Part shown: piece by piece, positions 1 to 64,000 of the stretch
How positions within the stretch are numbered: the first letter of the stretch is position 1
Layout of the letters: each line of letters opens with the position of its first letter
Assembly (NCBI GenBank): GCA_050250895.1
Contig: JBFWNU010000012.1
Span: 32,001-96,000 of the forward strand
Direction: 5' to 3'
DNA length: 64,000 bases
DNA from: Vulcanimicrobiota bacterium
GTDB lineage: Bacteria; Vulcanimicrobiota; Xenobia; Xenobiales; JADMJV01
The notes under the pieces: generated by a model
Database searches by the model: none
Told to the model about the DNA's origin: nothing
Seen by the model: the letters and a program-made list of their open reading frames with translations, nothing else
Program-made: the position numbers and the translations under genes

Positions 1-82
1 AGTGTTTTCCCTTCTTAACATGGGCATTAAGGTTTGTAAAGAATCGAGCAGGAAAGCCTGTGGTCCACAACATCTTTTGGGG

Positions 83-1153
83 TTACTTTTCTGAAACATG
101 CAGGTCTTTCAACCAGACTTGCTCGATCTCTGCGAGATCTCCACTCTCGCGCAGTTTTAACAGGGCTACATCCAATTCGAACAGCAAGGGACTGTCCTGG
201 GTCACCGCAAAGCCGTAGTGCTGGCTGGAAAAGCGGGTCTCGGACAGCACCAGTTCCGGTTCGGGGTTCTTGAGCAGGTGATATTCCAGGGCGGGATAGT
301 CAAACACTACGACATCCGCGTTTCCCTGGCTCACGAGCTCGATGGCTCGAGCCAGGTCGGGAGCGGTGACCAGGCGGGCTTGAAAGGCCTCGGCGGCGGC
401 GGCCCCGGTGGTGCCCGCGATGACGGCGGCTCGCTGGCCCATCATCAACTCGGGTCGGTCAAGGGTGGCCGCATCAATGCTTCTCAGCGCCAGGGCGGTG
501 GCGATTCCGGCCGTCAGGGTCGAAAACGACAGCGTGGCAACCAGCATCCAGATGCTGGTGAGAATGCGACCGGCCGTCGTCTTGGGCGACTTATCGCCAT
601 ATCCCACCGTGGTCATGGTCACGATGGCGAACCACATTCCGTGCCCGATGCCGGCCGCACCCGGGGGAAACTCGTTCGAATTGGTGCTGCGTTCTACGGC
701 CCAGACCAGCGTGCCCACGATGGCCAGCAGCGTGAAGAGAAAGGCCGTGCCCAAAATGAAGGCCCGCGAGAAGAAAGGCTTCACCCGTTGCCAGAGGCCC
801 GACTCGCCGCGCCGCGACAAAAGCCCCAGGCTAGCCTCGAAATAGGGCTGGGTGAAGGCCACGGTTCGGGCTCGTTCGGCCGTGATGCTGATCGGGCCGA
901 CGGCTACCGAGGCTTGATCGTTGCGAACCATTTCCAGCGCTTTGGGAACGCTCTCGGCGGGCACGAACTCATAGTCAAGCTCGGCTCGTTTGGCCAACTC
1001 TTCCCAAATGCGGATGGCCAGACCATCAGGGTGCTCGCCGGTACTGGTGATGAAAGGGGGCGACCCGGCCACTGCGACCTTGATCTTGTCGGCCAATCCA
1101 GGAGCGGACAGGGCCAGGAGAAGGACCAGCAGGTAGAGTCGAAGAGTCTTCAT
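83..1153 (-). CDS. GluR0-type ligand-gated K+ channel (periplasmic amino-acid-binding domain split by a pore domain)
   Basis: Signal peptide, SBP family 3 lobes (ISITAERA..FTQPY), TM helices and K+ filter TMTTVGYGD. Confidence 0.88.
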   Translation of the reverse strand: MKTLRLYLLVLLLALSAPGLADKIKVAVAGSPPFITSTGEHPDGLAIRIWEELAKRAELDYEFVPAESVPKALEMVRNDQASVAVGPISITAERARTVAFTQPYFEASLGLLSRRGESGLWQRVKPFFSRAFILGTAFLFTLLAIVGTLVWAVERSTNSNEFPPGAAGIGHGMWFAIVTMTTVGYGDKSPKTTAGRILTSIWMLVATLSFSTLTAGIATALALRSIDAATLDRPELMMGQRAAVIAGTTGAAAAEAFQARLVTAPDLARAIELVSQGNADVVVFDYPALEYHLLKNPEPELVLSETRFSSQHYGFAVTQDSPLLFELDVALLKLRESGDLAEIEQVWLKDLHVSEK

Positions 1154-1575
1154 ACGATCGGTTCGTAGATAATAAACTGGCGAGTGTCCGCCCGGTAGGC
1201 GACCTCTTGATTTCCTTCCAGTCGAAGTTCGGAAGCCATCGGTCGCAAGTTGCGGGTGGCCAATTCGCAGCCATCCTCGGTCACCGTATAGCTGTGGTCA
1301 CCGACGCGAAAGGCCTGGCTGCGGGAGTCGAACTGATACACCTGGTCGCTGGCGCCGCCCAGAAAGTCGTAGCCCGAGGCCAGGGCGGGTTCCCAGTAGG
1401 TTTTGGTAGACGTGCCGTGACCCACGGTCATGGTGTAGTTGGCAATCCCGTCACCGTTGGTGTCGAGCACGACCGTGTCATTGGGAAAGCCGATGGGGGC
1501 GCTCTGGTGACAAAGGTTGATGGAGCGCAACACCCGGTTGCTCTCGAGAAAGACTTGCACAGGTTGGACATTCAT
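1150..1575 (-). CDS. Hypothetical protein (141 aa) with a DxNGDG Ca-binding-like loop
   Basis: ATGA overlap with the channel gene, promoter motif upstream, DTNGDGI motif. Confidence 0.7.
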   Translation of the reverse strand: MNVQPVQVFLESNRVLRSINLCHQSAPIGFPNDTVVLDTNGDGIANYTMTVGHGTSTKTYWEPALASGYDFLGGASDQVYQFDSRSQAFRVGDHSYTVTEDGCELATRNLRPMASELRLEGNQEVAYRADTRQFIIYEPIV

Positions 1576-1585
1576 GGTTAGGGCC

Positions 1586-1628
1586 AGTCTAGCGCCTCGG
1601 CCCGACCAGCATGTTGATAAAAGGTTTC
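1586..1628 (-). promoter_or_regulatory. Shared promoter motif copy 1 (GAAACC-N4-ATCAAC-N21-TAGACT)
   Basis: Same geometry as copies at 6402, 29864 and 31261; most degenerate copy. Confidence 0.5.
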
Positions 1629-1630
1629 CG

Positions 1631-3316
1631 TCAGCCCGCCTGTTGTTTCTTGACCATCTTGGCCCAGGCGTCTTTGAGGGTCACGACGCGATTCATGACC
1701 AGCTTGTCCATGGTGGCGTCGGGGTCGACCACGAAATAGCCCTTGCGTTCGAACTGGAAGCGATCGCCCGGTTGGGCCGACTTCATACTGGGCTCGAGAC
1801 GTGCCTGCACCACCTCGAGCGAGTCGGGATTGAGAAACTCGGTGTAGTCCCGGTCTTTCTGGCCGTCGGGGCGTTCGACCGTGAAGAGCCGATCATAGAG
1901 GCGCACCTCGGCCTCCAAGGAGTGGGCGCAAGACACCCAGTGGATGGTGCCCTTGACCTTGCGCCCATCGGGGGTCGAGCCGCCGCGACTTTCGGGATCG
2001 TAGTGACAGCGCAATTCGACCACGTTGCCCTGGTCGTCTTTGACCACCTCGTCGCAGGTGATGTAGTAGGCCCGTCGCAGCCGTACTTCGCGGCCCGGCG
2101 CCAGGCGAAAGAACTTCTTGAACGGCTCTTCCATGAAATCTTCTCGCTCGATATAGATTTCGCGGCTGAAGGGCACGTCGCGAAAACCCATCTTGGGCGG
2201 ATCGTCAGGGTAGAAGGGAGCCTCCATGAACTCGACCTTGTCCTCAGGATAGTTGGTGATCACGACTTTGAGCGGGTCGAGTACCCCCATGACTCGCGGT
2301 GTCCGGGTGTTGAGGTCGTTGCGAAGGCACTCCTCAAGCAGCGAAAGCTCGATCCAGCTATCATTCTTGCTGACCCCGATCTTGTCGCAGAAGTCGCGAA
2401 CCGCCTCGGGCGTGTAGCCCCGGCGACGCATCCCCTGAATCGTGGGCATGCGAGGGTCATCCCAACCGGCCACCGTGCCCGTCTTCACCAGTTCGAGCAG
2501 CTTACGCTTGCTCATCACGGTGTAATAGAGGTTGAGGCGGGCGAACTCGATCTGTTGGGGGTGACACGGCACGTCGAGCTGATCCAGGCACCAGTCGTAG
2601 AGCGGGCGGTGGTTCTCGAACTCGAGGGTGCAGATGGAATGGGTGATCTCTTCCAGGGCGTCCGACACGCAGTGCGTGTAGTCATACATCGGATAGATGC
2701 ACCACTGGTCGCCGGTGCGGTGATGGGCTACCTTGCGAATGCGGTAGAGGGCCGGGTCGCGCATGTTGATGTTGCCTGAGGCCATATCGATTTTGGCGCG
2801 CAAAGTCCGCGACCCGTCTTCAAATTCACCGGCTTTCATGCGGGTGAACAGGTCCAGGTTTTCTTCGATGCTACGATCCCGATAAGGGCTGGGGCGGCCG
2901 GGTTGGGTCAGGGTGCCCCGATATTGGCGAACTTCCTCGGCCGACAGATCGCAAACGTAGGCTTTGCCCTGTTTTATCAGCGAAATGGCATAGTCGTAGA
3001 GCTTCTGGAAGTAGTCGGAAGCATGGTACAGGTGTGGTCCCCAGTCAAAGCCGAGCCAGCGGACGTCGTCCTTAATCGCGTTGACGTACTCGACGTCTTC
3101 CTTGGTGGGGTTGGTGTCGTCGAAACGCAGATGGCAGCGACCCTGGTGTTCGGCGGCCAGGCCGAAGTTGAGGCAGATCGACTTGGCGTGGCCGATATGC
3201 AGATAACCGTTGGGCTCGGGCGGAAAGCGGGTAACGACCTGATCGTGTTTGCCGCTGGCCAGATCTTCAGCCACGATAGTCCGAATGAAGTTGGGGGTCA
3301 GGGGGTCGGTTGCCAT
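1631..3316 (-). CDS. glnS: Glutamine--tRNA ligase
   Basis: [14 protein letters not shown] (HIGH) and MSKR motifs; start set at MATDPL. Confidence 0.97.
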
Positions 3317-3393
3317 AGGCTGGCAGGCTTCGCAGGCGGACAGCGATCTCCTTGTGCCAGGGTAAGCTGGTGGACCGTCGAAGCCCGGCAATT

Positions 3394-4476
3394 ATGGCCT
3401 TGCCCATCTCGCTACCCATCGAGCGAGTCCACCTCGAGGTGACCAATCAGTGCAACTTCGACTGCGCCTTCTGCCCCGACCACAAGATGCAGCGCCCTCG
3501 GGGCCGCATGACCACCGAGCAGGCGCGTCAACTGCTCGAAGAGATGGCCAGCCACGGCCTGGCCCGGGAGGTCCGCCTCCATTTGATGGGCGAGCCGTTC
3601 CTCCATCCCCATTTGTTCGAGATTATCGAAGCCGGCGCCGAACTCGGCCTGCACCTGAGCCTGACCACCAACGCAAGTTTGCTGGCTCCCCGAACCATTC
3701 AGGGTTTGCTGGCCAGTCGCCTGGGCGAATTGGTGGTCAGCCTGCAGACCCCCAGCCGACAAAGCTTCGCCATACGCTATCCACCCCCGAAGCTCACCTA
3801 CGAGGTCTTTCGCAAGAAGGTGCTGGCTTTGCTCGAGGCGGCCCTGGCGGCCAAAATGCCCTTTCCCATCAACCTCAATTTCCTCAACACCACCCGTCGG
3901 GGGCTGATAGGACCGCTTCGCGAGCCGATCGACTCGCTCTCGGGCGACCAGCCGACTCGCGAGGCTCTGGGTCTGTGGGCCCGTGAGGTTTACGCCCTGA
4001 CCGGCGACACCGGCGACTTGCCCAAGGTGCTCACGCACCTCGACCGGATATCGGTGGCCCGCTGGGAGACTCTGGAGGTCTATCCTCGCATCTTTTTCGA
4101 GGTCCGACCGCTGTTTGACTGGGGCAATGCCTGGACCCCGCCGGGTGAGTTGCGGCCGGCTCGCTACGGGACCTGCAACGCCGTTTACGGTCAACTGGGC
4201 ATCCTCTACAACGGGGACGTCGTTCTTTGTTGTGCTGACTATGACGGCAGTACCACCGTCGGCAACGCCCTCGAGGAAGGCCTGGTGGAGGTGCTCAAGA
4301 AGCCCGAGGTGGCAAGCATCGTCGAGGGCTTTCGCCGCAACCGGGTGGTCCATCCGCGCTGTCAGCAATGCCTGGGCGGAGCCACCCGAACCGCCGCCCT
4401 GGCCCGCCAGTTGGGATCAATTTTGTTCTTCAAAGGTCCCGGTCGCCACTTTCAGCGAACCACCCGTCTGTACTAG
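3394..4476 (+). CDS. Radical SAM protein with SPASM/twitch domain
   Basis: CNFDCAFC; C-terminal C..GDVVLCC..GN..CQQC. Confidence 0.9.
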   Translation: MALPISLPIERVHLEVTNQCNFDCAFCPDHKMQRPRGRMTTEQARQLLEEMASHGLAREVRLHLMGEPFLHPHLFEIIEAGAELGLHLSLTTNASLLAPRTIQGLLASRLGELVVSLQTPSRQSFAIRYPPPKLTYEVFRKKVLALLEAALAAKMPFPINLNFLNTTRRGLIGPLREPIDSLSGDQPTREALGLWAREVYALTGDTGDLPKVLTHLDRISVARWETLEVYPRIFFEVRPLFDWGNAWTPPGELRPARYGTCNAVYGQLGILYNGDVVLCCADYDGSTTVGNALEEGLVEVLKKPEVASIVEGFRRNRVVHPRCQQCLGGATRTAALARQLGSILFFKGPGRHFQRTTRLY

Positions 4477-4478
4477 TC

Positions 4479-5222
4479 ATGAAGCACTTCCTCAAAAACA
4501 TCGTCACCCATGTCAAGCGCCTGGTGAGAAAGCGCGGCAAGAATCTGGACCAGAAACGCCAGATGACGCGGCTGGTGTGTCGCATCCCGGTGGTGTGCGA
4601 GGTGGAGGGTAAGACCTTTCAGGCTTTCGCCATCGATCTGGGGGTGCGTGGGCTGCGCCTGGAAGTGCCCACCAAGGTCGCCCCCGGGGCTGTCCTGGGG
4701 GTAGCCTATCGCCCCGACTCAGGACCTCCGCCACCCAAACTGGTGGCCAAGGTTCGCTGGTGCCGGCGGCGGGCCAATTCGAGCGTCATCGAATCTGGGC
4801 TCGAGTATCTCGAGACCGACGAAGTGCTCACCGGCTCCTGGGTCAAGATGCTGCTCGACGAGGTGGGTTTTCGCGAAGAGGCGGTGTTTGACCGGCGGCG
4901 GAGCTATCGCACCCACGGCAGCCTGCGGGGCCGTATCCTCACCCACGGGGGCGGCAACTACTTTGGGAATGTGGCCAATCTGGGCGTAGGCGGCGCTCTG
5001 TTCGAGGTCTCCAAAGCCCTCTCGCCCGGGGCTCCGGTCGAGGTCGAGGTAGGTCCCGCTCAGGGGATGGAGTTGCTTAAACTGCAGGGTCGGGTTCGCC
5101 ACGCCCGCCGCTCGGATCGCGATGGCCGCTGGCTCAACGGAGTGGCCTTCACCGAACTCGATGCCCGGTCGACCGAACTGTTGGGCAAGTATATCTTTCT
5201 GTTGTTGCGAGAAGCCGAGTAG
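4479..5222 (+). CDS. Tandem PilZ-domain protein
   Basis: Two RxxxR + (D/N)xxxxG sets (RQMTR..DLGVRG; RRSYR..NLGVGG). Confidence 0.82.
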   Translation: MKHFLKNIVTHVKRLVRKRGKNLDQKRQMTRLVCRIPVVCEVEGKTFQAFAIDLGVRGLRLEVPTKVAPGAVLGVAYRPDSGPPPPKLVAKVRWCRRRANSSVIESGLEYLETDEVLTGSWVKMLLDEVGFREEAVFDRRRSYRTHGSLRGRILTHGGGNYFGNVANLGVGGALFEVSKALSPGAPVEVEVGPAQGMELLKLQGRVRHARRSDRDGRWLNGVAFTELDARSTELLGKYIFLLLREAE

Positions 5223-5225
5223 CCA

Positions 5226-6302
5226 GTGCTGGCCTACTACATCACCGCCCACGGCTACGGTCACGGGGCCCGCTCTTGCGATATCCTCGAACGCCTCTGG
5301 CAGACTCGGCCGGAGCTTGATTTGACGGTCGTGACCGACCTGCCCGACTGGTTTCTGGCCAACCGCCTGTCGCGGCGGCCCCTGTCGTTGCGGCGGGCTC
5401 GCTTCGACGTGGGGATGGTGCAGAAGGATTCGGTCGAGGTCGATCTGGCCGAAACCCTGGCCCGGTTGGAAGAGGTTTTCCGTCAACGACCGCAACTGGT
5501 AGCCCGCGAGGCCGAGTGGCTAAGGGCCAACCAGGCCCGGGCGGTGGCGGTCGACATCCCCTCTATGCCGTTGGAGGCGGCCGCCAGGGCGGGCATTCCC
5601 GGCGTGGCCGTAGGCAACTTCTCGTGGGACTGGATCTACGCCGAGTTGGGCTCATCCGAGTTTGAGCCGGTGATTGACGCCTTGCGCCAGGGCTACTCCC
5701 AGGCAGAAAAGTTGTTGCGCCTGCCTTTTAGCTGCCCCACCGAGGCCTTCTCGCGGACCGTCGAGGTGCCTTTGGTGGCCACCCCTGGCCAGAATGTGCG
5801 CTCGGCCCTGGCCGCTGCCACCGGGGCTGATCCCGACCGGCCCTGGCTGCTGTTTTCCTTCACCACGCTCAATCTCGAGCCTGGAGCTATCGAGCGCCTT
5901 AGCCGTCTTGACGGCTACCAATTGCTGACGGTTCGCCCCCTGGAGTGGGCGGGCCCGAATTTCTTCTCGGTCGACCCGGCCGCTTTCCGGTTCACCGATC
6001 TGATGGCCAGCGTCGAGGCGGTGGTTACCAAGCCGGGCTTCGGCATCCTCTCCGAGGCGGTGGTCAACGACACGCCCCTGATCTATGTCGAGCGCCACGA
6101 TTTTGCCGAATACCCGGTGCTCGAGGCGGCGATCCGTGAAGCCTTGCGAGGGATCCATCTGCCCGCTCGCGACCTCTACGCCGGCCGGCTCGAATCGGCC
6201 CTCGAGCAGCTCGCGGCTGGTCTGCCGGGCCCCCGGGTGGCGGTGCCCTTTGACGGTGGGGCCGAGGTGGTCCGACAACTCGTGGAACTACTTGGCGGCT
6301 GA
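5226..6302 (+). CDS. GT-B fold glycosyltransferase-like protein (L-arabinokinase N-domain-like)
   Basis: YYITAHGYGHGAR, GNFSWDWIY, VTKPGFG..SEA motifs. Confidence 0.75.
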   Translation: MLAYYITAHGYGHGARSCDILERLWQTRPELDLTVVTDLPDWFLANRLSRRPLSLRRARFDVGMVQKDSVEVDLAETLARLEEVFRQRPQLVAREAEWLRANQARAVAVDIPSMPLEAAARAGIPGVAVGNFSWDWIYAELGSSEFEPVIDALRQGYSQAEKLLRLPFSCPTEAFSRTVEVPLVATPGQNVRSALAAATGADPDRPWLLFSFTTLNLEPGAIERLSRLDGYQLLTVRPLEWAGPNFFSVDPAAFRFTDLMASVEAVVTKPGFGILSEAVVNDTPLIYVERHDFAEYPVLEAAIREALRGIHLPARDLYAGRLESALEQLAAGLPGPRVAVPFDGGAEVVRQLVELLGG

Positions 6303-6401
6303 GGGAAGCCGGCTTCGACGTGCGCCCACGCTTGACCGCGGACCCCGCGACCCGCGGTTGATTTTCTCTCGCCGCAGGTACTTCGACAGCGCGCCCCGAC
6401 G

Positions 6402-6444
6402 TTAACGAGTCGGTAACCTCGCCAGATCCCCCTCAGGTTAGCCT
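6402..6444 (+). promoter_or_regulatory. Shared promoter motif copy 2 (TTAACG-N4-GGTAAC-N21-TAGCCT)
   Basis: Direct half-sites 10 bp apart; -10 hexamer 8 nt before ATG 6453. Confidence 0.65.
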
Positions 6445-6452
6445 GGACGGGC

Positions 6453-8138
6453 ATGCTCATCCGGTCTCTTCATAGGCCCGCCCCGGCGGTTCCCAAGGCT
6501 CCCGCCAAGCCCCAGCCCAGTTATGGTCGCGAGGACCGCATCAGCTACTTCGTGCAGCAATTGGGGGCCGAGGCGGTGACTCAGGTGCGCCACCTTTCCG
6601 CCGCCTACGCCGGCCAGATGATCGCCACCACCGCCGGAGTGCTGGCCCTGGCCCCCCTGGCCGAATCGCTGGGCCAGATTCACGTCTTGACCATCGGGGG
6701 TACGCTGGCCGCGGGGATAGGAGCCGTGGCCGGCTACTACCTCGAACGTTCGCGAGGCCTCAAGCCGGTGACTCCAGGGCTCGATGGGGTCGGTCAGGCG
6801 GCCGCCACCCTGCGTAGCCTGCCAGACTTTGTCTACCCGACCATCGTCAACGCCACTGCGGCCGAAACCGAGCTGATTAACTCCACTCTCGACACCCTGC
6901 CGATGGGGGACGTGACTTCGGTCTCGACCATGACGGTCATGCCCGATATGGGCCCCATGGGCATCTCGGGAGTGGCCCCGCCGGGGCTGAGCCAGAACCT
7001 GGTCTACTTCGACCGCAAGCACCTCGGCTACAGCTGGTTCAATCGCGAGTTGGTGACCCACGAACTGGCTCACGGCAAGGACCTCTCGGCCGGCTACGGT
7101 CCGATCGGTACTCACAGTATCCGGGGGGGCGGTTTCGGGCGGGCTCCCTTCGTGTCCCACTACGCCGGCACCAACTTCCTGGAAGATTACGCCGAGTCGT
7201 ATGTCGAGTTTCATCAGCATCCCGACCGCTTGCGTGAGCTGGCTCCTCGAAAATACGCCGCTCTCGAGGCGGCGGACCCCAAAGGAGTCGAAGAGTGGCT
7301 CACCGATCGTCCCCAGGTTCGCGACCTGGGCAAGCAGGTGGCCGAGACGATCGGGCAGGTTCCTTACGCTCGCAACGCCCTGGAGTTGGCCGGAGCTTTG
7401 ATCGCGCCCTGGCAGATGCACCGCGGAGCCACCCAGATCGAGTCGGGCCAGCGACTGGCCGGCAAGCTCAACCTGGCTTCGGGCTTCTTTCTGGCGTCGG
7501 GAGCGTCGGCTCCCCTGGTGCTGGGCGTGTCGGCCATCGGCCTGGCCCAGAACGAGCGCCTGGCCGACATCACCCTGGCGGGCTCGTTGGGGCCGCTGGG
7601 CATGATGGGTCTGGCCGTCACCGATCAGTTGACCTCGGAGGGGGTCGATCTCAGCCAACAGTTTCAGGGGGTCAAGCTTGACGGCGAGCGCAACCTGGGT
7701 GCACTCTGGCTAGCCCTCACCGCCTCGGGAGTCGGCGGTGTGGTGGGGGCGGTGGCCGGCGCTCATTTTGGCGGTGTGGCCGGCGCTCTCTCGGGCTCCG
7801 CCCTGGGTTCTCTCACCGGTGGAGCCCTGGGAATGGGCGCCTATGTGGTGGACAAGGTCCGCCACGGAGCCCCGGCTACCGGCCCCCTGGCCTTGACCCG
7901 AGAGGACAAGTGGCATTTGGCCAAATTGGCCGGCGGTGGCCTGGTCGGCGGAGTGGCTGGGGGTCTGGCCGGGCATTGGGTTGGTCAGGCGGTGGGCTCG
8001 GCGCTGGGTTCGCTGGCCGGTCCATTGGGGGCCGAGGTGGGCGGTTCGGTCGGCGGCTGGGCCGGCACCCTGGCCGCCGCGTATGGTGGAGCCCGCCTGG
8101 GCTCGAAAATCAGCTCAGCAATTGGTCCAGCAGAATAG
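6453..8138 (+). CDS. Zinc metallopeptidase-domain protein with long Gly-zipper hydrophobic regions
   Basis: THELAHG (HExxH) plus VSHYAGTNFLEDYAESY; GxxxG-rich C-terminal ~200 aa; Pro-rich N-terminus. Confidence 0.75.
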   Translation: MLIRSLHRPAPAVPKAPAKPQPSYGREDRISYFVQQLGAEAVTQVRHLSAAYAGQMIATTAGVLALAPLAESLGQIHVLTIGGTLAAGIGAVAGYYLERSRGLKPVTPGLDGVGQAAATLRSLPDFVYPTIVNATAAETELINSTLDTLPMGDVTSVSTMTVMPDMGPMGISGVAPPGLSQNLVYFDRKHLGYSWFNRELVTHELAHGKDLSAGYGPIGTHSIRGGGFGRAPFVSHYAGTNFLEDYAESYVEFHQHPDRLRELAPRKYAALEAADPKGVEEWLTDRPQVRDLGKQVAETIGQVPYARNALELAGALIAPWQMHRGATQIESGQRLAGKLNLASGFFLASGASAPLVLGVSAIGLAQNERLADITLAGSLGPLGMMGLAVTDQLTSEGVDLSQQFQGVKLDGERNLGALWLALTASGVGGVVGAVAGAHFGGVAGALSGSALGSLTGGALGMGAYVVDKVRHGAPATGPLALTREDKWHLAKLAGGGLVGGVAGGLAGHWVGQAVGSALGSLAGPLGAEVGGSVGGWAGTLAAAYGGARLGSKISSAIGPAE

Positions 8139-8751
8139 CCAGCTCGGAACTCTGCTCTTGGCTCAGTTCGGTGAACTCGACCCCGTAGAGAAACGAGTTG
8201 CGCCGGTTCCACGAGCGAAGCACCCGCCCCTCGAGCTTCTCCAGTCGTCGAGGCGAACTCAAGCTCAAGCGCACGTCGGCGTTCATGGCCAGGCGCGAGC
8301 GGCACGAGATCAGGGCCCCCCCGATTCCGATGTTGAGAATCGAACCTCGCTCGGCATCGTTGCCACGTTCTATGATTCCACTGAGCTGGCACGGCACGCG
8401 AATGGTCTGGCGTCGCTCGAGCACCTCGCCGTTGGTGATATCGACTCCGGCGAGAACCGAAGCGGCCCAACTGTTCCAGAACGTCGACAGCCGGTGAGGA
8501 TAGGATAGACCCAGACGATAGCGGGCTCCCAGCTCCTGGGTCCACTCGACCCGGTATTCGACTGGCTCGAAGTCGCCCTCGACTTCGGGCACCAGGGTCA
8601 CCAGGCCGGCCCGGTTCACTGGCTGACGGCACATCACACTGGCCCCGCCGAGCCCCAACTCGTGAAGCATCCCGGTCTGCGGCTGACCCTCATGCTCGAG
8701 GGTCACGGCCAGATTGCAGATGACGCGAGCGAACAGCCGGCGGTTCTTCAT
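8110..8751 (-). CDS. Tandem PilZ-domain protein
   Basis: RLFAR..ELGLGG and RQTIR..NIGIGG; ATGA overlap with rhodanese gene. Confidence 0.82.
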   Translation of the reverse strand: MKNRRLFARVICNLAVTLEHEGQPQTGMLHELGLGGASVMCRQPVNRAGLVTLVPEVEGDFEPVEYRVEWTQELGARYRLGLSYPHRLSTFWNSWAASVLAGVDITNGEVLERRQTIRVPCQLSGIIERGNDAERGSILNIGIGGALISCRSRLAMNADVRLSLSSPRRLEKLEGRVLRSWNRRNSFLYGVEFTELSQEQSSELAILLDQLLS

Positions 8752-9212
8752 TCGGCTTGCTTCGGACTGGCCGCCGGGCCTTCCCCCAGAGTGGGCAGCC
8801 CCGCCTCTTGCCAGGCCCCAAAGCCGGCCTCCATCACCACCGTTTGTTCGAGACCCAGGCGACGCAACAACAAGCCCAGCTGGCGGGCCTGGCCGCAATC
8901 GGGTCCCGAGCAATAGATCACCACCCGAGAGGCTAATTGCAAGCGGGCTAGCGTCTCGGGAGAGGGCTCGGCCGGCAGCGAGATGGCTCCCCGCACATGG
9001 CCCTGGCGAAACTCGGCGCTCGAGCGGGCGTCGACGAAGACGGCTCCCTCAGCGTAGAGCGCCCCGGCCTGCTCGAGCGTCACGCTGCCCACCTCGCTTT
9101 GATAGGCGGCAAACAGCGGATGGCTGGTGTCGAAATGGCGACCCCACAAACCCAGGGTGACGGCCATCGTGAAGATAGCCACGGCTCCGATGAGCATGTC
9201 CGAGCGACTCAT
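8748..9212 (-). CDS. Membrane-anchored rhodanese-like protein
   Basis: FVDARS..F..GHVRGA, IYCSGPDC; N-terminal TM. Confidence 0.85.
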   Translation of the reverse strand: MSRSDMLIGAVAIFTMAVTLGLWGRHFDTSHPLFAAYQSEVGSVTLEQAGALYAEGAVFVDARSSAEFRQGHVRGAISLPAEPSPETLARLQLASRVVIYCSGPDCGQARQLGLLLRRLGLEQTVVMEAGFGAWQEAGLPTLGEGPAASPKQAE

Positions 9213-9928
9213 CGCAAGACCCGTCCGACCACCGGCACATACAACCAGGGCAATTCGAGGCAGGTGGTCTTGATCGAGAGATTGCCGGTGATGCTTTGCT
9301 CTCCCTCGGGAGCGGCGAAAACCTCGATAGTATAGCCATCGGCACCCTTCTCCAGCGGGCCCAGGCGAAGCCCGGGAGCGTTGCTGCTGACCTCGATCGG
9401 CAGACAGCGCTGGGGCTGGTTGGGCAGGATGGTGAGGGTCACGCTGGTGGGAAAGCCAGGGCGAACGTCGTCAAAAGTGACCACCTCGGGGTCGACGGCC
9501 AGGAGCGGGTCTACCACGGTGGTCAGATCCAGGCGGGCCGGGTCGGAAGCCAGACTGTGAAAGACCAGAATGGTTTTGGTGATCCGTCCTTGCATCAAGG
9601 CCGTGTCGAGGCTCACGGTCAGTCGGGTCGTCTCGCCCGGCTCGAGATGAGTTTTTGCCAGACTGGCCTGGGTGCAGCCGCAGCCCGCCTCGACCTCGCC
9701 AATGTCGAGGGACCGAGAGGCCAGGTTTTTGACCTCTACAATGGCTGACTCGAGGCTTTTCTGATAGGTGCGGCCGAAGTCGACCTGGGCGGGCGAGAAA
9801 GAAAGATAGGGGTCGGGCGGGCGCGAGACGGCGGTGGTCGGACCTGGTTCGCTATACCAAAGGCTGAAGTTGAGCAGCCAGCCGATGGCGATGGCCCACA
9901 GCAGGCCTCGGCGCAGGCCGGGTCTCAC
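9209..9928 (-). CDS. DUF1573-like Ig-fold protein
   Basis: AGCGCT..LEPGE motif; N-terminal TM; GTGA overlap start. Confidence 0.75.
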   Translation of the reverse strand: MRPGLRRGLLWAIAIGWLLNFSLWYSEPGPTTAVSRPPDPYLSFSPAQVDFGRTYQKSLESAIVEVKNLASRSLDIGEVEAGCGCTQASLAKTHLEPGETTRLTVSLDTALMQGRITKTILVFHSLASDPARLDLTTVVDPLLAVDPEVVTFDDVRPGFPTSVTLTILPNQPQRCLPIEVSSNAPGLRLGPLEKGADGYTIEVFAAPEGEQSITGNLSIKTTCLELPWLYVPVVGRVLR

Positions 9929-10119
9929 TCTTCCTCTTCGAAGACCTCGTGGTGGTGGCGCTTTTTGAGCTTGCGGCTGAGCACAACACACACCGTGCCG
10001 GGGTCGTTGCCGTTGAGGAAATGGATCGCTTTATAGCCCGAACCGGCCAACTGGTTGAGAACCGCCTCGAGCTCGTCGAAATTGGTCATGACGGTCTTGT
10101 ATTCCAGAACCTTGCTCAT
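9925..10119 (-). CDS. Small DUF4177-like protein
   Basis: EYK..LE..LN.L...GY pattern; overlaps both neighbours by 4 nt. Confidence 0.65.
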   Translation of the reverse strand: MSKVLEYKTVMTNFDELEAVLNQLAGSGYKAIHFLNGNDPGTVCVVLSRKLKKRHHHEVFEEEE

Positions 10120-10997
10120 TGGGTCCCCTTCTTAGTCGAGCCGGCCGGGTCCTGTGCGGCCAACATCTCGCGATGATTTTGCAGGGCCTTGATCTCGGCG
10201 TCGAGTTCGGCCACCGTCGGCTGACGAGCCACCCAGATGAGTTCCTGACCCATCTCGCGGTAAGGCTCGCGCTTGAAGCTGCCGTAAAGGTGCTCGACCC
10301 GCAGGCCGGCCCGCTCGAGCAAGTGGTGCATCTCCCAGCGAAAGAACCAGCGCTGGGTAAGAAAGACGTAGCGTTTCTCGGTCACTCGACCCTGCTCGTC
10401 GAGAGTCTCGTAGATCCGTTCTTCATACAGGCATTGCGGGATGGGATCAAAGGTCGAAGTAGCCGACAGCAGCACGCTGCGCCCGGTCTCGGCTTCGAGA
10501 AAGTCACCGTGCTTTTGGCGATAGACTACCGGGTCCAGGTCTGGACCCTTGCGCAGCGAAGTCAGGTCGATATCGTAGTGATTGAGGATGAGGCGACCCC
10601 CCGGACGCAAGTGGCGCTTGATGCAGGCCAGGGTCTCGAGCTGAGCGCGCACGGTCATCACGTGCATGAACTCGCGAAAGGGCAGATAGATCAAGGCGAA
10701 CTTCTGGTTGAGCTCAAAGCTGGCCATCGAGCCTTCAAGCAGGGTGATTCGGGCCTGGGTCTCGGCGGGCAGGTGGGTCAGCTTCTTGCGAGCCTGTTCG
10801 AGCATCAGCGGACAGTTGTCCAGGCCCCAGATGGTGGCGCCGGCGGCCGCCACCTCGAACATCACCCGGCCGGTCCCGCAGCCAAGCTCGAGCACCGGTC
10901 CGTCGGCTCGCTTGGCCTCGTCGACGAAGAAGCGCACGTCATCATGATAGTCGGCGTGCTCGGCGTCGTAGAAGTCGGAGTAGTTGGCGTAATCCAC
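10116..10997 (-). CDS. Class I SAM-dependent methyltransferase
   Basis: VLELGCGTGR, HLRPGGRL; start (GTG) approximate. Confidence 0.88.
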   Translation of the reverse strand: MDYANYSDFYDAEHADYHDDVRFFVDEAKRADGPVLELGCGTGRVMFEVAAAGATIWGLDNCPLMLEQARKKLTHLPAETQARITLLEGSMASFELNQKFALIYLPFREFMHVMTVRAQLETLACIKRHLRPGGRLILNHYDIDLTSLRKGPDLDPVVYRQKHGDFLEAETGRSVLLSATSTFDPIPQCLYEERIYETLDEQGRVTEKRYVFLTQRWFFRWEMHHLLERAGLRVEHLYGSFKREPYREMGQELIWVARQPTVAELDAEIKALQNHREMLAAQDPAGSTKKGTQ

Positions 10998-11078
10998 GCC
11001 CGGCCATTTAGCGGCCCGGCGGCCGAATCCTTTGAAACGGCACGGCGAGCCTCGCAACGAGGCTCGCCGTGGGGGAGT

Positions 11079-11504
11079 CTATCTCAGGCCGAAGTCGTCT
11101 TGCAGCAGCAGGCGGGTGCGCGCCTCACCTACACCTAGTTCCAGGTTGTCCCGACCGACCGAGCGGACCGTCCAGGCTCCCAACTTGTCGCCTTTTTGGA
11201 CCACTCGGGTAGCCCCGTCCACGGTCACCAGAGCCTGGTTGCCTCGCGAAGAGACGACGATGCCGGTGAGCGAGGCTTCGAGTTCAGGAGGAGTGTTGAG
11301 AGCGACTTCGGTTTGATTGTCGCGGGGGTTGTCGATAGCCTGATCGGCTTGCTCGGTCTGAGGTCGGGTAGGGGGGAGGGGCTTGACTGCCTGGGCGCGG
11401 GAGGGCGGGACGAAGGGGTCGCGCGAGGTGCGAGCGGGGGTCTCGGCCAGCAACGGGGCGGCCAGGGTGGCGATCAAAAGGGCGGTAGTCAGGGTTCTTT
11501 TCAT
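11079..11504 (-). CDS. PilP/GspC-HR-like exported protein
   Basis: Signal peptide, RDPF motif, LTGIV..ALV..V.KGD.LG; SD GAGGAG. Confidence 0.65.
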   Translation of the reverse strand: MKRTLTTALLIATLAAPLLAETPARTSRDPFVPPSRAQAVKPLPPTRPQTEQADQAIDNPRDNQTEVALNTPPELEASLTGIVVSSRGNQALVTVDGATRVVQKGDKLGAWTVRSVGRDNLELGVGEARTRLLLQDDFGLR

Positions 11505-11605
11505 ACGGACACACTCCTCAGGTAAGATACTCCCTCCGTCGAGGGCAGACCGGCGGTATTCCGTTGTTTGCCAGGTATATTGTTACTAGCGGTGAACGGC
11601 CGCGC

Positions 11606-12109
11606 ATGGAATGGGTCGACCTGATCGACAATGACAATCGCGTGGTAGGACAGGCCCCCAGGGCTATCGTGCGTAGGCATAATATGCTACACCGCGGGAT
11701 CGGCGTGCTGTGTCTGGATCCGGCTGGTCGAGTGTATGTCCACCAGCGCACGGCCACCAAGGACCTCTTTCCCAGCCACTTCGACATGTTCGTGGGAGGA
11801 GTGGTGGGAGCCGGGGAGGACTATCTCGAGGCTGCCCGGCGCGAGGTGGAAGAAGAACTCGGGGTGACCGAGGGAAAGCTCGAGCACCTCTTTGACCACC
11901 TCTATCTCGGACCCGAGAACCGCAGCTGGATCCGTCTCTATCAGGTGGTCTGGGCCGGACCGATCCGTTGCCAGCCCGAAGAGATCGTGTGGGGTGACTG
12001 GATGAGCCCGGGCGAGGTCGTGCGCTGGGCCGAGACGGTCCCCATCGTGGCCGATGGGCTCGAGCTGTTTCGGATTCATGGCGAGCGTTTTCCCCAATTT
12101 TGGGGCTAA
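11606..12109 (+). CDS. NUDIX hydrolase (YfcD/IDI-like)
   Basis: GGVVGAGEDYLEAARREVEEELG NUDIX box; HQRTATK..FP. Confidence 0.9.
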   Translation: MEWVDLIDNDNRVVGQAPRAIVRRHNMLHRGIGVLCLDPAGRVYVHQRTATKDLFPSHFDMFVGGVVGAGEDYLEAARREVEEELGVTEGKLEHLFDHLYLGPENRSWIRLYQVVWAGPIRCQPEEIVWGDWMSPGEVVRWAETVPIVADGLELFRIHGERFPQFWG

Positions 12110-12162
12110 GGTTCTCGGGACTGGCTCAACGACCCTCATGGATGAGCAAGGCGGGCCCCCAG

Positions 12163-12199
12163 AAAAAGAGCGGACCCCGGAAACTCTGTCCGGGGTTCC
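12163..12199 (-). terminator. Rho-independent terminator (possibly bidirectional)
   Basis: GGACCCCGGA/TCCGGGGTTCC stem, 7-nt loop, U-tract on the minus strand. Confidence 0.65.
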
Positions 12200-12203
12200 T
12201 CCG

Positions 12204-12302
12204 CTATCTTCGCCGATTGGCTGGATCCGCGGTGTCGCGGATCGACTCCTCAGAAGCGTCTGAGGCGATTGAGGCTATGCAGTTTTGCGGCACTCTTGCC
12301 AA
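12204..12302 (-). CDS. Putative 32-aa small protein (MARVPQNCIASIASDASEESIRDTADPANRRR)
   Basis: TATCAT -10, SD AAGGAAGGT, TTG start, terminator directly after the stop; below the ORF-track cutoff. Confidence 0.4.
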   Translation of the reverse strand: MARVPQNCIASIASDASEESIRDTADPANRRR

Positions 12303-12390
12303 GGCACCACCTTCCTTACCATGACCATGATAGTCCGACCAACGTTAGAACGTGATTGGCGCCGCGTTGGAGTTGCGCTAGCGTGGCTGG

Positions 12391-12432
12391 ATGACCTCGA
12401 TCATTCCCCGGGGGGGTCTCGGATGTTAGGCT
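12391..12432 (+). promoter_or_regulatory. FNR/CRP-family box ATGAC-N4-ATCAT, N22, then -10 TAGGCT
   Basis: Palindrome close to TTGAT-N4-ATCAA, centred about -41.5 from the inferred TSS; same spacing as the PFOR promoter. Confidence 0.6.
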
Positions 12433-12459
12433 CTCCTCATCCGAGGAGGAGCAACTAGC

Positions 12460-12726
12460 ATGAAGATTCAGGAAGAACTTATCCGGTTAGAGAAATTGGC
12501 CCAACTACGCGATGAAATCCGGTTGCGGATTCATCTAGCCGGGGCCGAAATGCGCGACCATTGGCATCAACTCGAAGTGAAGTGGACCCTGCTCCAGACC
12601 CGCCTTAACCCGGTCAAACGGGCCGGAGCCGAATCGGTTCAGGGACTCGGCGAAGCGGGCAGGCTCTTGCTCGAGGAGTTGGTGGAAGGCTACGAGCGGA
12701 TACGTCAGGCCCTACGCGATTTGTGA
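12460..12726 (+). CDS. Small helical hypothetical protein (88 aa)
   Basis: Strong SD GAGGAGGAG; RDEIRLRIHLA..E..W..LE.KW coiled-coil pattern. Confidence 0.8.
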   Translation: MKIQEELIRLEKLAQLRDEIRLRIHLAGAEMRDHWHQLEVKWTLLQTRLNPVKRAGAESVQGLGEAGRLLLEELVEGYERIRQALRDL

Positions 12727-12735
12727 GCCGATACC

Positions 12736-13272
12736 TTGGATAGACAGAGCTTCCACGTAGCCGACGAGGCCACGCTTGAAACCACCCTGGACCGAATCGC
12801 CGCCGAGGTGTTAGCCCGGGCCGGTTCGGATGTCCATCTGGTCGGTATCCGGCGCCGCGGAGTGCCGCTGGCCGCTCGGCTGGCGGGAGCCTTACGAGCC
12901 CGGGTCGGGCGTGCCTATAACGTCGGAGAGCTCGAACTCAAGCGCTACTCTGACAATCTGGACATTTTGCATCAGAGGCCTCGTCTGGTCGAACATCCCC
13001 TTCCGTTCGAGGTGGCGGGCGCTCACCTGCTCGTGGTCGATGACGTGCTCTATACCGGGCGGTCACTCTTGCAAGCCGTCTCCCACCTGGAGCGAGCCGG
13101 GGCTGGCCGAATCTCGACCGTGGTGCTGTGTCGGCGAGATGGACTCGAGGTGCCGATCCGGGCCGACTTCGTGGGATGGCACCTCGAGGTCGGGCCGCAG
13201 GGTGTCATCCAGGTCAAGACTCCACCCTACGATGACCAGACCGCCGTCTGGATCGTCGACAAAGAATCCTAA
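12736..13272 (+). CDS. PyrR-like phosphoribosyltransferase
   Basis: GIRRRGVPLA, VVDDVLYTGRS PRPP loop, PIRADFVG. Confidence 0.85.
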   Translation: MDRQSFHVADEATLETTLDRIAAEVLARAGSDVHLVGIRRRGVPLAARLAGALRARVGRAYNVGELELKRYSDNLDILHQRPRLVEHPLPFEVAGAHLLVVDDVLYTGRSLLQAVSHLERAGAGRISTVVLCRRDGLEVPIRADFVGWHLEVGPQGVIQVKTPPYDDQTAVWIVDKES

Positions 13273-13358
13273 GCGGCTTCTGTCTCTACTGTCGCTGCAC
13301 CCTGAGGGTGGCTGCCTTTCCGTTGGCCCAGTGTCCCTGCAGTTGAAAGTCGTTGGTA

Positions 13359-13657
13359 TGGCCGGCCACCTTGCCCTGGACCCTCACATCGACGAGATTT
13401 CCAGTCAGGACCTGAGCGGAGACTATCCAGTGATACGCTACGGTCCGCCTGATGGTGAACTGATCGTCGACCTGATTGCCCGACTCGGTGAGCTATTCTC
13501 CTATGACGATATCGAGAGTACTATGATAGACTTTGAGGAGACTCCCGTTCGAGTAGCCACCCCGGCTACTCTATATAAAATGAAGCGCGACACCGTGCGC
13601 CCCCGCGACCGCGCCGACGCTACGGTGCTCCAGCAGAAATTTGGCTTGGAGGATTGA
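13359..13657 (+). pseudogene. 5'-truncated nucleotidyltransferase-superfamily gene
   Basis: C-terminal VDLI..VRVATPATLYKMK..RPRDRAD present; no N-terminal GG..A..G..T.D.D catalytic segment; lower GC. Confidence 0.55.
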
Positions 13658-13658
13658 G

Positions 13659-13898
13659 ATGCCCCTGGAGAAGTTTCGCTCTCACGACGACGCCGAGCGA
13701 GCGCTTTGGCTGCCTAGCGGCGATCCGTCGATCCTGGTACGGCTGAGGGCTCTGTTGGAGTTCAGTCACCGCCTCTGCCCCGGGCAGACCCCGCGTGGAG
13801 TGCGCAAATTCCGCAGCCTGGCCGAGGCTCAGGCCGAGCGAGAGGAATGGGTCCAGGCCCGGATCGACCGGCTGCAGGCCGAGCGCAAGGCTCAGTGA
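13659..13898 (+). CDS. Small protein paired with the nucleotidyltransferase
   Basis: SD GGAGG; duplicated KFRS..(D/E)A motif. Confidence 0.7.
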   Translation: MPLEKFRSHDDAERALWLPSGDPSILVRLRALLEFSHRLCPGQTPRGVRKFRSLAEAQAEREEWVQARIDRLQAERKAQ

Positions 13899-14911
13899 GG
13901 AGCCACCCCGGTGGGGTCGGGGCTCCACGAGTGCAGCACCTTCATGTAGTTGTGGCGCTCGAAGGCGGCCGGGTCGGCAGCGTGCTGCTGACTCAGGCTG
14001 CCGCGCATCTGGGCGAGCGAGTCGTACTCGCGCTCTTCAAGCCAGACCTTGAGCCCGGCCAGCATCTGGGCGATGCGACCGCTGCCGTGACGCAGCAACT
14101 CGGAGGTCATCTGGGTGATGCTGGCCCCCGCCAACACTGACTTGACCACGTCCTCGTAAGTGTGCACCCCGCTGGTGATGGCCAGGTCGGCCTGGACCCG
14201 GCCAAACAGGATGGCCACCCAGGTCATGGGCAGGCGCAGGTCGTCGGACGACGAGAGCACCAGTCGCGAGACTACCGTCAGGTGATCGAGGTCGAAGTCT
14301 GGCTGGTAGAAGCGGTTGAACAACACCAGCCCCTTCACCCCGCCTTCGCTCACCAGGCGACGAGCCATATTAGCCGGGGCCGAGAAAAACGGGCTCAGTT
14401 TGACCGCCACCGGAATCTTGACCGTCCTGACAACGAGCTTGACCGTCTCGAGATATTGGTCCTCGACCTGTTGGGCTGAGACCTCGGGGTCGGTGGCCAG
14501 GTTATAGAGGTTGAGTTCCAGCGCCGCGGCGCCGGCTTGCTCGAGGCTGATGGCGTAGTCGGTCCAACCACCCGGAGTGACCCCGTTGAGCGAGGCGATG
14601 ACGGGAATGTCAAGCGATTGGCTGGCCCGCGAGAGCACCGACAGATAGTGGTCGGTGGTCAGGGCGTAGTGGGTGGCCGTCGGCATCAGGGTCATCGCCT
14701 CGGCAAAGCTCTCCGAGCCGTAGGAGCCGTAAAGGTCGAGGAGCGTGCCCTCTTGCTCGATTTGCTCTTCGAACAAGGACGGCATGATCACGGCCGCGGC
14801 GCCCGCCTCGGCCAGGCGCTCGATGCCTTCCAGGCTGCCGGTCAACGGGCCGGCGCCGGCCACCAGCGGGTGGGGCAGGTTCATTCCCAAATAGGTAGTG
14901 GCCAGGTTCAT
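13892..14911 (-). CDS. Dihydroorotate dehydrogenase-like flavoprotein (PFOR-associated)
   Basis: SLFEEQI, ALELN, IPVAVKLSP, LFNRFYQPD. Confidence 0.88.
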   Translation of the reverse strand: MNLATTYLGMNLPHPLVAGAGPLTGSLEGIERLAEAGAAAVIMPSLFEEQIEQEGTLLDLYGSYGSESFAEAMTLMPTATHYALTTDHYLSVLSRASQSLDIPVIASLNGVTPGGWTDYAISLEQAGAAALELNLYNLATDPEVSAQQVEDQYLETVKLVVRTVKIPVAVKLSPFFSAPANMARRLVSEGGVKGLVLFNRFYQPDFDLDHLTVVSRLVLSSSDDLRLPMTWVAILFGRVQADLAITSGVHTYEDVVKSVLAGASITQMTSELLRHGSGRIAQMLAGLKVWLEEREYDSLAQMRGSLSQQHAADPAAFERHNYMKVLHSWSPDPTGVAPH

Positions 14912-14912
14912 C

Positions 14913-17900
14913 TCAGTTCTCCATTCCAGCCAGGGCCTGATAGTGTCGGTAGCGTTCTTGCACCATCTCCTGGGCGTCGAGAGCGAACTCCTCGGCCGCC
15001 TCCGGGTTGGTGTGGTGCAGGATGCGAAAGCGTCCTTCGTTGTCGAGGTAGGTGCGCAGCGGTGCGCTGGGCTCTTTGCTGTCGAGCAGCAGCGGGTTGA
15101 GCCCCTGCATGACGCGGCGCGGGTCGTAGCGATAGAGCAACCACTGGCCCGTCTTGACGGCCAGGTTTTGCTGGTTCATGCCTTTGGCCATGTCGATGCC
15201 GTGGGCGATGCACTGGGAGTAGGCAATGATGAGCGACGGCCCGTCATAGCTCTCGGCCTCGCGAAAAGCGCGCAGAGTCTGGGTATCGCTGGCCCCCATA
15301 GCCACTTGAGCAACATAGACATTGCCGTGGCTCATGGCCAGCCTGCCCAGGTCTTTCTTGGGCGTCGGCTTGCCGGCCGCCGTGAACTTGGCCACCGCTC
15401 CCAGCGGAGTGGCCTTTGAGGCCTGGCCGCCGGTGTTGGAATACACCTCGGTATCGAGCACCAGCACGTTGACGTTCTGAGCACTGGCCAGCACGTGATC
15501 CAGGCCGCCATAGCCGATGTCATAGGCCCAGCCATCGCCCCCTACGATCCAGAGGCTGCGCGGCACCAGTCCATCGGCTAAAGCCAGGAGATCCCGAGCT
15601 CGGGGCTCCTGGCTGTCGTTGAGACGCTCTTTGAGTTGGGCCACCCGGGCTCGTTGAGCCTCGGCATCCTTGACATAGCCCATCAGGTCGCGGGCCAGAT
15701 TCTCGCCGATTTCGCCGGCCAATTCGGCTACCAGTCGCAGGGCGTAGGCGCGCTGGTGGTCCAGGGCCAGGCGCATTCCCAGGCCGAACTCGGCGTTGTC
15801 TTCAAACAGCGAGTTGCTCCAGGCGGGGCCGCGTCCGTTCTTGTCGGTGGCCCAGGGGGTGGTGGGCAGGTTGCCGCCATAGATGCTCGAGCAACCGGTG
15901 GCGTTGGCGATGATGGCCCGATCGCCGAATAGCTGGCTGAGCAACTTGAGATAGGGAGTCTCGCCGCAGCCCGCGCAGGCCCCCGAGAATTCAAACCTCG
16001 GCTGCAGCAGTTGCACGTCCTTGACGGTGTGATAGCTCAGATCGGCCGGGGGATGGTCGTCAAGCTCGAGGAAGAACTCCCAGTTGGCTCGCTCGGCATC
16101 GCGCAGATCGTGTTGGGCGGCCATGTTGATGGCCTTGCGCGAGAGGTTGGACTTGTCTTTGGCGGGACAGGCTTCTACACACAGCCGGCAGCCCGTGCAG
16201 TCTTCCACCGAGACCTGCAGGGTGTAACGCAGCTCTTTCATCTCTTTCCAGCGGCATGGGTCCGACTTGAAAGTGGGCGGGGCCGTCTCGAGTCGCTCGG
16301 CCGGATACGCCTTGGCGCGAATCACCGAGTGAGGGCATACCATCACGCATTTGCCGCACTGGATACATAGGTCCGGCTCCCACACCGGTACGTCGAGCGA
16401 CAGATTGCGCTTTTCCCAGCGGGTGGTGGCGCTGGGATAGGTGCCGTCGACGGGTAGAGCGCTAACCGGCAGCAGATCGCCCTGTTCGGCCAGTATCCTG
16501 GCCGTCACCTCGCGCACGAATTCCGGCGCCTGGGCGGGCACCGGGTCCGGAGTGGGCGGTCCGTCGCAAGCTCCCACCTCGAGGCGATAAAGCCCGTCGA
16601 GAGCCGAATCGACCGCCTTGAAGTTGCGCTCGACCAGGCTGCGCCCACCTTTGCCATAGCTCTTCTCGATGGCGGTCTTGATCCGGGCGAGGGCCTGTTC
16701 TTTAGGCAGAACCTTGCTGATGGCGAAAAAGCAGGTCTGCATGATGGTGTTGATGCGCACTCCGAGCCCCAGCGAGCGAGCCACCTGATAGGCGTCGATG
16801 GCCCACACTTCGAGTTCGAGGTCGCGGATTTGGGCCTGGACCTGGGCCGGTATTTTTGACCAGGTCAACTCGGGCGAGAAGGGGCTGTTGAGCAGCAGCG
16901 TGGCTCTGGGCTCGATGCGTTCGAGCACCGGGAAGCGGCGCAAGAACTCGAACTGATGCACGGCCACGAAACTGGCTTTTTGGATTAGATAGGGGCTGGC
17001 GATCGGCTTGGGGCCAAAGCGCAGATGGCTGACGGTGCGGGCTCCGGCCTTCTTGGAGTCATAGACGAAATATCCCTGGGCAAAGCTGGGGGTCTCTTCG
17101 CCGATGATCTTGACCGTGTTCTTGTTGGCTCCCACCGTGCCATCCGAGCCCAGACCCCAGAAGAGCGCGCGTACGGTCTGGGAACACTCGGTGATGAAGT
17201 TCGGGTCGTAGTCGAGATGGCTGTGGGTGAGGTCGTCGATGATGCCGATGGTGAAATGCCGCTTGGGTCGGTCCTTCTGGAGTTCGCTCAGGATAGCCGC
17301 GGCCATGGCCGGGGTGAATTCCTTCGACGATAGACCGTAGCGACCGCCAATGATGGTGGGTAGGCGACCTTCCCAACCTTCGACCAGGGCCGTGACTACG
17401 TCCTGATAGAGAGGCTCGCCGGCCGAGCCCGGCTCCTTGGTGCGATCGAGCACCGCCACGGCCCGGGTGGTTCTGGGCAGAGCGGCCACCAGATGCTCGA
17501 CCGAGAAAGGACGGAACAGGCGCACCTTGACCAGGCCCACTTGTTCGCCCCGCGCGACCAGGGCCTGGACCGCCTCTTCGGCGGTATCGCAGGCCGAGCC
17601 CATCAAAACCAGCACCCGTTCGGCCTCGGGATGGCCCACGTAGTCAAACAGCCGATAGTGGCGCCCAGTCAGCTCGGCAAATTGGTCCAGGGCCGCTTGA
17701 ACGATGCCGGGAGTGGCTTGATAGTAGGGATTGACGCTCTCGCGGGCCTGGAAGAACACGTCGGGATTCTGAGCCGTGCCACGAATGAAGGGATGATCGG
17801 GAGAAAGCGCTCGCTCCCGGTGGGCCCGAATAGCCTCTGAATCCAGCATCTTCGCAATCGTGTCGGGGTCGAGGTCCTCGATGGTGGCCAACTCGTGCGA

Positions 17901-18422
17901 GGTGCGAAAGCCGTCCATCACGTGCAAAAAGGGAACGCGGGCTTTCAGGGTGGCAGCCTGGGCAATGAGGGCGAAATCCATGGCTTCTTGCACCGAGTTG
18001 GCAAAGAGCTGGGCGAAACCGGTGGCCCGGGCGGCCATCACGTCGCTGTGGTCGCCGAAGATGGAAAGCGCCTGAGCCGCGACGGAGCGAGCCGCGATAT
18101 GAATCACGGTACTGGTCAGTTCCCCCGCGATCTTGTACATATTGGGAATCATCAAGAGCAGGCCCTGGCTGGCCGTGAAGGTGGTGGTCAGGGAGCCAGC
18201 CTGGAGTGCTCCGTGGACGGCCCCGGCCGCGCCTCCCTCAGCCTGCATCTCTTGGACCCGGGGCACCGAGCCCCACAGGTTGGGCCGCCCCTCGGCCGCC
18301 CACTGGTCGGCCCACTCGCCCATCGGCGAGGCCGGAGTGATGGGATAGATGGCGATGACTTCGTTGACGAGATAGGCGACTTTGGCGACGGCCTCATTGC
18401 CGTCTCTGGTGACAGAACCCAT
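14913..18422 (-). CDS. nifJ: Pyruvate:ferredoxin/flavodoxin oxidoreductase
   Basis: YPITP, two ferredoxin CxxCxxCxxxCP motifs, GACAGCGE, GGDGW..YSNTGGQ TPP motif. Confidence 0.97.
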   Translation of the reverse strand: MGSVTRDGNEAVAKVAYLVNEVIAIYPITPASPMGEWADQWAAEGRPNLWGSVPRVQEMQAEGGAAGAVHGALQAGSLTTTFTASQGLLLMIPNMYKIAGELTSTVIHIAARSVAAQALSIFGDHSDVMAARATGFAQLFANSVQEAMDFALIAQAATLKARVPFLHVMDGFRTSHELATIEDLDPDTIAKMLDSEAIRAHRERALSPDHPFIRGTAQNPDVFFQARESVNPYYQATPGIVQAALDQFAELTGRHYRLFDYVGHPEAERVLVLMGSACDTAEEAVQALVARGEQVGLVKVRLFRPFSVEHLVAALPRTTRAVAVLDRTKEPGSAGEPLYQDVVTALVEGWEGRLPTIIGGRYGLSSKEFTPAMAAAILSELQKDRPKRHFTIGIIDDLTHSHLDYDPNFITECSQTVRALFWGLGSDGTVGANKNTVKIIGEETPSFAQGYFVYDSKKAGARTVSHLRFGPKPIASPYLIQKASFVAVHQFEFLRRFPVLERIEPRATLLLNSPFSPELTWSKIPAQVQAQIRDLELEVWAIDAYQVARSLGLGVRINTIMQTCFFAISKVLPKEQALARIKTAIEKSYGKGGRSLVERNFKAVDSALDGLYRLEVGACDGPPTPDPVPAQAPEFVREVTARILAEQGDLLPVSALPVDGTYPSATTRWEKRNLSLDVPVWEPDLCIQCGKCVMVCPHSVIRAKAYPAERLETAPPTFKSDPCRWKEMKELRYTLQVSVEDCTGCRLCVEACPAKDKSNLSRKAINMAAQHDLRDAERANWEFFLELDDHPPADLSYHTVKDVQLLQPRFEFSGACAGCGETPYLKLLSQLFGDRAIIANATGCSSIYGGNLPTTPWATDKNGRGPAWSNSLFEDNAEFGLGMRLALDHQRAYALRLVAELAGEIGENLARDLMGYVKDAEAQRARVAQLKERLNDSQEPRARDLLALADGLVPRSLWIVGGDGWAYDIGYGGLDHVLASAQNVNVLVLDTEVYSNTGGQASKATPLGAVAKFTAAGKPTPKKDLGRLAMSHGNVYVAQVAMGASDTQTLRAFREAESYDGPSLIIAYSQCIAHGIDMAKGMNQQNLAVKTGQWLLYRYDPRRVMQGLNPLLLDSKEPSAPLRTYLDNEGRFRILHHTNPEAAEEFALDAQEMVQERYRHYQALAGMEN

Positions 18423-18428
18423 GCTGAC

Positions 18429-18470
18429 AGACTAGGGCAAGGTATTCGTCAGTCCAATGATCCATGTCAG
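18429..18470 (-). promoter_or_regulatory. Leaderless PFOR promoter with FNR-like box (CTGAC-N4-ATCAT, N22, TAGTCT, N6, ATG)
   Basis: Box centre 18463.5 lies 41.5 nt from ATG 18422; TTGGAC-N17-TAGTCT also present. Confidence 0.62.
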
Positions 18471-18483
18471 CGGCCGCGCCGCT

Positions 18484-19563
18484 TTATACGCGGGCCAGCC
18501 AGAAGCTGGTCTCGAGCACCGAGTTGATGGAAGCTGCGTTTTCGCGGGTGAAGATCTGCTTGGCGGCCTGGGAGATCTTGCCCCGGCGCAGCGAGTCGAC
18601 GGCATCGGCCACCGAGACGGCCACGTGCTGTTGCACACTGGCGTCGCGGAAGCAATCGACCATACATGATTGGCAGCCATCGCGGATTCTCTGGCTGCCG
18701 TCGAACTCGAAGATATGGCACATCGGGCGCTTCCAGCTGTTGCAACGCCAGAGATAGAGGTTCCAATCGAGATAGAACTGCTTCCAACCACCCAGGCACT
18801 CGAAGCGTTGAGGGCGCTCGTCGAGGTGGGCGTGCATGTCATCGAGCGAGGCGGTGGGGTTGAGCACGGGAATGTCGCGCTTGAGTCCCTTGACGGTCTC
18901 GATCCAGTCGTGCAATTCGTCTTTCGAGAAGGTGACCAGATCAGAATCGGCCGCCCCCAGATAAGACGACTCGAGGGCCGTCAGTGGAAACGAGAAGGTC
19001 ACCGCTTCAAAGCCTAGATCGCGCAGAAACTCCGGCAACTTGCCCGGAGTCTTGATCAGGCGGCTGCAGGTGACCGACGCCGTACAACCGATCTTGTGGT
19101 GGCGGAAGCGTTCGAGCCCCTTCTTGATCTTCTCGCAAACCCCGGACAGTCCGCGGTTGTGTTCGTGGGCCTGGACATCGGGGGCGTCGATCGAGATGAT
19201 CACCCCGGAAAGGCCGGTCTCGGCCAGAGCGTCGATACTGCGCTCGGTGAAAGCCGAGCCGTTACTGACCATCATGGTGGTCATACCGACCTCTTTGGCG
19301 TGCTTGAGAATGTCGTTGCAATGGCGGTGGACCATCGGTTCGCCACCGGTCACGACCAGAAAGCGAACACCGTGGGTGTAGAGAACATCGATGGCTCGCA
19401 GGGCATCTCCGAGTAGCACCGACTTGCCCGATTTGGCCGGCAGCCGGTCCCGGGAAAAACTACAGAAATCGCAGGCGGCATTACAGACGTTGGTAATGGC
19501 GAATTGGCAAGTGCTGGGCCCGCCGTCAACAAAGACCTGCTTCACAATCTCAAGCCACTTCAT
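18484..19563 (-). CDS. Radical SAM protein
   Basis: CNAACDFC, TGGEP, Cys-rich C-terminal auxiliary-cluster region. Confidence 0.9.
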   Translation of the reverse strand: MKWLEIVKQVFVDGGPSTCQFAITNVCNAACDFCSFSRDRLPAKSGKSVLLGDALRAIDVLYTHGVRFLVVTGGEPMVHRHCNDILKHAKEVGMTTMMVSNGSAFTERSIDALAETGLSGVIISIDAPDVQAHEHNRGLSGVCEKIKKGLERFRHHKIGCTASVTCSRLIKTPGKLPEFLRDLGFEAVTFSFPLTALESSYLGAADSDLVTFSKDELHDWIETVKGLKRDIPVLNPTASLDDMHAHLDERPQRFECLGGWKQFYLDWNLYLWRCNSWKRPMCHIFEFDGSQRIRDGCQSCMVDCFRDASVQQHVAVSVADAVDSLRRGKISQAAKQIFTRENAASINSVLETSFWLARV

Positions 19564-19616
19564 CGCAAGGCCGCCGTTCGCCGGGAGGATGGCAACCCCT
19601 CCCCAGGTAGGGGTTC

Positions 19617-19661
19617 CGTGCTTTTTGTCACATCTAGACCTGCAAAACCTTGTGGTATAGT
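19617..19661 (+). promoter_or_regulatory. Promoter with -10 TATAGT and possible CRP-like site CGTGC-N6-TCACA
   Basis: TGTGG-TATAGT upstream of SD GGAGG and GTG 19687. Confidence 0.4.
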
Positions 19662-19686
19662 CGCAAGTGGAAGATTGGAGGCCCGC

Positions 19687-22600
19687 GTGAGAGCCTGGTT
19701 AACATTGTTTGTCGGACTCGTGATGTCGCTGTCGGCAGTCGCCGATTCTCCCACGCTCGTTTTGGCGAGTGGGCACGCCGGCAAGATTGTGGCGCTGGCG
19801 GTGAGCCCCGACGGGCGTTGGGTCGCCAGCAGCGGCTTCGAGGGACTGGTCAAGGTGTGGGACGTTAGCAACCAGCGGGTGGTGGCCACCCTCCAGGACC
19901 CGGCCCTCAAGCCCGACCGAAGGATTCATCTCAACTATACCTCGCTGGCCTTCACTCCCGACGGCAAACTGCTCGTCGCCACCAATGACGGTTCCATGCG
20001 ATTGTGGGACCCGGCTTCAGCTGCCCTGCTCCGAAGCTTTCAGGTGGGACCCACGGAGACCGAAGAAGGAACTCGGCTGGCCCTGTTGCCTCAGGTCGGG
20101 CGAGCGGTGGTCGCCAGAGCCGACACCGTCTACCTCATCGACTATGCAAGAGGGGCGACGGTCGATACCCTCCGCCAGGAGGGAATGGTCTTCTCAAGTC
20201 TGACCACGTCGAGTAGTGGCCGCGTGGCCGTCGGAGCAACCAGCACGGGCGGAGGCGTGTTACTGCTTGACCCAAACTTTAAAAAGCAGCGTTTTCTCGA
20301 ACTTCCCGAGCGCTGGGGAGCCGAGCAGCTAGACTACTCCGCCCAGGGCGAGCGTCTGGCGATTCTGTCGGGTAGCGGCGACCTGTTGCTCTGGGATGGC
20401 AACCAGCTCTCGAAGACCGGGATTCTCGGGCACAGCGGTAAGATCCGTTGGAACGGGCCGAATCTGTTGGTTTCGTCGCAGGTCATCGACGAGTCGCCTC
20501 TGCGAGAGCTAGACGGTCAGGCCAGGCTGATCAAAACGGCCAGCTTGGACGGTGTCTTCGAGTCCATGCATCCGTTCCCCGATGGTAAGCATGTCATGCT
20601 CGGCTTTTACAACGGTGAGCTCGGCTACTATGGACTCGAGGACCAGAAGCTGACGCGCTGGAACGGCATCGTCTTCCGGCCGAACGCCATCGCGACCGCA
20701 AGCAACTTGCTAGCTCTCGGCGGCAGGCAAGGCGAGGTGTGTGTCTTCGATCTCAATCAGGGTCGCGTCTCGGCCCATCTGCAAGCGACCGTGGGCTCGG
20801 CCGAGAGCCTGGCAATCTCGCTGGCGGCGGGACAGGTCGCCGCCAGCGACTACTACTCCGGGCGGGTCCAGGTCTATGACATGAAGACCCTCAAGGAGAT
20901 CGGCCGTTTCGAATCTCAAACGGGCGACGCTTCGACTTCGTTGGCCTACAGTGCCGATGGCAGCAGGTTCGCTATCTTGCACAGCTCAGGCCGGGTCGAC
21001 CTGTATGATACCTCGGCCCTTAGAGCGGCAGGGCACCTCGAGCCCCCTTCTGTCAAGATGCGAGCCTTCTCGTCGCTGGCCTTCCATCCCAGCGGAAACC
21101 GGGTGGCCGCCTGCAACCGGCAGGGCGATGTGGTCGAGTGGCTGCTTTCGAGCAAAGCCACCATCCAGCGCCGGGTCTATCACCGAGAGGGTACTTCGAC
21201 CCATCTCAACCAGGTTGTCTATAGCCCCGACGGTCGCTGGCTCGCGGTGGCGGCCAACTCGGGCGAGGTGTCGATCTTCGAGGTCGACTTCGAGGACGCG
21301 CCCACCGTGGTCGAGGCCCCCGGACCGTGCATGAGTCTCGATTTTTCGCCGGACAGCCGCACCCTCGCACTGGGGGGTACCACTGGTGAATTGGCCCTTA
21401 TCGACGTGAAAACGGGCCGGGAGCGCTCACGCCATGCCGGCCACGTGGGCACCATCGTCGACCTCGGCTTCAGTCGGAACGGCCAGGCGATCTTTTCCGC
21501 CGGTCTTGACGGCACGGTTCGCATCTGGGCCGGCAGCGACGGTCGACCCCTGGCCACGCTGCTAGCCACCGGTGGGGCCGAGTGGGTGTTGGCGACCCCC
21601 CAGGGCTCGTTCGATGGCACCCCGGAAGGACAGCGGGTGCTCGAATGGCGGGTGGGTGACACCATCTTCGCCCTCGACCAGTTCTTCAACCAGTACTTCA
21701 CTCCGGGTCTGTTGACCACCCTGGTCGGCACCGGCCAGGAGATCGCTGCCCCCGAGGCTCCTCAGGCCTTGAAAGCGCCACCTCGGGTGACCATCCTCTC
21801 GCCTGGGCCGGGCGACCGCTTCGAGGCCGAGGCCGAGGTGAAGGTGGGAGTGGAAGAAAATGGAGGTGGCCTGGACGGTCCCTACCTTTTTGTCAACGGA
21901 CACCGACTGCCCGACAACTTCCGCTCCTCGACCGGACCTGGGCAGTACACTTTCCGCGCTCCCTTGACCAAAGGGCACAACGTGCTGCGGGCTACGGCCT
22001 TCAATGCCGACCGCAGCGTCGAGAGTCGTGGGGCCCGGGTCACGGTCGAAAGCGATGCCGCCGTGTCTCGCCAGCCCGCGCTTCACATCCTGGCCGTGGG
22101 CGTAGATCACTACAAATCGGGTCTCACGCTCGGCTACGCTCGCGACGACGCGAGCGCCATCGCCAAAGCGTTCAATTCGGACCTTTTCTCGGACGTTCGG
22201 GTCAAGCTTCTGCTCGACGAGCAGGCTTCCGGGCAGGGCCTGCAGGCGGCCTTCGCCCAACTCGAACAAGAGGCTCTGCCCCACGATACGGTGATTGTCT
22301 ATCTGGCCGGTCACGGCACGCTGGTGGGTGACGTCTACTATTTTCTACCCTACGACGCCGCCTACGGCAGTGACGAGGAACTGCGTAAAACCGGCCTTTC
22401 CAGCACCGAACTGGCCGAGCACCTGACTCGGGTGTCGGCCACCAAACAGTTGGTCGTCCTCGATACCTGTCGTTCCGGCGCGGCCGCTCCCGTCCTGGGC
22501 AAGTTTCTGGCCGCCCGCGACGGCCTCTCGCTGATCAAGGCCCAGCAACGGTTGGCACGAGCCAGCGGTACTTTCTTGCTGGCCGCCTCCACGGCCGAGC

Positions 22601-22848
22601 AGTATGCCAAGGAGGTTCCCGAACTTGGTCACGGGATATTGACTTACGCCCTGCTGAAAGGACTCGGGGATAAGGCGGCCCCCCAAGCCCATCTCAGCGA
22701 CGACGGTAGCGTCTCGGTCAATGCCCTGCTGCAGTACGTCGCCGGCCAGGTGCCCGATCTCACCACGCGCTACCACGGCGAGATGCAGAACGTGGTGCAA
22801 TATAGCACGGGGCAGGATTTTCCGCTCAAGCTCGAGGTTAAACGCTGA
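19687..22848 (+). CDS. Exported WD40-repeat + Ig-like + caspase-family (C14) peptidase
   Basis: Signal peptide, many WD40 repeats, catalytic YLAGHG and LDTCRSG. Confidence 0.9.
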   Translation: MRAWLTLFVGLVMSLSAVADSPTLVLASGHAGKIVALAVSPDGRWVASSGFEGLVKVWDVSNQRVVATLQDPALKPDRRIHLNYTSLAFTPDGKLLVATNDGSMRLWDPASAALLRSFQVGPTETEEGTRLALLPQVGRAVVARADTVYLIDYARGATVDTLRQEGMVFSSLTTSSSGRVAVGATSTGGGVLLLDPNFKKQRFLELPERWGAEQLDYSAQGERLAILSGSGDLLLWDGNQLSKTGILGHSGKIRWNGPNLLVSSQVIDESPLRELDGQARLIKTASLDGVFESMHPFPDGKHVMLGFYNGELGYYGLEDQKLTRWNGIVFRPNAIATASNLLALGGRQGEVCVFDLNQGRVSAHLQATVGSAESLAISLAAGQVAASDYYSGRVQVYDMKTLKEIGRFESQTGDASTSLAYSADGSRFAILHSSGRVDLYDTSALRAAGHLEPPSVKMRAFSSLAFHPSGNRVAACNRQGDVVEWLLSSKATIQRRVYHREGTSTHLNQVVYSPDGRWLAVAANSGEVSIFEVDFEDAPTVVEAPGPCMSLDFSPDSRTLALGGTTGELALIDVKTGRERSRHAGHVGTIVDLGFSRNGQAIFSAGLDGTVRIWAGSDGRPLATLLATGGAEWVLATPQGSFDGTPEGQRVLEWRVGDTIFALDQFFNQYFTPGLLTTLVGTGQEIAAPEAPQALKAPPRVTILSPGPGDRFEAEAEVKVGVEENGGGLDGPYLFVNGHRLPDNFRSSTGPGQYTFRAPLTKGHNVLRATAFNADRSVESRGARVTVESDAAVSRQPALHILAVGVDHYKSGLTLGYARDDASAIAKAFNSDLFSDVRVKLLLDEQASGQGLQAAFAQLEQEALPHDTVIVYLAGHGTLVGDVYYFLPYDAAYGSDEELRKTGLSSTELAEHLTRVSATKQLVVLDTCRSGAAAPVLGKFLAARDGLSLIKAQQRLARASGTFLLAASTAEQYAKEVPELGHGILTYALLKGLGDKAAPQAHLSDDGSVSVNALLQYVAGQVPDLTTRYHGEMQNVVQYSTGQDFPLKLEVKR

Positions 22849-23572
22849 TTTCGACGCAGGTGATAGCGTCTCGCAATCGGCAGCATCGCAGGCCTCGGGC
22901 GATCCTCTCCAGCGGCGGACCGCCGTCCTCGAGCCAGGCAGAAAGCCCCTCTTGCTCGACCATGGTGCCGTCCTCGGTGATGGCCTCGGTCACACCGTCG
23001 GTGAACAACAGGTAGCGTTCGGCGGGCCGCAGGCAAGCTCGGTGAACGGTGTAGCGTTCGCGAGCGACCACCCCCAGGGGCAGGTTATGGCCCTTGAGCC
23101 AGTGGACCCGACCGTGGGGCGACACGATCACAAGACCGGTGTGTCCGCCGTCGACAAATTCGAGAATGCCTCGACCCAGGTCAAAACGAACATAGCAGAA
23201 AGTCACGAAGTGCTCGCGCTCTTGCAGGGCAAGGGCCGCGCGCGACTGGACCTGGTCGATGACTTCGTGCAAGGGGGGACAGGACTGACAAGCCCGGGCG
23301 AAGAGCTTGCGACAAGCAACGGCGATACGCGCTGCCGTCGGGCCTTTACCCATGACATCACCGATGCAGACATCGATGACTTGTTGGCTTGAGGCACTCA
23401 GGAGGTAGAAGTCCCCCTGGTTTTCGCCGGCGGGATCGTCCCAGACTCTGGCTTGTAGACGGCCGTGGCGAAAGGTCAGGAAGGGATGGTCGGTGGGAGT
23501 TGGGGTTCGAAGGGCGGAATGTGGACGGGGAGCCGGCGGTGCGTGAAGACGCTGCCGGGACACGGTTTTCAA
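22838..23572 (-). CDS. Stand-alone PP2C/SpoIIE (RsbU-like) phosphatase
   Basis: GDFY, DVMGKG, FTDGVTEA, terminal DAIT. Confidence 0.82.
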   Translation of the reverse strand: MKTVSRQRLHAPPAPRPHSALRTPTPTDHPFLTFRHGRLQARVWDDPAGENQGDFYLLSASSQQVIDVCIGDVMGKGPTAARIAVACRKLFARACQSCPPLHEVIDQVQSRAALALQEREHFVTFCYVRFDLGRGILEFVDGGHTGLVIVSPHGRVHWLKGHNLPLGVVARERYTVHRACLRPAERYLLFTDGVTEAITEDGTMVEQEGLSAWLEDGGPPLERIARGLRCCRLRDAITCVEISV

Positions 23573-23602
23573 AGGTCACACCTTTCCGAGAATTCCACTC
23601 CG

Positions 23603-23646
23603 AGAATAGCACGAACCTACCATCTCAGGCAGTGAAGTGGTTCACA
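23603..23646 (-). promoter_or_regulatory. CRP-like site TGTGA-N6-TCACT, N22, then -10 TATTCT
   Basis: 9 of 10 match to TGTGA-N6-TCACA in a divergent intergenic region, at class II-like spacing. Confidence 0.55.
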
Positions 23647-23690
23647 AAAGGTCCGTTTCCGATCGTCATTACGAGGGTAGAAACCCCAAT

Positions 23691-23951
23691 ATGGAAGAGT
23701 CCTTGATGGAGTTTCCCTGCTCGTTCCAGGTCAAGGCGATGGGGCTGGCGGGGGAGGATTTTGTTGAGCACGTGGTGGCGCTGGTGCGTTCCCACATGGC
23801 CAGCCACGAGCCACACGAGGTGAGTTCGCGGCCCAGTAGCGCCGGCAAATACTGGTCGGTGACGGTCACCATCGAGGCTCAGAGTCGCGAACAGATCGAT
23901 CGCATCTATCAGGATCTCACCGACTCGGCCCTGGTGCTCTACGCTCTATAA
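23691..23951 (+). CDS. YbeD/DUF493 family protein
   Basis: EFPC.F.VK.MG..SSAGKY.SVT..IY..L. Confidence 0.88.
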   Translation: MEESLMEFPCSFQVKAMGLAGEDFVEHVVALVRSHMASHEPHEVSSRPSSAGKYWSVTVTIEAQSREQIDRIYQDLTDSALVLYAL

Positions 23952-24941
23952 CCAGCGCATGACCAGGGCGCACCAGGCTAGTCCGCCCCCGAATCCAACC
24001 GTTACCACGATATCGCCCGAGTGGATGCGGCCCTGGCGTTGCGCCTCCCAAAGGGCCAGCGGCACCGACCCGTTGGAGGTGTTGCCGTAACGGTCGACGT
24101 TGGTAAACACCCGGTCCATGGAGATGTTGAGCCGGCGAGCGGCTGCTTCGATGATTCTAAGGTTGGCCTGGTGGGGGATAAACAACGAGACTTGCTCGGG
24201 CGCGATGCCAGATTTCTCCAACGCCTGAATCGAGGCTTCGCCCATGGCCTGGACCGCGAACCGATAGACGCCACGCCCGGCCATATGGATGCAGTGATCG
24301 GTGCGCTCCTGGCTGGGTGCTCCGGCCCCGGCCGGAATGCGAAGAAGGTCGCCCCCACTGCCGTCGGCTCCGAAGTGAAAGCCAAGGATGCCGCTACCCT
24401 CCGGAACCGGGCCGAGCACGGCGGCTCCGGCGGCGTCTCCGAATAAAACACAGGTGGAGCGGTCGTCCCAATTAGTGATTCGTGACAGGGTGTCGACCCC
24501 CACCACCAGCACCCGCTTGTAGGTTCCGCTGGCCACGAACTGTTGCCCGACGCACAGGGCATAGGTAAAACCCGAGCAGGCAACCGAAAGGTCGAAGGCG
24601 CCGGCCCGAGTGGCTCCCAGGCGTTGTTGGATTCGGCAGGCGGTAGAAGGCATAGGCGAATCGGGGGTAAGGGTCGCCACGATGATGAGTTCGATCTCTT
24701 CAGGGCTCAACCTGGCCTGCTCGAGGGCCTGTTGCGCGGCTGTGAAGCCGAGGTCCGAAGAGCACAGCCCGTCGGGCGCGATGCGTCGCTCACAGATGCC
24801 GGTGCGCGAGCGGATCCACTGGTCGGAGGTGTCGACCCGGGCTTCGAGTTGGCTGTTGGAAACGATCTGGTCGGGAACGCAGTGGCCAAGTCCCAGGATG
24901 CCGACCGGGGCGAGTCGGACTCTAGTCATCGTGGCTGGCAT
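23946..24941 (-). CDS. fabH: Beta-ketoacyl-ACP synthase III
   Basis: Catalytic ACSGF, PHQAN, GNTS; GFGGGL. Confidence 0.95.
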   Translation of the reverse strand: MPATMTRVRLAPVGILGLGHCVPDQIVSNSQLEARVDTSDQWIRSRTGICERRIAPDGLCSSDLGFTAAQQALEQARLSPEEIELIIVATLTPDSPMPSTACRIQQRLGATRAGAFDLSVACSGFTYALCVGQQFVASGTYKRVLVVGVDTLSRITNWDDRSTCVLFGDAAGAAVLGPVPEGSGILGFHFGADGSGGDLLRIPAGAGAPSQERTDHCIHMAGRGVYRFAVQAMGEASIQALEKSGIAPEQVSLFIPHQANLRIIEAAARRLNISMDRVFTNVDRYGNTSNGSVPLALWEAQRQGRIHSGDIVVTVGFGGGLAWCALVMRWL

Positions 24942-24950
24942 GAAATTCGT

Positions 24951-25349
24951 TCAGGCTCGATCCGGTGAGGGGAACTGGGCGCCGAGCTGGGTAAGACTCT
25001 CTCGCAGGTTGTCGGCCGAGTGGCTCCAGCCGAGGGCCGCGTCGACCCTACCCGATTCGAGGTCGCTCTCGACATCTTTGAGGATGCTGAGCTTGCGCGT
25101 AATCGTGTTGCGAATACGTTCCATTTTGCGCTCTTCGGGAGTCTCGGCGTTAGAAGTGCCGCCGGCCTGCCCGCCACCCGGGAAGCGGAAACTCAAGAAC
25201 TGCTCGGAGGAAGGGCCGAACAGCACCCGCAGGGTCTTGAGCACTACATCGTTCCAGCTGGAATATTCGTCTTCGTCAGCGGTTGCCAGCAGATTTTCAC
25301 CAAGCTGAATGGTCTGGCGCAGCAGGTCTATCGCTTTCATTTCTTGCAT
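24951..25349 (-). CDS. Hypothetical helical protein
   Basis: ORF directly upstream of fabH; start approximate (MQEMKA). Confidence 0.6.
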   Translation of the reverse strand: MQEMKAIDLLRQTIQLGENLLATADEDEYSSWNDVVLKTLRVLFGPSSEQFLSFRFPGGGQAGGTSNAETPEERKMERIRNTITRKLSILKDVESDLESGRVDAALGWSHSADNLRESLTQLGAQFPSPDRA

Positions 25350-25375
25350 TGGTCGAGTCCTGGATCGGTTTAGAT

Positions 25376-26173
25376 ATGCAATTGAATCACAACCAGAAAA
25401 TTCCTGCAGAACACGGCCGGCAGTTGACCATGGTCTCAATGATGGCAGCCAACTTCAGCGGTGCTTGTCGGAAGATCTCTCAACGGTTCGGAATTTCCTT
25501 CCTGGACGATCCCGATTGGACCGAACATCGGCGCGCCCTGGTCGAGGGGCGAGCTGGCCTGGCCGCCCTGTGTGGACTGGTCTACATTCAGTGGTCACAG
25601 CCACTGGAACTGCTAGCCGCTCCCGTGCCGACCGGCGACAAGTATGGGGCAGGGCCCATCTATTTCTCTGAGGTGGTGGTGACGGCCGACTCTGGCTTGA
25701 CCAGTTTTGAGGACCTGACCGGGCGGAGCCTGGCCATCAACGAGCCGGGCTCGCACAGCGGCTGTGCCATTGTCGGCTACGAATTGGCGCGGCGTGGGTT
25801 GAGCACCGATTTCCTTGGACCTGTTGTGCAGTCAGGCGGTCATCGGGCTTCACTGGCTCTGATAGCCGCGGGAAAGGTGGATTGGGCCGCCATCGATTCG
25901 ACCGTCTTCGACTATTGGTCCCAGCGAGAACCGGAGCTTTTTGCCCGCCTGCGCAGCCTGACCCGGCTGGGGCCGAGCCCCCATCCGCCCCTGGTAGCTC
26001 AGGGGCTGGCCCCGGACCGAGTGGCCAGTCTGCGGGAACAGTTTTTGAGCCTTCCCCCTGACTTTCTGACGGAATTCGGTTATCAGGGCCTGGCCCAGGT
26101 GACCGACGCCGATTATGACCGGCTGCGAGAGATGGCACGGATGGCGGCTACTTGCTGGCCGGTTCGAGGGTAA
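25376..26173 (+). CDS. PhnD/SsuA-like substrate-binding-fold protein, no signal peptide
   Basis: CGL.Y, Y.S.VVV, N..S.SG, SGGH.AS, D.AAID; start uncertain. Confidence 0.78.
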   Translation: MQLNHNQKIPAEHGRQLTMVSMMAANFSGACRKISQRFGISFLDDPDWTEHRRALVEGRAGLAALCGLVYIQWSQPLELLAAPVPTGDKYGAGPIYFSEVVVTADSGLTSFEDLTGRSLAINEPGSHSGCAIVGYELARRGLSTDFLGPVVQSGGHRASLALIAAGKVDWAAIDSTVFDYWSQREPELFARLRSLTRLGPSPHPPLVAQGLAPDRVASLREQFLSLPPDFLTEFGYQGLAQVTDADYDRLREMARMAATCWPVRG

Positions 26174-26200
26174 CGGCCGACCCGAAGGGAACACATCCGG

Positions 26201-27040
26201 ATGGAAAACTTTCTTCGTTTTCGGGGGACAGACCGCTATTTGACCAATTCGGCCCTGGAGGCGGCCGTCAACTGCGCCCTGGCGCTCGAGAAGCCCCTAT
26301 TGGTGAGGGGCGAGCCCGGAACCGGCAAGACTTTGTTGGCCGAAGCCGTGGCCGAAGGGCTGGGCCTCGAGCTGGTTCGCTGGCATGTCAAAAGCACCAC
26401 CCGGGCCCAGGATGGTCTCTATGTCTACGACACGGTGCAGCGCTTGTACGACTCGCGTTTCGATGACCGCAACGTGCATGACATCAGGCAATACATCAAA
26501 CTGGGGCCGCTGGGACAGGCGTTCTCGGCTCCCTCGCGGGTGGTGCTGCTGATCGACGAGATCGACAAGGCCGATATCGAGTTTCCCAATGATCTGCTTC
26601 ATGAGCTCGACCGGATGCGGTTTCGCATCACCGAGACCAACGAACTGGTCGAAGCCAAAGAGCGACCCATCGTGATAATTACTTCCAACAACGAAAAGGA
26701 GCTGCCCGATGCGTTCCTGCGGCGTTGTGTCTTTCACTTCATCGACTTTCCCGAGCCCGAATTCATGCGCGAGATCGTCGAGGTCCATCATCCCGGGTTG
26801 GACCAAGAACTGGCCCGCCAGGCCATGGAGGCTTTCTTCGGCTTGCGCGAGTTGCCCCGCCTTCGTAAACGGCCCAGCACCAGCGAACTGATCGACTGGA
26901 TCTCGGCGCTCAAGGCGGCCGGCATCGAGCAGGTCACCCTCGAGCCGGGCATGCCGTTCCTGGGCACACTGCTCAAGAAAGAGCAAGATCTGGCCACCCT
27001 GGCCGAGCATGTCACGCGCCGACCCGGCTGGCGCAACTGA
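26201..27040 (+). CDS. MoxR-family AAA+ ATPase
   Basis: GEPGTGKT, LLIDEIDKAD, LPDAFLRRC. Confidence 0.93.
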   Translation: MENFLRFRGTDRYLTNSALEAAVNCALALEKPLLVRGEPGTGKTLLAEAVAEGLGLELVRWHVKSTTRAQDGLYVYDTVQRLYDSRFDDRNVHDIRQYIKLGPLGQAFSAPSRVVLLIDEIDKADIEFPNDLLHELDRMRFRITETNELVEAKERPIVIITSNNEKELPDAFLRRCVFHFIDFPEPEFMREIVEVHHPGLDQELARQAMEAFFGLRELPRLRKRPSTSELIDWISALKAAGIEQVTLEPGMPFLGTLLKKEQDLATLAEHVTRRPGWRN

Positions 27041-28227
27041 TGTTCGTCCCTTTTCTTTACGAACTACGGTCGCGCGGGGTGCCGGTCGGGACTCAAGAGG
27101 CCGTGGCCCTGGCCGAGGCTCTCAAAAAAGGGCTTCACCAGAGTTCGCTGGACGGCTTCTACCACATCTCCAGGGCCCTGATGGTCCACTCGGAGGCTCA
27201 TCTGGACGCCTTCGACCAGGCTTTCTTGCATCACTTTCATGGGGTCGAACTGGCCGCCACGGCCCTCCATCAGGACCTGCTCGACTGGCTTCGCGACGCC
27301 CTCGATCGCATTCCAGAGCTGACCCCCGAAGAGAAGGTCTTATTCGACCTGCTCGACTTCGACGAACTCAAGAAGATGTTCGATGAACGTCTCGACGAGC
27401 AGAACGAGCGCCACGACGGAGGCGATCGCTTCATCGGCACCGGCGGTAAATCGCCTTTCGGCCACAGTGGAGCCCCGCGACCCGGCTTTCGTATCGGCGG
27501 CCGCTCGCGCAACCGGCGAGCCATGCAGGTGGCCGAGCAACGCAATTTTCGCGACTATCGCAGCGACCGCATCCTCGACGTGCGCCAGTATGCGGTGGCC
27601 TTGCGCAAGCTGCGCACCTTCGGTCGCGAGGGCAACGAGGAAGAACTCGACATCGACAAAACCATTTCGGCGACCGCCGACAACGCCGGCGAACTCGAGA
27701 TCGTCACCCGCCCGCCGCGGCGCTCCAATGTGCGGGTCATCCTCATGATGGATGTGGGCGGCACGATGGATCCTTTCACCCAGCAAGTCGAACAGCTCTT
27801 CTCGGCGGCCGCCAAAGCCACTCACTTCAAGGAGTTCCACGCCTTCTACTTTCACAACTGCGTCTACGACTCGGTCTACAAGACGGCCCGTTTTCGCAAT
27901 CCCGTGCCTGTCGACGAGATCCTGGCCCGCTACGGCAAGCACTACAAGCTGATCATGGTGGGGGATGCGATGATGGCGCCGTATGAGCTGGTCGCTCCCA
28001 AGGGCGCGCTGTTCTTCGGCTACGAGGGCAAACGCTCGGGACTAGAATGGCTACAGGCCCTAACCGACCATTTCCGCAAAGCCATCTGGCTCAATCCCGA
28101 GCCTCCTCGCTATTGGAGCGGCCGCACCCTGCACGAAATCCAGAAACTCTTCCCCATGTTCCCCCTCACCCTGGAAGGCCTCGACCAGGGCATCGCCCAC
28201 CTGGTAAAGGGAAGAGGGCGGGCCTAA
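27040..28227 (+). CDS. VWA (CoxE-like) partner protein
   Basis: DVGGTM MIDAS-like motif, VGDA.M.PYE, WLNP; coupled to MoxR. Confidence 0.88.
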   Translation: MFVPFLYELRSRGVPVGTQEAVALAEALKKGLHQSSLDGFYHISRALMVHSEAHLDAFDQAFLHHFHGVELAATALHQDLLDWLRDALDRIPELTPEEKVLFDLLDFDELKKMFDERLDEQNERHDGGDRFIGTGGKSPFGHSGAPRPGFRIGGRSRNRRAMQVAEQRNFRDYRSDRILDVRQYAVALRKLRTFGREGNEEELDIDKTISATADNAGELEIVTRPPRRSNVRVILMMDVGGTMDPFTQQVEQLFSAAAKATHFKEFHAFYFHNCVYDSVYKTARFRNPVPVDEILARYGKHYKLIMVGDAMMAPYELVAPKGALFFGYEGKRSGLEWLQALTDHFRKAIWLNPEPPRYWSGRTLHEIQKLFPMFPLTLEGLDQGIAHLVKGRGRA

Positions 28228-28244
28228 CAACTACCGTCTGAAGA

Positions 28245-29828
28245 CTACCCCCACAAGGGCAGTTTGAGCTGGCCGTTGTCGTCGGGCTGCTTGTTGCGCT
28301 GGATGGCCAGGCTGAGGGCTCGGTCGGGATTGATCATGCCGGCGCCCTGGCTTTCGCTGCGATAGGCGGGCATCGGGGTAGCGCTGTCGCGCAGGATTTC
28401 TTTGACTTCGGCGGGCGTAAGGTGGGGGTTGGCTTCGAGCATCTCGGCCACCACGCCGGCCACGATGGGAGCAGCCATCGAGGTGCCGGGCATGCCGATG
28501 TAGTCGGTCTCGACCATGGGCAGGCGCTCGGTGGCCTCGAGCAGGTGATCAAGTTCCTGGCGGGCGTGGCTGGGGCTCTTGTGAAAGCGCACGATCGAAC
28601 TGCCGTTGAGGCCGATCATTCGCAGAGTCGGGGCCGGCACGTTGACTAGCTCGGAATCGGGCATCTTCTGCAGCCAGTCGAGGGTGCGGTGCACATCGGT
28701 GTATTTACGGGCGGTGGCCTCGAGCACCGAGTTGGGGGCGTTGGGGCCGATAATGCCTTCGCCCGGGGCTACCAGGTCGGGCTTGGAACTGCCCGCCTCG
28801 CCTCGACTCGAAAACGACGGGATCCGGTCGTCGGAGCGGTCAGGGGTGTTGCGGTCGTCGACAGCGCCGACGGTGATGACCGAGGGGCTGTCGCCGGGGC
28901 TCGAGATGGTGCCCAGTTCTGGACCCTGGTTGCCGGCCGAGACCACCACCACGATGCCCTCTTCGACGGCTCTTTCCACGGCCTTGCGAATGGGGTCGTT
29001 GGTCGAGCGGGCCGAGGTGTCGCCGGTGCCTAGAGAAAGATTAATGACGCGAATGTTATACCGTGCCTTGTTCTCGACCGCCCAGTTCAGGCCCTGAAGG
29101 ATGCGCGAGGTGCTGCCGCGGCCACTCTTGTCGAGCACTTTGACGCCGATCAGGTTGGCGTCGGGGGCGGTGCCCCGGTGGATCCCACCCGAGAGAAAGC
29201 CCGAGCCGGCGGCGTCGCCGGCCACGTGGGTGCCGTGGCCGTTGTCGTCGTAAGGTACCGATTTGCCATTCACGAAGTCTTGAAAGGCCACAATGCGCTG
29301 ATGGGGGTAGGCCAGGTCGGGATGAGGATAAATGCCGGTGTCGATGACGGCGATGCCCACTCCTTTGCCGGTGTAGGTTTGGGTTAGCGGGGTGAGAAAT
29401 CGCGGGTTCTCGAGGGGTTGCCGGGGACCTGGCGGGGGGGCGACCGGACCGTCGGCCGATCGTTGCTGCTTGCGCTCCCACGGCTCGGGATGAAGAAACG
29501 TCTCTTCGTCGTTGGGGATGGCTTCGAAGCCGGCCTTTTCGGCCAGTTCGCGATTAGCCTGGTTCATGACGGCGGTAAAGCCTTTGACCAGGGGAATCTG
29601 TTCGTCGACCACGATGTTGAGTCGGGCCAGCCGGGCGGCCAGTCCTTCGGGGCCGACCGATTGCAGCGCCTCGGGGCTGGGGACCAGCAGGTAGGGGTCC
29701 TGGCGCTCGTCGGTGCCCTCGACCAGATTGGCCGAAAAAATGGGCTCATTCAGGGGGAGGTCCATCTGGCGCTCGACCCGGCGGGGAGCGAACAAGTGGC
29801 GTTGCGATTGGATGGAGCCTACGAGCAC
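28245..29828 (-). CDS. S8 subtilase (AprX-like, no signal peptide)
   Basis: IDTG, HGTHVAG, SAGN, GTSMAAP; GTG start after GGAGAAAGGA. Confidence 0.9.
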   Translation of the reverse strand: MLVGSIQSQRHLFAPRRVERQMDLPLNEPIFSANLVEGTDERQDPYLLVPSPEALQSVGPEGLAARLARLNIVVDEQIPLVKGFTAVMNQANRELAEKAGFEAIPNDEETFLHPEPWERKQQRSADGPVAPPPGPRQPLENPRFLTPLTQTYTGKGVGIAVIDTGIYPHPDLAYPHQRIVAFQDFVNGKSVPYDDNGHGTHVAGDAAGSGFLSGGIHRGTAPDANLIGVKVLDKSGRGSTSRILQGLNWAVENKARYNIRVINLSLGTGDTSARSTNDPIRKAVERAVEEGIVVVVSAGNQGPELGTISSPGDSPSVITVGAVDDRNTPDRSDDRIPSFSSRGEAGSSKPDLVAPGEGIIGPNAPNSVLEATARKYTDVHRTLDWLQKMPDSELVNVPAPTLRMIGLNGSSIVRFHKSPSHARQELDHLLEATERLPMVETDYIGMPGTSMAAPIVAGVVAEMLEANPHLTPAEVKEILRDSATPMPAYRSESQGAGMINPDRALSLAIQRNKQPDDNGQLKLPLWG

Positions 29829-29863
29829 CTGAAGTCCTTTCTCCCCCTCGAGCAATTTCCACG

Positions 29864-29906
29864 ATGCTAACAAGCGGGCCGAGAAGGGATGTTGCCACTT
29901 TGTTAA
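29864..29906 (-). promoter_or_regulatory. Shared promoter motif copy 3 (TTAACA-N4-GGCAAC-N21-TAGCAT)
   Basis: Same geometry as the other three copies; overlaps the TPR gene stop codon. Confidence 0.65.
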
Positions 29907-31117
29907 ACTGGCGCTTCGGGGTCTTCTAAGGGGCTGTCCTCATCGGGCTCTGGTGAGGGGGGCTGGGGCGGAGCAGGCATGGGCAGGCACAGTTCTTCGG
30001 GGGCCAATTTCCAGACGCTGGCAAGCTCGCGAAAGCGCTCCCGCACCATCTGGAGATCTTCAGTGACGGCGGCCAGAAAGCGGTGGCGGGCCTGCAGCAG
30101 GTCGCCCTGTAAGAGCCGGCACTGACCGTAGCCGTAGCTGGCTTCGAACAGCTTCTCGAAGCGCTTGAGAGCCTCGCCGAAATAGGTTTCGGCCGCCGGC
30201 AGATGGCCCAGCAGCTGCTCGCTGCGACCCAGATAGTAGAATACGTAGGGGTTAGGACCATCGCGCTTCCACGAGTCGAGCAACAGCTCGGAGGCCTCCG
30301 CCAGACGATCCCGCAGGTAGGGCTCGGACTCTTTTGGCCGCGAAGAGAACAACAAGCTCTCGGCCAGGTGGAAAGCGCCCCGGAACATGTGAGGGTCCAG
30401 AGTGTGGGCTTTGCGCTGGTACTCGATGGCTTGCTCGCAGAGTTCGACGCGTTGCTCAGGGTCGCGTTGGCGCATCGCCTTTTCGAGGCGGCTCTGGCCG
30501 CGTCGCTGGCTGCCCATGGCTTGGAGCGAAGGAACGAAGTTCGCCAGGGCCTCGACCAGGCCCGGCTCCGCGAGAGTGGGGCGAGCTTCGAGTTCTTCCT
30601 CGCTGAGAGCCTCGCGGTAAAACAGTTGGGGAATGTCCCGGGGCAAGAGGGCCAGTTCGGTTTCCACCACCAGGCGGCCCAGCAGGGCGTTGCATGCGAT
30701 CAGTTCCGCAGGGTGGGCGCCCTCGACCAGACCCAGGTGGTGGCAAACCTCGCCGATGTTTTTGTCTTTGAGACTAAGAAAGGCTCGCAGGCAGGGCAGT
30801 TGCTGGTTGCGAGGCTCGAGTTGGGCGGCCCGCTCGACACTTGCTCGGGCTGCCTCGAGGTCGTCGAGGTCGGCCAGGGCCAGGCTCTTGAAGATGGGCG
30901 CGGCCGGGTTTTCGGGGGCCCGCTCGAGAGCTCGCTCGAAGTCTGCCAGGGCCTCTTCGGCTCGCCCTAGATCGAGATAAACCAGGCCGCGCTGCAGGCA
31001 GGGTCCCGGATGGTCCGCCAGGCCACTGACGGCCTCGGCGAACAGCTCCAAAGCCTGTTCGGGGTCGCCTCGACGGGCCAGGTTCTGGGCTCGAGCGAGC
31101 ACACTCCAGGTTGCCAT
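29903..31117 (-). CDS. Tetratricopeptide-repeat protein
   Basis: Several TPR units (RG.VY..LGR.EEALADFERAL..P; YYLG..LG..AE.YF). Confidence 0.85.
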   Translation of the reverse strand: MATWSVLARAQNLARRGDPEQALELFAEAVSGLADHPGPCLQRGLVYLDLGRAEEALADFERALERAPENPAAPIFKSLALADLDDLEAARASVERAAQLEPRNQQLPCLRAFLSLKDKNIGEVCHHLGLVEGAHPAELIACNALLGRLVVETELALLPRDIPQLFYREALSEEELEARPTLAEPGLVEALANFVPSLQAMGSQRRGQSRLEKAMRQRDPEQRVELCEQAIEYQRKAHTLDPHMFRGAFHLAESLLFSSRPKESEPYLRDRLAEASELLLDSWKRDGPNPYVFYYLGRSEQLLGHLPAAETYFGEALKRFEKLFEASYGYGQCRLLQGDLLQARHRFLAAVTEDLQMVRERFRELASVWKLAPEELCLPMPAPPQPPSPEPDEDSPLEDPEAPV

Positions 31118-31260
31118 GCTCTTAGGATGCCTCGTGGCAGCGAGAATTTCCTGGTTCAAGTTCTTTTCAGGGCGATGAAGTAGTCTCGACGGGTCGAGGG
31201 TTAGCACGCTTGTGAGACCAGCTGCAGAGGCTGATCGCAGTGGCCTGCTTTGGTGGCGTG

Positions 31261-31304
31261 TTAACATTTTGGCAATAAAGGTATGCAGACTTTCATGCTA
31301 GGAT
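31261..31304 (+). promoter_or_regulatory. Shared promoter motif copy 4 (TTAACA-N4-GGCAAT-N22-TAGGAT)
   Basis: -10 hexamer 9 nt before ATG 31314; no SD. Confidence 0.65.
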
Positions 31305-31313
31305 TAGGGCACT

Positions 31314-34300
31314 ATGGGCCAATTTGTGTCTCCGCTCGGAGCTCAGCTTAAAACTCCTCCCGTGGCCAAGGCTAACGGCACCCCGCGAAGAGAGGACAGC
31401 GACCAGGCACTTCCGGTCGAGAGCTTCGAAGCCAGCCAACCGCAACCCCAGGCCCGACCCGCCGAGACCGCTCGCGTGGCTCCTGAGCCCGAGCCCAGGG
31501 CAACCGAGACGTTTCTCGAGCGTCCCACGACGCCAGCGCAACCACCGAACACCCCCACCACCATTCCGGTGTTCGAGCAACCTGTTTCCGAAGAGGTCCA
31601 AGCCGTCACCGGCTCTGGCGGCGAGAGTTTGGCCGAGGTGGCCAAGCGCGTGGCCGCCGAAGTCGATCGAGCCGAGGCCGCCAAAGCCAGCCAGCCTACC
31701 GCCGCGACCACTTCCACCGAGCTTCCCAAGGCCGAGTCTGCCAAGCGGGCCGAACTGGCCTCGAACATTCGCACCCATCGCAGCGTCGGCAGCGCTCTGC
31801 TGCACTTCGTGACCGGTGACCCCCTCAAGGTTTACAAGAAAGAGCTCGATGCCATCAACAAGGCCGAGGCCATGGCTGCCAAGCTCACGACGCCGGCCGA
31901 ATTCCAGGCCAAAACGGCCGAGTTCAAGCAACGGCTGGCCAACGGCGAAACCCTCGAAGACCTGCGGGTCGAGGCCTACGCGGTGGCTCGCGAAGCCTGC
32001 AAGCAGGCCACCGGTATGCGGCCCTACGATTGTCAGATCGTGGGCGGTCTGGCCACCGACTCCGGCCGCATCGCCGAGATGGCGACCGGCGAGGGCAAGA
32101 CCCTGATGGCCGTCATGCCGCTCTACCTGAATGCTCTGGCCGGCAAGGGCGCCCATCTGGTCACGGTCAACGACACTCTGGCTGCTCGCGACGCCGAGTG
32201 GATGGGCCCTGCCTACAAGTTGCTCGGGGTTAGCGTGGGCACCGTGCTTGAAGGCATGACCCCCGAAGATAAACGAGCCGGCTACAACGCCGACATCACC
32301 TACACCACCGACCGCACCATCGGCTTTGATTATCTGCGCGACCGCACCGTTCGCAACCCTGCCCAGAGAGTGCAGCGCGAGCCCTTCTTCGCCCTCATTG
32401 ACGAGGTGGACGAGGTGCTGATCGACGAGGCTCGCACCCCACTCATCATTTCGGCTCAGGGTGAACCGGCCGCCGACGAGTATCGCACCTTCAGCGAGAT
32501 TGTCGACCACCTGACCCCGGGTGAAGACTTCTACGTCGACCGCAAGCAGCACTCGGCCTGGCTGAGCGAGACCGGTCTTGACAACGTCGAGAACGAACTG
32601 GCCTTGCGCCAGGCTCAAGCCACCTACAACCAGGCTGTGCAAGAGCACGGCGAGTCGTCGCCCCAGGCCACCGAGGCCAAACAGTGGATCGACAACGCCA
32701 CCAGGATGCGAGATGCTATCAAGGCGGAAGGGGCCGCCTACAAGGTCCACCAGGACTATCTCGAGAAGAAGCCTGGCTGGTTCAAGCGCATCTTCAACTT
32801 CGTCACCGGCAAGCAGGCCGAAGGCTACGACAAAGCCACCGAAAAAGAACTCAAGGCCAGCTACGAAGCGGCCAAAGACGCCCACGAAGAGCTCAAAGGC
32901 AGCTTCCCCGAGTATCAGCTCTATTCTGAGGATAACGCCGGTCGAGTGCGATTTCTCGACGCCAGCCTCAAAGCCCGCGCTCTGTTCACCGATGAAGACG
33001 ACTATATCGTCGAGAACGGCGAGGTCAAGATCGTCGACGAGAACAAGGGCCGCACCTCCGACGGGCGTCGCTACAACGATGGGCTGCACCAGGCTCTAGA
33101 GGCTCGCGAAGGGGTCGAGATCAAGCCCGAGCAACGGGCGGTGGCCTCGATCACCTATCCCAACCTGTTCAAGAAATACCCGCGGTTGGCCGGCATGAGC
33201 GGAACCGCCGCCACCTCGGCCGGCGAGTTCGAGAAGCTCTACGACCTTTCGGTGGTCCAGATTCCTACCAACTTGCAGTTCGAGACCAATCCGGCCGACC
33301 CGACCGCCGCTCCGCGCCACAACCGTATCGACGAGGCCGATGTCATCTATCCCTCGTTGAAAGCCAAGTTCGATGGCGTGGTCCAAGAGGCGGTCAAGAA
33401 TTTCGAAGAGGGCGTCCCGATTCTGATCGGAACGCTTTCGGTCAAGGCCAATAAGTATGTGGCCTATCAACTGGTCAAGGCCGGCGTGCCCAAAGACGCC
33501 ATCCAGGTGCTCAACGCCGAAAGCGTGCGCGGCGATAAGCAAGCCGAGAACGAGATCATCGAGAAGGCAGGCATTTCGGGCATGGTCACGGTGGCCACCA
33601 ATATGGCCGGCCGGGGCGCCAACATCAAGCCCGACCTGACCAACTACAAAAAGATCGCCATGGCGGCTATCGACGCCGCCAACGGCCAGAGCAAGCCCGT
33701 CATCGTGCACATGAAGAACGCCAAAGAGGCCCAGCGCCTGGCTGAGTGGCTCGACAACCGGGCTTCCTATGCAGTGGCCGACCAGCCTCAAGACGTGCTG
33801 CCCGGTCCCGGTCAGGTCTTGATCCGCGCCGGTCACGAGGGCCCGGTGCCCGAGGGTGCGACCCTGCTCGATTATCACGATTATCCCACCGGCGGTCTTT
33901 ACGTCATCGGCACCGAGCGAGCCAATTCGCGCCGCATCGACGATCAGTTGATCGGTCGCTCGGCCCGCCAGGGTGCGCCCGGCCGTAGCAAGTTCTTCCT
34001 CAGCCTGCAAGACGACCTCTTGCGCGTGTTCGGCGGCGAAAATCTGTCGCCGTTACTCGACCTTTTCGGTGACTCGTCCAAGGGAGTTCAATCGAATCTG
34101 GCCGACAAACTGGTGGCCCAGGCCCAGTCTCGGGTCGAGTCGATGCACTTCGAGGTGCGTGACAACACCACCAAATACGACGAGGTGCTCAACAAGCAAC
34201 GCGACACCTTTTATGCTTACCGCGACTCGATTCTGGGTCCGGCCCCGGGTCAGGAAGGCGAACAAGCCGACGTCAAAGGCCTGATGCTCAGTTACGCCGT

Positions 34301-34898
34301 CAACTCGATCACCGATGAGGTGCTCGAGCATCTACCCAAGCACCGCAATCAAACCCCCGAAGATGTCCGCAAGGCTCTGACCGAGGTTTCGGCCAAATAC
34401 AACTTCCCCCTCGAAGACCTCAATGTCTTCGGCAAGATCAAGACCTCTGAACTCGAGACCCAGGTGGCGAGCTACGTCGAAGACAAGGTGACTTCGGCGA
34501 TGGGTGTGTTCGAAGAGCACGGGCTCAAGCTCGAGGATGGAGCCCGAGTCGGCATGTTGACCATTCTCGACACCAACTGGACCGACCATCTCGAAATCAT
34601 GGAAGCGCTCAAGGATGGTATCCAGTGGGAGTCCATCGCCGGGCGCAAACCCGAGGATGCCTTCATCGAGCGAGGCTTCGAGGTCTTCAAAGAGATGATT
34701 ACCAATATCGAGCGCAGTTGCACCTCCCAACTGGTTTCTGAACTGTTGGCCGGCGCCGATATGATCAAAAAGGGTGTCATCAAGGTGCCACCCGTCCAGC
34801 GGCCGGCACCCCAGTCGGGCCTCACCCAGACCTGGGCGCGCGACGACGACGGCAAGATGCGAGCCGAGTGGAAGGCCGAGGGAGCCGCCACCCATTAG
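31314..34898 (+). CDS. secA: Atypical SecA-family translocase ATPase (probable accessory paralog)
   Basis: EMATGEGKT, DEVD..LIDEARTPLIIS, ATNMAGRG, RIDDQLIGRSARQG; long N-extension, PPXD insertion, no C-terminal CPCGSG Zn motif. Confidence 0.85.
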   Translation: MGQFVSPLGAQLKTPPVAKANGTPRREDSDQALPVESFEASQPQPQARPAETARVAPEPEPRATETFLERPTTPAQPPNTPTTIPVFEQPVSEEVQAVTGSGGESLAEVAKRVAAEVDRAEAAKASQPTAATTSTELPKAESAKRAELASNIRTHRSVGSALLHFVTGDPLKVYKKELDAINKAEAMAAKLTTPAEFQAKTAEFKQRLANGETLEDLRVEAYAVAREACKQATGMRPYDCQIVGGLATDSGRIAEMATGEGKTLMAVMPLYLNALAGKGAHLVTVNDTLAARDAEWMGPAYKLLGVSVGTVLEGMTPEDKRAGYNADITYTTDRTIGFDYLRDRTVRNPAQRVQREPFFALIDEVDEVLIDEARTPLIISAQGEPAADEYRTFSEIVDHLTPGEDFYVDRKQHSAWLSETGLDNVENELALRQAQATYNQAVQEHGESSPQATEAKQWIDNATRMRDAIKAEGAAYKVHQDYLEKKPGWFKRIFNFVTGKQAEGYDKATEKELKASYEAAKDAHEELKGSFPEYQLYSEDNAGRVRFLDASLKARALFTDEDDYIVENGEVKIVDENKGRTSDGRRYNDGLHQALEAREGVEIKPEQRAVASITYPNLFKKYPRLAGMSGTAATSAGEFEKLYDLSVVQIPTNLQFETNPADPTAAPRHNRIDEADVIYPSLKAKFDGVVQEAVKNFEEGVPILIGTLSVKANKYVAYQLVKAGVPKDAIQVLNAESVRGDKQAENEIIEKAGISGMVTVATNMAGRGANIKPDLTNYKKIAMAAIDAANGQSKPVIVHMKNAKEAQRLAEWLDNRASYAVADQPQDVLPGPGQVLIRAGHEGPVPEGATLLDYHDYPTGGLYVIGTERANSRRIDDQLIGRSARQGAPGRSKFFLSLQDDLLRVFGGENLSPLLDLFGDSSKGVQSNLADKLVAQAQSRVESMHFEVRDNTTKYDEVLNKQRDTFYAYRDSILGPAPGQEGEQADVKGLMLSYAVNSITDEVLEHLPKHRNQTPEDVRKALTEVSAKYNFPLEDLNVFGKIKTSELETQVASYVEDKVTSAMGVFEEHGLKLEDGARVGMLTILDTNWTDHLEIMEALKDGIQWESIAGRKPEDAFIERGFEVFKEMITNIERSCTSQLVSELLAGADMIKKGVIKVPPVQRPAPQSGLTQTWARDDDGKMRAEWKAEGAATH

Positions 34899-35301
34899 CA
34901 TCGTTTCCTCCGAGCAGGAGGGGTTCGCCGAGATCAACGTCACGCCCCTGACTGACGTGTTGTTGGTCCTGCTGATCATCTTCTTGATCACGGCCGGAGG
35001 ATTGACCGCGCCCCGCCATGGGGTGAAGGTACCGGAAGTGGTCACCCGCACCCAGGCCGAGAAGAGCATGGTGATCGTCGACATCACGGCCGATGGTCGT
35101 ATCTTTCTCGGCTCCGACGAACTCTCGCCGCGACTGCTCGAAGGGCGCCTGACCCTCGAGCAAGAGTTGCGCCAGACCGATCGGGTGGTCATTAACGCCG
35201 ATCAGGACACGGCCTACGCGGTGGTGTCCGAGGTCTTGCGGGCCGCGGATCGGGTCGGTTTGCACAAGATCTCGCTAGCCACCAGGCTGGTCAAGCCATG
35301 A
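34894..35301 (+). CDS. exbD: ExbD/TolR-family protein (probable ATT start)
   Basis: INVTPLTDVLLVLLIIF, INAD..Y..V; no nearby ATG/GTG/TTG in frame; SD GAGGGAG. Confidence 0.8.
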   Translation: MSIVSSEQEGFAEINVTPLTDVLLVLLIIFLITAGGLTAPRHGVKVPEVVTRTQAEKSMVIVDITADGRIFLGSDELSPRLLEGRLTLEQELRQTDRVVINADQDTAYAVVSEVLRAADRVGLHKISLATRLVKP

Positions 35302-35711
35302 GGCGCCGCCGCGGGGTCAGCCCCCCCGAGAGTGAACCGACCATGGCGGCCATCAACATCACGCCCTTGACCGATGTGCTCCTGGTCTTGTTGATTATCT
35401 TTCTGGTGGCTGCCACCGCCGCCCACCAGAACGTCTTCCAACTGGATCTCGCGGGTGAAGTCGCCAGTGTCGAGGTCTCGGACGCGAGGGTGGCGGTAGT
35501 GGGCATTCTGGCCGACGGTTCGCTGCGCCATGAGGGGCAGGCGTCGAGCCTGGAAGAACTGGCGGCTCGCCTAGGGTCTGATGAGCAGGTGGTGCTCGAG
35601 CCCGTGCCCGAGGCCCGTTATGGGCGCCTGGTCGAGGTGATGGATTGGCTCCGCAGCCGCGGCTTCGAGAAGGTTAGCCTGGCACAGGCACGCGAGGCTG
35701 AGTCCCGATGA
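35298..35711 (+). CDS. exbD: ExbD/TolR-family protein
   Basis: INITPLTDVLLVLLIIF; YG..V.VMD. Confidence 0.85.
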   Translation: MRRRRGVSPPESEPTMAAINITPLTDVLLVLLIIFLVAATAAHQNVFQLDLAGEVASVEVSDARVAVVGILADGSLRHEGQASSLEELAARLGSDEQVVLEPVPEARYGRLVEVMDWLRSRGFEKVSLAQAREAESR

Positions 35712-36057
35712 AATCGGCTAAAAGCTGAAATTCGGAAGGCGGCAGGCGATAGAAGTCGAGTTCGGTCAGATAGGTTCCGTCGGCCTGGGCTCTGCAGTCT
35801 ATCACGGTAGCGTCGACCTCGAAGGTGGGGATAGCGTCGTCTTCGATGTCGACCATCACGCCGATGACGGTGCCGCTCTCGATCGGCTCGGGCAGGAGCA
35901 CGGTGGCCCCGCTGACAGAGACATCACGGGCCTGGCATCGAAAACCGGGAAGCTCGGCGGAGATGATCGAGACCTGGGGGGGCGCGGGGGGGACTGGCTG
36001 ACGGCCGACCTCCTCTCGGGAGGTGCCGTGAATCATCTTCTTCAGCCAACCGAACAT
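35674..36057 (-). CDS. Single PilZ-like domain protein (no RxxxR seen)
   Basis: DVSVSG and PilZ beta-barrel pattern; amphipathic MFGWLKKMI start. Confidence 0.65.
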   Translation of the reverse strand: MFGWLKKMIHGTSREEVGRQPVPPAPPQVSIISAELPGFRCQARDVSVSGATVLLPEPIESGTVIGVMVDIEDDAIPTFEVDATVIDCRAQADGTYLTELDFYRLPPSEFQLLADFIGTQPRVPVPG

Positions 36058-36197
36058 ACCCCAATCATATCCATTCGAGCCGGGCGCGGGTAAGAACCGG
36101 GTATACTAGCGCCCCCCGGTAGGAAGTTACTAAGCAGAAATCGATCTTGTGTTCGCTTTTAGGCAGGGAGCCCCCATGTTGAAAAGAATTCGTGAGA

Positions 36198-37004
36198 ATG
36201 CGCCTCCTGCATGGAGATTGCCTCAAGTTGCTGCCGACCTTCGCTCCCGACAGCGTGGATGTAGTGGTCACTTCGCCACCCTATAACCTGGGCATCGGGT
36301 ATTCGCTCTATGACGACACGCTCGGCCGCGACGAGTATCTGGATTGGCTCAGCCAGTGGGCTCGAGAGATCCATCGAGTGCTCAAGCCGGATGGATCGCT
36401 CTTTCTCAACATCGGCGGCAAGCCTTCGGACCCCTGGGTCCCCTTCGAGGTGGCCGGCCGCATGCGCGAGGTCTTTAGCCTGCAAAACGTGATTCACTGG
36501 GTGAAATCGATCGCCATCGACAAACGTGACGTGGGCAATTACGGCAAGATTCAAGAGGACGTGGCCGTGGGGCACTACAAGCCGATCAACAGTCGCCGCT
36601 TTGTGAACGACTGCCACGAATATGTCTTCCACCTGACCAAGCGCGGAGATGTGAGCCTGGACCGTCTCTCGGTCGGCGTAGAATACCAGGACCGCTCTAA
36701 CGTATCTCGCTGGGCCCAGGCCGGCCAGGGGCGGCGCTGTCGTGGCAATACCTGGTTCGTGCCCTATCGTACCATCAAGTGGCGCGACCGTGACCGTCCC
36801 CACCCGGCCACCTTTCCCGTCGAGCTAGCCCGTAAGTGCATCCTGCTCCACGGCGTGGAACAGAACATGTTGGTGATGGACCCGTTTCTGGGCATCGGCC
36901 ACGCTGCTTTGGCGGCCCGCGAACTGGGCGTCGACTTCGTCGGCATCGAGATCGACCCCCACTATCTCGAAGTGGCCCGAGGGCTGTTGACCGAGGCCGT
37001 CTAG
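36198..37004 (+). CDS. Orphan beta-class amino DNA methyltransferase (N4-C/N6-A)
   Basis: TSPPY motif IV precedes HPATFP and MDPFLGIG motif I. Confidence 0.9.
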   Translation: MRLLHGDCLKLLPTFAPDSVDVVVTSPPYNLGIGYSLYDDTLGRDEYLDWLSQWAREIHRVLKPDGSLFLNIGGKPSDPWVPFEVAGRMREVFSLQNVIHWVKSIAIDKRDVGNYGKIQEDVAVGHYKPINSRRFVNDCHEYVFHLTKRGDVSLDRLSVGVEYQDRSNVSRWAQAGQGRRCRGNTWFVPYRTIKWRDRDRPHPATFPVELARKCILLHGVEQNMLVMDPFLGIGHAALAARELGVDFVGIEIDPHYLEVARGLLTEAV

Positions 37005-37042
37005 TTCAAGAATCTTTCAGCTCTTGCCGTTAGGCTAAGAGG

Positions 37043-38038
37043 GTGAAAGTGTCAGGCGATCTCTCGAAGCGGCTGCCGGGCTACAAGTCCGTCCTGGAGC
37101 GGCCCGTGGCCAAACCGCTTGACCGTTACGAACCTTCTCCTTCCATCGAGGTGCCTCTAGGGTCACCGCTGGCGGCCCTGATGGCTCGCAACGTGGCGCT
37201 GCAGTATTATAATCCCACCGCCGACGCCCGCGCCCAGGCGAGTTACTACCAGAATCTAGACCTGGGCGAGGATGCCCGGAGCGCTTTCGAGGCCCTCAGC
37301 GATCTCGTCTGCGACACCCACCACACCCTTCTTCCCTATGAGCCGCGGGGCCACAACTGGGTGCATCTGCGACCCAACCTTCGGCTCGAGCCGATCTACG
37401 GAGATGAACCGGTGCGCGCGGACTCTCCTTTGCGACTGGGTTTGCCGGTGTTGTCCAACAAGCGCCTCAAGCGTTCACCCGAGGCTCGCGAGAAGGCTCT
37501 GTCCCGGCTCGAAGCCGAGGGCCGGCAATGGGTAGCAGCCATCGGTGCCAGCCTGGACCCGGTCAGCGCCGCGCTGCGCATCGCCGAACTCGAGGCCAGG
37601 CGCTACTTCAACGTCGAGCATGTGGTGGCCAAATACTGGTTTGACAGCAACGACATCATGAAGGGCGATCTTCACCATCTCTTCCCCGAGGTCAAAGACC
37701 GCAATAGCTTCCGCGGCAACCTTCCCCTGGGCGAGCTGGACGGGGCCGGCGACGCGCGGGACTCGGACCACTTCGAGCCGGCCGCTGGCAAGGGGGCCGT
37801 GGCCCGGGCTACTCTCTACTTTCTGCTGCGTTACCCTCGCGCCATCGGGGGCGAAGGCGAGTATACCGCCGCCGATATCGACCAGTTGCTCGAGTGGCAC
37901 CGGGCCGACCCTCCGGACCTGTACGAGTTTCACCGTAACGCCGAGATCGAGAAGCTGCAGGGCAACCGGAACCCCTTCATCGATCACCCCGAATGGGCCG
38001 ACCGCGTCGACTTCGGACTGGGATTGGCCCGAGGCTGA
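37043..38038 (+). CDS. Endonuclease I (EndA/Bsn-like) nuclease without signal peptide
   Basis: NVEHVV..WF, DLHHLFP..NSFRGN, GAVARA.LY, QGNRNPFIDHPEW. Confidence 0.85.
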   Translation: MKVSGDLSKRLPGYKSVLERPVAKPLDRYEPSPSIEVPLGSPLAALMARNVALQYYNPTADARAQASYYQNLDLGEDARSAFEALSDLVCDTHHTLLPYEPRGHNWVHLRPNLRLEPIYGDEPVRADSPLRLGLPVLSNKRLKRSPEAREKALSRLEAEGRQWVAAIGASLDPVSAALRIAELEARRYFNVEHVVAKYWFDSNDIMKGDLHHLFPEVKDRNSFRGNLPLGELDGAGDARDSDHFEPAAGKGAVARATLYFLLRYPRAIGGEGEYTAADIDQLLEWHRADPPDLYEFHRNAEIEKLQGNRNPFIDHPEWADRVDFGLGLARG

Positions 38039-38129
38039 ACTATCCGCCCGTATAGGGGGGGCAGAACCGCACGAGCGAGGTTTGCCCGGCCGTCCTCCTT
38101 TAGTCTGGTATTAGACGAAAGGAGCGCGT

Positions 38130-38648
38130 ATGTTCACCAATATTCTGATCCCTCTCGACGGGACGTCGTTCGCCGAGGCGGAGATCCATCACGCTCTGGA
38201 ACTCCTCAAGGGAGTTGAACGGGCCCGCCTGATCCTCACCATGGCGATCTCGGGACCGGCCATTCCGGCCGTGCCTCCGCTACTGGTCAACTTCGACCAG
38301 ATACAGACGGCGGCTGACCGCGAACGCCTGCAGTGCACCGTCTATCTGCAGAAATTGATGGCGGATATCAAGACCCGCCGGCCCGAACTCACGCTTGGCT
38401 ATCGCCTGGCTATGGGGACCCCTCATCAGGTGATTACCCAGGTCGCCCGCGAGGAGGCGGTGGACCTGGTCATCATGGCTTCCCACGGCCGCTCCGGCCT
38501 GGAACGTCTGTTGAGCGGCAGTATTACCGAATCGGTCGTCCGCGAACTCGAGACCGCGGTGCTGGTGGTGCATCCCGAGAAAGCCGAGCCGGGCCAGCGC
38601 TCGCCTTCCTTTGCTGCGGCTGTCCGCGATAGCGAGAGGGCCGATTAA
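38130..38648 (+). CDS. Universal stress protein
   Basis: ILIPLDG, DLVIMASHGRSG..GS..E.V. Confidence 0.9.
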   Translation: MFTNILIPLDGTSFAEAEIHHALELLKGVERARLILTMAISGPAIPAVPPLLVNFDQIQTAADRERLQCTVYLQKLMADIKTRRPELTLGYRLAMGTPHQVITQVAREEAVDLVIMASHGRSGLERLLSGSITESVVRELETAVLVVHPEKAEPGQRSPSFAAAVRDSERAD

Positions 38649-39520
38649 TGGAAGCCCTGCAAATCGTTTTCGACAGCGTCACCAACATGGGCAAGGCCTT
38701 TCTGGCCACCCTTCCCAAGTTGCTCATCGCTCTTGGAGTGGTGTGTTTCACCTGGCTGGTCGTCCGCCTGGCCACTCGCGCCATGGAAAAGGCCATGGAC
38801 AAGGTCAAGATGCGAGACTCACTGCAAGACCTGTTCAAGAAGTTGGCTGGCGGGCTAATCTGGTCCATCGGTCTGATGTTGGCCGGTTCGGTGGTCTTCC
38901 CCGAACTCACGCCAGCGAAGATCCTCACGGTCCTGGGTCTTGGTTCGGTGGCCATCGGTTTCGCCTTCAAGGACGTGTTCGAAAACTTCCTGGCCGGGGT
39001 TTTAATCCTGCTGCGCGAGCCTTTCCGCCTGGGAGATTTTATCGAGGTCGACGGCTACGTCGGCAAGGTCGAGGAGGTTACCATCCGCGATACTCACGTG
39101 CGCCAGTCGGACGGGCAGCGCGTGGTGTTGCCGAACGCCATGCTGTTCAAGAACGCGGTCACCGTCATCACCGACCTGCCTGTGCGCCGGACTACCATTA
39201 CCTGCGGGGTCGGCTATGGCGAGGACGTGGCTAAAGCTCGCCAGGTCATCATGGACGCCGTTCAGGCTTGTGATCAGGTGCTTGACGATCGGCCCGTGCA
39301 GATTTATGCCAGGGAATTCGGCTCGAGCAGCATCGACTTCGAGGTGACCTGGTGGACCCAATCGCCGCCTGGCGCCATTCGTAAGTCGCGCGACCAGGTT
39401 GTCGAGAAAGTCAAGCGGGCGCTTGACGCGGCCAACATAGAGATCCCTTTCCCTTACCGCACTCTCACCTTCGCCGAAGGACTCGAACTCGCCAAACCGC
39501 GAGAGATGGTGAGGAACTAG
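38648..39520 (+). CDS. mscS: Small-conductance mechanosensitive channel
   Basis: GFAFKD..N.LAG..PF..GD.IE, LPN. Confidence 0.9.
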   Translation: MEALQIVFDSVTNMGKAFLATLPKLLIALGVVCFTWLVVRLATRAMEKAMDKVKMRDSLQDLFKKLAGGLIWSIGLMLAGSVVFPELTPAKILTVLGLGSVAIGFAFKDVFENFLAGVLILLREPFRLGDFIEVDGYVGKVEEVTIRDTHVRQSDGQRVVLPNAMLFKNAVTVITDLPVRRTTITCGVGYGEDVAKARQVIMDAVQACDQVLDDRPVQIYAREFGSSSIDFEVTWWTQSPPGAIRKSRDQVVEKVKRALDAANIEIPFPYRTLTFAEGLELAKPREMVRN

Positions 39521-39904
39521 GTGGGGCGACCGTCCATCCAGATGGTGGTCGTGCCGCTCGAAGACTCTCCCGACATGGCCGATGTGGTGCGCCAGGCAGC
39601 CGGATTCGCGGCGGTGTTCGGGGCCCGCGTGGGACTGGTCCAAGCGACGGCGGAGTCTTTGTCCCACGCCACTGATCGCTATCTCGAAGCGGCCCGGGCA
39701 GAAGGCTGTTCGGCCGAGGTTCACCGCTGTGACGCAGAGATCGCCACGGCCACCCTGAGAACCATCGAAGCCACTTCGGCCGACCTGCTCGTGCTCAATC
39801 GGTTGGGCTCTCTGGTCGAGAGACTGACCCATCATAGCCATTTGACGATTTTGCTGGTCAACCCCCGGGTTCGACCAGCCCAAGCCCAGGCCCGTGGGGC
39901 CTGA
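39521..39904 (+). CDS. Degenerate USP-like protein
   Basis: VVVPLEDS..ADLLV..GS.VE.L..ILLV. Confidence 0.6.
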   Translation: MGRPSIQMVVVPLEDSPDMADVVRQAAGFAAVFGARVGLVQATAESLSHATDRYLEAARAEGCSAEVHRCDAEIATATLRTIEATSADLLVLNRLGSLVERLTHHSHLTILLVNPRVRPAQAQARGA

Positions 39905-39930
39905 AACAAAAGTTTCCTAAGGAGGAACCT

Positions 39931-40518
39931 ATGACTAAGAAAACCCCAATTATGATCAAAGAGACGATCTACGCTCGCTTTAGCGACGTGGAAATGGCCA
40001 AGAAGGCTATCGGCGCCCTGCTCGATACGGGACTCGAACCCGAACTCATTTCGCTGGTGACGAAGAACTCGGTGAAGCCCGAGAAAGTCGAAGACGCCGA
40101 GGAAGTCAAGCAGAGCGCGGCTAAAGGCGTGACCACCACCACCCCCGAGGACGCTGGAGAAGGCGCCGCCAAGGGCGCGCTGATCGGCCTCGGCCTGGGT
40201 GAGCTAGCTTTGATAGCCACTCTATTCATTCCCGGCGTGGGCTTCGTCACCGGTGGCGGAGCTCTGGTTACCGCTCTAGGGGCGGCCGTTGGAACCGCCG
40301 CAGCCGGAGCCGTAACCGGTGGCGTGGTGGGCTACCTGCGTGAGCAGGGGGTCCCATCTGACATCGCCAGCGATTACGAACGGGCCATCGAAGAGGGCGG
40401 CGCCATGTTGGCCATCGATATTCCCGACGAGCCCGAACTTCGGACCGCCAACGTCGTTCGACTGCTGCAGAAATACGATGCCGACAAGGTCGGCAACTAC
40501 GCGGCTGCTATCAAGTAA
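39931..40518 (+). CDS. General stress protein (YflT-like, Gly-zipper membrane segment)
   Basis: SD AAGGAGG; GA..GA.IG..IPG.G..GG..G.L...GV..YE..I..G. Confidence 0.75.
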   Translation: MTKKTPIMIKETIYARFSDVEMAKKAIGALLDTGLEPELISLVTKNSVKPEKVEDAEEVKQSAAKGVTTTTPEDAGEGAAKGALIGLGLGELALIATLFIPGVGFVTGGGALVTALGAAVGTAAAGAVTGGVVGYLREQGVPSDIASDYERAIEEGGAMLAIDIPDEPELRTANVVRLLQKYDADKVGNYAAAIK

Positions 40519-40530
40519 AGGAGGGCGCCA

Positions 40531-41604
40531 ATGCTCAATTTGACCATGAAGCGGATCGAGGAGCTTAATCGCCCTCAAACCGAGGTTTGTATCTCACTCT
40601 ACTGTCCCCTCGAGCGCGGCGATGAGGGGCGCCAGAACCCCATCCGGCTAAAAAACCTGCGAGCCAGAGCCCGCAAGTTGATCGAAGGGGCCGGCCATGA
40701 CCCGGCCCTGGCCGAAAACTGGCTCGAACCCATCGATGATTTGCTCGACCGCAATCCTCGGGTGAGCGGTGTGGCCGGCAGCCTGGCCTTCTTTCTAGGC
40801 GGCTCCGAGCCCCGCACTCTGGTGGTGCCCGGCTCGGTGCCGGAAGAGGTCCGCCTCGGTTCCAGCTTCTGGCTGGCGCCGTTGCTGGAGGCGGCCGACC
40901 GCACCTGGCGTTATCTGGCCGTCACCATCAGCCAGAACCAGGTCCGGCTGTTCTTCGGCGATCCCTATCACGTCCAGCAAGTCGACCCGCCCAAAGGCAT
41001 GCCGACCAGCCTGGACGAGGTGATCGTGTGGGAGAAATCTGCCGGTCTTAACACTGGCCAACTCTACTCTAATCGACCCTCCAGTAGCCCGGTGGGCAGT
41101 GCCCACGGACGCAATCCGAGCGGCCATGTTCACGAAGAGTTTCTGGCCCGCTTCCTGAGACAGGTGGCGCGAGGACTGGAAGAGATGCTGGCCCATAGCG
41201 TGGTTCCCGTGGTGCTGGTTGGGGTCAAAGAACTGACCGCAGCCCTGGTGGAGGAACTGGAACTGGAGACACCGGTTCTCGAGGTGCATGGCAACTTCGA
41301 CCATAAGGGACCAGAGGGGATCCACAGCCTGGTGTGGGAACCCGTGCGGCGCCTGGCCGACGAGCGTCAAGACGAGTTGCGTCGCTTGCTCGACGAGACC
41401 CCGCCCAACTTGTTGGCCACCCGCCTGGACGAGCTGAGCGAGGCGGCCCAGCAGGGTCGGATAGAACGCATGCTGGTAGCGCGAGGCTGCCATCAAGACT
41501 CGGTCGAGGCAAGCGCCCTGCAGACGCTCAAGCACTCTGGGGAGGTCTCGTTCGTCGAACCAGATGCGCTGGCTACGCCGGCGGTAGCCATTCTGCGGTA
41601 CTAG
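40531..41604 (+). CDS. baeRF (bacterial archaeo-eukaryotic release factor-like) protein
   Basis: ISLY.P..N.IRLKN, F..QV..L..PVVL.G, AA..GRIE, AAILRY-type end. Confidence 0.75.
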   Translation: MLNLTMKRIEELNRPQTEVCISLYCPLERGDEGRQNPIRLKNLRARARKLIEGAGHDPALAENWLEPIDDLLDRNPRVSGVAGSLAFFLGGSEPRTLVVPGSVPEEVRLGSSFWLAPLLEAADRTWRYLAVTISQNQVRLFFGDPYHVQQVDPPKGMPTSLDEVIVWEKSAGLNTGQLYSNRPSSSPVGSAHGRNPSGHVHEEFLARFLRQVARGLEEMLAHSVVPVVLVGVKELTAALVEELELETPVLEVHGNFDHKGPEGIHSLVWEPVRRLADERQDELRRLLDETPPNLLATRLDELSEAAQQGRIERMLVARGCHQDSVEASALQTLKHSGEVSFVEPDALATPAVAILRY

Positions 41605-43128
41605 GTGACCGCCCAGATTTGGCTGGTCGCATGTATCCTGCTGGTGGGCTTGATTTTGCTCATCACGGACCTGCTGCGAGCCGATCTGGTGGCTCTGCTC
41701 ATCATGAGCGCCGTCATGGTGACCGGCCTGGCGACGCCCGGCGAAGCCCTGGCAGGGTTTGCCAATCCCGCCACCATCACGGTGGCGGGAATGTTCATTT
41801 TAAGCGCCGGACTGGATAGCACCGGCGCGCTGGGGCCACTTTGCCGTCTGGTCACCGGCTGGGTCCGAGAACGCGGTCCCCGTATGGCCTTGCTCCCCGT
41901 CCTGTTGCTGGTGGGCTTTCTGTCGGCCTTTATCAACAACACCGCGGCGGTGGCGATCTTTCTTCCCATTATCATGGTGGCCACTCAAAATGTCCCTCGT
42001 AGCCCCTCCAAGTTTCTCATGCCGCTTTCGTTCGTGGCCATGTTGGGAGGGCTGGTCACCTTGATCGGCACCAGCACCAACCTGCTGGTTGACGGTATCG
42101 CTCGCCAACACGGAGTGGCGCCGTTCGGTCTGTTTGACTTCGCGCCCCTGGGCCTGGTGATGCTGGCGGCGGGTATGGTCTATCTGGTCACCATCGGTTA
42201 CGGCCTGGTACCCGAGCGGCGCCATCCCCGTACCCTGGGGGACGAGTTCGGTCTGGAACCACATTCCGAGGACGGCGACACCGTGCTGGTCGAGGCGGGT
42301 ATCGCCTCGCCCATGGAAGGGACGACCCTCGACCGAGAGGGTATCGAGCGGCGCTTTGGAGCTCGGGCTCTGGCCGTTCGCCGGCAAGGCAGAACCCGCT
42401 ACCAGGGCCTGGGCGAAGTGCCACTCAAGGGCGGTGACACCGTGCTCTTCCGGGTCCTCAAGGATCACCTGGCGAACCTTCGCCAGAGTCCCATGTTTCT
42501 TCTGCTCTCGGACCACCAATCGCCGTCGCAAAACAGTCGAGCGAGGCCCTGGGTGGCGGGCGCCATCCTGGTGCTGGTAGTGTTGTTAGCGGCCGCCGAG
42601 CTCTTGCCCATCGTGGTTTGCGCCACCGTGGGAGCTCTGGCCATGGTGCTCACGGGTTGTCTGCGGGCCGACGAAGCCTATCGAGCCGTCGACTGGAAGG
42701 TCATCACCTTGCTGGCCGGAATGTTGAGTCTCGACGCCGCTCTCGAATCGACCGGAGCGACGGCCCTGCTGGCTCACCACGCTCTCGCCTGGCTACAGTC
42801 CTGCGGGCCTCGCACGATCCTGGCTATTCTCTATGTGATGGGCACGCTGCTCACGGCCGTTTTGTCAAACAACGCCACCGCCGTGCTGCTGGCCCCGCTG
42901 GCCATCACCATCGCCGACCAACTGTCGTTGGACCCCAGGCCCTTCCTGGTGGCAGTAGCGTTCTCGGCCTCAGCCTGCTTTTCTAGTCCACTAGGCTATC
43001 AGACCAACCTCATGATCTACGGACCGGGACGCTTTACGTTCCTCGACTTCGTCCGGGTAGGTTTGCCTCTGAACCTGATTCTGCTGGGATTGTCGGTCTG
43101 GCTGATTCCGGTCACATTTCCGTTCTAG
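41605..43128 (+). CDS. SLC13/CitMHS transporter with TrkA-C domain
   Basis: SAFINNTA, TLIGTSTNLL, SNNATA, SPLGYQTN. Confidence 0.9.
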   Translation: MTAQIWLVACILLVGLILLITDLLRADLVALLIMSAVMVTGLATPGEALAGFANPATITVAGMFILSAGLDSTGALGPLCRLVTGWVRERGPRMALLPVLLLVGFLSAFINNTAAVAIFLPIIMVATQNVPRSPSKFLMPLSFVAMLGGLVTLIGTSTNLLVDGIARQHGVAPFGLFDFAPLGLVMLAAGMVYLVTIGYGLVPERRHPRTLGDEFGLEPHSEDGDTVLVEAGIASPMEGTTLDREGIERRFGARALAVRRQGRTRYQGLGEVPLKGGDTVLFRVLKDHLANLRQSPMFLLLSDHQSPSQNSRARPWVAGAILVLVVLLAAAELLPIVVCATVGALAMVLTGCLRADEAYRAVDWKVITLLAGMLSLDAALESTGATALLAHHALAWLQSCGPRTILAILYVMGTLLTAVLSNNATAVLLAPLAITIADQLSLDPRPFLVAVAFSASACFSSPLGYQTNLMIYGPGRFTFLDFVRVGLPLNLILLGLSVWLIPVTFPF

Positions 43129-44984
43129 GCGTACATCGCCTCGATGATCTCCGCGAAGCGTTCATTGACCACGCGGCGTTTGACCTTCAGCGTGGGGGTG
43201 AGTTCGCCCGTGTCCTGGCTGAGTTCTTTCGGCAGGATCGCGATCTTCTTGACCTGTTCGTAACCAGAGAACTCCTCGCAGGTGCGCTGGCACTCTTTCA
43301 TCAGCAGCGTCACCAGTTTGTCGTCCTTGACCATCTCTTCAGGCTTGGTCGACACGCCGTTCTCGGCGGCCCAGCCCTGGAGCGACTCGAAGCTGGGCAC
43401 GACCAGGGCGGCGATGAATTTGCGGTTGTCGCCGATAAGAACGGCCTGCTCGATATACTTGCTGGACTTGATGGCCTGCTCGATCGGCTGGGGGGCCACG
43501 TTCTTGCCGTTAGACATCACCAGGATCTCTTTCTTGCGGTCGGTGATGCGCAGGTAGTTGTCCGCGTCGAACTCGCCGATGTCGCCGGTGTGGAACCAGC
43601 CCTCGGGGTTGATCGATTCTTTGGTGGCGTCAGGTTTGTTGAAGTAGCCTCGCATCACGTGCGGGCCGCGGGTGAGGATTTCGCCATCGTCGGCGATCTT
43701 GACCTCGACGTGCGAGATCAGTTTGCCGACGGTGCCCATCTTGGGGTGGGAAGGCGGATTCATGGTGATGACCGGGCTGGTCTCGGTGAGGCCGTAGCCT
43801 TCGATGAGGTTAAAGCCGGCCGATAGGAAGAATTCGCCCACATCGGCCCGTAAAGGGGCGCCCCCCGAGACGAACAGGCGAATGTTGCCGCCGGTGCGGG
43901 CGTGGATTTTGGACAAAACGAGTTTGTGAGCCAGCTTGTATTTAAGCTTGAGCCCGCCGGGAACCGGCCCCTTCACGCGCGCCTCGAAATAGGCTTTGCC
44001 GACCTTGATAGCCCAGTAGAACATGCGGCGCTTCATGTTGAGGTCTTCTTGCACCTTGGCCAGGATGCCGGCGTGGATTTTTTCGAACAGTCGCGGCACG
44101 CTGGGCACGATGTGAGGACGCACCTCGACGAGATTGTCGCGCACCGTATCGATGCTCTCGGCGTAGGCAATGGTGGCGCCCGCCCCGGTCATGGCATAGT
44201 AGACCACCCGTTCGAACACGTGCGACAGAGGCAAGAACGACAGTTCGACATCGCCCGGACGCACGTCGATATGCGGCAGCACCGAGGTACAGTTCGACAC
44301 GAAATTGCCGTGCATCAGCATGGCGCCCTTGGGGTCGCCGGTGGTGCCTGAGGTATAGACCAGGCTGCACACGTCGGTGGCTTCGATCGCGCTGATGCGC
44401 TTTTCCAGCTCGTCCTTGAACTTGTCGTCGTTCTCTTTGCCATAGTCGAGAAACTCTTGCCAATCCCATAGCTTCTTCTGGCTGGTGCTCTTGCCCTTGG
44501 GGGCGATGGTTACGATGTGCTCGAGAGCCGGGAGATTCTGTTCGACCGAGAGGATGTCCTTGAGATGGCTCTCGGTAGCAGCCACCACCACCCGAGCACC
44601 TGAATCTTTGAGGATGTATTCGATGGCGTCGTCGGATAGGGTCGGATAAAGAGGAGCGTTCACGCAAGCGGCGTGCATGATGCCCAGGTCAGAGATGACC
44701 CACTCAGGGCGATTATTGGAGATGAGCCCAACCCGGTCCTTGGGTTCGAGGCCGACGGCCAGCAAAGCGCAGGCGAGGTGATGCACCTTCTCCTGGACCT
44801 GTTTATAGGTCTGGTAGGTGTAGGTGTCCCCTTTTTTCTCGCCCAGGAAGCGTTCGTTGGGGTGCTTGGCCACGGTCGCCCGAAACAACTCGGGGATGGT
44901 CTTGATGGCGGCCTGTTCGGCCCATTTGGCGACCGGCTCGGCGTTATACGAGGATTCGAAGGCAGAAGCCATGGTGTGACTCAC
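43125..44984 (-). CDS. Long-chain fatty acid--CoA ligase
   Basis: YTSGTTGDPKG, EGYGLTE, TGDIG, ELTPTLKVKR. Confidence 0.93.
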   Translation of the reverse strand: MSHTMASAFESSYNAEPVAKWAEQAAIKTIPELFRATVAKHPNERFLGEKKGDTYTYQTYKQVQEKVHHLACALLAVGLEPKDRVGLISNNRPEWVISDLGIMHAACVNAPLYPTLSDDAIEYILKDSGARVVVAATESHLKDILSVEQNLPALEHIVTIAPKGKSTSQKKLWDWQEFLDYGKENDDKFKDELEKRISAIEATDVCSLVYTSGTTGDPKGAMLMHGNFVSNCTSVLPHIDVRPGDVELSFLPLSHVFERVVYYAMTGAGATIAYAESIDTVRDNLVEVRPHIVPSVPRLFEKIHAGILAKVQEDLNMKRRMFYWAIKVGKAYFEARVKGPVPGGLKLKYKLAHKLVLSKIHARTGGNIRLFVSGGAPLRADVGEFFLSAGFNLIEGYGLTETSPVITMNPPSHPKMGTVGKLISHVEVKIADDGEILTRGPHVMRGYFNKPDATKESINPEGWFHTGDIGEFDADNYLRITDRKKEILVMSNGKNVAPQPIEQAIKSSKYIEQAVLIGDNRKFIAALVVPSFESLQGWAAENGVSTKPEEMVKDDKLVTLLMKECQRTCEEFSGYEQVKKIAILPKELSQDTGELTPTLKVKRRVVNERFAEIIEAMYA

Positions 44985-44992
44985 TTTCTATT

Positions 44993-45646
44993 TCAGCTCA
45001 ACTTTCGGAATTTGAAGGCCACCCGGCCAAAACAGACTTCGTCTTGATCTTCGAGGGTCTTCTGCAAGCCTTTTTCGAGCTTGGCCCCGTTGACGTAAGT
45101 TCCATTGCTGCTGCCGTGGTCCTCGAGGACCACGAACGTGCTGTCCCGTAAGATGACGGCGTGGCGTCTGGAGACTGACCCTGCGCTGTCGTAGGGCGTC
45201 AGATCGACCTCGGGCTCGATGCCGTCGGCGCGACTGAGACGGCCTACTTCATTCCGGTCGACACGCAGTTCGATCGGAGACCCTCCCTCGCAGGGCTCAA
45301 GTCTGGCAAAAGCTTTGGGTGGAGGCGGCGGGGCCGGCGGCGGTGGGGGAGCAGGAGCTGGACGCGCCTGGGGTCGAGGCGGGGGGGCGGCGGCCCGTGG
45401 GGGAGGGGCCGCCTGGCGCGGTGGCGCGGCCGGCGCGGGACGCGCCGGAGCGGGGGCCGGCGCAGGCGCTGCCGTGGGTCGTGGGGCCGGCATGGGAGGG
45501 ATGGAAGGCCTGGGCGGGGGCGCCGGCCGAGGGGGCGGTGACGAGGCGAGCGCCTTCAATTTGGCAGCCTTCTTGAGATCGAATCCGCATTTTTCGCAAA
45601 AGTTCGAGCCGTGAAGGTTTTGGTAGGAACAGTTAGGGCATTCCAT
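44993..45646 (-). CDS. Zinc-ribbon + Pro-rich linker + FHA-domain protein
   Basis: CPNC..CEKC; GR..SRRHA..SSNGTYVNG. Confidence 0.9.
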   Translation of the reverse strand: MECPNCSYQNLHGSNFCEKCGFDLKKAAKLKALASSPPPRPAPPPRPSIPPMPAPRPTAAPAPAPAPARPAPAAPPRQAAPPPRAAAPPPRPQARPAPAPPPPPAPPPPPKAFARLEPCEGGSPIELRVDRNEVGRLSRADGIEPEVDLTPYDSAGSVSRRHAVILRDSTFVVLEDHGSSNGTYVNGAKLEKGLQKTLEDQDEVCFGRVAFKFRKLS

Positions 45647-45758
45647 CTGATGACGCCTCCCGCAGGCCTGTTCTCCGCCAGGCTTTTCGCTCCTTCTAAA
45701 GGCTTTGACGGCCGGTCACCGCGGTGCTATGATGGGTGGGTTTTTTGGAGGAGTTTTT

Positions 45759-47612
45759 GTGAGCAAACCGTGCCGTGGGGCATTCACGATACTGTGCCTT
45801 CTGGGATTGATGGCGCCGGCCTGGGCGCAACTTCCGGCCGAGAGCGAGATGGCCCTGAGCGGGCGGCTGGCCCCCCCAGGCACGACTCTCGACCAGACCT
45901 ATCAACGCTTGATGAAATATCCGCTCTTTCGTCTGGCTCGCGACACTTTCGAGCAAGAACTCGGGGTGCGAATCTCGGAGGACGTGCTGAGCTGGCTGGG
46001 CGGTGAGGTTCACATAGCCATCGTGCGCAGTGGCGAAGAGTCGCCTCTATCGCGCTATGCTCGCCGCACCAACTTGCGCAGAGACTATGACCGGGTCATT
46101 TCTGAGGTGGGTCGGGTCGGCAATGCCATCGAAGACTACCAACGGGAAAACGACAAGCTTCCCGAGAGTCTCGAGGTGCTCGAGCCAGACTATCTCTACA
46201 GCCCGGTGGATGTGCCCGAGGGGGTCAGCTTTCTTTACACGGTCACCCCCGAGGGCGGCTTTCGCGTGCGCACCGTGTTTGACCCAGAGGCGACCGTGGC
46301 GCAGGCCGGACCCGCTCCTGTCTATGAAGACGGCCTGATCGAGCCCAGTTACGGCAATTTCGAGATTGGTCCCCTCGACTTTCTGCTCGAGATCGAGCTC
46401 AAGGACCCCGAGGCCGCCAAGCAGGGATTGGGTCGACTGTTCGGGCCCGCGGTGGACGGCTTCTGGCGCAGCCCTGATGCCGACTTCGCGCTGATCATGA
46501 CGATTCGAGGCAAGTGGCTGTTGGTGGCTGACAGCCCCGAGGCCATGACGGCCGGGGCCAGGGCACTGACGGGTCCGGGGCTAGAAGCGCTGCCCGAGTA
46601 TGTCAAGGCCCGCCAGAGCGTGCTCTTGCGTCCCGACGCGTTTGGATTTATCAACTTCAAAGCGATTCTCGCTCACTGGCGGGCCGATACACCCCCTCCG
46701 CCCATGGTCGAGTTCGTGCGGGCGGCGCCCTGGTTGGCCGTCGCTTCTCGGTATACGCCCGATGAGGTGGATGCCGAAATCCTGCTAGCCCTGGAGTTGC
46801 CTGCCGACGGTCCCTTGAGTGAACTGTCGAGCCTCCACGGTCAGCGCCATCCGTTCAGCCTTTTCGAGGTAGCCCCCTGGGACTCGGCCAACCTGTTGGT
46901 GGTTGACGCTCGCAAGCTCTATGAACTGGTCGAGATCGCCTCGCATCTCGACCCCATGATTGGCGGTCTTTCCGCGGCCTTCTTCGAGCACGGCGAGCAG
47001 ATGGCCGGTTTCAACCTGGTGGAGTGGTTGCAGAGCGGGGGAGAACTGCTGGTCAGCTATGAGCGTATCGACGTGCTGGCTGCGGCTCTGGCGACCTGGT
47101 TTGGTCGCGGCTCTCAGATGCCGTTTCCCGTCACGCTGGCGGCGCGCTTCCCCTCCACCGAGGCGCGGGCTGCCGCCCTGGACCGCCTCAGCGGCTTCTT
47201 CGAGGACGAACCCGAGACCTATCCTCTGGCCGGCGTCACCGTTCACCGCAGCCTCGGCCAGGACCTGGCCTTCTGTGAAGCGGGCGAGAACGTGTTGTTC
47301 AGCGCCGGCGGGACCTATCGACTGCTCGAGCAAATGCTGCTTGCCTCGAGCGGCAAGAAGGCCCCCGTCGCCAGTCTGGATTCGTTCAAGGCCTTCCAGG
47401 CCTCGGCCCAGGGCACCCAGCTACTGGTCAGCCACCAGAAGGTGGATTGGATCTACTCCGTGCTCAAGGGCGTAGTCCTCTTGCTGGGGGCCGAGTTTCG
47501 CCCCGAGGCCGTCGAATTGGGACGCTTTCGCGACCACTACATGGACATCTCCATCGAGCCGACCGGCCTGCGGGTGCGCAGTAACATCTATGCCACGGAG
47601 CAGTCGTTTTGA
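45759..47612 (+). CDS. Exported DUF3352-like protein with a pseudopilin-like insertion
   Basis: SD GGAGGAG, signal peptide, DVLSWLGGE, AIEDY..LP.SL..L.PDYL. Confidence 0.6.
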   Translation: MSKPCRGAFTILCLLGLMAPAWAQLPAESEMALSGRLAPPGTTLDQTYQRLMKYPLFRLARDTFEQELGVRISEDVLSWLGGEVHIAIVRSGEESPLSRYARRTNLRRDYDRVISEVGRVGNAIEDYQRENDKLPESLEVLEPDYLYSPVDVPEGVSFLYTVTPEGGFRVRTVFDPEATVAQAGPAPVYEDGLIEPSYGNFEIGPLDFLLEIELKDPEAAKQGLGRLFGPAVDGFWRSPDADFALIMTIRGKWLLVADSPEAMTAGARALTGPGLEALPEYVKARQSVLLRPDAFGFINFKAILAHWRADTPPPPMVEFVRAAPWLAVASRYTPDEVDAEILLALELPADGPLSELSSLHGQRHPFSLFEVAPWDSANLLVVDARKLYELVEIASHLDPMIGGLSAAFFEHGEQMAGFNLVEWLQSGGELLVSYERIDVLAAALATWFGRGSQMPFPVTLAARFPSTEARAAALDRLSGFFEDEPETYPLAGVTVHRSLGQDLAFCEAGENVLFSAGGTYRLLEQMLLASSGKKAPVASLDSFKAFQASAQGTQLLVSHQKVDWIYSVLKGVVLLLGAEFRPEAVELGRFRDHYMDISIEPTGLRVRSNIYATEQSF

Positions 47613-48151
47613 CCGAGATCATCAATCTGACGGCCGAGCACGCCGAAGAGGTGGAGCGCCTGGCCCAAAGCCACTACCCCGCTCCTTACCAGATGTCGCT
47701 CGAGGAGATCACCGAGAATCTCGAGGGTCTCCAGAGTGACGATGGCAATTTTTGCTTCGGGGTGGTCGAAGAAGGCAAGCTGGTCGGTTACTTCATGGCC
47801 TGGCTCGACAACAGTCTGGTCGAGGGCCGAGCCGAAGACGTGGTCCTGGTCGACGACGTGGTTCTGTCTCAGAAGGCCCGACGCCACCTGTTTGCCCTGC
47901 TCAAGGCCATGCTCGAGGCCATGGAAGAGGCGGGCCTGGGCGGGTTGCCCATCGAGGGCACGGTGCGCAAGACGGCCGAAGAGACTTTCGCGAACCATCC
48001 CCAGGCGATCGAGCGGTTGGGCTATCAGTTGGTGGCCAGCCACGAGTACGATGACAATTCGCTGGGGGAATCGCTGGTCTGGCTTCGCTTCGAGCCCTAC
48101 GCCGAGAAAGAGGCGGTCATCGACCAGACCGACATGGTGGAGTTGGGATGA
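47609..48151 (+). CDS. GNAT-fold-like hypothetical protein
   Basis: GVVEEGKLVGYF, VDDVV, RLGY; TTGA overlap. Confidence 0.6.
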   Translation: MTEIINLTAEHAEEVERLAQSHYPAPYQMSLEEITENLEGLQSDDGNFCFGVVEEGKLVGYFMAWLDNSLVEGRAEDVVLVDDVVLSQKARRHLFALLKAMLEAMEEAGLGGLPIEGTVRKTAEETFANHPQAIERLGYQLVASHEYDDNSLGESLVWLRFEPYAEKEAVIDQTDMVELG

Positions 48152-48768
48152 ATCGACTCGTGGTCTTCGACCTCGACGGGGTCCTCATCAACTCTGAGGA
48201 GGCCAACTATCAGGCCTTTGCCCACGGTCTCGAGCAGCTGGGCTACCGCCCCGAACGGGCGGCCGTGATCGGCCTGGTAGGTCTGCCAGCGCTGACTATG
48301 CTCGAGCGCCTGGGTTGTCCGCCGGACCGGTGCCTCGACATCTTCGAGGGCTTCGTGAAGCCATACTACCTCGAGAACCTGCCGGAGCAGACCTCGGCGA
48401 TGGAGGGGGCGGCCGACGTATTGGCCGAACTCAAAGGCCGGGGCTATCGCATCGGCTCTTGCACCTCGGGCGACCTGGTGACGCAGCGCCAGGCTCTCAC
48501 CAGCATCGGCCTGTGGGACTTTATCGAAGAGATCCAGACTCCGTGCCAGTCGCGCTATGGCAAGCCCGACCCTCGCTATCTAGCCGAGCTGGTCGAACGC
48601 TTCGGGCCCAGTCGGGTGACTCACGTCGAGGACTCTGAAGTCGGTCTTCGCATGGGCCGCGACTTTGGGGCTCGTACGGTGTTCGCGCGGTACGGCTACG
48701 GCCAGCTCACGGTCGAGAATCCGGACCACCAGATCGAGCGCTTGAGCGACCTGTTAGCCCTGCTCTAG
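48148..48768 (+). CDS. HAD-family phosphatase
   Basis: FDLDGVL, KPDP, EDS. Confidence 0.9.
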   Translation: MNRLVVFDLDGVLINSEEANYQAFAHGLEQLGYRPERAAVIGLVGLPALTMLERLGCPPDRCLDIFEGFVKPYYLENLPEQTSAMEGAADVLAELKGRGYRIGSCTSGDLVTQRQALTSIGLWDFIEEIQTPCQSRYGKPDPRYLAELVERFGPSRVTHVEDSEVGLRMGRDFGARTVFARYGYGQLTVENPDHQIERLSDLLALL

Positions 48769-49253
48769 TGCGCATTCACGTAACCGGCAACGCTGGCTCA
48801 GGCAAGACTACTCTGGCCGCAGAACTGGGTCGCCAACTCGACCTGCCAGTCCACGGACTCGACCACCTCGTCTGGCAACCTGGCTGGGAGCCTACTCCTT
48901 TGTGCCAACGGGCCGAGCGCGAGCACGAACTGGCCGCCGGTGAGGCCTGGATCATCGAGGGTGTTTCGCCCCGCATCCGGGCAAGTGCCGATCTGGTAGT
49001 CTTTCTCGACCTTCCGCGCTGGCTCTGCCTGGCTCGCTGTCTGCGCCGCACCCTGCTCCACCCCGCCGGGCGGCCGGAGCTTCCCCGGGACTGCCCCGAG
49101 TGGCGCATCCTGCCGCATTTACTGAGCTTGATCTGGCATTTTCCCGCCCGGGCCCGCCCGGCCATCCTGAGCCACCCCGGCCTCGTCCACCTGACCTCGA
49201 CCGCTCAAATTCGCACCTTCGCCCGAGCCCTGACCTTTCGGCCGACGAAGTGA
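48768..49253 (+). CDS. FlaR/adenylate-kinase-like P-loop protein
   Basis: GNAGSGKTT, LD..W.PGW, WIIEG, GRPEL..CPE. Confidence 0.8.
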   Translation: MRIHVTGNAGSGKTTLAAELGRQLDLPVHGLDHLVWQPGWEPTPLCQRAEREHELAAGEAWIIEGVSPRIRASADLVVFLDLPRWLCLARCLRRTLLHPAGRPELPRDCPEWRILPHLLSLIWHFPARARPAILSHPGLVHLTSTAQIRTFARALTFRPTK

Positions 49254-49443
49254 TTGAACCGACCCTGGTGCCTCGGCGTAGCTTCGGCACTTCGCCAGGG
49301 GGCGCTAGAGAAATAAACCGCGGAGATAAGGAGGGCGCGGAGAGGGTCGCGCGGGGCGTGGGGGATGCGTTCTTGCGATTTTTTTGGTTGAGGCTTGTGA
49401 GACTCGTGGGGGACCAGCGTGATTCGTCTCTGCGGGGCGGCAA

Positions 49444-50646
49444 TCAGCGATTGGCAGCCAGGATAGGGAAGAGGCTGGCCAGATAACCTGTGCCCTCGAG
49501 TAACTGGTCGAATTGATCTTTGGGCATCTCGGCGGCCAGCGAGTAGACCCAGCCGGCGTGGCGCCAGGCGGCGACCTGGATGGGCCCCGATTGGACCTTG
49601 TGAGTGTGCAACCGGGCGCCGTCTTGTTCGGAGAGCCCGCGGCCCAGGCCGTCGTCCGGGATTCCGTAGAACGAGACCAACACACCAGGATGGTCGGTCT
49701 GCTCATAGAGCACATGCAGGGCTTGATGATGGTCGGGAAAGGGGCAGATGCGGGCGTCGTAGAGCTTGAGATTGGGGGGCAGGCTGGCCAGATCGGGCTG
49801 GCTGCCGAAATTGCGTTGGCCCAGTTCCACCGGATCAAGTCCCGCGTTGACCACTCCGACCTTGCAGCAGCGGATATGGTCGGTCTCGACGGCGGCGGCC
49901 AGCTCGGCCGGGACGAAGCCTCTGGTGTTGATGGACAGGGCGGCCAGCAGGCAGGCCACCAGCGAAGCCGCTACCAGCCAGCCGCTGCTCCACATCCCTC
50001 GCGGCGAGGGGGTTGGGCGAAGTGCCTGGGGCTTTTCATCCGGAGGCAGCGATCCCGCCACCCGGTCCCGCACCAGCTCGGGGCAAACCTCTGCCTGGCC
50101 GGCCGTGGCTACGGCCGTCTTGAGACCGCGAGCGAATTCTATTCGGCGCTGGCTCTCGGGGTCGTCAGTTGAAAACTCGGCCTCTCCGTCGGCCACAGCC
50201 TCGGCCTCCTCAAAGCTGACCGGCCGCTGAGCTGCCTCGAGCGCTTGCAGTAACCGGGCTTTGACCTCGGGCGGCGCCACCTCTTGCTGGCCGGCGGCCG
50301 CTACCGCGGCCTTGAGTTGGCGCGCGAAATCCAGTTGGGAGCGGATGGGCTCCGCTTCAGCCCGGCTCTGGATGAAGGCTCGCTCATCTTCGAACAGGTC
50401 ACCGTCGACATACCCCTCCACCAGGTCCTGGTAATGGTCGTCGGCCAACCGGTTCTGGACTGCTTGACCCAACTCGGCGGGAGCGGATTCGCTCAGCGCC
50501 GTAGCGGTGACTGCTTTGAGTTGACGCTGAAAGTCCACCTGGCGTCGGGTCTCGTCGCACCCAGCCAGCAAAGCCTCGAATTGGCGCAGTTCATCGCCCT
50601 CGAGGTCGCCATCGACATACCTTTCGACCTGCTCGAATTCCGTCAC
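49444..50646 (-). CDS. Anti-sigma-factor-like membrane protein with three N-terminal ASD-like repeats
   Basis: YVDGDL..F.RQLK.A..AP repeated; TM WLVAASLV; start approximate. Confidence 0.68.
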   Translation of the reverse strand: MTEFEQVERYVDGDLEGDELRQFEALLAGCDETRRQVDFQRQLKAVTATALSESAPAELGQAVQNRLADDHYQDLVEGYVDGDLFEDERAFIQSRAEAEPIRSQLDFARQLKAAVAAAGQQEVAPPEVKARLLQALEAAQRPVSFEEAEAVADGEAEFSTDDPESQRRIEFARGLKTAVATAGQAEVCPELVRDRVAGSLPPDEKPQALRPTPSPRGMWSSGWLVAASLVACLLAALSINTRGFVPAELAAAVETDHIRCCKVGVVNAGLDPVELGQRNFGSQPDLASLPPNLKLYDARICPFPDHHQALHVLYEQTDHPGVLVSFYGIPDDGLGRGLSEQDGARLHTHKVQSGPIQVAAWRHAGWVYSLAAEMPKDQFDQLLEGTGYLASLFPILAANR

Positions 50647-50683
50647 GTCCCCATACCTATCAGCTTGCAACCCCGCCGCCCGC

Positions 50684-51208
50684 CTAGCGGTTCCCGCCTC
50701 GGCCCGGCAGTTCAGGCTTGATCAGCTCTGTTAGAGTCTCGACCGTCTGCAGCCCCTCCAAGCGCTTGCGCAGCGCGCCGCCCGGCGACACCACGAAGGT
50801 CGCCGGTATCGATGTGAGTTTGAACCTCTGGTAGAGGTCTTTGGTTCCCATCGCCACCTCGAAGGGCAAAATCCGCTTTTGGGTCACGGCTTTGACCGTC
50901 TCGGGCTTCTCGTCATACGCGATGGCGATGATGCGCAGCCCTTTGTTGCCATAGCGCTCATACAGTTCGTTGAGCAGGTCCAGGTGGGCCTCGTTCTCGG
51001 GATTCCAGGTCACCGACCAGAAGCTTAGCACGGTCACCTTCGAGCTGTCGGCCGGGTCGAAGACCACCGGCTTCCCCTCGGGGGAGGCAAGCTTGAAGCC
51101 TTCAATGGTGCCGAGTTTGCGGGCGGGGGTGGCGGTCGTTTCTGGTTCGGGACCGGGTGTGCAGCCGGTCAGCACCAGGGCGACCAGGAGTGCGATGGCT
51201 AGTCTCAT
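50684..51208 (-). CDS. TlpA/redoxin-fold lipoprotein lacking CxxC
   Basis: Lipobox LTGC; FWSVTWNPEN in place of FWAxWCxxC; IPATFVV. Confidence 0.75.
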   Translation of the reverse strand: MRLAIALLVALVLTGCTPGPEPETTATPARKLGTIEGFKLASPEGKPVVFDPADSSKVTVLSFWSVTWNPENEAHLDLLNELYERYGNKGLRIIAIAYDEKPETVKAVTQKRILPFEVAMGTKDLYQRFKLTSIPATFVVSPGGALRKRLEGLQTVETLTELIKPELPGRGGNR

Positions 51209-52800
51209 ACGTTCTTGGCTTCCAATCCCTCGATTTCGGTGGTGGGATCCACCATCACCGTTTTTTCGTTTTTGTACAGGACCCTGCCAGGGGCGGCACC
51301 AGGTGGCTTTTTGACGTGTTGAGCCTGGGTGATGTTGACCGGAACCTTGCTGTCGTTGGCGGCCCTGGAATAGCGCGCGGCTAGAATAGCGGCCGCCAGG
51401 ACGGTGGATTGCTCGGGGCGCCGCCCGGCCGTCTTGATGAGCACGTGCGAGCCGGGGATGTCGCGAGCGTGCAGCCACATGTCGTCGCGGCTGGCGACGC
51501 GCTGGACCAGGCGGTCATTCTGGACGGGGTTGCGTCCCACCAGAATCTCGAAGCCGGCGTGTCGGAAGGAGCGGGGCCCCGAACTGGGGGCGGCCGGTCG
51601 CGGGGCTTTGCGCCGCTGGGGCAGGGCGGCCCGGACCTCGTCGAGGTCGAGCCGGGACTCGGCCTGGACAACCGAGAGCAGCAGTTCGTCCAGAAAGGCG
51701 ACCTCTTCTTCGGCTTTTTCGATCTGTTCCACCAGAAACGTGACGGCTCGCTGCTTCTTCTTATAGCGACGATAGTATTTCTGGGCGTTGTCGGCCGGGG
51801 TCAGGCTGGGATCGAGGGAAATCGAGATAGGATTGCCTTCCCAGTCCTCGAGCTTGGCCACCTCGGCCCGGGCTGGAAGCTCGTGCTTGAAGGCCAACAA
51901 CAGGTCGCCCCGCAGGCGGTCTTGCTCAGCCGAATCGGTAGCCACCAGGTCTTGCTCGCGGCGTTCGAGCTTCAGACGCGCTTTGGCCAAGAGCTTCTTG
52001 ATTCGGCGCTCGAGCGCGGCCCGCTCATCTTCCAGGCCCGGCTCGCGGCAGGCCTCGTGATAGCGGGCTTCGACTGCCTGTTGCAAAGTGTCGAACGACC
52101 GGTCCCCAGGGCCGGCCAGAAAGGTGGGCTCTCCATCCTGATGGTCCAGGCCGGGTCGCCAAGGTCCGTGCTCGAAGGTTTGCCAAAAGCTCGTCCAGCG
52201 GCTCTGCAGCTCCTGGAGACCGTCGACATCTGCGGTCAGGCGGCGGGCGTAGAGCTTGGAAAGTCCAAAGCAGCAGGCCGTCAAGCCCCGGGCCAGGGGA
52301 ACAGTCAAGGCCGGCAACACTGCGAGCTGACTGGCCAGCGGCTTATCGGGCTGGGGAGGGGCCTGGTAGTCCTGGCGCGGGGTGGCCCGGGGGCTGCGAT
52401 GAAGCGCTCCCAACACCTGCTCTTCCTGGAGCAAGATCAGATTGTTGGAGCGACCCGTCATTTCGACCACCAGCGTGAAGCCGTTCTCGAATTCCAGGCG
52501 CGCCACCCGTTCCAGGGGAGAAGAAAAAAATCGCGATAAGAAGATGCCCTCGAGGTGCTTGCGTCCCAGCATGATGAAAGCCGACGGGACCTGAGCTCCC
52601 GGAAGAGCAGCCTCGACCAGGTGCAGCCGCGCCACTTCAGGATGCAAGCTGATGAACAGCTTGCGGGTCTCGCCGGGAAGGCGAAACGAGAGAACGAAGT
52701 CGTGGTCGGTGAGTTGCGAGAGCTTCTGGAGTCGCGTTTTCTCGATCAAAGGCGCGAGTTCTCGCACCACTAGAGAGAAGTTGACCGAGCACAGACTCAC
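51205..52800 (-). CDS. rqcH: Ribosome quality-control factor RqcH (NFACT/FbpA family)
   Basis: EMTGRSNNLIL, NAQKYY..YKK, VGRN..QND.L, WLHARDIPGSHV. Confidence 0.9.
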   Translation of the reverse strand: MSLCSVNFSLVVRELAPLIEKTRLQKLSQLTDHDFVLSFRLPGETRKLFISLHPEVARLHLVEAALPGAQVPSAFIMLGRKHLEGIFLSRFFSSPLERVARLEFENGFTLVVEMTGRSNNLILLQEEQVLGALHRSPRATPRQDYQAPPQPDKPLASQLAVLPALTVPLARGLTACCFGLSKLYARRLTADVDGLQELQSRWTSFWQTFEHGPWRPGLDHQDGEPTFLAGPGDRSFDTLQQAVEARYHEACREPGLEDERAALERRIKKLLAKARLKLERREQDLVATDSAEQDRLRGDLLLAFKHELPARAEVAKLEDWEGNPISISLDPSLTPADNAQKYYRRYKKKQRAVTFLVEQIEKAEEEVAFLDELLLSVVQAESRLDLDEVRAALPQRRKAPRPAAPSSGPRSFRHAGFEILVGRNPVQNDRLVQRVASRDDMWLHARDIPGSHVLIKTAGRRPEQSTVLAAAILAARYSRAANDSKVPVNITQAQHVKKPPGAAPGRVLYKNEKTVMVDPTTEIEGLEAKNV

Positions 52801-52858
52801 GCCCGGCTCTTCGCCCCCTGAAGGAAACGTCCTCGACCAACAAGAACGCGGCTTGGCG

Positions 52859-53464
52859 GTGAAAGGTCTGCTCCTGGTTGTATCGGGACCCTCCGGGGTT
52901 GGCAAAGGCACCCTGTTGGGGATGCTTCTCAAATCACGCCAGGACTGCGTCTTCTCGATCTCGGCCACCACGCGCACTCCCCGGCCCGGCGAGGTCGACG
53001 GCGAGCACTATTACTTTCTGACCAACGACATCTTCGAGCAGTGGGTCGAAGAAGATCGTTTTCTGGAGTGGAACAAAGTCTTTGACCGTTTCTACGGAAC
53101 TCCCCGGGCCCCGATCGAGGCCCACCGCGAGGCCGGTCGCCACGTCATCCTGGATGTCGATGTTCAGGGGGGGGTGCAGTTGCTCGAGAGCGCGCCCGAG
53201 GCCATCTCCATCTTTATCGCCCCGCCCGACCTCGACGCCCTGCGCGAGCGTCTGATGGGCCGGGGCACCGAAACCGCCGAGCAGATCCAGAGCCGACTGC
53301 TGACTGCTCGCAGCGAGTTGAAATATCTCAACCATTATCGCTACATTATCGTCAATGACGAACTTACGGTAGCCTGTCAAAAGATTGAGGCGATCATCAG
53401 CTCGGAAATGTGTCGCACCGACCGTCTCAAGGAACACAATGCGCTGCCGCGTTTCGACAAATAA
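52859..53464 (+). CDS. gmk: Guanylate kinase
   Basis: SGPSGVGKGT, SATTR.PRPGE.DG.HY.F, YGT, DVQG. Confidence 0.96.
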   Translation: MKGLLLVVSGPSGVGKGTLLGMLLKSRQDCVFSISATTRTPRPGEVDGEHYYFLTNDIFEQWVEEDRFLEWNKVFDRFYGTPRAPIEAHREAGRHVILDVDVQGGVQLLESAPEAISIFIAPPDLDALRERLMGRGTETAEQIQSRLLTARSELKYLNHYRYIIVNDELTVACQKIEAIISSEMCRTDRLKEHNALPRFDK

Positions 53465-53482
53465 GACCCCTGGGGGCGTGTT

Positions 53483-54595
53483 TTGAGCAATCAGAAACTG
53501 GTGATCTGGATTATCGCGGTGACGCTGGCCCTGGGAGTGGCTGTGGTGGCGGTGGTCATTCTCAATCAGGGTGAAGGTCCACCGGACTATCAGACTTCGC
53601 TGGGCGGTAAGGCCAGTGTCGAACCTGGAGAGTTCACCGAACCCAACGGCGTTTGCGTGGATTCGGCCGGTAATGTCTACGTGCTGGATACCGGCAACTC
53701 TCGCATCGAGCGATTCAAAGCCGACGGCGAGCTGATCAGCTTGTGGGGCGAGCCGGGCTCGGACGAGAACGAGTTCAACAACGCGCGCCGCATCGCCCGC
53801 GATTCAGAGAACAACATCTGGGTCGCCGACACTGATAACCACCGGGTGCAGTGGTTCAACTCGCAGGGCCAGTGGCTGGGCGAGTTCGGCTCGTTGGGAA
53901 TGGACGCCGGCCAGTTTTCTCACCCCATGGGGATGGCCTTCGACTCGCGCGGCAACCTTTATGTGGCCGACTCGGGTAACAGTCGAGTGCAAAAGATCGG
54001 CCCGGCCCAAAACGTGCTCCAGATTTTTCCTAACGAGCCCGCCGAGAGCAACGGCGTGGGCTTGTTCAACCGCCCTCAGGGCGTAGCAGTCGACCCCCTC
54101 GACAACATCTTCGTGGCCGATACCGGCAATCACCGCATCCAGCGTTTCACCGCCGAGGGGACTTTCTTGTCTTCCTTTGGCACCTTCGGCAAAGGCCCGG
54201 GTCAGTTCGACACCCCCGTCGATGTGCTGGTCGACAAAGACCAGAAGGTCTATGTGGTCGACGCTGGCAACAACCGCATCCAGAAATTCACCGCTCAAGG
54301 CCAGTATCTCTACGAATGGGGAACGACCGGCATGGCTGCCAAGATGTTCCGCAATCCCCAGCAGATCGCCGAGGCTCCCGACGGCACGCTCTACATCGCC
54401 GATGCCGGCAACCATCGCATCCAGAAATACACGCCGCGCTCACCCTATCTGCTCGACCCCGGCGCGCCGATCGTAGGCCCGACCCGCCCGGTCGCCCCCC
54501 GCCCCGGCCCCGACCTGCCGCCACCCACCGAGGCCGAGACCCCCCTGGCCCCGGTGGGCAACCCCAGTGGCGAGTCCACCCCGATGGAGTTTTAG
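53483..54595 (+). CDS. Membrane-anchored NHL-repeat beta-propeller
   Basis: Six F..P.G.A.D...YVAD.GN.RIQ repeats; N-terminal TM. Confidence 0.9.
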   Translation: MSNQKLVIWIIAVTLALGVAVVAVVILNQGEGPPDYQTSLGGKASVEPGEFTEPNGVCVDSAGNVYVLDTGNSRIERFKADGELISLWGEPGSDENEFNNARRIARDSENNIWVADTDNHRVQWFNSQGQWLGEFGSLGMDAGQFSHPMGMAFDSRGNLYVADSGNSRVQKIGPAQNVLQIFPNEPAESNGVGLFNRPQGVAVDPLDNIFVADTGNHRIQRFTAEGTFLSSFGTFGKGPGQFDTPVDVLVDKDQKVYVVDAGNNRIQKFTAQGQYLYEWGTTGMAAKMFRNPQQIAEAPDGTLYIADAGNHRIQKYTPRSPYLLDPGAPIVGPTRPVAPRPGPDLPPPTEAETPLAPVGNPSGESTPMEF

Positions 54596-54928
54596 GCCGG
54601 CTTCGCCGGCCGAGGGGAGCGACGGCGTTGCCGTCGAGAAAGGAGCGGCCCTTCGGGCCGAGAGGGGAGCCGGGCTGCGCCCGGGGATGGGAGCAGCGGC
54701 TGCGCCGCTGAGATGGGAGCGCTAACTTCGCTTGCGCTCGTTAGCGAGGCTTTTGGAGTACCCCGCCGCTTCGCGTCGTAATCCTGGGGCGGCAAGCCGC
54801 CGATGGGGGGCGCTTCGCCGAGGTCGAGGCGATGCTCGGCCTCGAGCGAGTCCTCCTGGCTAAGTCGTTGATTCTGGATTTGCTCCAGCAGACAAATTTC
54901 GCACACAGCGTGTGCGGAATGTAAGGCG

Positions 54929-55336
54929 CTACAGCGCTTCGGCGGGTGAGGTGCGACCTGGTCGAATATGATTGGTAAGTTCCCTCGCGACTCCAGCGTC
55001 CAGCCGTATTCGACTCTGAATAATGAGAAGATTGTCCTTCGTGAGCCTGTAGTCTGGTGTCGGATAGCCGAGGACCTTAGGTGCGTGCTCGCGAGCGGGA
55101 TTGAGTAGAAGCCAGACTCTCTCGGGCTCCCCGGCAGGCTGACGAATCCCAACACACACGTACCTTTCGCGCTGTGCGAAAAGAAGATGTTCTTCGCGTC
55201 TAGCGTAGCTGGCCTGAGCGTCCTGGAGAATACTCCATTCGCGCTTGTCGATCACGTCGCTGCGAACAGCCCAAGCCCATGACCCGAGCAGCGAGAAGGC
55301 CAGACCGAGAAGGGCCAAGCTCGTGAGCCTTCTCAA
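54929..55336 (-). CDS. Hypothetical exported protein
   Basis: TTGA overlap, SD GGAG, signal-peptide-like MRRLTSLALLG..AWA. Confidence 0.55.
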   Translation of the reverse strand: MRRLTSLALLGLAFSLLGSWAWAVRSDVIDKREWSILQDAQASYARREEHLLFAQRERYVCVGIRQPAGEPERVWLLLNPAREHAPKVLGYPTPDYRLTKDNLLIIQSRIRLDAGVARELTNHIRPGRTSPAEAL

Positions 55337-55536
55337 GTCTTCTCCAGCAGAATGATGTAGTGCCGGCTGACCCACCAGACGGGGGCACGGCCGGGGTCGA
55401 CGACCTGGCGAAAGCCGACCGTGGGTGGCGAAAGCACGAGAAACGAGACATGGTCGTCCTCGAACGTGACCGAGTGGAAGCACAACGCCACCACCCCCGC
55501 CAGCAATCCAGCCACCACCCCGGCCCAACGTTCCAT
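55333..55536 (-). CDS. Small membrane protein (probably leaderless)
   Basis: TTGCGA-N17-TAGCAT-N7-ATG; N-terminal TM. Confidence 0.55.
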   Translation of the reverse strand: MERWAGVVAGLLAGVVALCFHSVTFEDDHVSFLVLSPPTVGFRQVVDPGRAPVWWVSRHYIILLEKT

Positions 55537-55543
55537 AAAGCCC

Positions 55544-55572
55544 ATGCTAGTCCACTCGCCCCGTCCTCGCAA
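55544..55572 (-). promoter_or_regulatory. Sigma70-type promoter TTGCGA-N17-TAGCAT
   Basis: Canonical 17-nt spacing, 7 nt before ATG 55536. Confidence 0.55.
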
Positions 55573-55599
55573 GCCAGTCGGGCGGCGAATGGCCAAAGT

Positions 55600-55681
55600 T
55601 GTGCGCCGCACACGGACCGAACCTGACTGTGCGGCGCACATGTGCGCCGCACAGCGACCAGACCGGACTGTACGGCGCACA
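55600..55681. repeat. Two tandem 41-bp hairpin units (TGTGCGCCGCACA-N15-TGTRCGGCGCACA)
   Basis: Units 55600-55640 and 55641-55681, 13-bp arms. Confidence 0.85.
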
Positions 55682-55698
55682 ACCCGCCTCGAGGCCAG

Positions 55699-56075
55699 CC
55701 TTCACCCCGCGATTCTCGGGGTGAACCCCCGAAACCGACCTTCACCCCGCGATTTCTCGGGGTGAACCCCCGAAACCAGCCTTCACCCCGCGATTTCTCG
55801 GGGTGAACCCCCGAAACCAGCCTTCACCCCGCGATTTCTCGGGGTGAACCCCCGAAATCAGCCTTCACCCCGCGATTTCTCGGGGTGAACCCCCGAAACC
55901 GACCTTCACCCCGCGATTTCTCGGGGTGAACCCCCGAAACCGACCTTCACCCCCGATTTCTCGGGGTGAACCCCCGAAACCGACCTTCACCCCGCGATTT
56001 CTCGGGGTGAACCCTCGAGGCCAGCCTTCACCCCGCGATTCTCGGGGTGAACCCCCGAAACAACCTTCACCCCGC
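55699..56075. repeat. Tandem array of nine 39-41-bp palindromic units plus a partial unit (CCTTCACCCCGCGATTTCTCGGGGTGAACCCCCGAAACCRR)
   Basis: Unit starts 55699, 55739, 55780, 55821, 55862, 55903, 55944, 55984, 56025, 56064; TTCACCCCG/CGGGGTGAA stem. Confidence 0.95.
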
Positions 56076-56198
56076 CGCCGGCCCCCAGCCCACGCAGGAC
56101 CCCCTCCACCGCCCGCGAAGCACCGGCCAATCCATCGGACGTCACTCCCGACGCGGTTTTGCTGGGGTGACTTGTCCGCGCCGGAAGTGGTGATCGCG

Positions 56199-57797
56199 AT
56201 GGCTCGCTTGAAAATGATTCTCGTCTGCCTGGTGCTGTTGGTCGGGTGTAAGACCAACCCCGGGCAGAGTGGCTCGAAGGTGCCCCCGGTACCGGCCGAC
56301 AACGTGCTGGTGGTGGCCAAGCCCGACGACCCGGTGGGGCTTGACCCGGCCAATGTCACCGATGCCGAATCGTCGCAGGTTTGCCGCAGCTTGTATGACA
56401 CGCTGGTGCAGTATGCCCGCGACTCGATGGAGGTTGAGCCGGCCCTGGCCGAGTCGTGGGAGACGTCGGAAGATGGCCTGGTCTGGACCTTCAAGCTGCG
56501 CCAGGGAGTGAAGTTTCACGACGGCACGCCCTTTGACGCCGAGGCGGTCAAGGTCAACTTCGAGCGCCAGTTCAGGCCCGACCATCCGCTGCGATTTGCG
56601 GGCAACAAGTTTCTCTACTGGACGGACATCTGGGGCTCGCCCAGCAAACTGAGCCAGGTCGAAGTGGTCGACGAGCACACCGTCAAGCTGCATCTTACCC
56701 AACCGGTGGCCCCGTTCTTGCAAAATCTGGCCATGCCGTTCTTCGCCATCGTCTCGCCCACAGCTCTCCAAGAGCATAAGGAAGACTTCTTCAAACACCC
56801 GGTCGGCACGGGCGCCTTTAAGTTCGTCGAGTGGAAAGAGCGCGAGAAGATCGTGCTGGCGGCCAATGCCGACTATTGGGGGGGCAAGCCAGCCCTCGAC
56901 CAGGTGATTTTCAAGCCCGTCAAGGACAGCACTTCACGCCAGTTGCAGCTCGAGAAGGGCGCCGTGGGGCTGATTACCGGGCTTTTGCTCGAGAACGTCA
57001 AGCGTCTACAAGACAACCCGGCCGTCACCGTCGAGACCCAGGCCGGGATGAATATCGGCTTCGTGGCCATCAACAACCAGCACAAACCCTTTGACGACCC
57101 GCGGGTGCGCCAGGCACTGTATCACGCCATCGATCGCAAGACCATCGTGGATGAGCTTTATCAGGGGCTGGCCGAGGTGGCCGACTCGCCGCTGCCGCCG
57201 GCGGTGTGGGGTCGGGCCGAACTCGAAGACTACGACTATGATCCCGAGAAGGCCAAGAAGCTGCTGGCCGAAGCCGGCTATCCCGACGGTTTCAAGACCG
57301 AACTGTGGTATATGAGCGCTCCCCGGCCTTATTTTCCCGAGCCGAAGGTGACCGCCGAAGTGCTGGGCTCGATGCTCAAGAACGTCGGCATCGAAGCCGA
57401 ACTATCGGCGGTCGACTGGAGCGTCTACCTCGAAGAGATTGGCAAGGGCCATCATCAACTGGCGCTGGGTGGCTGGATCGGCGACCACGGCGACCCTGAC
57501 AATTATCTCTATATCTTGTTTGACTCGGACAACCTCGACACCGAGCGGGGTGGCACCAACGTCTGCCTTTACTCTAACCCGCAGGTCCATCAAGAGCTGA
57601 CCCAGGCCCAGCAAGAGCTCAACCGCACCGACCGCGAGAAGCTCTATGTCAAGGCCCAGCAGCAGATCCACGAGGATTGCCCCTGGGTGCCGCTGGTCTA
57701 CGCCTCGCAGACGGCGGCCCACCATCCCAAGCTCAAAGGCTTCACCCTTCATCCCACCGGCACGCTGTTGCTCGACAAGGTGCACTGGGAGAAGTGA
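56199..57797 (+). CDS. dppA: Peptide ABC transporter substrate-binding lipoprotein (DppA-like)
   Basis: Lipobox LVGC; LAESWE.S.DG..WTF.LR.GVKFHDG. Confidence 0.9.
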   Translation: MARLKMILVCLVLLVGCKTNPGQSGSKVPPVPADNVLVVAKPDDPVGLDPANVTDAESSQVCRSLYDTLVQYARDSMEVEPALAESWETSEDGLVWTFKLRQGVKFHDGTPFDAEAVKVNFERQFRPDHPLRFAGNKFLYWTDIWGSPSKLSQVEVVDEHTVKLHLTQPVAPFLQNLAMPFFAIVSPTALQEHKEDFFKHPVGTGAFKFVEWKEREKIVLAANADYWGGKPALDQVIFKPVKDSTSRQLQLEKGAVGLITGLLLENVKRLQDNPAVTVETQAGMNIGFVAINNQHKPFDDPRVRQALYHAIDRKTIVDELYQGLAEVADSPLPPAVWGRAELEDYDYDPEKAKKLLAEAGYPDGFKTELWYMSAPRPYFPEPKVTAEVLGSMLKNVGIEAELSAVDWSVYLEEIGKGHHQLALGGWIGDHGDPDNYLYILFDSDNLDTERGGTNVCLYSNPQVHQELTQAQQELNRTDREKLYVKAQQQIHEDCPWVPLVYASQTAAHHPKLKGFTLHPTGTLLLDKVHWEK

Positions 57798-58792
57798 TCC
57801 GCTATCTGGGTCGTCGCCTGTTGGAGACGCTCCCGGTGGTGCTGGGCATCAGCCTGATCGTCTTCTTGCTGTTGCGATTGGTGCCGGGCGATCCGGTGCG
57901 TATCATGCTCGGTGAGCGGGCCAATCCCGATCAGGTCGAGCGAGTGCGCCACGAGCTAGGACTGGATCGCCCCTGGCCGGTTCAGTATTTCGAGTTCATG
58001 CGCCGGGCCGTCCAGCTGGATCTGGGCCGCTCCATCAAGCGCAATTCGCTGGTCACCGAAGAGCTGAGCCGGGCCTTTCCGGCCACCCTCGAGCTGACTT
58101 TGGCGGCGGTGTTCTTGGCCACCCTGGTCGGCGTTGGTCTGGGCACGCTGGCGGCGCTCAAACGCAATAGTTGGGCTGACGCGTTGTGCACAGCCATCTC
58201 GCTTTCGGGCATCTCGATTCCTATCTTCTGGTTGGGACTGTGCTTTATCTTGATGTTTCCGGTAGGGCTGGGGTGGTTTCATTTCGGGGGGCGCACCGAC
58301 TTTTCGTTCGACACGGTGACCGGGCTCTACCTCATCGACTCTTTGCTGGCGGGGCGGCTCGACATCTTTTGGGACGTGCTCTCGCATTTGATCCTGCCGG
58401 CCGTCACCCTGGCCACCGTTCCCACCGCCATGATCGCGCGCATGACCCGCTCGGCCTTGCTCGAGGTGCTGGGTCAAGACTACATTCGGACCGCCCGCGC
58501 CAAGGGGTTGGACCCGCGGGCGGTCCTGTTCGGACACGCCTTGCCCAACGCCATGCTACCGATCGTCACGGTGGTGGGCCTTCAGTTTGGCTATCTGCTC
58601 GGGGGGGCGGTGCTGACCGAAACCGTCTTTCAGTGGCCGGGCCTGGGCGTGTTGCTGCTCGAGGCGGTGAAAGAACGCGACTACCCTCTGGTCCAGGGCT
58701 CGATTCTGTTGATTGCCATCAGCTTCTCGCTGGTCAACCTGGCCGTCGACCTGGCTTATGCCTTTTTCGACCCGAGGATTCGCTATGAGTGA
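57794..58792 (+). CDS. dppB: Peptide ABC permease (DppB-like)
   Basis: PGDP, DYIRTARAKG, TETVF.WPG, DPRI. Confidence 0.92.
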   Translation: MIRYLGRRLLETLPVVLGISLIVFLLLRLVPGDPVRIMLGERANPDQVERVRHELGLDRPWPVQYFEFMRRAVQLDLGRSIKRNSLVTEELSRAFPATLELTLAAVFLATLVGVGLGTLAALKRNSWADALCTAISLSGISIPIFWLGLCFILMFPVGLGWFHFGGRTDFSFDTVTGLYLIDSLLAGRLDIFWDVLSHLILPAVTLATVPTAMIARMTRSALLEVLGQDYIRTARAKGLDPRAVLFGHALPNAMLPIVTVVGLQFGYLLGGAVLTETVFQWPGLGVLLLEAVKERDYPLVQGSILLIAISFSLVNLAVDLAYAFFDPRIRYE

Positions 58793-59657
58793 GGCAACCC
58801 CCACCCAATTGGTGTGGGCCAAGCTCAAGCGCAGCCGGCCGGCGTTGCTGGGGGCGGTCCTGTTGGCGCTGTTTTTTTTCACGGCTTTGTTCGCGCCCTG
58901 GCTTGCTCCTGACGGACCCGACGACCAGGACCTCCATCGGCGTTTCCAGGCTCCGAGCCTTAGCTCGGTGGAAGGGCATTTTCCCTTCTTGCTGGGCACC
59001 GACAATGTCGGCCGTGATTTGCTCAGTCGAGTCATTCTAGGCGCTCGCATCTCGCTGCGGGTGGGCTTTTTCGCGGTGGCTATCTCGGCCGTCTTCGGCA
59101 TTCTGCTGGGAGCCGTGGCCGGCTACTTCGGAGCAGCGCTCGAAAGCCTCATCATGCGCTGCATGGATATCATGCTGGCCTTTCCCAGTATATTGCTGGC
59201 CATCGCCATCGTGACGGTGCTAGGTAATAGTCTGACCAACGCCATGATCGCGGTGGGCATCGTAGGCGTTCCGGTGTTTGCCCGGTTGACCCGGGCGGCC
59301 GTGCTGGGGGTCAAGAGCATGGACTACGTCGAGGCGGCCCGGGCCCAGGGGGCTTCGCACGCCCGGGTGCTGTTCGTGCATGTCTTGCCCAACTGTGTCA
59401 ATGCCCTCATCGTTCAGGCGACCCTGAGCACTGGCACGGCCGTGCTCGACGCTGCCGGGCTGTCTTTTTTGGGGCTGGGGGCCAAACCGCCCGCTCCCGA
59501 GTGGGGCACCATGCTGAGTGACACTTTTCGTTACTACGAAACGGCTCCCTGGTGTGTGGTGGCACCCGGTTTGGCCATCATGGGAATGGTTCTGGGCTTC
59601 AATCTGCTGGGTGACGGATTAAGAGATGCCCTCGACCCTCGTCTGAAGGAGGATTGA
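58785..59657 (+). CDS. dppC: Peptide ABC permease (DppC-like)
   Basis: LGTD..GRD, YVEAARA.GA, LSFLGLG..PEWG, DGLRDALDPR. Confidence 0.92.
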   Translation: MSEATPTQLVWAKLKRSRPALLGAVLLALFFFTALFAPWLAPDGPDDQDLHRRFQAPSLSSVEGHFPFLLGTDNVGRDLLSRVILGARISLRVGFFAVAISAVFGILLGAVAGYFGAALESLIMRCMDIMLAFPSILLAIAIVTVLGNSLTNAMIAVGIVGVPVFARLTRAAVLGVKSMDYVEAARAQGASHARVLFVHVLPNCVNALIVQATLSTGTAVLDAAGLSFLGLGAKPPAPEWGTMLSDTFRYYETAPWCVVAPGLAIMGMVLGFNLLGDGLRDALDPRLKED

Positions 59658-59781
59658 GGGGGAGAAGCTGGAACTCGATTCAAAGTCTGAGACCGGCCCA
59701 ACCACCTGTTGGGTGCTCGGCGGCAACGTTAGAGCCTTATCGGGTACAGACAACAATGGTGTGTTTGGAGGTAGGTTACAA

Positions 59782-59988
59782 ATGAAAAACCTTATTTCTT
59801 TGGTTTTGGGCGGGCTGCTTCTCGGCGGTCTGATGTTCGGTTGCGGTGGCAGTACGCCCCCCGCCGACAACAACAGCCCCGCAGTTAGCACTCCCGCCGA
59901 AGGGGGCGTCGAGATGTCCCCTGCTCCTGAGGGCGGCGAGACTCCCGCTATGGAAGAAACCCCGATGTCCGAGGGAGATTCCCATTAG
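59782..59988 (+). CDS. Small acidic lipoprotein
   Basis: SD GGAGGT; lipobox MFGC; low-complexity tail. Confidence 0.75.
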   Translation: MKNLISLVLGGLLLGGLMFGCGGSTPPADNNSPAVSTPAEGGVEMSPAPEGGETPAMEETPMSEGDSH

Positions 59989-60700
59989 GGCGACTCTCAT
60001 CGCCGGAGTCCTGGCGGCAGGCCTGTGCCTGCTGCCAGGCTGCAATCCGCAGGGGCAGTCGGCTCAGTCAACGCCCACTCCGGTTTCTTCTCCCGTTCGG
60101 GTGTCGGTGGAGGATCAGCCCAACTCTGTGGGCCTGACCCCGTTGCCGGGCAAGTCTGCTCCCGAGGTGACCGAGAAGAAAGTGGTCAAGATGACCACCG
60201 ATGCAGGCGAGCTGACCATCGAGGTCTATCCTCAGGCGGCCCCCAACGCGGCCAAGCGCTTTATAGAACTGGTCGAGGCAGGCTTTTACGACAATACCCC
60301 GATCTTCCGGGTGGTCCGTGCACCTCAGCCGTTCGTGGCCCAGTTCGGGATCAACTGGCGCGACGACTTTCCCCAGTGGCAAGAAAAGAATTTTGATGAC
60401 GATCCGACCTATTTCAAGCTGGATCGGGGCACCCTGGCTTTCGCCAAAGCCGGGCCCAACACCAACAGTACTCAAGTGTTCATCAACTTTGGCGACAACA
60501 GCAATCTGGCTTCGCCCGAATACAACTTTACCACCTTCGGCAGGGTGGTCGAGGGTCTTGACGTCATCGACAAATTCGTGCCCACCGGTTCCGAGAGCAT
60601 GGAACTCGAGCAGGGCCCGCTTTGGGAAGATGGCGAGAAGTACCTCAAGAGCATCGAAGAGAAGCCGACTATGATCACTAAAGCCGAGGTCGTCCAGTAG
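59984..60700 (+). CDS. Cyclophilin-type peptidyl-prolyl isomerase lipoprotein (probable ATT start)
   Basis: GFYD..FRV..FVAQFG, TQVFIN, FG.VVEG; lipobox LPGC 20 residues from ATT. Confidence 0.85.
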   Translation: MRATLIAGVLAAGLCLLPGCNPQGQSAQSTPTPVSSPVRVSVEDQPNSVGLTPLPGKSAPEVTEKKVVKMTTDAGELTIEVYPQAAPNAAKRFIELVEAGFYDNTPIFRVVRAPQPFVAQFGINWRDDFPQWQEKNFDDDPTYFKLDRGTLAFAKAGPNTNSTQVFINFGDNSNLASPEYNFTTFGRVVEGLDVIDKFVPTGSESMELEQGPLWEDGEKYLKSIEEKPTMITKAEVVQ

Positions 60701-61749
60701 CTACTCTGGTTCGCGTCGAGTGCGGCTTTCCGCCTCACTATTACTCCCAAGAAGAGCTTATCGACGCCCTCAAGGAATTCTGGGCCGAGAAGGTCTTCAA
60801 TCTAGAACGCCTCGAGCAGTTCCATCGCAACGTGTTGGTGGAGGGCCGCCATCTGGCTCTCGCCCGCGAGCAATACCGCGAACTGAAAGGCTTTGGCGAC
60901 CGCAACACCGCCTGGATCGAGGTGGCCACCGAGCTGGCTACCGAGGTGGTGGGCAGGTTGCTAGAACGGTCTGGCTGTTCACCCGAACAGCTGGGCCTTT
61001 TTGCTTTCACGACCGTGACCGGTCTGGCCGTGCCCTCGCTCGAGGCTCGTTTGATGAACCGGCTGCCTTTACCCCGCAGCCTGCGGCGCATGCCGCTGTT
61101 TGGCCTGGGTTGTCTGGCTGGGGCGGCGGGGGTAGCCCGGGCGGCCGATTCGTTGGCTGCCTATCCTGACAAGGCGGCCATCATGCTGGCCGTCGAGCTG
61201 TGCTCGTTGACCCTGCAGGCCGAGGATTTTTCGGTGGCCAACCTGGTGGCCAGCGGGCTCTTCGGCGATGGGGCAGCGGCCGCTTTGCTGGTGGGCGATG
61301 AACATCCCCTGGCCGGGCAGGGGCCGAGAGTGCTGGCTACAGCCTCCGATTTCTATCCTGACAGCGAGCGGGTCATGGGTTGGGATATCACCGACAATGG
61401 CTTCAAGATCGTGTTGGCCAACAACGTGCCCGACTATGCCCGTCACCAGGTGGCCGATGGAGTGCGTGCCTTTTTGGGCGAGCAAGGGTTGGCCATCGAG
61501 GACATCGGCTGGTGGATCACCCATCCCGGCGGGCCCAAGGTGATGTCTTCGTTGTGCGAGGGGTTGGGTTTGCCCGACGAAGCCCTCGAGCTATCACGCC
61601 AGAGCCTGGCTCGGGTGGGCAATATGTCGTCTGCTTCGGTGTTGTTCATTCTCGACGAGGTGATGCGTCAGGCCAAACCCGGAGACTATGGGCTCTTGAT
61701 GGCGATGGGTCCGGCCTTCTGCTCGGAGCTGGTCTTGCTGCGATGGTGA
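60697..61749 (+). CDS. Type III polyketide synthase (start probably GTA 60697 or CTG 60706)
   Basis: Triad GLGC, HPGG, GNMSS; conserved FPPHYYSQ N-terminus upstream of the first canonical start. Confidence 0.9.
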   Translation, partial: VATLVRVECGFPPHYYSQEELIDALKEFWAEKVFNLERLEQFHRNVLVEGRHLALAREQYRELKGFGDRNTAWIEVATELATEVVGRLLERSGCSPEQLGLFAFTTVTGLAVPSLEARLMNRLPLPRSLRRMPLFGLGCLAGAAGVARAADSLAAYPDKAAIMLAVELCSLTLQAEDFSVANLVASGLFGDGAAAALLVGDEHPLAGQGPRVLATASDFYPDSERVMGWDITDNGFKIVLANNVPDYARHQVADGVRAFLGEQGLAIEDIGWWITHPGGPKVMSSLCEGLGLPDEALELSRQSLARVGNMSSASVLFILDEVMRQAKPGDYGLLMAMGPAFCSELVLLRW

Positions 61750-62279
61750 CTCCGGCGGTCTTCTCGGTGCTGGTGGTGGCCATGGCTTGTCAGCGGTTGT
61801 GGGAGCTATCGCGAAGCGCCCGCAACGAGGCGACTCTGCGAGCCCGGGGGGGCTACGAAGTGGGGGGCGGCCATTTCTGGGTGATGCGTCTGGTCCATAC
61901 CGGCTGGTTGCTCGGTTGCCTGCTCGAGGTCTGGTGGGCTCCCGTCTCCTGGCCGGGCCTGGCGGTGCTGGGGTGGCTGGGGCTGGTGCTGGGTCAGAGC
62001 CTTCGCTATGCGGCCATTCGTCAGCTGGGTTCACGCTGGACCGTCCGAGCCATGGTGGTGCCCGACGAGAGAGTTGTATCCGGAGGGGTCTTTCGCTATC
62101 TACGCCACCCCAACTATCTTGGGGTGGTCATCGAACTGGCCGGCTTTCCCTTGATCGGGGGCTGTGTCAGGACGGCCCTAGTTTTTTCCTTGGCTAATGC
62201 CCTCCTCTTGAAGGTGCGCATCGCGGCCGAGGAAAAGGCTCTTCGAGAGGAAACAGATTATGGCCAGGCCTTCGGCTGA
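61743..62279 (+). CDS. Isoprenylcysteine-carboxyl-methyltransferase family (BpsB/SrsB-like)
   Basis: LG.RW.VR, G.FRYLRHPNY, RI.AEE.AL. Confidence 0.88.
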   Translation: MVTPAVFSVLVVAMACQRLWELSRSARNEATLRARGGYEVGGGHFWVMRLVHTGWLLGCLLEVWWAPVSWPGLAVLGWLGLVLGQSLRYAAIRQLGSRWTVRAMVVPDERVVSGGVFRYLRHPNYLGVVIELAGFPLIGGCVRTALVFSLANALLLKVRIAAEEKALREETDYGQAFG

Positions 62280-62520
62280 AGTTGGTGAGCTGATCACCGA
62301 GATTCTGACCCACGAGTGTGGGGTCAAAAAGGCTATCACAGACGACAGCCTGTTGGCTGAGGAGCTGGGTCTTGACTCGGTCGGGATGCTAGCCCTGGCC
62401 CTGGGCCTCGAAAACCACTACCAGATGAAGCTGGGTGAAGACGCTCAGAACCCGCCTCGCTCGGTGGGCGAACTGCGCCGGCTGGTGGAGAGTCGATTGG
62501 AGCAGCGTGAAGTTTCTTGA
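62260..62520 (+). CDS. Acyl carrier protein
   Basis: LGLDSV phosphopantetheine site. Confidence 0.88.
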   Translation: MARPSAEVGELITEILTHECGVKKAITDDSLLAEELGLDSVGMLALALGLENHYQMKLGEDAQNPPRSVGELRRLVESRLEQREVS

Positions 62521-64000
62521 GGCCCTGCTCGGGGCGGGGGAGCGAGCGGATCGCTTTGTCGAGTTTCAATCGGGGCCTGAAATCAACCGCGTGTCGATGG
62601 CCGAACTGGTGGCCTCAGCCCGGCGCCGCGCTGGAGGGTTACTCGCGTCCGGAGTCGAGCCCGCCCAGGTGGTGGCCGTGGCCGGAACCACCGGTCGAGA
62701 CACGGTGGAGACCATTCTGAGCGTGTGGCTGGCCGGAGCGGTGCCCACCGTCTTGCCGCTGCCGGCTCGCATGGGTCGGATGGAAGAGTACGCTCGCTCG
62801 ACCCAGGCCAAGCTGGCGGCCTGTCGGGCCAGCCTGTTGATCGGCGAAGAGGGCTTTGTCGAGTCGCAGCAGCAGGCTTTGAATGTGCCCTGTCGTTCGT
62901 TCGTCCAGTTGGAGGACGGCCCGGAAGTGGCCGAAACGACCGGACTCGGCTTGATCCAGTTCTCGAGCGGCACCACTCGCGAACCTTCACCGGTGGCTCT
63001 CGAGCGAGAGGCGATGCTGGCCAACGTGCGGGCCATGCTGGGCCGATTTCCCGGCGACCCCAGCCAGCATAGCTGCGTCTCGTGGCTGCCTCTGTATCAC
63101 GACATGGGATTCATTGGCTGCCTCCTTTCGGCCCTGGTGGCTCAGGGCAACCTCACCTTGCTGCGCCCCGAAGAGTTCGTGGCCCGGCCGATCGCCTGGC
63201 TCGAAGCCCTGACTCGCACCCGGGCTAGCACCAGCCCTGCCCCCAATTTCGCCCTGGCTTTGTGTTGCGAGCGAGTGCGCGACAAGCAGATGGGCAAGCT
63301 CGACCTGTCGCACTGGGGTGTGGCTTTGATCGGCGCCGAGCCGGTGCAGCGGGGAACGCTCGAGCTGTTCGCCGAGAAGTTTGGCGCGGTGGGTTTTCGG
63401 CGCCAGGCCTTGACACCGGTCTATGGTCTAGCCGAAGGAACCCTGGGAGTGACCTTTAGCCCTATCGACCTCGAACCACGGTTTTTCGACGTGGCTGCCG
63501 ATCGGCTGGCCGAGACCGGAGAGATCGTGGCTGGCAACCACTCCATCGCCAACCTGGGTCGCCCCCTGGAGGGGGTCAGGGTGGAGATCCGCGACCGGCA
63601 GGGCCAGGTCCTGGGCGAAAACCGGTTGGGACGGGTCTGGGTGGAGAGTCCGGGGCTCATGCAGGGGTATCTCTATCAACCCGAGCGCACCGCCGAGGTG
63701 CTGGTGGACGGCTGGCTCGATACCGGCGATCTAGGCTTTTTGCGCGAGGGTGAGCTTTATCTCTATGGCCGCGCCAAGGACATTCTGCTGATCCAGGGGC
63801 GCAACCACGACCCGGTCATGGTCGAGCAGGCCCTGGCCGGGGTGGATGGCCTGCGGGCCAGCCGGGTGGCGGCCTTTTCGGTGCCCGATGCCGAAAAAGG
63901 CAGCGAGGCCCTGGTGGTGGTGGCCGAACGGCAGATGGGCAAACGCAGCCACGAACCGGCCGAGCTGGCCCGCCAGGCCCGGGCCGCCGTCATTGCCGCC
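62507..64000 (+). CDS. Fatty acyl-AMP ligase (FAAL), truncated by the window end
   Basis: Manual translation: QFSSGTT, SWLPLYHDMG, PNFA, YGLAE, WLDTGDLG, GRAKD. Confidence 0.88.
   Translation, partial: MKFLEALLGAGERADRFVEFQSGPEINRVSMAELVASARRRAGGLLASGVEPAQVVAVAGTTGRDTVETILSVWLAGAVPTVLPLPARMGRMEEYARSTQAKLAACRASLLIGEEGFVESQQQALNVPCRSFVQLEDGPEVAETTGLGLIQFSSGTTREPSPVALEREAMLANVRAMLGRFPGDPSQHSCVSWLPLYHDMGFIGCLLSALVAQGNLTLLRPEEFVARPIAWLEALTRTRASTSPAPNFALALCCERVRDKQMGKLDLSHWGVALIGAEPVQRGTLELFAEKFGAVGFRRQALTPVYGLAEGTLGVTFSPIDLEPRFFDVAADRLAETGEIVAGNHSIANLGRPLEGVRVEIRDRQGQVLGENRLGRVWVESPGLMQGYLYQPERTAEVLVDGWLDTGDLGFLREGELYLYGRAKDILLIQGRNHDPVMVEQALAGVDGLRASRVAAFSVPDAEKGSEALVVVAERQMGKRSHEPAELARQARAAVIAA

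What the first reader, a model, noticed from the sequence alone, without database searches (positions are those of the whole stretch)
28245..29828. Subtilase with beta-clamp-binding-like hexamers at both termini
Seen: QMDLPL near the N-terminus (29768-29751) and QLKLPL at the extreme C-terminus (28271-28254), both outside the catalytic domain, plus a ~70-aa insertion between LVAPG and GTSMA. Known: Hda binds DnaN through QLSLPL. Inference: a protease tethered to the sliding clamp, its own or a target cell's, that could cut replisome proteins or DNA-protein crosslinks. I know of no S8 protease described this way.
Basis: partly seen in the sequence, partly recalled or inferred. Interest (0 to 1): 0.72.

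Follow-up and report, generated by a model that had tools for sequence, protein, structure and literature searches.

The report
Subtilase with clamp-binding-like terminal motifs
A cytoplasmic subtilisin-type protease from an uncultured soil-type bacterium carries, on both of its floppy ends, a conserved six-residue tag that looks like the tag replication proteins use to dock on the DNA sliding clamp, so it may be a protease that works at the replication fork, although binding has not been shown.

Summary
Window 28245-29828(-) encodes a 527-aa AprX-like S8 protease with an intact catalytic triad and no signal peptide. QMDLPL sits at residues 21-26 and QLKLPL at 520-525. A ~73-aa helical insertion lies before the catalytic Ser.

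One such hexamer is chance level in this proteome (42 seen, 41 expected). Conservation is not. In 13 close orthologues the C-terminal G-Q-[LM]-x-[LF]-P-hydrophobic is kept (Q 13/13, P 12/13), while the linker and position 3 vary freely. The N-terminal copy is kept in both main subclades.

Both tails are disordered in the AlphaFold model. A complex model places residues 517-526 in the canonical DnaN pocket (0.80; best control 0.01), though this may reflect remembered clamp-peptide structures.

Three things count against the clamp reading:
- The four recognisable clamp partners in this genome use pentapeptides.
- The gene sits in a conserved module with a TPR protein and a second SecA.
- Binding is untested.

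My odds: clamp tether ~0.45, docking site for the TPR/SecA2 module ~0.25, self-regulation ~0.12. I found no clamp-motif protease in the literature searched.

The parts
28245..29828 (-). AprX-like S8 (subtilase) gene, 527 aa, stop included
   Evidence: ORF and translation. Pfam Peptidase_S8 scores 190.9 bits against a cut-off of 21.8. D163, H198, N300 and S450 are invariant in 30 sequences. No hydrophobic signal-peptide core is present.
29835..29847 (-). Shine-Dalgarno-like GGGGGAGAAAGGA, 6 nt before GTG 29828
   Evidence: Read from the sequence. Orthologue N-termini start at the equivalent position.
29751..29768 (-). N-terminal motif QMDLPL (residues 21-26) in a disordered N-tail
   Evidence: pLDDT is below 50 for residues 1-38. 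The motif is complete in 7 of 13 close orthologues; an eighth, P0010, has its annotated start at the M inside the motif. It occurs in both main subclades.
28254..28271 (-). C-terminal motif QLKLPL (residues 520-525) in a disordered C-tail
   Evidence: Column statistics: Q 13/13, preceding G 12/13, P 12/13, and position 3 as variable as the linker. pLDDT is below 50 for residues 517-527. Residues 515 and 517-526 form the modelled DnaN interface.
29514..29699 (-). Propeptide-like N-terminal domain (residues 44-105, beta-alpha-beta-beta-alpha-beta)
   Evidence: Secondary structure and pLDDT of 83-93. There is no Pfam hit; likeness to the I9 propeptide is my inference from the topology.
28299..29387 (-). 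Catalytic subtilase domain (residues 148-510), insertion included
28509..28730 (-). ~73-aa all-helical insertion between the LVAPGE strand and GTSMA (residues ~367-440)
   Evidence: Absent from Tk-SP and from Bacillota P0113. Present in all 30 sequences of A1 and all 23 of A4, with invariant P398 and G406. Helical, with pLDDT ~90. No fold match above background.
29903..31267 (-). TPR protein gene directly upstream on the same strand, ~30-nt gap; the true start is probably residue 51
   Evidence: Pfam TPR families. The Atlas record starts at residue 51. The gene is conserved upstream of the protease in L002-L007.
31314..34898 (+). Second, long SecA paralogue (1194 aa), divergent from the TPR-protease pair
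   Evidence: Pfam SecA domains. The housekeeping SecA lies elsewhere, at G000:C1. It scores below the NCBIfam cut-offs for both SecA and SecA2. Synteny is kept in 4 of 4 genomes examined.

Best explanation
The gene encodes a cytoplasmic subtilase zymogen related to AprX. It has a propeptide-like N-domain, an intact Asp-His-Ser triad and a lineage-specific helical insertion. In one clade of Eremiobacterota/Xenobia-like bacteria the protein has acquired short linear motifs in its disordered tails.

I read both motifs, consensus Q-[LM]-x-[LF]-P-hydrophobic, as Hda-type hexapeptide clamp-binding motifs (Q-phi-x-L-x-L). On this reading they tether the protease to the DnaN sliding clamp. Two copies could engage both protomers of the ring. 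The protease would then be concentrated on DNA that carries loaded clamps, meaning replication forks and repair patches, where it would cut clamp-associated or DNA-blocking proteins.

Shown here: the gene, its family, the motifs, their conservation, tail disorder in the model, and a model-level fit to the DnaN pocket.

Inferred: that binding actually occurs, that both motifs are used together, and what the substrates are.
For: (1) Sequence match. QLKLPL and QMDLPL fit the hexapeptide Q-phi-x-L-x-L and the Hda form QL[SP]LPL. Validated examples are E. coli Hda QLSLPL (Kd 0.44 uM) and Caulobacter HdaA QFKLPL, which is needed for DnaN interaction in vivo (abstracts and passages read).

(2) Conservation has the right periodicity (13 orthologues of 58-95% identity).
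- Q520 is kept in 13/13, [LM]521 in 13/13, [LFI]523 in 13/13 and P524 in 12/13. Position 525 is hydrophobic in 11/13.
- Position 522 has an entropy of 2.57 bits. That is as free as the linker columns 510-518, which run 1.6-2.8 bits.
- Positions 1, 4 and 5 of the pentapeptide are those reported as most important for clamp binding.

(3) The N-terminal copy is the identical QMDLPL in P0001, P0005 and P0007. These lie in the two main subclades of a well-supported clade (100/99), while their flanks differ.

(4) Both tails are disordered in the monomer model, with pLDDT below 50 for residues 1-38 and 517-527. Nothing docks intramolecularly.

(5) Complex model of DnaN with residues 486-527.
- ipSAE was 0.80, 0.80 and 0.79, against a best control of 0.01.
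- The mark was reached by 58 of 80 solved complexes and by 2 of 110 mismatched pairs.
- The runs agree in at least 91% of contacts, and partner pLDDT is at least 50.
- The interface is protease residues 515 and 517-526 against DnaN 173, 175-178, 244-245, 248-249, 324, 348, 350, 364 and 366-371.
- These DnaN residues align with the TDGHRL, PDYRRV and VVMPMRL segments of solved gammaproteobacterial clamps. That is the canonical peptide pocket; the pocket residue names are recalled.

(6) The clamp of this organism uses canonical motifs: MutS QLSLF, ImuB-like QLSLF, DinB C-terminal QLRLF and DnaE1 QFSLF.

(7) The protease can meet the clamp. None of the 13 orthologues has a hydrophobic signal-peptide core.

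(8) Family link to DNA damage. B. subtilis AprX is intracellular and belongs to the LexA/SOS regulon (passages).
Against: (a) All 4 recognisable clamp partners in this genome use pentapeptides. Hexapeptides bind the B. subtilis clamp at least 10-fold more weakly than the E. coli clamp and 'may be less universal'. Hexapeptide use by this clamp is therefore unproven.

(b) The docking pass may come from memory of the many solved clamp-peptide complexes. It shows compatibility, not binding.

(c) The gene is embedded in a conserved module of a second SecA, a TPR protein and the protease. This was seen in 4 of 4 clade genomes examined, while the other neighbours are not conserved. Nothing in that module points to DNA.

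(d) Pro at position 5 is conserved in 12/13, and an aromatic residue often follows the motif. Neither is required of a clamp-binding motif, so the constraints may come from another partner.

(e) More distant homologues carry tails such as GKLKLPPY and G[KE]LxI(I)PPxIxW, which resemble the motif but lack the Q.

(f) The motif occurs at chance frequency in the proteome. The other carriers I checked are histidine kinases, CheB and T2SS-F, with 3 of 7 scanned and one lacking any Pfam hit.

(g) The 69 Bacillota AprX loci have no such motif in their N-terminal regions. It is therefore not a family trait.

(h) No recognisable LexA box was found upstream. The LexA site of this phylum is unknown to me, so this test is weak.
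Confidence: 0.45

Rival explanations
1. The terminal motifs are docking sites for the co-encoded TPR protein. The TPR protein would act as an adaptor, inhibitor or chaperone. It might also hand the signal-peptide-less protease to the neighbouring second SecA for non-classical export. The resemblance to clamp-binding motifs would then be coincidental.
For: - The TPR gene lies ~30 nt upstream on the same strand. It is found upstream of the protease in all 6 relatives' loci carrying a clade orthologue (L002-L007).
- The triad of second SecA (divergent), TPR and protease is kept in 4 of 4 genomes fetched with long flanks (G001, G016, G018, G020). VWA, MoxR, PhnD, ExbD and FabH neighbours are not kept there.
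- G040, whose protease has a degenerate tail (QMTLDE) and no N-terminal motif, has neither the TPR nor the second SecA within the fetched stretch (about 6.6 kb upstream and 6 kb downstream).
- TPR domains typically bind short extended peptides. The [PV]xLxxP motif of type III secretion chaperones is recalled, not tested.
- The conserved Pro and the following aromatic residue exceed what a clamp-binding motif needs.
Against: - The SecA2-TPR pair also exists without the protease, in G004 and G002 and more loosely in G033. No Q[LM]x[LFI][PG]-hydrophobic motif occurs in ORFs of those neighbourhoods. The TPR protein therefore does not need this cargo or this motif.
- An invariant Gln at position 1 and a free position 3 are specific predictions of the clamp reading. 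They are not predictions of TPR binding.
- Motif and module co-occur in one clade only, which counts as a single evolutionary event.
- The TPR protein matches LcrH/SycD at 38.3 bits against a cut-off of 104.8, so it is not a member of that family.
- The second SecA is below every NCBIfam SecA2 cut-off.
Confidence: 0.25
2. The motifs serve the protease itself. They would be pseudo-substrate or product-like segments that occupy the active-site cleft in cis or in trans, giving auto-inhibition as the LIPY/F motif does in intracellular subtilisins. Alternatively they would be autoprocessing sites. x-L-P-[LF] resembles the classic subtilisin substrate pattern with Pro at P2 and Leu or Phe at P1; that pattern is recalled.
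For: - Intracellular subtilisins are inhibited by an N-terminal extension whose conserved [LVI]-[IFLV]-P-[YFH] motif lies in the active site (PMC6220982, abstract and passages).
- Both motifs here contain hydrophobic-Pro-hydrophobic.
- A cytoplasmic broad-specificity protease needs tight control.
Against: - None of the 13 C-terminal and none of the 8 N-terminal motif instances fit [LVI]-[IFLV]-P-[YFH]. I read this from the columns.
- The monomer model leaves both tails undocked, with pLDDT below 50. AlphaFold may simply miss such contacts.
- A cleft-binding segment does not explain an invariant Gln six residues before the presumed P1.
- The protein already has a propeptide-like domain for inhibition.
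Confidence: 0.12
3. The motifs are lineage-specific conserved residues with no partner-binding role, or with a role not considered here such as a degron. Their likeness to clamp-binding motifs is a chance match to a short, degenerate pattern.
For: - The pattern occurs at chance frequency in the proteome, 42 seen against 41.1 expected.
- Only 13 sequences from one clade carry it, and they are related by descent.
- Loosely similar tails without Gln exist in more distant homologues.
Against: - The motif columns are far more conserved than their disordered flanks.
- The N-terminal hexamer is identical across subclades whose flanks have diverged.
- The same pattern occurs at both ends of one protein.
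Confidence: 0.1

Closest known systems
Hda / HdaA (regulatory inactivation of DnaA) clamp-binding hexapeptide QL[SP]LPL
   Same: The hexapeptide pattern is the same. E. coli Hda has QLSLPL and Caulobacter HdaA has QFKLPL; this protein has QLKLPL and QMDLPL. All sit in a terminal unstructured segment.
   Different: Hda is an AAA+ protein with one N-terminal motif, and its binding is shown experimentally. This protein is a protease with two motifs and no binding data. The phylum is not proteobacterial.
B. subtilis AprX (intracellular S8 serine protease, LexA regulon)
   Same: It is an S8 protease without a signal peptide and with a propeptide-like N-region. Sources name homologues of this protein 'AprX'. 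A Bacillus locus matches at 43% identity over residues 153-505. The review states that AprX is SOS-induced.
   Different: Bacillota AprX-like proteins lack the ~73-aa insertion. None of the 69 loci has a clamp-type motif in its N-terminal region, and none has one at the C-terminus. No clamp link has been described for them.
SPRTN and FAM111A (eukaryotic PCNA-tethered proteases)
   Same: The proposed logic is the same: a protease is recruited to the sliding clamp by a short motif (a PIP box there) to remove protein obstacles at forks. FAM111A is a serine protease. I saw only the search listing and the start of the abstracts.
   Different: The folds are unrelated (metalloprotease and trypsin-like), the clamp is a different protein (PCNA), and their function is shown experimentally. 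Here the analogy is inference.
Intracellular subtilisin proteases (ISP) with the LIPY/F N-terminal extension
   Same: Both are cytoplasmic subtilases with a conserved proline-containing motif in an N-terminal extension.
   Different: The ISP motif pattern is not met in any of 21 instances. ISPs lack a propeptide domain and have no C-terminal copy. The tails are not docked in the model.
Tk-SP (Thermococcus kodakarensis subtilisin-like protease, 3afg/9ues)
   Same: It is the closest solved structure by sequence, with E 3e-58 over the catalytic domain.
   Different: It has no insertion and no terminal motifs.

Membership tests
Peptidase S8 (subtilase) | Subtilase fold with an Asp-His-Ser triad and an oxyanion Asn | tested here: met
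   Pfam PF00082 scores 190.9 bits against a cut-off of 21.8. D163, H198, N300 and S450 are invariant in 30 sequences. The model has mean pLDDT 83.6.
AprX-type intracellular subtilase | No signal peptide; N-terminal propeptide-like region; closest named relatives are AprX | tested here: met
   The highest 12-residue Kyte-Doolittle mean in the first 70 residues is at most 1.43 in 13 of 13 orthologues. Several sources name relatives 'serine protease AprX'. A beta-alpha-beta-beta-alpha-beta domain spans residues 44-105. Differences from AprX proper: a ~73-aa insertion and a longer linker.
Beta-clamp-binding proteins (clamp-binding motif carriers) | Motif Q-phi-x-L-F or Q-phi-x-L-x-L | tested here: met
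   QMDLPL and QLKLPL fit the definitions read.
Beta-clamp-binding proteins (clamp-binding motif carriers) | Motif lies in an exposed, unstructured segment | tested here: met
   pLDDT is below 50 for residues 1-38 and 517-527. This is model-level evidence only.
Beta-clamp-binding proteins (clamp-binding motif carriers) | Motif conserved in orthologues at the key positions | tested here: met
   C-terminal copy: 11 of 13 orthologues have the full pattern and Q is kept in 13/13. N-terminal copy: 7 of 13 are complete, plus P0010, whose annotated start lies inside the motif. The motif is absent outside the clade.
Beta-clamp-binding proteins (clamp-binding motif carriers) | Peptide fits the pocket between DnaN domains II and III | tested here: inconclusive
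   ipSAE is 0.80 against a best control of 0.01. The mark was reached by 58 of 80 solved complexes and 2 of 110 mismatched pairs. The contacts are at the canonical pocket. The pass may reflect remembered clamp-peptide structures.
Beta-clamp-binding proteins (clamp-binding motif carriers) | Physical, motif-dependent binding to DnaN | not testable with these tools
   This needs peptide binding assays or pull-downs with motif mutants.
Beta-clamp-binding proteins (clamp-binding motif carriers) | The host's established clamp partners use the same hexapeptide form | tested here: not met
   MutS QLSLF, ImuB-like QLSLF, DinB QLRLF and DnaE1 QFSLF make 4 of 4 pentapeptides.
Intracellular subtilisin (ISP) LIPY/F auto-inhibitory extension | [LVI]-[IFLV]-P-[YFH] in the N-terminal extension, bound in the active site | tested here: not met
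   None of the 8 N-terminal and none of the 13 C-terminal instances fit the pattern; I read this from the columns, with the pattern taken. The tails are undocked in the model.
Type VII secretion mycosin | NCBIfam TIGR03921 above its cut-off | tested here: not met
   158.6 bits against a cut-off of 278.75.
Helix-hairpin-helix DNA-binding module (for the insertion) | HhH profile match or HhH fold | tested here: inconclusive
   Only sub-threshold Pfam hits were found: HHH_8 at E 0.3 and SAM_SMF at E 0.018, in 2 of 10 inserts. The isolated insert model (pLDDT 72) has a best Z of 5.1 to generic helical bundles, and no Foldseek hit reaches E <= 0.001.
Accessory SecA2 (for the neighbour) | NCBIfam SecA2 equivalog above its cut-off | tested here: not met
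   TIGR03714 scores 575 against 930, TIGR04397 633 against 1085 and TIGR04221 449 against 725. SecA proper scores 778.5 against 814. It is a second, divergent SecA paralogue.

The most novel reading that the evidence does not exclude
A bacterial counterpart of SPRTN or FAM111A. The serine protease would be held on the DnaN ring by two Hda-type clamp-binding hexapeptides, one per protomer. It would clear DNA-protein crosslinks or stalled clamp-bound proteins at replication forks. The co-encoded TPR protein would keep it in check. If true, this would also give a function to the SOS-regulated AprX family.
Probability: 0.25. Interest if true: 0.85.

Novelty: new variant of a known kind. Interest (0 to 1): 0.62.

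Why it matters
No replication-coupled protease is known in bacteria, whereas eukaryotes have two that dock on PCNA. If these motifs bind DnaN, this would be the first bacterial protease addressed to the sliding clamp. It would also give a concrete hypothesis for why B. subtilis aprX sits in the SOS regulon.

The claim can be tested directly with two synthetic peptides and recombinant DnaN.

If the motifs instead serve the TPR/second-SecA module, the finding points to an undescribed handling or export route for a signal-peptide-less protease in a barely studied phylum.

Either way, the case shows how a sequence match to a short motif has to be weighed against gene context.

Tried and rejected
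- **Proteome-wide enrichment of the motif.** None was found (42 seen, 41.1 expected). The other carriers I checked by Pfam are unrelated (alpha-2-macroglobulin, histidine kinases, CheB, T2SS-F) or have no Pfam family. They give no support for a shared signal or a hexapeptide clamp network.
- **Motif outside the clade.** I looked in 80 genome and 80 metagenome loci. Only L063, which is the same contig as G018:C147, has it. L217 has QLGLV inside an unrelated long extension. Sixty-nine Bacillota AprX loci have none in their N-terminal regions.
- **LexA control.** Known LexA-box patterns (Cheo box, gamma, alpha, GAAC-N-GTTC) were scanned upstream of four lexA-like genes, recA, the imuB cassette, the TPR gene, the protease and the second SecA. 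No hit appeared anywhere, so the test says nothing.
- **Insertion as a helix-hairpin-helix domain.** In g3 homologues the hairpin reads GIGPGTA[AE]K[IL]K or GLGARSIAAFK. Pfam hits are sub-threshold and the fold searches give only generic helical bundles. I do not claim this.
- **A motif in other cargo of the TPR protein.** No motif was found in ORFs around SecA2-TPR pairs of G002, G003, G004, G009, G014 and G033.
- **Genes downstream of the protease.** They differ between genomes and are not DNA-related. MoxR and VWA in the window are not conserved neighbours.
- **Earlier notes of this scan.** Three look-ups found nothing.
- **Literature.** 'clamp-binding motif' + protease + sliding clamp + bacteria returned 21 papers. 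None of the 17 listed describes a protease with such a motif, judging by title and abstract start. 'clamp-binding motif' + peptidase returned 1 paper, on polymerases. SecA2 + tetratricopeptide + subtilisin returned 0. Supplementary files were not consulted.
Full report
**What is there.** Window 28245..29873(-) is one open frame. The likely start is GTG 29828, preceded at six bases by GGGGGAGAAAGGA. Orthologues begin at the equivalent M-x-[VL] position. The 527-aa product has one Pfam family, Peptidase_S8 (190.9 bits, cut-off 21.8). D163, H198, N300 and S450 are invariant in a 30-sequence alignment. That alignment used P0001 plus 29 of the 120 homologues listed.

Sources name relatives 'S8 family peptidase' or 'serine protease AprX', mostly from Eremiobacterota, Vulcanimicrobiota or Xenobia metagenome bins. 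The window is G000:C12:32001-96000 of a 9.5-Mb genome that holds 36 S8 matches.

None of 13 close orthologues has a hydrophobic signal-peptide core; the highest 12-residue Kyte-Doolittle mean is 1.43 or less.

**Structure.** An AlphaFold2 model built on the 30-sequence alignment has mean pLDDT 83.6. It shows four parts:
- a beta-alpha-beta-beta-alpha-beta domain at residues 44-105, propeptide-like by topology (my inference; no Pfam hit);
- a poorly ordered linker at about residues 115-140;
- the subtilase core;
- an all-helical insertion at about residues 367-440.

The insertion is missing from the closest solved structure, Tk-SP 3afg/9ues. It is also missing from a 413-aa Thermoanaerobacterium AprX-like protein. 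It is present in all 'long' homologues, with invariant P398 and G406.

Residues 1-38 and 517-527 have pLDDT below 50. Both motifs therefore sit in tails that the model leaves free.

**Is it more than chance?** Within this proteome it is not. I took 7,763 non-overlapping ORFs of at least 100 aa. In them, Q[LM].[LF]P[LFIVM] occurs 42 times against 41.1 expected, and once in the last 12 residues against 0.76 expected. The other carriers I checked are alpha-2-macroglobulin, histidine kinases, CheB and a T2SS-F protein, or have no Pfam family. This is the only ORF with two copies.

The signal lies in evolution. In 13 orthologues of 58-95% identity (alignment A3) the C-terminal columns read as follows:

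| Position | Residue(s) | Kept in |
|---|---|---|
| 519 | G | 12/13 |
| 520 | Q | 13/13 |
| 521 | L or M | 13/13 |
| 522 | free (2.57 bits) | - |
| 523 | L, F or I | 13/13 |
| 524 | P | 12/13 |
| 525 | hydrophobic | 11/13 |

The preceding linker columns 510-518 carry 1.6-2.8 bits each. Eleven of 13 orthologues have the full pattern. P0012 has QMTIDDF and P0013 has QLRFPG.

The N-terminal copy is complete in 7 of 13 orthologues. In an eighth, P0010, the annotated start is the M inside the motif. Five of five g4-genus genomes have AQMDLPF.

On a maximum-likelihood tree of 22 sequences the 13 form a clade with 100/99 support. The N-terminal motif occurs in both main subclades. It is the identical QMDLPL in P0001, P0005 and P0007, although their flanks differ. 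It is therefore probably ancestral and was lost in P0004 and in the P0008+P0011 pair.

Outside the clade neither motif is found. Only P0001-P0011 have it among the 69 homologue tails that could be read. Among the 160 loci only L063, a clade member, has it.

**Does it look like a clamp-binding motif?** The definitions I read are:
- pentapeptide Q-phi-x-L-F, with consensus QL[S/D]LF;
- hexapeptide Q-phi-x-L-x-L;
- positions 1, 4 and 5 of the pentapeptide matter most;
- Hda QLSLPL binds the E. coli clamp at 0.44 uM (bioRxiv 10.64898/2026.05.27.728225, abstract and passages);
- Caulobacter HdaA QFKLPL is required for the DnaN interaction in live cells and resembles QL[SP]LPL (PMC3836487, abstract and passages).

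QLKLPL and QMDLPL fit these definitions, and the conservation pattern has the right periodicity.

The host clamp is ordinary. dnaN lies next to dnaA. The recognisable partners carry canonical motifs:
- MutS has QLSLF after domain V;
- an ImuB-like protein has QLSLF;
- DinB ends in QLRLF;
- DnaE1 has an internal QFSLF.

All four are pentapeptides. The cited preprint also warns that hexapeptides bind the B. subtilis clamp at least ten times more weakly and may be less universal.

**Complex model.** I folded DnaN (26-row alignment A2) with protease residues 486-527 (13-row alignment A3). The scores were 0.80, 0.80 and 0.79 ipSAE, against 0.00, 0.01 and 0.00 for three controls. The mark was reached by 58 of 80 solved complexes and by 2 of 110 mismatched pairs. 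The runs agree in at least 91% of contacts, and partner pLDDT is at least 50.

The interface is protease residues 515 and 517-526 against DnaN 173, 175-178, 244-245, 248-249, 280-282, 284, 324, 348, 350, 364, 366-369 and 371. Aligned to solved gammaproteobacterial clamps, these are the TDGHRL, PDYRRV and VVMPMRL segments. That is the canonical peptide pocket; the pocket residue names are recalled.

Many clamp-peptide complexes have been solved, so the pass shows compatibility and may come from memory. It does not show that this protein binds.

A TPR protein gene lies about 30 nt upstream on the same strand. Its true start is probably residue 51. Divergent from it, 46 nt away by the longest ORFs, is a second SecA of 1194 aa. 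The housekeeping SecA is elsewhere in the genome. The second copy scores below every NCBIfam SecA and SecA2 cut-off.

The arrangement of second SecA, TPR and protease is kept in 4 of 4 clade genomes fetched with long flanks. These genomes belong to two different families, with the protease at 61-73%, the TPR protein at 35-47% and the SecA at 41-51% identity. In the same genomes the VWA, MoxR, PhnD, ExbD and FabH neighbours are not kept.

G040 has a 53%-identical protease with a degenerate tail. It has neither the TPR gene nor the second SecA within the fetched stretch, about 6.6 kb upstream and 6 kb downstream.

The SecA2-TPR pair also exists without the protease in G004 and G002, and more loosely in G033. 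It was not seen at three g3 loci. The neighbourhoods of these pairs hold no similar motif.

The module is thus a real, conserved association. It offers the TPR protein as an alternative partner for the motifs. Motif and module co-occur in a single clade, which counts as one evolutionary event.

**Other readings.** The LIPY/F auto-inhibitory motif of intracellular subtilisins, [LVI]-[IFLV]-P-[YFH] (PMC6220982), is matched by none of the 13 C-terminal and none of the 8 N-terminal instances (read). The tails are also not docked in the model.

More distant homologues have tails such as GKLKLPPY and G[KE]LxI(I)PPxIxW. These resemble the motif but lack Gln, at a different spacing from the last helix. 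This slightly weakens the clamp reading.

[quoted passage not shown] Bacillota AprX loci have no clamp-type motif in 69 N-terminal regions and none at the C-terminus. The motifs are therefore an innovation of this clade.

Eukaryotes have two clamp-tethered proteases, SPRTN and the serine protease FAM111A. I saw only the search listing and the start of their abstracts. In the searches I found no bacterial protease described with a clamp-binding motif.

**The insertion.** In some g3 homologues its hairpin reads GIGPGTA[AE]K[IL]K or GLGARSIAAFK, which looks like a helix-hairpin-helix. Pfam gives only sub-threshold hits, in 2 of 10 inserts. The insert folded alone (pLDDT 72.1) matches only generic helical bundles, with best Z 5.1 and no Foldseek hit at E <= 0.001. 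Its function stays open.

**Verdict.** The motifs are conserved short linear motifs in disordered tails of a cytoplasmic AprX-like protease.

- Clamp tethering is the single best-supported partner hypothesis, at about 0.45.
- A role in the TPR/second-SecA module comes next, at about 0.25.
- Self-regulation is at about 0.12.
- No binding role is at about 0.10.

Binding assays with two peptides and recombinant DnaN and TPR protein would settle the question.

Noticed in passing
window 29903-34898: A second, long SecA paralogue (1194 aa, with an N-terminal extension and an enlarged motor domain) lies divergent from a TPR protein gene. The pair is conserved across several genera of the order. Some genomes hold three or more long SecA copies, for example G009.
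   Followed up: partly
window 19504-22848 (+): A 1114-aa protein combines many WD40 beta-propeller repeats with a C-terminal caspase-like Peptidase_C14 domain.
   Followed up: no
window 36192-38038 (+): An N6/N4 DNA methylase gene is followed by an Endonuclease I family gene. This may be a restriction-modification-like pair.
   Followed up: no
G000:C1:3282562-3283641 (L027) and G000:C3:575922-576983 (L028): A radical SAM protein ends in QLSLFEE, and a DUF72 protein carries QLDLFGDEE near its N-terminus. Both look like further clamp-binding candidates.
   Followed up: no
G000:C7:361594-367234: A LexA-like gene is followed by an ImuB-like gene (QLSLF at residue 362) and a second DnaE, forming a mutasome-type cassette. 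The genome has four LexA-like DNA-binding domain matches.
   Followed up: partly
L122, L139, L142, L152, L154 and many soil metagenome loci: Acidobacteriota-type relatives of this protease carry a long C-terminal extension made of 'DNIVWGT' repeats ending in a GG[FL] tail.
   Followed up: no
P0027-P0061: A more distant clade of the family has its own conserved C-terminal tail, VK[DEN]G[KE]LxI(I)PPxIxW[PG]. It also has a conserved extreme N-terminus, MxIDKxGNIG. Function unknown.
   Followed up: no
L016:2134-2460, L018:1678-2004, L009:1669-1995: In g2 and g3 homologues the helical insertion contains GIGPGTA[AE]K[IL]K or GLGARSIAAFK, a helix-hairpin-helix-like signature. Pfam and fold search do not confirm it.
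   Followed up: yes
G016:C179, G020:C37, G022:C69: The long SecA matches next to the TPR-protease pair in g4 genomes contain one or two in-frame TGA codons. I did not examine whether these are assembly errors, frameshifts or recoding.
   Followed up: no
window 26201-28227 (+): A MoxR-type AAA ATPase and a CoxE-like VWA protein, with overlapping stop and start, lie convergent with the protease. They are not conserved next to it in relatives.
   Followed up: partly

What the first reader, a model, noticed from the sequence alone, without database searches (positions are those of the whole stretch)
59971..59988. Second AUU start with the same junction (GAGGGAG-N6-ATTAG) for the cyclophilin
Seen: as at secA/exbD, the upstream gene ends CC-CAT-TAG after GAGGGAG. 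ATT 59984 gives a textbook lipoprotein signal MRATLIAGVLAAGLCLLPG-C, and no canonical in-frame start lies within 45 codons upstream. Changing ATT to ATG would destroy the upstream stop, so the same error twice is unlikely. Inference: a recurring ATTAG stop-start coupling mode.
Basis: partly seen in the sequence, partly recalled or inferred. Interest (0 to 1): 0.75.

Follow-up and report, generated by a model that had tools for sequence, protein, structure and literature searches.

The report
ATT start codon overlapping upstream stop
A secreted protein-folding enzyme gene in an uncultured sludge bacterium most likely begins at the rare start codon ATT, placed on top of the previous gene's stop codon, which is a rare but known kind of weak start that gene finders miss.

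Summary
GAGGGAG (59971-77), ATT (59984-86) and the upstream TAG (59986-88) lie as described. The nearest in-frame ATG/GTG/TTG are GTG 59846, 46 codons upstream, and GTG 60101, 39 codons downstream.

ATT 59984 is the best start for a cyclophilin lipoprotein:
- GGAG lies 6 nt upstream, at this genome's preferred spacing.
- 12 of 14 relatives' ORFs begin with a signal peptide ending in Cys.
- The upstream GTG extension looks non-coding.
- Public gene calls truncate the protein.

At secA/exbD the ATT aligns exactly with the ATG of the same-genus ortholog. A third ATTAG junction lies on contig C4.

ATTAG shows no genome-wide enrichment. It is not a special mode. It belongs to a low-frequency use of near-cognate starts, mostly CTG in CTGA overlaps. 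Two of three CTGA junctions tested are conserved in the sister species.

No initiation data exist. This scan noted similar ATT/CTG overlap starts earlier in other phyla. Verdict: a new member of a known kind, of moderate interest.

The parts
59782..59988 (+). Upstream 68-codon ORF: small acidic, Pro-rich lipoprotein (MKNLISLVLGGLLLGGLMFGC...SEGDSH*), ending CAT TAG
   Evidence: No Pfam family. Of 13 differences to the ~95% strain listed at 59806-59955, 10 fall on its third codon positions, and the indels there are 3 nt long. G001 has an acidic ORF in the same place.
59971..59977 (+). Shine-Dalgarno-like GAGGGAG inside the end of the upstream ORF; its GGAG ends 6 nt before ATT 59984
   Evidence: At 726 confident starts in this genome, GGAG peaks at spacings of 5-8 nt.
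59984..59986 (+). Proposed ATT initiation codon; its last T is the first base of the upstream TAG, a 5-nt gene overlap
59986..59988 (+). TAG stop of the upstream ORF
59984..60700 (+). Cyclophilin-type peptidyl-prolyl isomerase gene, 238 codons: signal peptide with Cys at codon 20 (60041-60043), a Pro/Ser-rich linker, and the PF00160 domain at residues 68-198
   Evidence: Pfam E=3e-27. Of 23 listed differences to the ~95% strain at 60133-60565, 21 are at third codon positions.
60010..60039 (+). 13-bp hairpin (one G-U pair, 4-nt loop) in the signal-peptide coding region, starting at nucleotide 27 of the ORF
   Evidence: the 111-nt junction folds at -55.6 kcal/mol, z=-4.03, and 0 of 200 shuffles fold as well. 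The stem uses the disfavoured codons GCA and CCA. Its role is unknown.
34878..34898 (+). Second junction: GAGGGAG-N9-ATT overlapping the TAG of the SecA-family gene (31314-34898)
34894..35301 (+). exbD gene starting at ATT 34894; followed by a second exbD (35298-35711) through an ATGA overlap
   Evidence: Pfam ExbD covers residues 10-131, while the first downstream canonical codon is codon 21, inside the membrane helix. The ATG of the G001 ortholog aligns exactly with the ATT.
60697..61749 (+). Type III polyketide synthase gene directly after the cyclophilin stop; no canonical start (GTA 60697 overlaps TAG as GTAG; CTG 60706)
   Evidence: Chal_sti_synt_N matches from residue 2. The junction CAGTAGCTACTCTG is identical in G001. 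The ATG/GTG/TTG of 4 other orthologs align with GTA.

Best explanation
The gene at 59984-60700 encodes an exported, probably lipid-anchored, cyclophilin. Its translation starts at AUU 59984 with initiator tRNA.

A GGAG 6 nt upstream, inside the last codons of a small upstream lipoprotein gene, positions the ribosome. The AUU shares its last base with that gene's UAG stop. Ribosomes finishing the upstream ORF are therefore already on the site, and probably supply much of the initiation by termination-reinitiation coupling. A weak start then yields a low output tied to the upstream gene.

The same design is used at secA/exbD and at one lipoprotein gene on contig C4. It is one case of a sporadic use of near-cognate starts (mostly CUG in CUGA overlaps) in this Eremiobacterota-like genome.

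Shown: the sequence anatomy, the coding frames, homology of the N-terminus, and the lack of any usable canonical start. Inferred: initiation at AUU, its coupling to termination, and a low output.
For: 1. No usable canonical start.
- GTG 59846 would overlap the upstream ORF by 143 nt.
- That stretch scores -0.44 per codon in the cyclophilin frame against +0.09 in the upstream frame.
- 9 of the 11 listed strain differences at 59853-59955 hit second codon positions of the cyclophilin frame.
- Downstream GTG or ATG starts remove the signal peptide.

2. The N-terminus is homologous coding sequence.
- 12 of 14 relatives' ORFs that I displayed start with a hydrophobic segment ending in Cys. These came from the 10 of 20 loci that lie on the + strand.
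- Same-genus G001 reads MNKRLLVVSALSAGLFLLPGC from a GTG one codon upstream of our ATT position.
- A 94%-identical public protein, P0002, reads MRETPIRATLIAGVLAAGLCLLPGC.

3. SD spacing of 6 nt matches the genome's peak of 5-8 nt.

4. The gene is under purifying selection: 21 of 23 listed differences are at third positions.

5. The junction is covered by contigs from 4 runs in 3 studies, one of them an RNA library, with no difference listed at 59956-60132.

6. Parallel cases.
- The exbD ATT aligns exactly with the ortholog's ATG.
- The C4 lipoprotein has an in-frame stop 4 codons before its ATT, and its orthologs start with ATG plus a lipobox.
- The HAD-phosphatase CTG aligns with TTG/GTG in 3 relatives and within one residue of the TTG in the fourth (G001); all four are TTGA/GTGA overlaps.
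- The HrpB and PPTase CTGA junctions are conserved in G001.

7. The tight junction is conserved: G001 has GTGAATAA here and TGATG at exbD.
Against: - There is no ribosome-profiling, proteomic or reporter evidence.
- The start cannot be seen in the mature protein, because the signal peptide is cleaved.
- ATT 59978 and ATC 59999 are also in frame.
- There is no genome-wide enrichment of ATT at overlaps or behind SD sites.
- My junction scans missed this very junction, because its codon scores are low: upstream ORF 0.05-0.06, first 30 cyclophilin codons -0.13.
- G001 and the P0002 strain apparently use a canonical start nearby, so ATT is not conserved beyond close strains.
- The read table was truncated (198 rows hidden) and held contigs only, so identity at the five junction bases is inferred from the absence of a listed row.
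- Near-cognate starts also occur away from overlaps, so coupling is not required by the data.
Confidence: 0.6

Rival explanations
1. Translation starts at a downstream canonical codon (GTG 60101, 60107 or 60128, or ATG 60192), giving a cytoplasmic cyclophilin. The signal-like stretch would be an untranslated leader that happens to be open.
For: Gene callers chose exactly these starts: P0123 (199 aa), P0001 (197 aa) and P0121 (190 aa). The first 30 codons after the ATT score -0.13 in my codon model. ATG 60192 lies just before the Pfam domain.
Against: The signal and linker stretch is conserved as protein in G001 (AGL-LLPGC) and is identical over 43 residues in P0002, whose rest is 94% identical. 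12 of 14 relatives' ORFs have a signal ending in Cys. The three callers disagree with one another, which is typical of a missing true start.
Confidence: 0.12
2. Initiation occurs at another non-canonical codon next to it: ATT 59978 (MPIRATL...) or ATC 59999 (MAGVLAAG...).
For: Both are in frame. They put 21 or 14 residues before the Cys, against 16-23 in the orthologs.
Against: ATT 59978 directly abuts GGAG, and spacings of 0-3 nt are rare at confident starts: 2, 2, 2 and 3 of 726. ATC 59999 lies 21 nt from GGAG and would leave no charged residue in the n-region.
Confidence: 0.12
3. The gene starts at the upstream GTG 59846 and overlaps the small ORF by 143 nt.
For: It is the first canonical codon of the open frame.
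Against: The codon score is -0.44 in that frame, and the stretch contains AGA, AGG, CGA, CTA and TTA codons. 9 of 11 listed strain differences fall on its second codon positions. It would put 65 residues before the lipobox Cys, against 16-23 in the orthologs.
Confidence: 0.03
4. A programmed +1 frameshift at CAU-UAG, helped by the upstream GGAG as in prfB, fuses the small ORF to the cyclophilin, and SecA to ExbD.
For: An in-frame stop lies in the A site with an SD-like element upstream. The downstream frame is +1.
Against: A tRNA-His on CAU cannot re-pair with AUU. The GGAG ends 5 nt before the P-site codon, against 3 nt in prfB (recalled). Orthologs have independent starts: ATG and GTG with TGATG and GTGAATAA junctions. 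A SecA-ExbD fusion has no known counterpart.
Confidence: 0.03
5. Assembly or base-calling error: the real codon is ATG or GTG.
For: The genome looks like a metagenome-assembled one (17 contigs). The three ATTAG junctions share CCATTAG, which could hint at a motif-linked error.
Against: ATG would delete the upstream stop at all three sites. Independent contigs from 3 studies, including an Illumina RNA library, cover the site with no listed difference. P0002 keeps Ile at this codon.
Confidence: 0.03

Closest known systems
E. coli thrS-infC junction (UAA GGU AUU) and pcnB: AUU-initiated genes
   Same: [quoted passage not shown] In reporters of the infC junction, about half of the downstream translation was attributed to reinitiation (passages read in PMC3592434). 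Weak, IF3-sensitive initiation sets a low output.
   Different: Here the AUU overlaps the stop: ATTAG is a 5-nt gene overlap. [quoted passage not shown] The genes concerned are not translation factors, and no autoregulatory logic is apparent.
Termination-reinitiation coupling at ATGA / TGATG overlaps (Huber et al. 2019, PMC6728339; review PMC12548453)
   Same: A same-strand gene pair, overlapping stop and start, and an SD inside the upstream gene. This genome has 795 canonical NTGA junctions with both frames coding: 393 ATGA, 271 GTGA and 131 TTGA.
   Different: The restart codon is near-cognate (AUU or CUG). A term search of the 2025 review found no AUU, CUG or near-cognate mention. For PMC6728339 I saw only the search listing and abstract.
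Streptomyces sigR GTC start and infC ATC start, repressed by IF3 (PMC5472188, passages read)
   Same: A non-canonical start in a high-GC bacterium that annotation pipelines misplace. One of the two infC copies here has AAAGGAG 9 nt before an in-frame ATC.
   Different: No regulation by IF3 is shown here. The codon and the overlap geometry differ.

Membership tests
Cyclophilin-type peptidyl-prolyl isomerase (PF00160) | Match to the family profile above its curated cut-off | tested here: met
   96.3 bits against a 21.7-bit cut-off, E=3e-27, residues 68-198.
Bacterial lipoprotein (signal peptidase II substrate) | Short N-terminal signal with a charged n-region, a hydrophobic core and a lipobox ending in an invariant Cys | tested here: inconclusive
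   MRATLIAGVLAAGLCLLPG-C has all the parts, but Pro at -2 is atypical (lipobox rule recalled, not from a call). The Cys is kept in 12 of 14 relatives' ORFs. No signal-peptide predictor was available.
Genes initiated at AUU (infC / pcnB type) | No canonical in-frame start compatible with the conserved N-terminus | tested here: met
Genes initiated at AUU (infC / pcnB type) | Shine-Dalgarno element at functional spacing from the AUU | tested here: met
   GGAG 6 nt upstream; the genome's peak is 5-8 nt.
Genes initiated at AUU (infC / pcnB type) | The non-canonical codon is kept among relatives | tested here: inconclusive
   No difference is listed in the ~95% strain, but the table is truncated. 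P0002 has Ile there but an annotated Met 5 codons upstream. G001 uses GTG.
Genes initiated at AUU (infC / pcnB type) | Initiation at the AUU shown experimentally | not testable with these tools
   The runs held only assembled contigs. No ribosome profiling or proteomics was available.
Translational coupling by termination-reinitiation | Same-strand pair with overlapping or nearly adjacent stop and start | tested here: met
   ATTAG overlap. The tight junction is kept in G001. One RNA-library contig spans 59693-60932, which does not prove a single transcript.
Translational coupling by termination-reinitiation | Downstream translation depends on upstream translation | not testable with these tools
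   This needs a reporter with a premature stop in the upstream ORF.
prfB-type programmed +1 frameshift | P-site tRNA can re-pair in the +1 frame at a slow stop codon | tested here: not met
   CAU to AUU gives no re-pairing for tRNA-His (read from the sequence).

The most novel reading that the evidence does not exclude
Post-termination ribosomes in this lineage, and perhaps widely in little-studied phyla, restart on near-cognate codons that touch the stop codon: AUU in AUUAG, CUG in CUGA, possibly GUA in GUAG. On this reading stop-start overlap relaxes start-codon stringency. Such junctions would then persist over long evolutionary times as a way to set weak, coupled expression.
Probability: 0.3. 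Interest if true: 0.7.

Novelty: new member of a known kind. Interest (0 to 1): 0.42.

Why it matters
Practical: three public gene calls for this protein start at three different downstream GTGs, and all lose the export signal. exbD, the polyketide synthase and about ten CTGA genes would be truncated in the same way, some losing catalytic residues. For example, the DxD motif of the HAD phosphatase lies at residues 9-11, ahead of the first canonical codon at codon 29.

Conceptual: this genome offers a compact set of natural junctions for asking whether termination-coupled restart tolerates near-cognate codons better than de novo initiation. The set is 3 ATTAG and about 10 CTGA junctions, two of them kept in a sister species at 60-64% protein identity. 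A term search of the 2025 coupling review found no mention of this question.

Tried and rejected
1. I first read '8 of 8 orphan TGA junctions have C before TGA' as significant. This is circular, because A, G or T there would make a canonical start. I replaced it with the isolated-fraction table:
- canonical NTGA 109 of 468
- CTGA 8 of 85
- NTAG/NTAA 4 of 148
- other NNT 1 of 204
- ATT 1 of 16
CTGA against NTAR gives p=0.033, and against all background p=0.0008. ATT gives p=0.14.

2. The per-codon SD enrichment test at coding boundaries gave ATT 4 of 54 and CTG 15 of 211, against 553 of 8804 overall. There is no signal.

3. A relaxed junction scan gave 123 orphans of 1672. Most are false: the real ATG lies 16-35 codons further on.

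4. The metagenome scan for closer relatives found nothing closer than 69% identity, and that match was partial.

5. Rfam found no family at 57000-62500.

6. The promoter and terminator scan found nothing on the + strand between the genes.

7. The hairpin at +27 is not a family feature. G001 has a 7-bp stem at +26, but 9 other orthologs show no consistent stem. The exbD and C4 junctions fold no better than shuffles, z=0.15 and 0.17.

8. Initiator tRNA: one ordinary gene, with the C1xA72 mismatch, three G-C pairs in the anticodon stem and a CAU anticodon. No special initiator exists.

9. I did not compare IF3 fidelity residues. I could not recall the positions reliably, and the figure listing them is a supplement.

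10. Runs with small word shares (0.05-0.17) say nothing about habitat.

Full report
**What is there**

The window is G000:C12:32001-96000 of a 9.5-Mb, 63% G+C, 17-contig genome. Its closest named relatives are metagenome-assembled genomes labelled Vulcanimicrobiota or Eremiobacteraeota.

At 59971-59988 the sequence reads GAGGGAG ATTCCC ATTAG. A 68-codon ORF (59782-59988) encodes a small acidic lipoprotein-like protein and ends CAT TAG. In the +1 frame, ATT 59984 opens a 238-codon frame ending at 60700. Residues 68-198 of that frame are a cyclophilin domain (PF00160, E=3e-27).

The only in-frame ATG/GTG/TTG codons nearby are GTG 59846, 46 codons upstream, and GTG 60101, 60107 and 60128 and ATG 60192 downstream. 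I add two points: a second in-frame ATT lies at 59978, and the lipobox is L-P-G-C.

**Why the canonical options fail**

The 46-codon extension from GTG 59846 is not coding in the cyclophilin frame.
- It scores -0.44 per codon in my codon log-odds model, trained on this genome. The upstream ORF's frame scores +0.09 over the same bases.
- Contigs of a roughly 95%-identical strain were found in 4 runs of 3 studies. Of the 11 differences listed at 59853-59955, 9 lie on third positions of the upstream ORF, which are second positions of the cyclophilin frame.
- The two indels there are 3 nt long.

Downstream starts delete the signal peptide. Yet 12 of the 14 relatives' ORFs that I displayed begin with a hydrophobic segment ending in Cys. 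These ORFs came from the 10 of 20 fetched loci that lie on the + strand; the other 10 loci were not displayed.

The same-genus genome G001 reads MNKRLLVVSALSAGLFLLPGC from a GTG one codon upstream of our ATT position. That GTG overlaps an acidic upstream ORF as GTGAATAA. A 94%-identical public protein (P0002) reads MRETPIRATLIAGVLAAGLCLLPGC and matches the window over the whole signal and linker.

Public gene calls for this gene or its 98% relative start at three different downstream GTGs, giving 199, 197 and 190 residues. None includes the signal.

The gene body is under purifying selection: 21 of 23 listed differences at 60133-60565 are at third positions. Only 40 of 238 difference rows were shown, so all these counts refer to listed rows.

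**Why ATT 59984**

At 726 confident starts in this genome, GGAG peaks at 5-8 nt from the start codon, with 23, 39, 35 and 18 cases. It is rare at 0-3 nt. ATT 59984 is 6 nt from GGAG. ATT 59978 is 0 nt away and ATC 59999 is 21 nt away.

ATT 59984 puts 19 residues before the Cys, with an Arg in the n-region. The orthologs have 16-23.

No difference is listed at 59956-60132 in any of the four runs. Two short contigs that span the junction have 10 of their 11 differences accounted for elsewhere. An assembly error is therefore unlikely, though the truncated table does not exclude one.

**The parallel junctions**

secA/exbD:
- The upstream gene is a SecA-family protein ending CAT TAG.
- The ExbD Pfam match starts at residue 10 counted from ATT 34894. 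The next canonical codon is codon 21, inside the membrane helix.
- The upstream GTG 34774 extension scores -0.70.
- The G001 ortholog starts MQAVEEPEHGFAAINVTPL, which is 13 residues before INVTPL, exactly as from our ATT. Its ATG sits in a TGATG overlap.
- The spacer from GGAG is 9 nt here, not 6.

A third ATTAG junction lies on contig C4, in front of a 642-residue lipoprotein with a weak GH26 match.
- An in-frame TGA lies 4 codons before the ATT.
- The next canonical codon would leave only 7 residues before the lipobox Cys.
- Orthologs start with ATG followed by a lipobox.

**Is ATTAG a 'mode'?**

The evidence does not support this.
- Among 473 junctions where an NNT codon overlaps a stop and both frames look coding, ATT accounts for 28. 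Three of these are isolated from canonical codons, which is no more than GAT or TTT.
- The isolated fraction is 1 of 16 for ATT against 1 of 204 for other NNT codons, p=0.14.
- An SD motif precedes 4 of 54 boundary ATT codons, against 6.3% overall.
- An SD plus ATT plus an overlapping stop occurs 687 times genome-wide. In 77 cases both ORFs are long, and 6 pass my coding filter. Three of those 6 have a canonical codon 1-2 codons away.

These scans under-count. The cyclophilin junction itself failed my score cut-offs.

**The wider pattern**

Of 921 tight junctions, 14 have no canonical codon from -15 to +20 codons.
- Eight are CTGA.
- One is the exbD ATTAG.
- One is the GTAG between the cyclophilin and the polyketide synthase.
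- The other four (three CTAG and one GCTGA) were not followed up.

For six of the eight CTGA genes, the Pfam match begins upstream of the first canonical codon. Examples:
- HAD phosphatase: catalytic DxD at residues 9-11, next canonical codon at codon 29.
- HrpB-like helicase: the next canonical codon lies inside the P-loop.
- Phosphopantetheinyl transferase.

I tested three CTGA genes in relatives.
- The HAD CTG aligns with TTG, TTG and GTG in three relatives, and within one residue of the TTG in the fourth (G001). All four sit in TTGA or GTGA overlaps. Compared with G001, the change is a synonymous GTT-to-GTC in the upstream gene.
- The HrpB and PPTase junctions are CTGA in G001 too, at 60-64% protein identity. 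In-frame stops lie 7 codons and 1 codon upstream there.

The isolated fraction of CTGA (8 of 85) lies between canonical NTGA (109 of 468) and non-start codons (4 of 148, p=0.033). Further CTGA candidates turned up.

Near-cognate candidates also occur away from overlaps: a CTG directly after an in-frame stop in a YbaK-like gene, and an ATC in another. The data therefore do not show that overlap is required.

**Machinery**

The initiator tRNA is ordinary.

There are two infC copies.
- One has AAAGGAG 9 nt before an in-frame ATC, as described for Streptomyces infC (PMC5472188, passages read).
- The other has an ATG preceded by a 10-codon upstream ORF with its own SD and an ATGA overlap.

I did not compare IF3 fidelity residues.

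**Mechanism proposed**

The SD positions the ribosome. The AUU is reached by a +1-nt shift of the P site from CAU after release at UAG. For comparison, the shift is +2 at AUGA and +5 at UGAUG. This geometry is my reading of the sequence.

Reinitiation and de novo initiation probably both contribute, as measured for the infC junction in E. coli (PMC3592434, passages read). [quoted passage not shown] ATTAG is a 5-nt overlap that only an NNT start allows.

A 13-bp hairpin begins at nucleotide 27 of the ORF. The region folds with z=-4.03, and 0 of 200 shuffles fold as well. The stem uses two disfavoured codons. It might hold a post-termination ribosome near the weak start. The other two ATTAG junctions have no such structure, so this stays a side observation.

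**Literature**

Term searches found no AUU, CUG or near-cognate mention in the 2025 coupling review (PMC12548453). They also found no non-canonical-start mention in a 2026 preprint on short overlaps.

Searches for CTGA/ATGA/GTGA/TTGA with 'overlap', for 'CUG start codon' with coupling and for Eremiobacterota with 'start codon' returned nothing on this pattern. The library lacks most subscription journals and all supplements, so this is not proof of absence.

Earlier notes of this scan describe an ATTAA start in an Omnitrophota genome, CTGA starts in a Dormibacterota genome, and similar cases. They agree with my reading. I did not test them.

**Verdict**

ATT 59984 as the start is likely (about 0.6). 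The 'ATTAG mode' is an over-reading of a sporadic, known kind of weak start. It is a new member of a known kind, of moderate interest, with real annotation consequences.

Noticed in passing
window 60697-60710 (junction of the cyclophilin stop and the type III polyketide synthase): The PKS has no canonical start. Its Pfam N-domain matches from residue 2, counted from GTA 60697, which overlaps the TAG as GTAG. The junction CAGTAGCTACTCTG is identical in the sister species. The ATG/GTG/TTG of four other orthologs align with the GTA, and GAGG lies 7 nt before it. CTG 60706 is the alternative start.
   Followed up: partly
window 60010-60039: A 13-bp hairpin in the signal-peptide coding region, starting at nucleotide 27 of the ORF. 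The region folds with z=-4.03. The stem uses the disfavoured codons GCA and CCA. G001 has a 7-bp stem at nucleotide 26 with a different sequence.
   Followed up: partly
G000:C5:474583-474837 (-) and G000:C4:51571-51822 (+) (loci L037, L038): There are two infC (IF3) genes. One has AAAGGAG 9 nt before an in-frame ATC. The other has an ATG preceded by a 10-codon upstream ORF (MRSFLLGAKK*) with its own SD and an ATGA overlap.
   Followed up: partly
G000 contigs C1-C4 (loci L118-L125, L234): About ten genes have a CTG overlapping the upstream TGA (CTGA) as their only plausible start. They include a HAD phosphatase, an HrpB-like helicase, a phosphopantetheinyl transferase, a class-III aminotransferase and an Lhr-like helicase.
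   Followed up: partly
G000:C3, locus L233 (- strand): An ApbA/PanE-like reductase whose Rossmann motif begins 5 residues after a GTA that overlaps the upstream TAG (GTAG). No canonical start lies nearby. This is a second GTAG case beside the PKS.
   Followed up: no
window 31314-34898: The SecA-family protein is 1194 residues long. It has about 170 residues before the first Pfam match, and the DEAD-like domain is stretched over residues 170-640.
   Followed up: no

Follow-up and report, generated by a model that had tools for sequence, protein, structure and literature searches.

Translation of the type III polyketide synthase (PKS) gene in the window, the whole 64,000-nt stretch of DNA analysed, very probably begins at a non-canonical codon within positions 60697-60708. 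From the sequence comparisons, the PKS start is most likely the GUA at 60697-60699, where the upstream cyclophilin gene ends, an assignment that we hold at about even confidence. The PKS frame contains zero ATG, GTG, or TTG codons between the in-frame TAA at 60679-60681 and the GTG at 60832, and the codons following the TAA are AGC CGA GGT CGT CCA GTA GCT ACT CTG. As the PKS is conserved despite the loss of a normal start, translation most likely restarts at the stop-overlapping GTA. The first-pass annotation had described the in-frame TAA at 60679, the GTAG overlap, the Shine-Dalgarno spacing, the CTG, and the first GTG at 60832, and all of these coordinates were verified. The features of the locus are as follows.

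59713..59988, plus strand: small lipoprotein-like ORF (ORF list and sequence; a lipobox-like GLMFGC was spotted by eye in the translation)
59984..60700, plus strand: cyclophilin-type peptidyl-prolyl isomerase, a lipoprotein (Pfam Pro_isomerase, 4.7e-27)
60686..60690, plus strand: Shine-Dalgarno-like GAGGT, 6 nt ahead of GTA 60697 (sequence)
60697..60699, plus strand: GTA, the favoured PKS initiation codon, in a GTAG overlap with the cyclophilin stop
60706..60708, plus strand: CTG, the alternative PKS initiation codon, 5 nt past the cyclophilin stop (sequence)
60697..61749, plus strand: type III polyketide synthase gene, 350 codons counted from GTA, with the stop TGA at 61747-61749
60832..60834, plus strand: GTG, the earliest canonical start of the PKS frame, lying 45 codons into the conserved protein (ORF list and alignments)
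61743..62279, plus strand: ICMT-family methyltransferase gene (Pfam ICMT, 7.1e-26)
62435..64000, plus strand, continuing past the window end: AMP-binding (acyl-AMP ligase-like) gene (Pfam AMP-binding, 6.3e-39)

The small lipoprotein-like ORF has no Pfam match, and its stop TAG 59986-59988 shares bases with ATT 59984 (ATTAG). The cyclophilin stop is TAG 60698-60700, and the ATG 61743 or GTG 61746 of the methyltransferase gene overlaps the PKS stop (ATGGTGA). At the cyclophilin-PKS junction, no plus-strand promoter-like site was detected, and the stability of the fold was not above that of shuffles (z = 0.79). The gene pair is conserved, with a cyclophilin ORF in the 1.5-kb upstream flank at 13 of 15 relatives' PKS loci. 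The PKS is a member of the type III family, scoring 53.1 bits against PF00195 (Chal_sti_synt_N) and 78.3 bits against PF02797 (Chal_sti_synt_C), for which the curated Pfam cut-off is 27 bits each. Its best solved relative is Mycobacterium tuberculosis Pks11 (PDB 4jao, E 1.1e-93), with 353 residues compared with 350 counted from GTA, and the two N-termini coincide by extrapolation. The GLGC of the PKS is GLGC in Pks11 and GLGS in the Cys-to-Ser variant chain of Pks11, indicating that the catalytic Cys position is conserved, and HPGGPKV and GN(M/L)SSAS are identical to Pks11 in the alignment. We take the His and Asn of the PKS to be catalytic residues alongside the Cys. The neighboring ICMT-family methyltransferase and AMP-binding enzyme recall alkylresorcinol/alkylpyrone operons, and Pks11 is known for alpha-pyrone synthesis. 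Close PKS homologues are named alkylresorcinol/alkylpyrone by some sources.

We compared the N-terminus of the PKS across 174 homologous loci, which are those with an alignable N-terminus, using the His of PPHYY as the anchor. Only the genome under study (G000) and its sister species (G001, counted twice among the loci because L002 and L031 are the same) have no canonical start anywhere from the upstream stop to the anchor His; the other 171 of the 174 loci start near -12 or -13. The ortholog alignment that the first-pass annotation had proposed as a check places the missing start in these two species only. For closer relatives, the genome scan gave G001 alone, at 72% identity, and the metagenome scan for PKS homologues found none exceeding 58% identity. 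A 95% identical PKS protein on record (P0004) starts at a contig edge within the gene. The whole gene is 73% identical to that of G001 (pN 0.18, pS 0.70). For codons 1-44 counted from GTA, pN and pS are 0.162 and 0.754, and for the remaining codons they are 0.188 and 0.699. Codons 1-44 are selected like the rest of the gene and are therefore translated. In the stop-to-stop ORF, the chalcone/stilbene synthase N domain (Pfam) begins at residue 5, which precedes GTG 60832. The conserved N-terminus ahead of this GTG, as claimed from the sequence in the first reading, is borne out by both the domain match and the substitution rates, and this segment is coding sequence under purifying selection.

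Several observations point to GTA 60697 within this segment. Counted from the anchor His, the GTA lies at codon -13, a position that is ATG, GTG, or TTG in 8 of 14 relatives' loci. P0006 and P0007, which are the closest homologues from outside, begin with M-A-S-I-V-R and M-V-T-I, with the M at -13, and residue 8 of Pks11 aligns with residue 13 of the query, so the Met1 of Pks11 falls on the GTA residue by extrapolation. As judged by these alignments, GTA occupies the ancestral start position of the PKS. The GAGGT ends 6 nt before GTA 60697 but 15 nt before CTG 60706. G001 has GGAGGT at this site, and relatives with canonical starts carry ACG in place of GAG. The 22-nt junction stretch GTCCAGTAGCTACTCTGGTTCG is the same in G000 and G001 though synonymous sites are saturated, and the GTAG overlap is likewise present in G001. 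The two genes are co-directional and share four bases between stop and start, as in coupled gene pairs with canonical overlaps, but the overlapping codon is GTA, which places the junction outside the ATGA, GTGA, and TTGA types. GTA differs from AUG at positions 1 and 3 and is not near-cognate, which CTG 60706 would be.

The main competitor of GTA is this CTG at 60706-60708, reached by a 5-nt downstream slide after the UAG, which would give a protein that begins Met-Val-Arg-Val-Glu and is three residues shorter; we consider it possible but somewhat doubtful. According to the available portion of a study in E. coli (10.1101/063800), CUG is one of the four measured near-cognate starts (AUU, AUC, AUA, and CUG) and reaches 1-2% of AUG. 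CTG 60706 lies three codons downstream of GTA and is kept in G001, the codon model sets the coding onset there, and -10 is the position of the nearest canonical start in 5 of the 174 loci. CTG is also the candidate in most of the other non-canonical starts of G000, including five CTGA junctions, which makes it the commonest alternative, and there are more CTG candidates 4-6 nt past GGAGG, GAGGG, or GGAGA (an aminotransferase, a methyltransferase-like gene, and selO). It also counts against GTA that the nearest canonical start is at -12, not -13, in 99 of the 174 loci. On the other side, the sole Shine-Dalgarno-like motif ends beyond the usual range of CTG 60706, and this codon lacks the stop-overlap geometry common to all five CTGA cases. 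The intervening GCT ACT is the same in both species and corresponds to the Ala-Ser/Thr after Met in the closest homologue. The conservation of either codon is non-discriminating because GTA is largely set by the cyclophilin Gln codon plus TAG, and CTG is the commonest Leu codon anyway (48.6%). Sequence alone does not separate GTA 60697 from CTG 60706.

The remaining explanations of the locus are far less probable. A protein beginning at GTG 60832, without the first 45 residues, would fit the habit of gene callers of picking the first canonical start in frame, and in the recorded G001 PKS protein the start is a TTG that lies 24 codons past GTA. Such a start is very unlikely, since the bypassed codons are under the purifying selection described above and align with the Pfam N domain and with Pks11 from residue 8 onward, and the start position in the 171 other loci is not that of GTG 60832. 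The genome is a metagenome assembly, and a canonical start (GTGA or ATGA) might have been masked by an assembly or sequencing error; this we likewise regard as highly improbable. The independent assembly G001 carries the same 22 nt around the junction, and for a strain that is ~95% identical, contigs from four runs (two RNA libraries and two DNA runs, shares 0.06-0.15) bridge 59700-60932. Among the differences listed for this strain, indels occur only at 59949-59955 and substitutions reach 60589, and contigs from RNA libraries do not amount to proof of transcription. Loss of a start codon is a common first step in gene decay, and the PKS lies in the -1 frame with respect to cyclophilin, so the gene might be decaying or might be expressed solely by -1 frameshifting, fused to cyclophilin. 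We consider this improbable too: the PKS ORF is intact in two species with saturated synonymous sites, pN/pS is well below 1, and the catalytic Cys position is conserved in the comparison with Pks11 and its variant chain. A slippery heptamer X XXY YYZ is absent ahead of the cyclophilin stop, where the sequence is GTC GTC CAG TAG, and cyclophilin and PKS are separate genes in relatives. Because the cyclophilin lipoprotein carries a signal peptide, a frameshift fusion would be exported.

For the favoured GTA start, we propose that the ribosome terminating at the cyclophilin UAG 60698-60700 would remain on the mRNA, where pairing of the GAGGU that lies seven bases upstream with the 16S anti-Shine-Dalgarno may help to retain it. 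Re-initiation with fMet-tRNA would then occur on the overlapping GUA with the geometry of an ATGA overlap. On this GUA, fMet-tRNA would pair by a G-U wobble at the first base and a U-A pair at the second, with a mismatch at the third, and the expected output would be a small, fixed PKS fraction per cyclophilin. Both re-initiation as the PKS start mechanism and its low output are what we infer from this arrangement. Overlaps of 4 nt between stop and start (ATGA/GTGA) are translated by termination-reinitiation, as described in the available parts of two reports (PMC6728339; PMC10666635). The cyclophilin-PKS pair resembles these systems in that both genes are on the same strand, bases 2-3 of the start are bases 1-2 of the stop, an SD-like motif lies within the upstream gene, and the pair is conserved. 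It differs in its TAG stop, which makes the overlapping codon GTA and rules out a canonical one, and coupling here is a proposal from sequence.

The measured efficiency of GUA is low. In the available portion of 10.1101/063800, GUA falls in the weakest codon class in E. coli, at 0.1-1%, or 0.01-0.2%, of AUG. As with near-cognate starts, GUA would be a weak codon with low output, and G000 has ATC (dnaG), ATT (exbD), and CTG (several genes) at ancestral starts; unlike them, GUA is two positions off AUG and one off GUG, outside the near-cognate class of that part of the study. The sole bacterial GUA start that we found is a defective E. coli recJ allele with a mutated initiation codon, which IF3 mutations suppress (Haggerty and Lovett 1997, via the available part of PMC2268962); our literature search, limited to titles and abstracts, found no natural one. 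The recJ GUA replaces GUG, and recJ is without a Shine-Dalgarno and seemingly coupled to an upstream ORF (PMC2268962, same part), which is similar to the PKS. In contrast, the recJ GUA is described there as a laboratory loss-of-function allele needing altered IF3, whereas the PKS GTA is natural and common to two species. It is a plausible but tentative proposal that this lineage naturally and genuinely initiates at GUA, with the ordinary initiator tRNA and by GUAG re-initiation, in at least two genes of G000 (the type III PKS and a panE-like gene).

Similar junctions occur elsewhere in the genome. In a junction census of G000, stop-overlap junctions with non-canonical codons comprised five CTGA, two GTAG, and one ATAG. 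The second GTAG junction lies between efp (Pfam) and the panE-like gene, whose Pfam ApbA domain begins 26 residues ahead of the first canonical start. The GTA of this gene occupies position -11, which is ATG, GTG, or TTG in 8 of 18 relatives, and the codon is not kept in G001, which has GTG at -17. In dnaG, ATC occupies the position of ATG, GTG, or TTG in 10 of 10 same-family relatives. The stop-overlapping CTG of a phosphopantetheinyl transferase is kept in five genomes (G000, G001, G002, G010, and G004). Some of these putative stop-overlapping non-canonical starts are conserved across genera and appear stable in the lineage. One further case lies in the window.

34894..35301, plus strand: exbD/tolR-like gene with the probable start ATT 34894, in an ATTAG overlap with the secA stop TAG 34896-34898 (junction census)

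In this ORF, Pfam ExbD begins at residue 53 and the ATT is residue 44, which in the alignment is matched to the ATG of the homologue in G001. The first-pass annotation counted the PKS as the third such case in 64 kb, and this exbD ATT is most likely one of the cases meant. It also called the PKS the second case in a row in its operon, which is plausible but less firm. The cyclophilin candidate starts are ATT 59984 or 59978, after GAGGGAG 59971-59977, and the cyclophilin signal peptide aligns with the GTG start of G001 (GTG-NKRLLVV..LLPGC) at ATT 59978/59984. The cyclophilin frame does have a GTG at 59846, but with this start it would share 143 nt with the lipoprotein ORF ahead of it. The cyclophilin probably starts at ATT 59984 (or 59978). 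The infC gene has an AUU start.

Across the genome, the non-canonical starts number about a dozen and stand as exceptions to an unchanged rule. No SD enrichment was seen at GTA codons upstream of first canonical starts (25 of 480, 5.2%, compared with a 6.5% background), and at ATC and CTG codons in such positions the SD motif was slightly above background. The relaxed start-codon selection suggested in the first reading is partly supported, in that like stop-overlap junctions recur in the genome, but the SD test showed no general relaxation. A codon-model screen for upstream starts gave 209 raw candidates, mostly antisense shadow ORFs, and overlap filtering reduced these to 84 of 6562 ORFs, many of which are still false. 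Nine of the 20 Pfam-checked candidates were without domain evidence for an upstream start, including an abhydrolase, which fits its canonical start, and an ambiguous lactonase-like candidate; seven had no match near the N-terminus. The Uma2 and DUF2461 candidates appear truncated or frameshifted. No special translation apparatus was found: the initiator tRNA is standard and present once, tRNA-Val(UAC) likewise occurs once, and the 16S anti-Shine-Dalgarno is of the standard type, with CCTCC at the 16S 3' end. IF3_C matches number two in G000, three in G001, and one in 34 of 39 other relatives. If the natural-GUA reading is true, the lineage would tolerate third-position start mismatches more widely (ATC in dnaG, ATT in exbD and cyclophilin, and ATA in ATAG), and such tolerance might be linked to the extra IF3 paralogues.

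Gene finders, like reference annotation, expect a start at ATG, GTG, or TTG, which cuts 25 to 45 residues off the conserved PKS. Other genes of G000 would lose N-terminal residues in the same way, among them dnaG, the panE-like gene, and those for an Lhr helicase and the phosphopantetheinyl transferase. The weight of start-codon identity in re-initiation could be tested cleanly in this natural setting, where the two candidates are 9 nt apart and each allows a silent change. A canonical 4-nt overlap is impossible with a TAG stop, which is the commonest stop codon here (1661 of 4121 sampled ORFs). Should GUA function in GUAG overlaps, TAG-ending genes would gain tight coupling, and one codon would be added to the natural start codons of bacteria.

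The type III polyketide synthase (PKS) gene lies in a series of four plus-strand genes, next to which comes a gene for an AMP-binding enzyme, in a genome (G000) of 9.50 Mb and 62.9% G+C, of which the window covers contig C12 from 32001 to 96000.

59713-59988, plus strand: lipoprotein-like small ORF
Stop TAG 60698-60700, plus strand: cyclophilin-type isomerase gene (Pfam Pro_isomerase, 4.7e-27)
Stop TGA 61747-61749, plus strand: type III PKS gene (Pfam Chal_sti_synt N and C)
ATG 61743 or GTG 61746, overlapping the PKS stop, plus strand: ICMT-family methyltransferase gene

After the in-frame TAA at 60679, the PKS frame reads AGC CGA GGT CGT CCA GTA GCT ACT CTG GTT, and its earliest ATG, GTG or TTG is GTG 60832, 50 codons downstream. 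The first-pass annotation had described the PKS as lacking a canonical start. This is borne out, and every coordinate it gave for the locus was correct on re-reading the sequence. At 60968-61007 (plus strand), about 270 nt past the PKS start, the PKS coding region contains a terminator-like hairpin of 13 pairs with TTTTTGCTTT after it.

Comparative evidence indicates that the PKS N-terminus upstream of GTG 60832 is real and translated. In the ORF taken from stop to stop, the Pfam N-domain alignment begins at residue 5. The best solved relative is Mycobacterium tuberculosis Pks11 (4jao; E 1.1e-93), whose residue 8 aligns with query residue 13; gapless extrapolation places Met1 of Pks11 at the residue encoded by GTA, and the two proteins agree in length (353 amino acids for Pks11, 350 for the PKS counted from GTA). 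Compared with the sister species (G001), the protein is 73% identical, with synonymous and replacement difference rates (pS and pN) of 0.70 and 0.18 over the whole gene and 0.754 and 0.162 over the 44 codons from GTA to GTG 60832. These alignments cover the region upstream of GTG 60832 and its codons are constrained, so that both a start at 60832 and an untranslated leader before it are unlikely. Gene decay is likewise unlikely, since synonymous sites are saturated and replacements are few.

We collected homologous PKS loci from 40 relatives, species-representative genomes and metagenome contigs, and in 174 of them the His of PPHYY served to anchor the N-terminus. Between the upstream stop and this His, an ATG, GTG or TTG is missing only from the loci of G000 (L001) and G001 (L002, the same locus as L031). 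For starts at -6 or earlier, counted in codons before this His, the nearest canonical one is at -12 in 99 loci, -7 in 24, -13 in 20, -15 in 8, -14 in 5, -10 in 5, -11 in 3, -20 in 3, -16 in 2, -18 in 1 and -9 in 1. The sequence CCA GTA GCT ACT CTG GTT is also present in G001, and 22 nt around the junction are identical in both species. A sequencing error is unlikely because the independent G001 assembly carries the same junction. In a read check, contigs of a strain about 95% identical span the junction with no indel there among the differences listed; the substitutions listed end before it. Across the 174 loci, the lack of a canonical start is lineage-specific and old.

There is good support for a non-canonical start at the cyclophilin stop, and the two candidate codons are GTA 60697-60699 (-13), which overlaps the stop as GTAG, and CTG 60706-60708 (-10). 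In 8 of the 14 relatives' loci (L003-L016), a canonical codon is exactly at -13, either immediately following the cyclophilin stop or overlapping it (TAG GTG, TAG ATG, TAA GTG, and TAGTG in G013). Outside the genus, the two nearest homologues (65% and 64% identity) start MASIVRTGTGFPPHYY and MVTIAATRTGFPENFY, with their M aligned to the GTA residue of VATLVRVECGFPPHYY. Two relatives have GTA GTG at the junction, from which today's GTA GCT could have arisen by clean loss of the GTG codon. The motif GAGGT (GGAGGT in G001), which complements the standard anti-Shine-Dalgarno of the 16S 3' end, ends 6 nt upstream of GTA, and its GAG is replaced by ACG in relatives with canonical starts. CTG is 5 nt past the cyclophilin stop and 15 nt past GAGGT, compared with 6 nt for GTA. 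On the other side, a preprint on E. coli (10.1101/063800) places CUG in the near-cognate class at 1-2% of AUG, whereas GUA falls in the weaker class of 57 remaining codons, at 0.1-1%, or 0.01-0.2% in other constructs. Conservation does not discriminate between the two, because GTA is dictated by cyclophilin's Gln plus TAG and CTG is the commonest Leu codon in the genome (48.6%). We hold GTA 60697 as a reasoned preference with roughly even probability, consider a start at CTG 60706 the main but less probable alternative, and leave the remainder to minor rivals.

The first-pass annotation had counted three such starts in 64 kb. A census of one-base overlaps identified ATT 34894, sharing a base with the secA stop TAG 34896-34898 (ATTAG).

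34894-35301, plus strand: exbD/tolR-like gene with an apparent ATT start

The ExbD domain begins 9 residues past this ATT, which in the alignment falls on the ATG of G001's homologue. The next canonical start is within the domain, and using the sole upstream one would mean an overlap of about 125 nt with secA. This is the overlap type (ATTGA, ATTAG, ATTAA) that PMC10666635 proposes to explain rare 5-nt overlaps. For the cyclophilin signal peptide, G001 has a GTG start where G000, in the stretch 59971-59988 (plus strand), has ATT CCC ATT AGG after GAGGGAG. A start at GTG 59846, the sole canonical one, would give a 143-nt overlap with the lipoprotein ORF, and cyclophilin probably starts at ATT 59984 (or 59978), overlapping that ORF's stop as ATTAG. 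With the exbD and cyclophilin evidence, the count of three therefore holds, cyclophilin being the weakest case.

A simple codon model was trained for G000, and 6562 non-overlapping ORFs were retained. In 84 of them, many of which are false, the first canonical start is preceded by at least 15 coding-like codons; within the window, the PKS was the sole ORF flagged. tRNA-Sec is present in the genome, and two controls were recovered.

Contig C1, ORF 2884675-2885841 (script coordinates), reverse strand: prfB, +1 frameshift site
Contig C1, 345614-348310 (script coordinates): formate dehydrogenase-like (fdhA-like) ORF with selenocysteine TGA

Of the 20 candidates searched against Pfam, seven have a domain that begins ahead of the first canonical start.

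panE-like gene: domain from residue 47, first canonical start 73
dnaG: domain from residue 10, first canonical start 26
Phosphopantetheinyl transferase: domain from residue 53, first canonical start 89
selO: domain starting before the first canonical start
Lhr helicase: domain from residue 28, first canonical start 45
Lon N-domain protein: domain from residue 15, first canonical start 44
YbaK-type editing protein: domain from residue 23, first canonical start 36

From their first ORF residues on, a Uma2-family gene (L208) and a DUF2461 gene (L210) on contig C1 align with just the C-terminal portion of their profiles, and both look truncated or frameshifted.

In a junction census, 1312 stops were overlapped in the ATGA geometry, and we kept those that lacked a canonical start between -15 and +14 codons and had coding-like sequence beyond. 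Eleven remained (CTGA 5/171, GTAG 2/49, ATAG 1/29, CTAG 3/109), with shadow ORFs likely at two of the three CTAG junctions; none of the CTAA, GTAA, TTAA, TTAG or ATAA junctions was kept.

L194, L195, L196, L198 and contig C3, plus strand, 376333: five CTGA junctions, downstream gene without a nearby canonical start

Their downstream genes encode a class III aminotransferase, a phosphopantetheinyl transferase, an NrtR-like regulator, Lhr helicase and a membrane protein. Five genomes from two genera (G000, G001, G002, G010, G004) retain the phosphopantetheinyl transferase CTG, in or beside TGA, and the aminotransferase CTGA is present in G018 too. At the second GTAG junction (L191:1039-1041, minus strand, contig C3), efp (Pfam), ending GEYLRRV-TAG, is followed by the panE-like gene, whose first canonical start is 30 codons 3' of GTA. 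This GTA is at -11; among 18 relatives, the canonical start is at -11 in 8, -10 in 8 and -9 in 1, and G001 has GTG at -17. In dnaG (L192:613-618, plus strand, contig C1), no canonical start precedes the zinc-ribbon domain; ATC ATC lies 3-6 nt past GGGAGG, and the second ATC (6 nt) aligns with the ATG, GTG or TTG of 10/10 same-family relatives. The candidates in selO, hflX and a methyltransferase-like gene are away from any upstream stop, and therefore re-initiation is not the whole story.

Relaxed start-codon selection, which the first-pass annotation had suggested, did not hold as a general rule. GTA codons before first canonical starts showed no genome-wide Shine-Dalgarno enrichment (25/480 versus a 6.5% background), and ATC (71/873) and CTG (117/1470) showed only a slight excess. 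The non-canonical starts in G000 are exceptions, not an altered rule. TAG ends more of the 4121 confidently coding ORFs than either other stop codon (TAG 1661, TGA 1572, TAA 888), which is unusual for bacteria. With genes ending in TAG, the canonical 4-nt overlap is impossible for many gene pairs.

The genome's translation machinery looks ordinary: a single initiator tRNA, of the standard type, and a single tRNA-Val(UAC) are present. Two IF3 paralogues are present (L282 on contig C5, L283 on contig C4), each with an IF3_C domain; this domain has one match in 34 of 39 other relatives and three in G001, a count made uncertain by about 6% contamination. A tie between these paralogues and start-codon choice is speculation. 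In the sources as far as accessible, our literature search for GUA starts yielded only a defective recJ initiation codon rescued by IF3 mutations (cited in PMC2268962). The same paper reports that re-initiation requires formylated initiator tRNA and is reduced by IF3 overproduction, findings which may bear on the re-initiation mechanism proposed for the PKS. The weak start may tune PKS expression downward, as the first-pass annotation had suggested.
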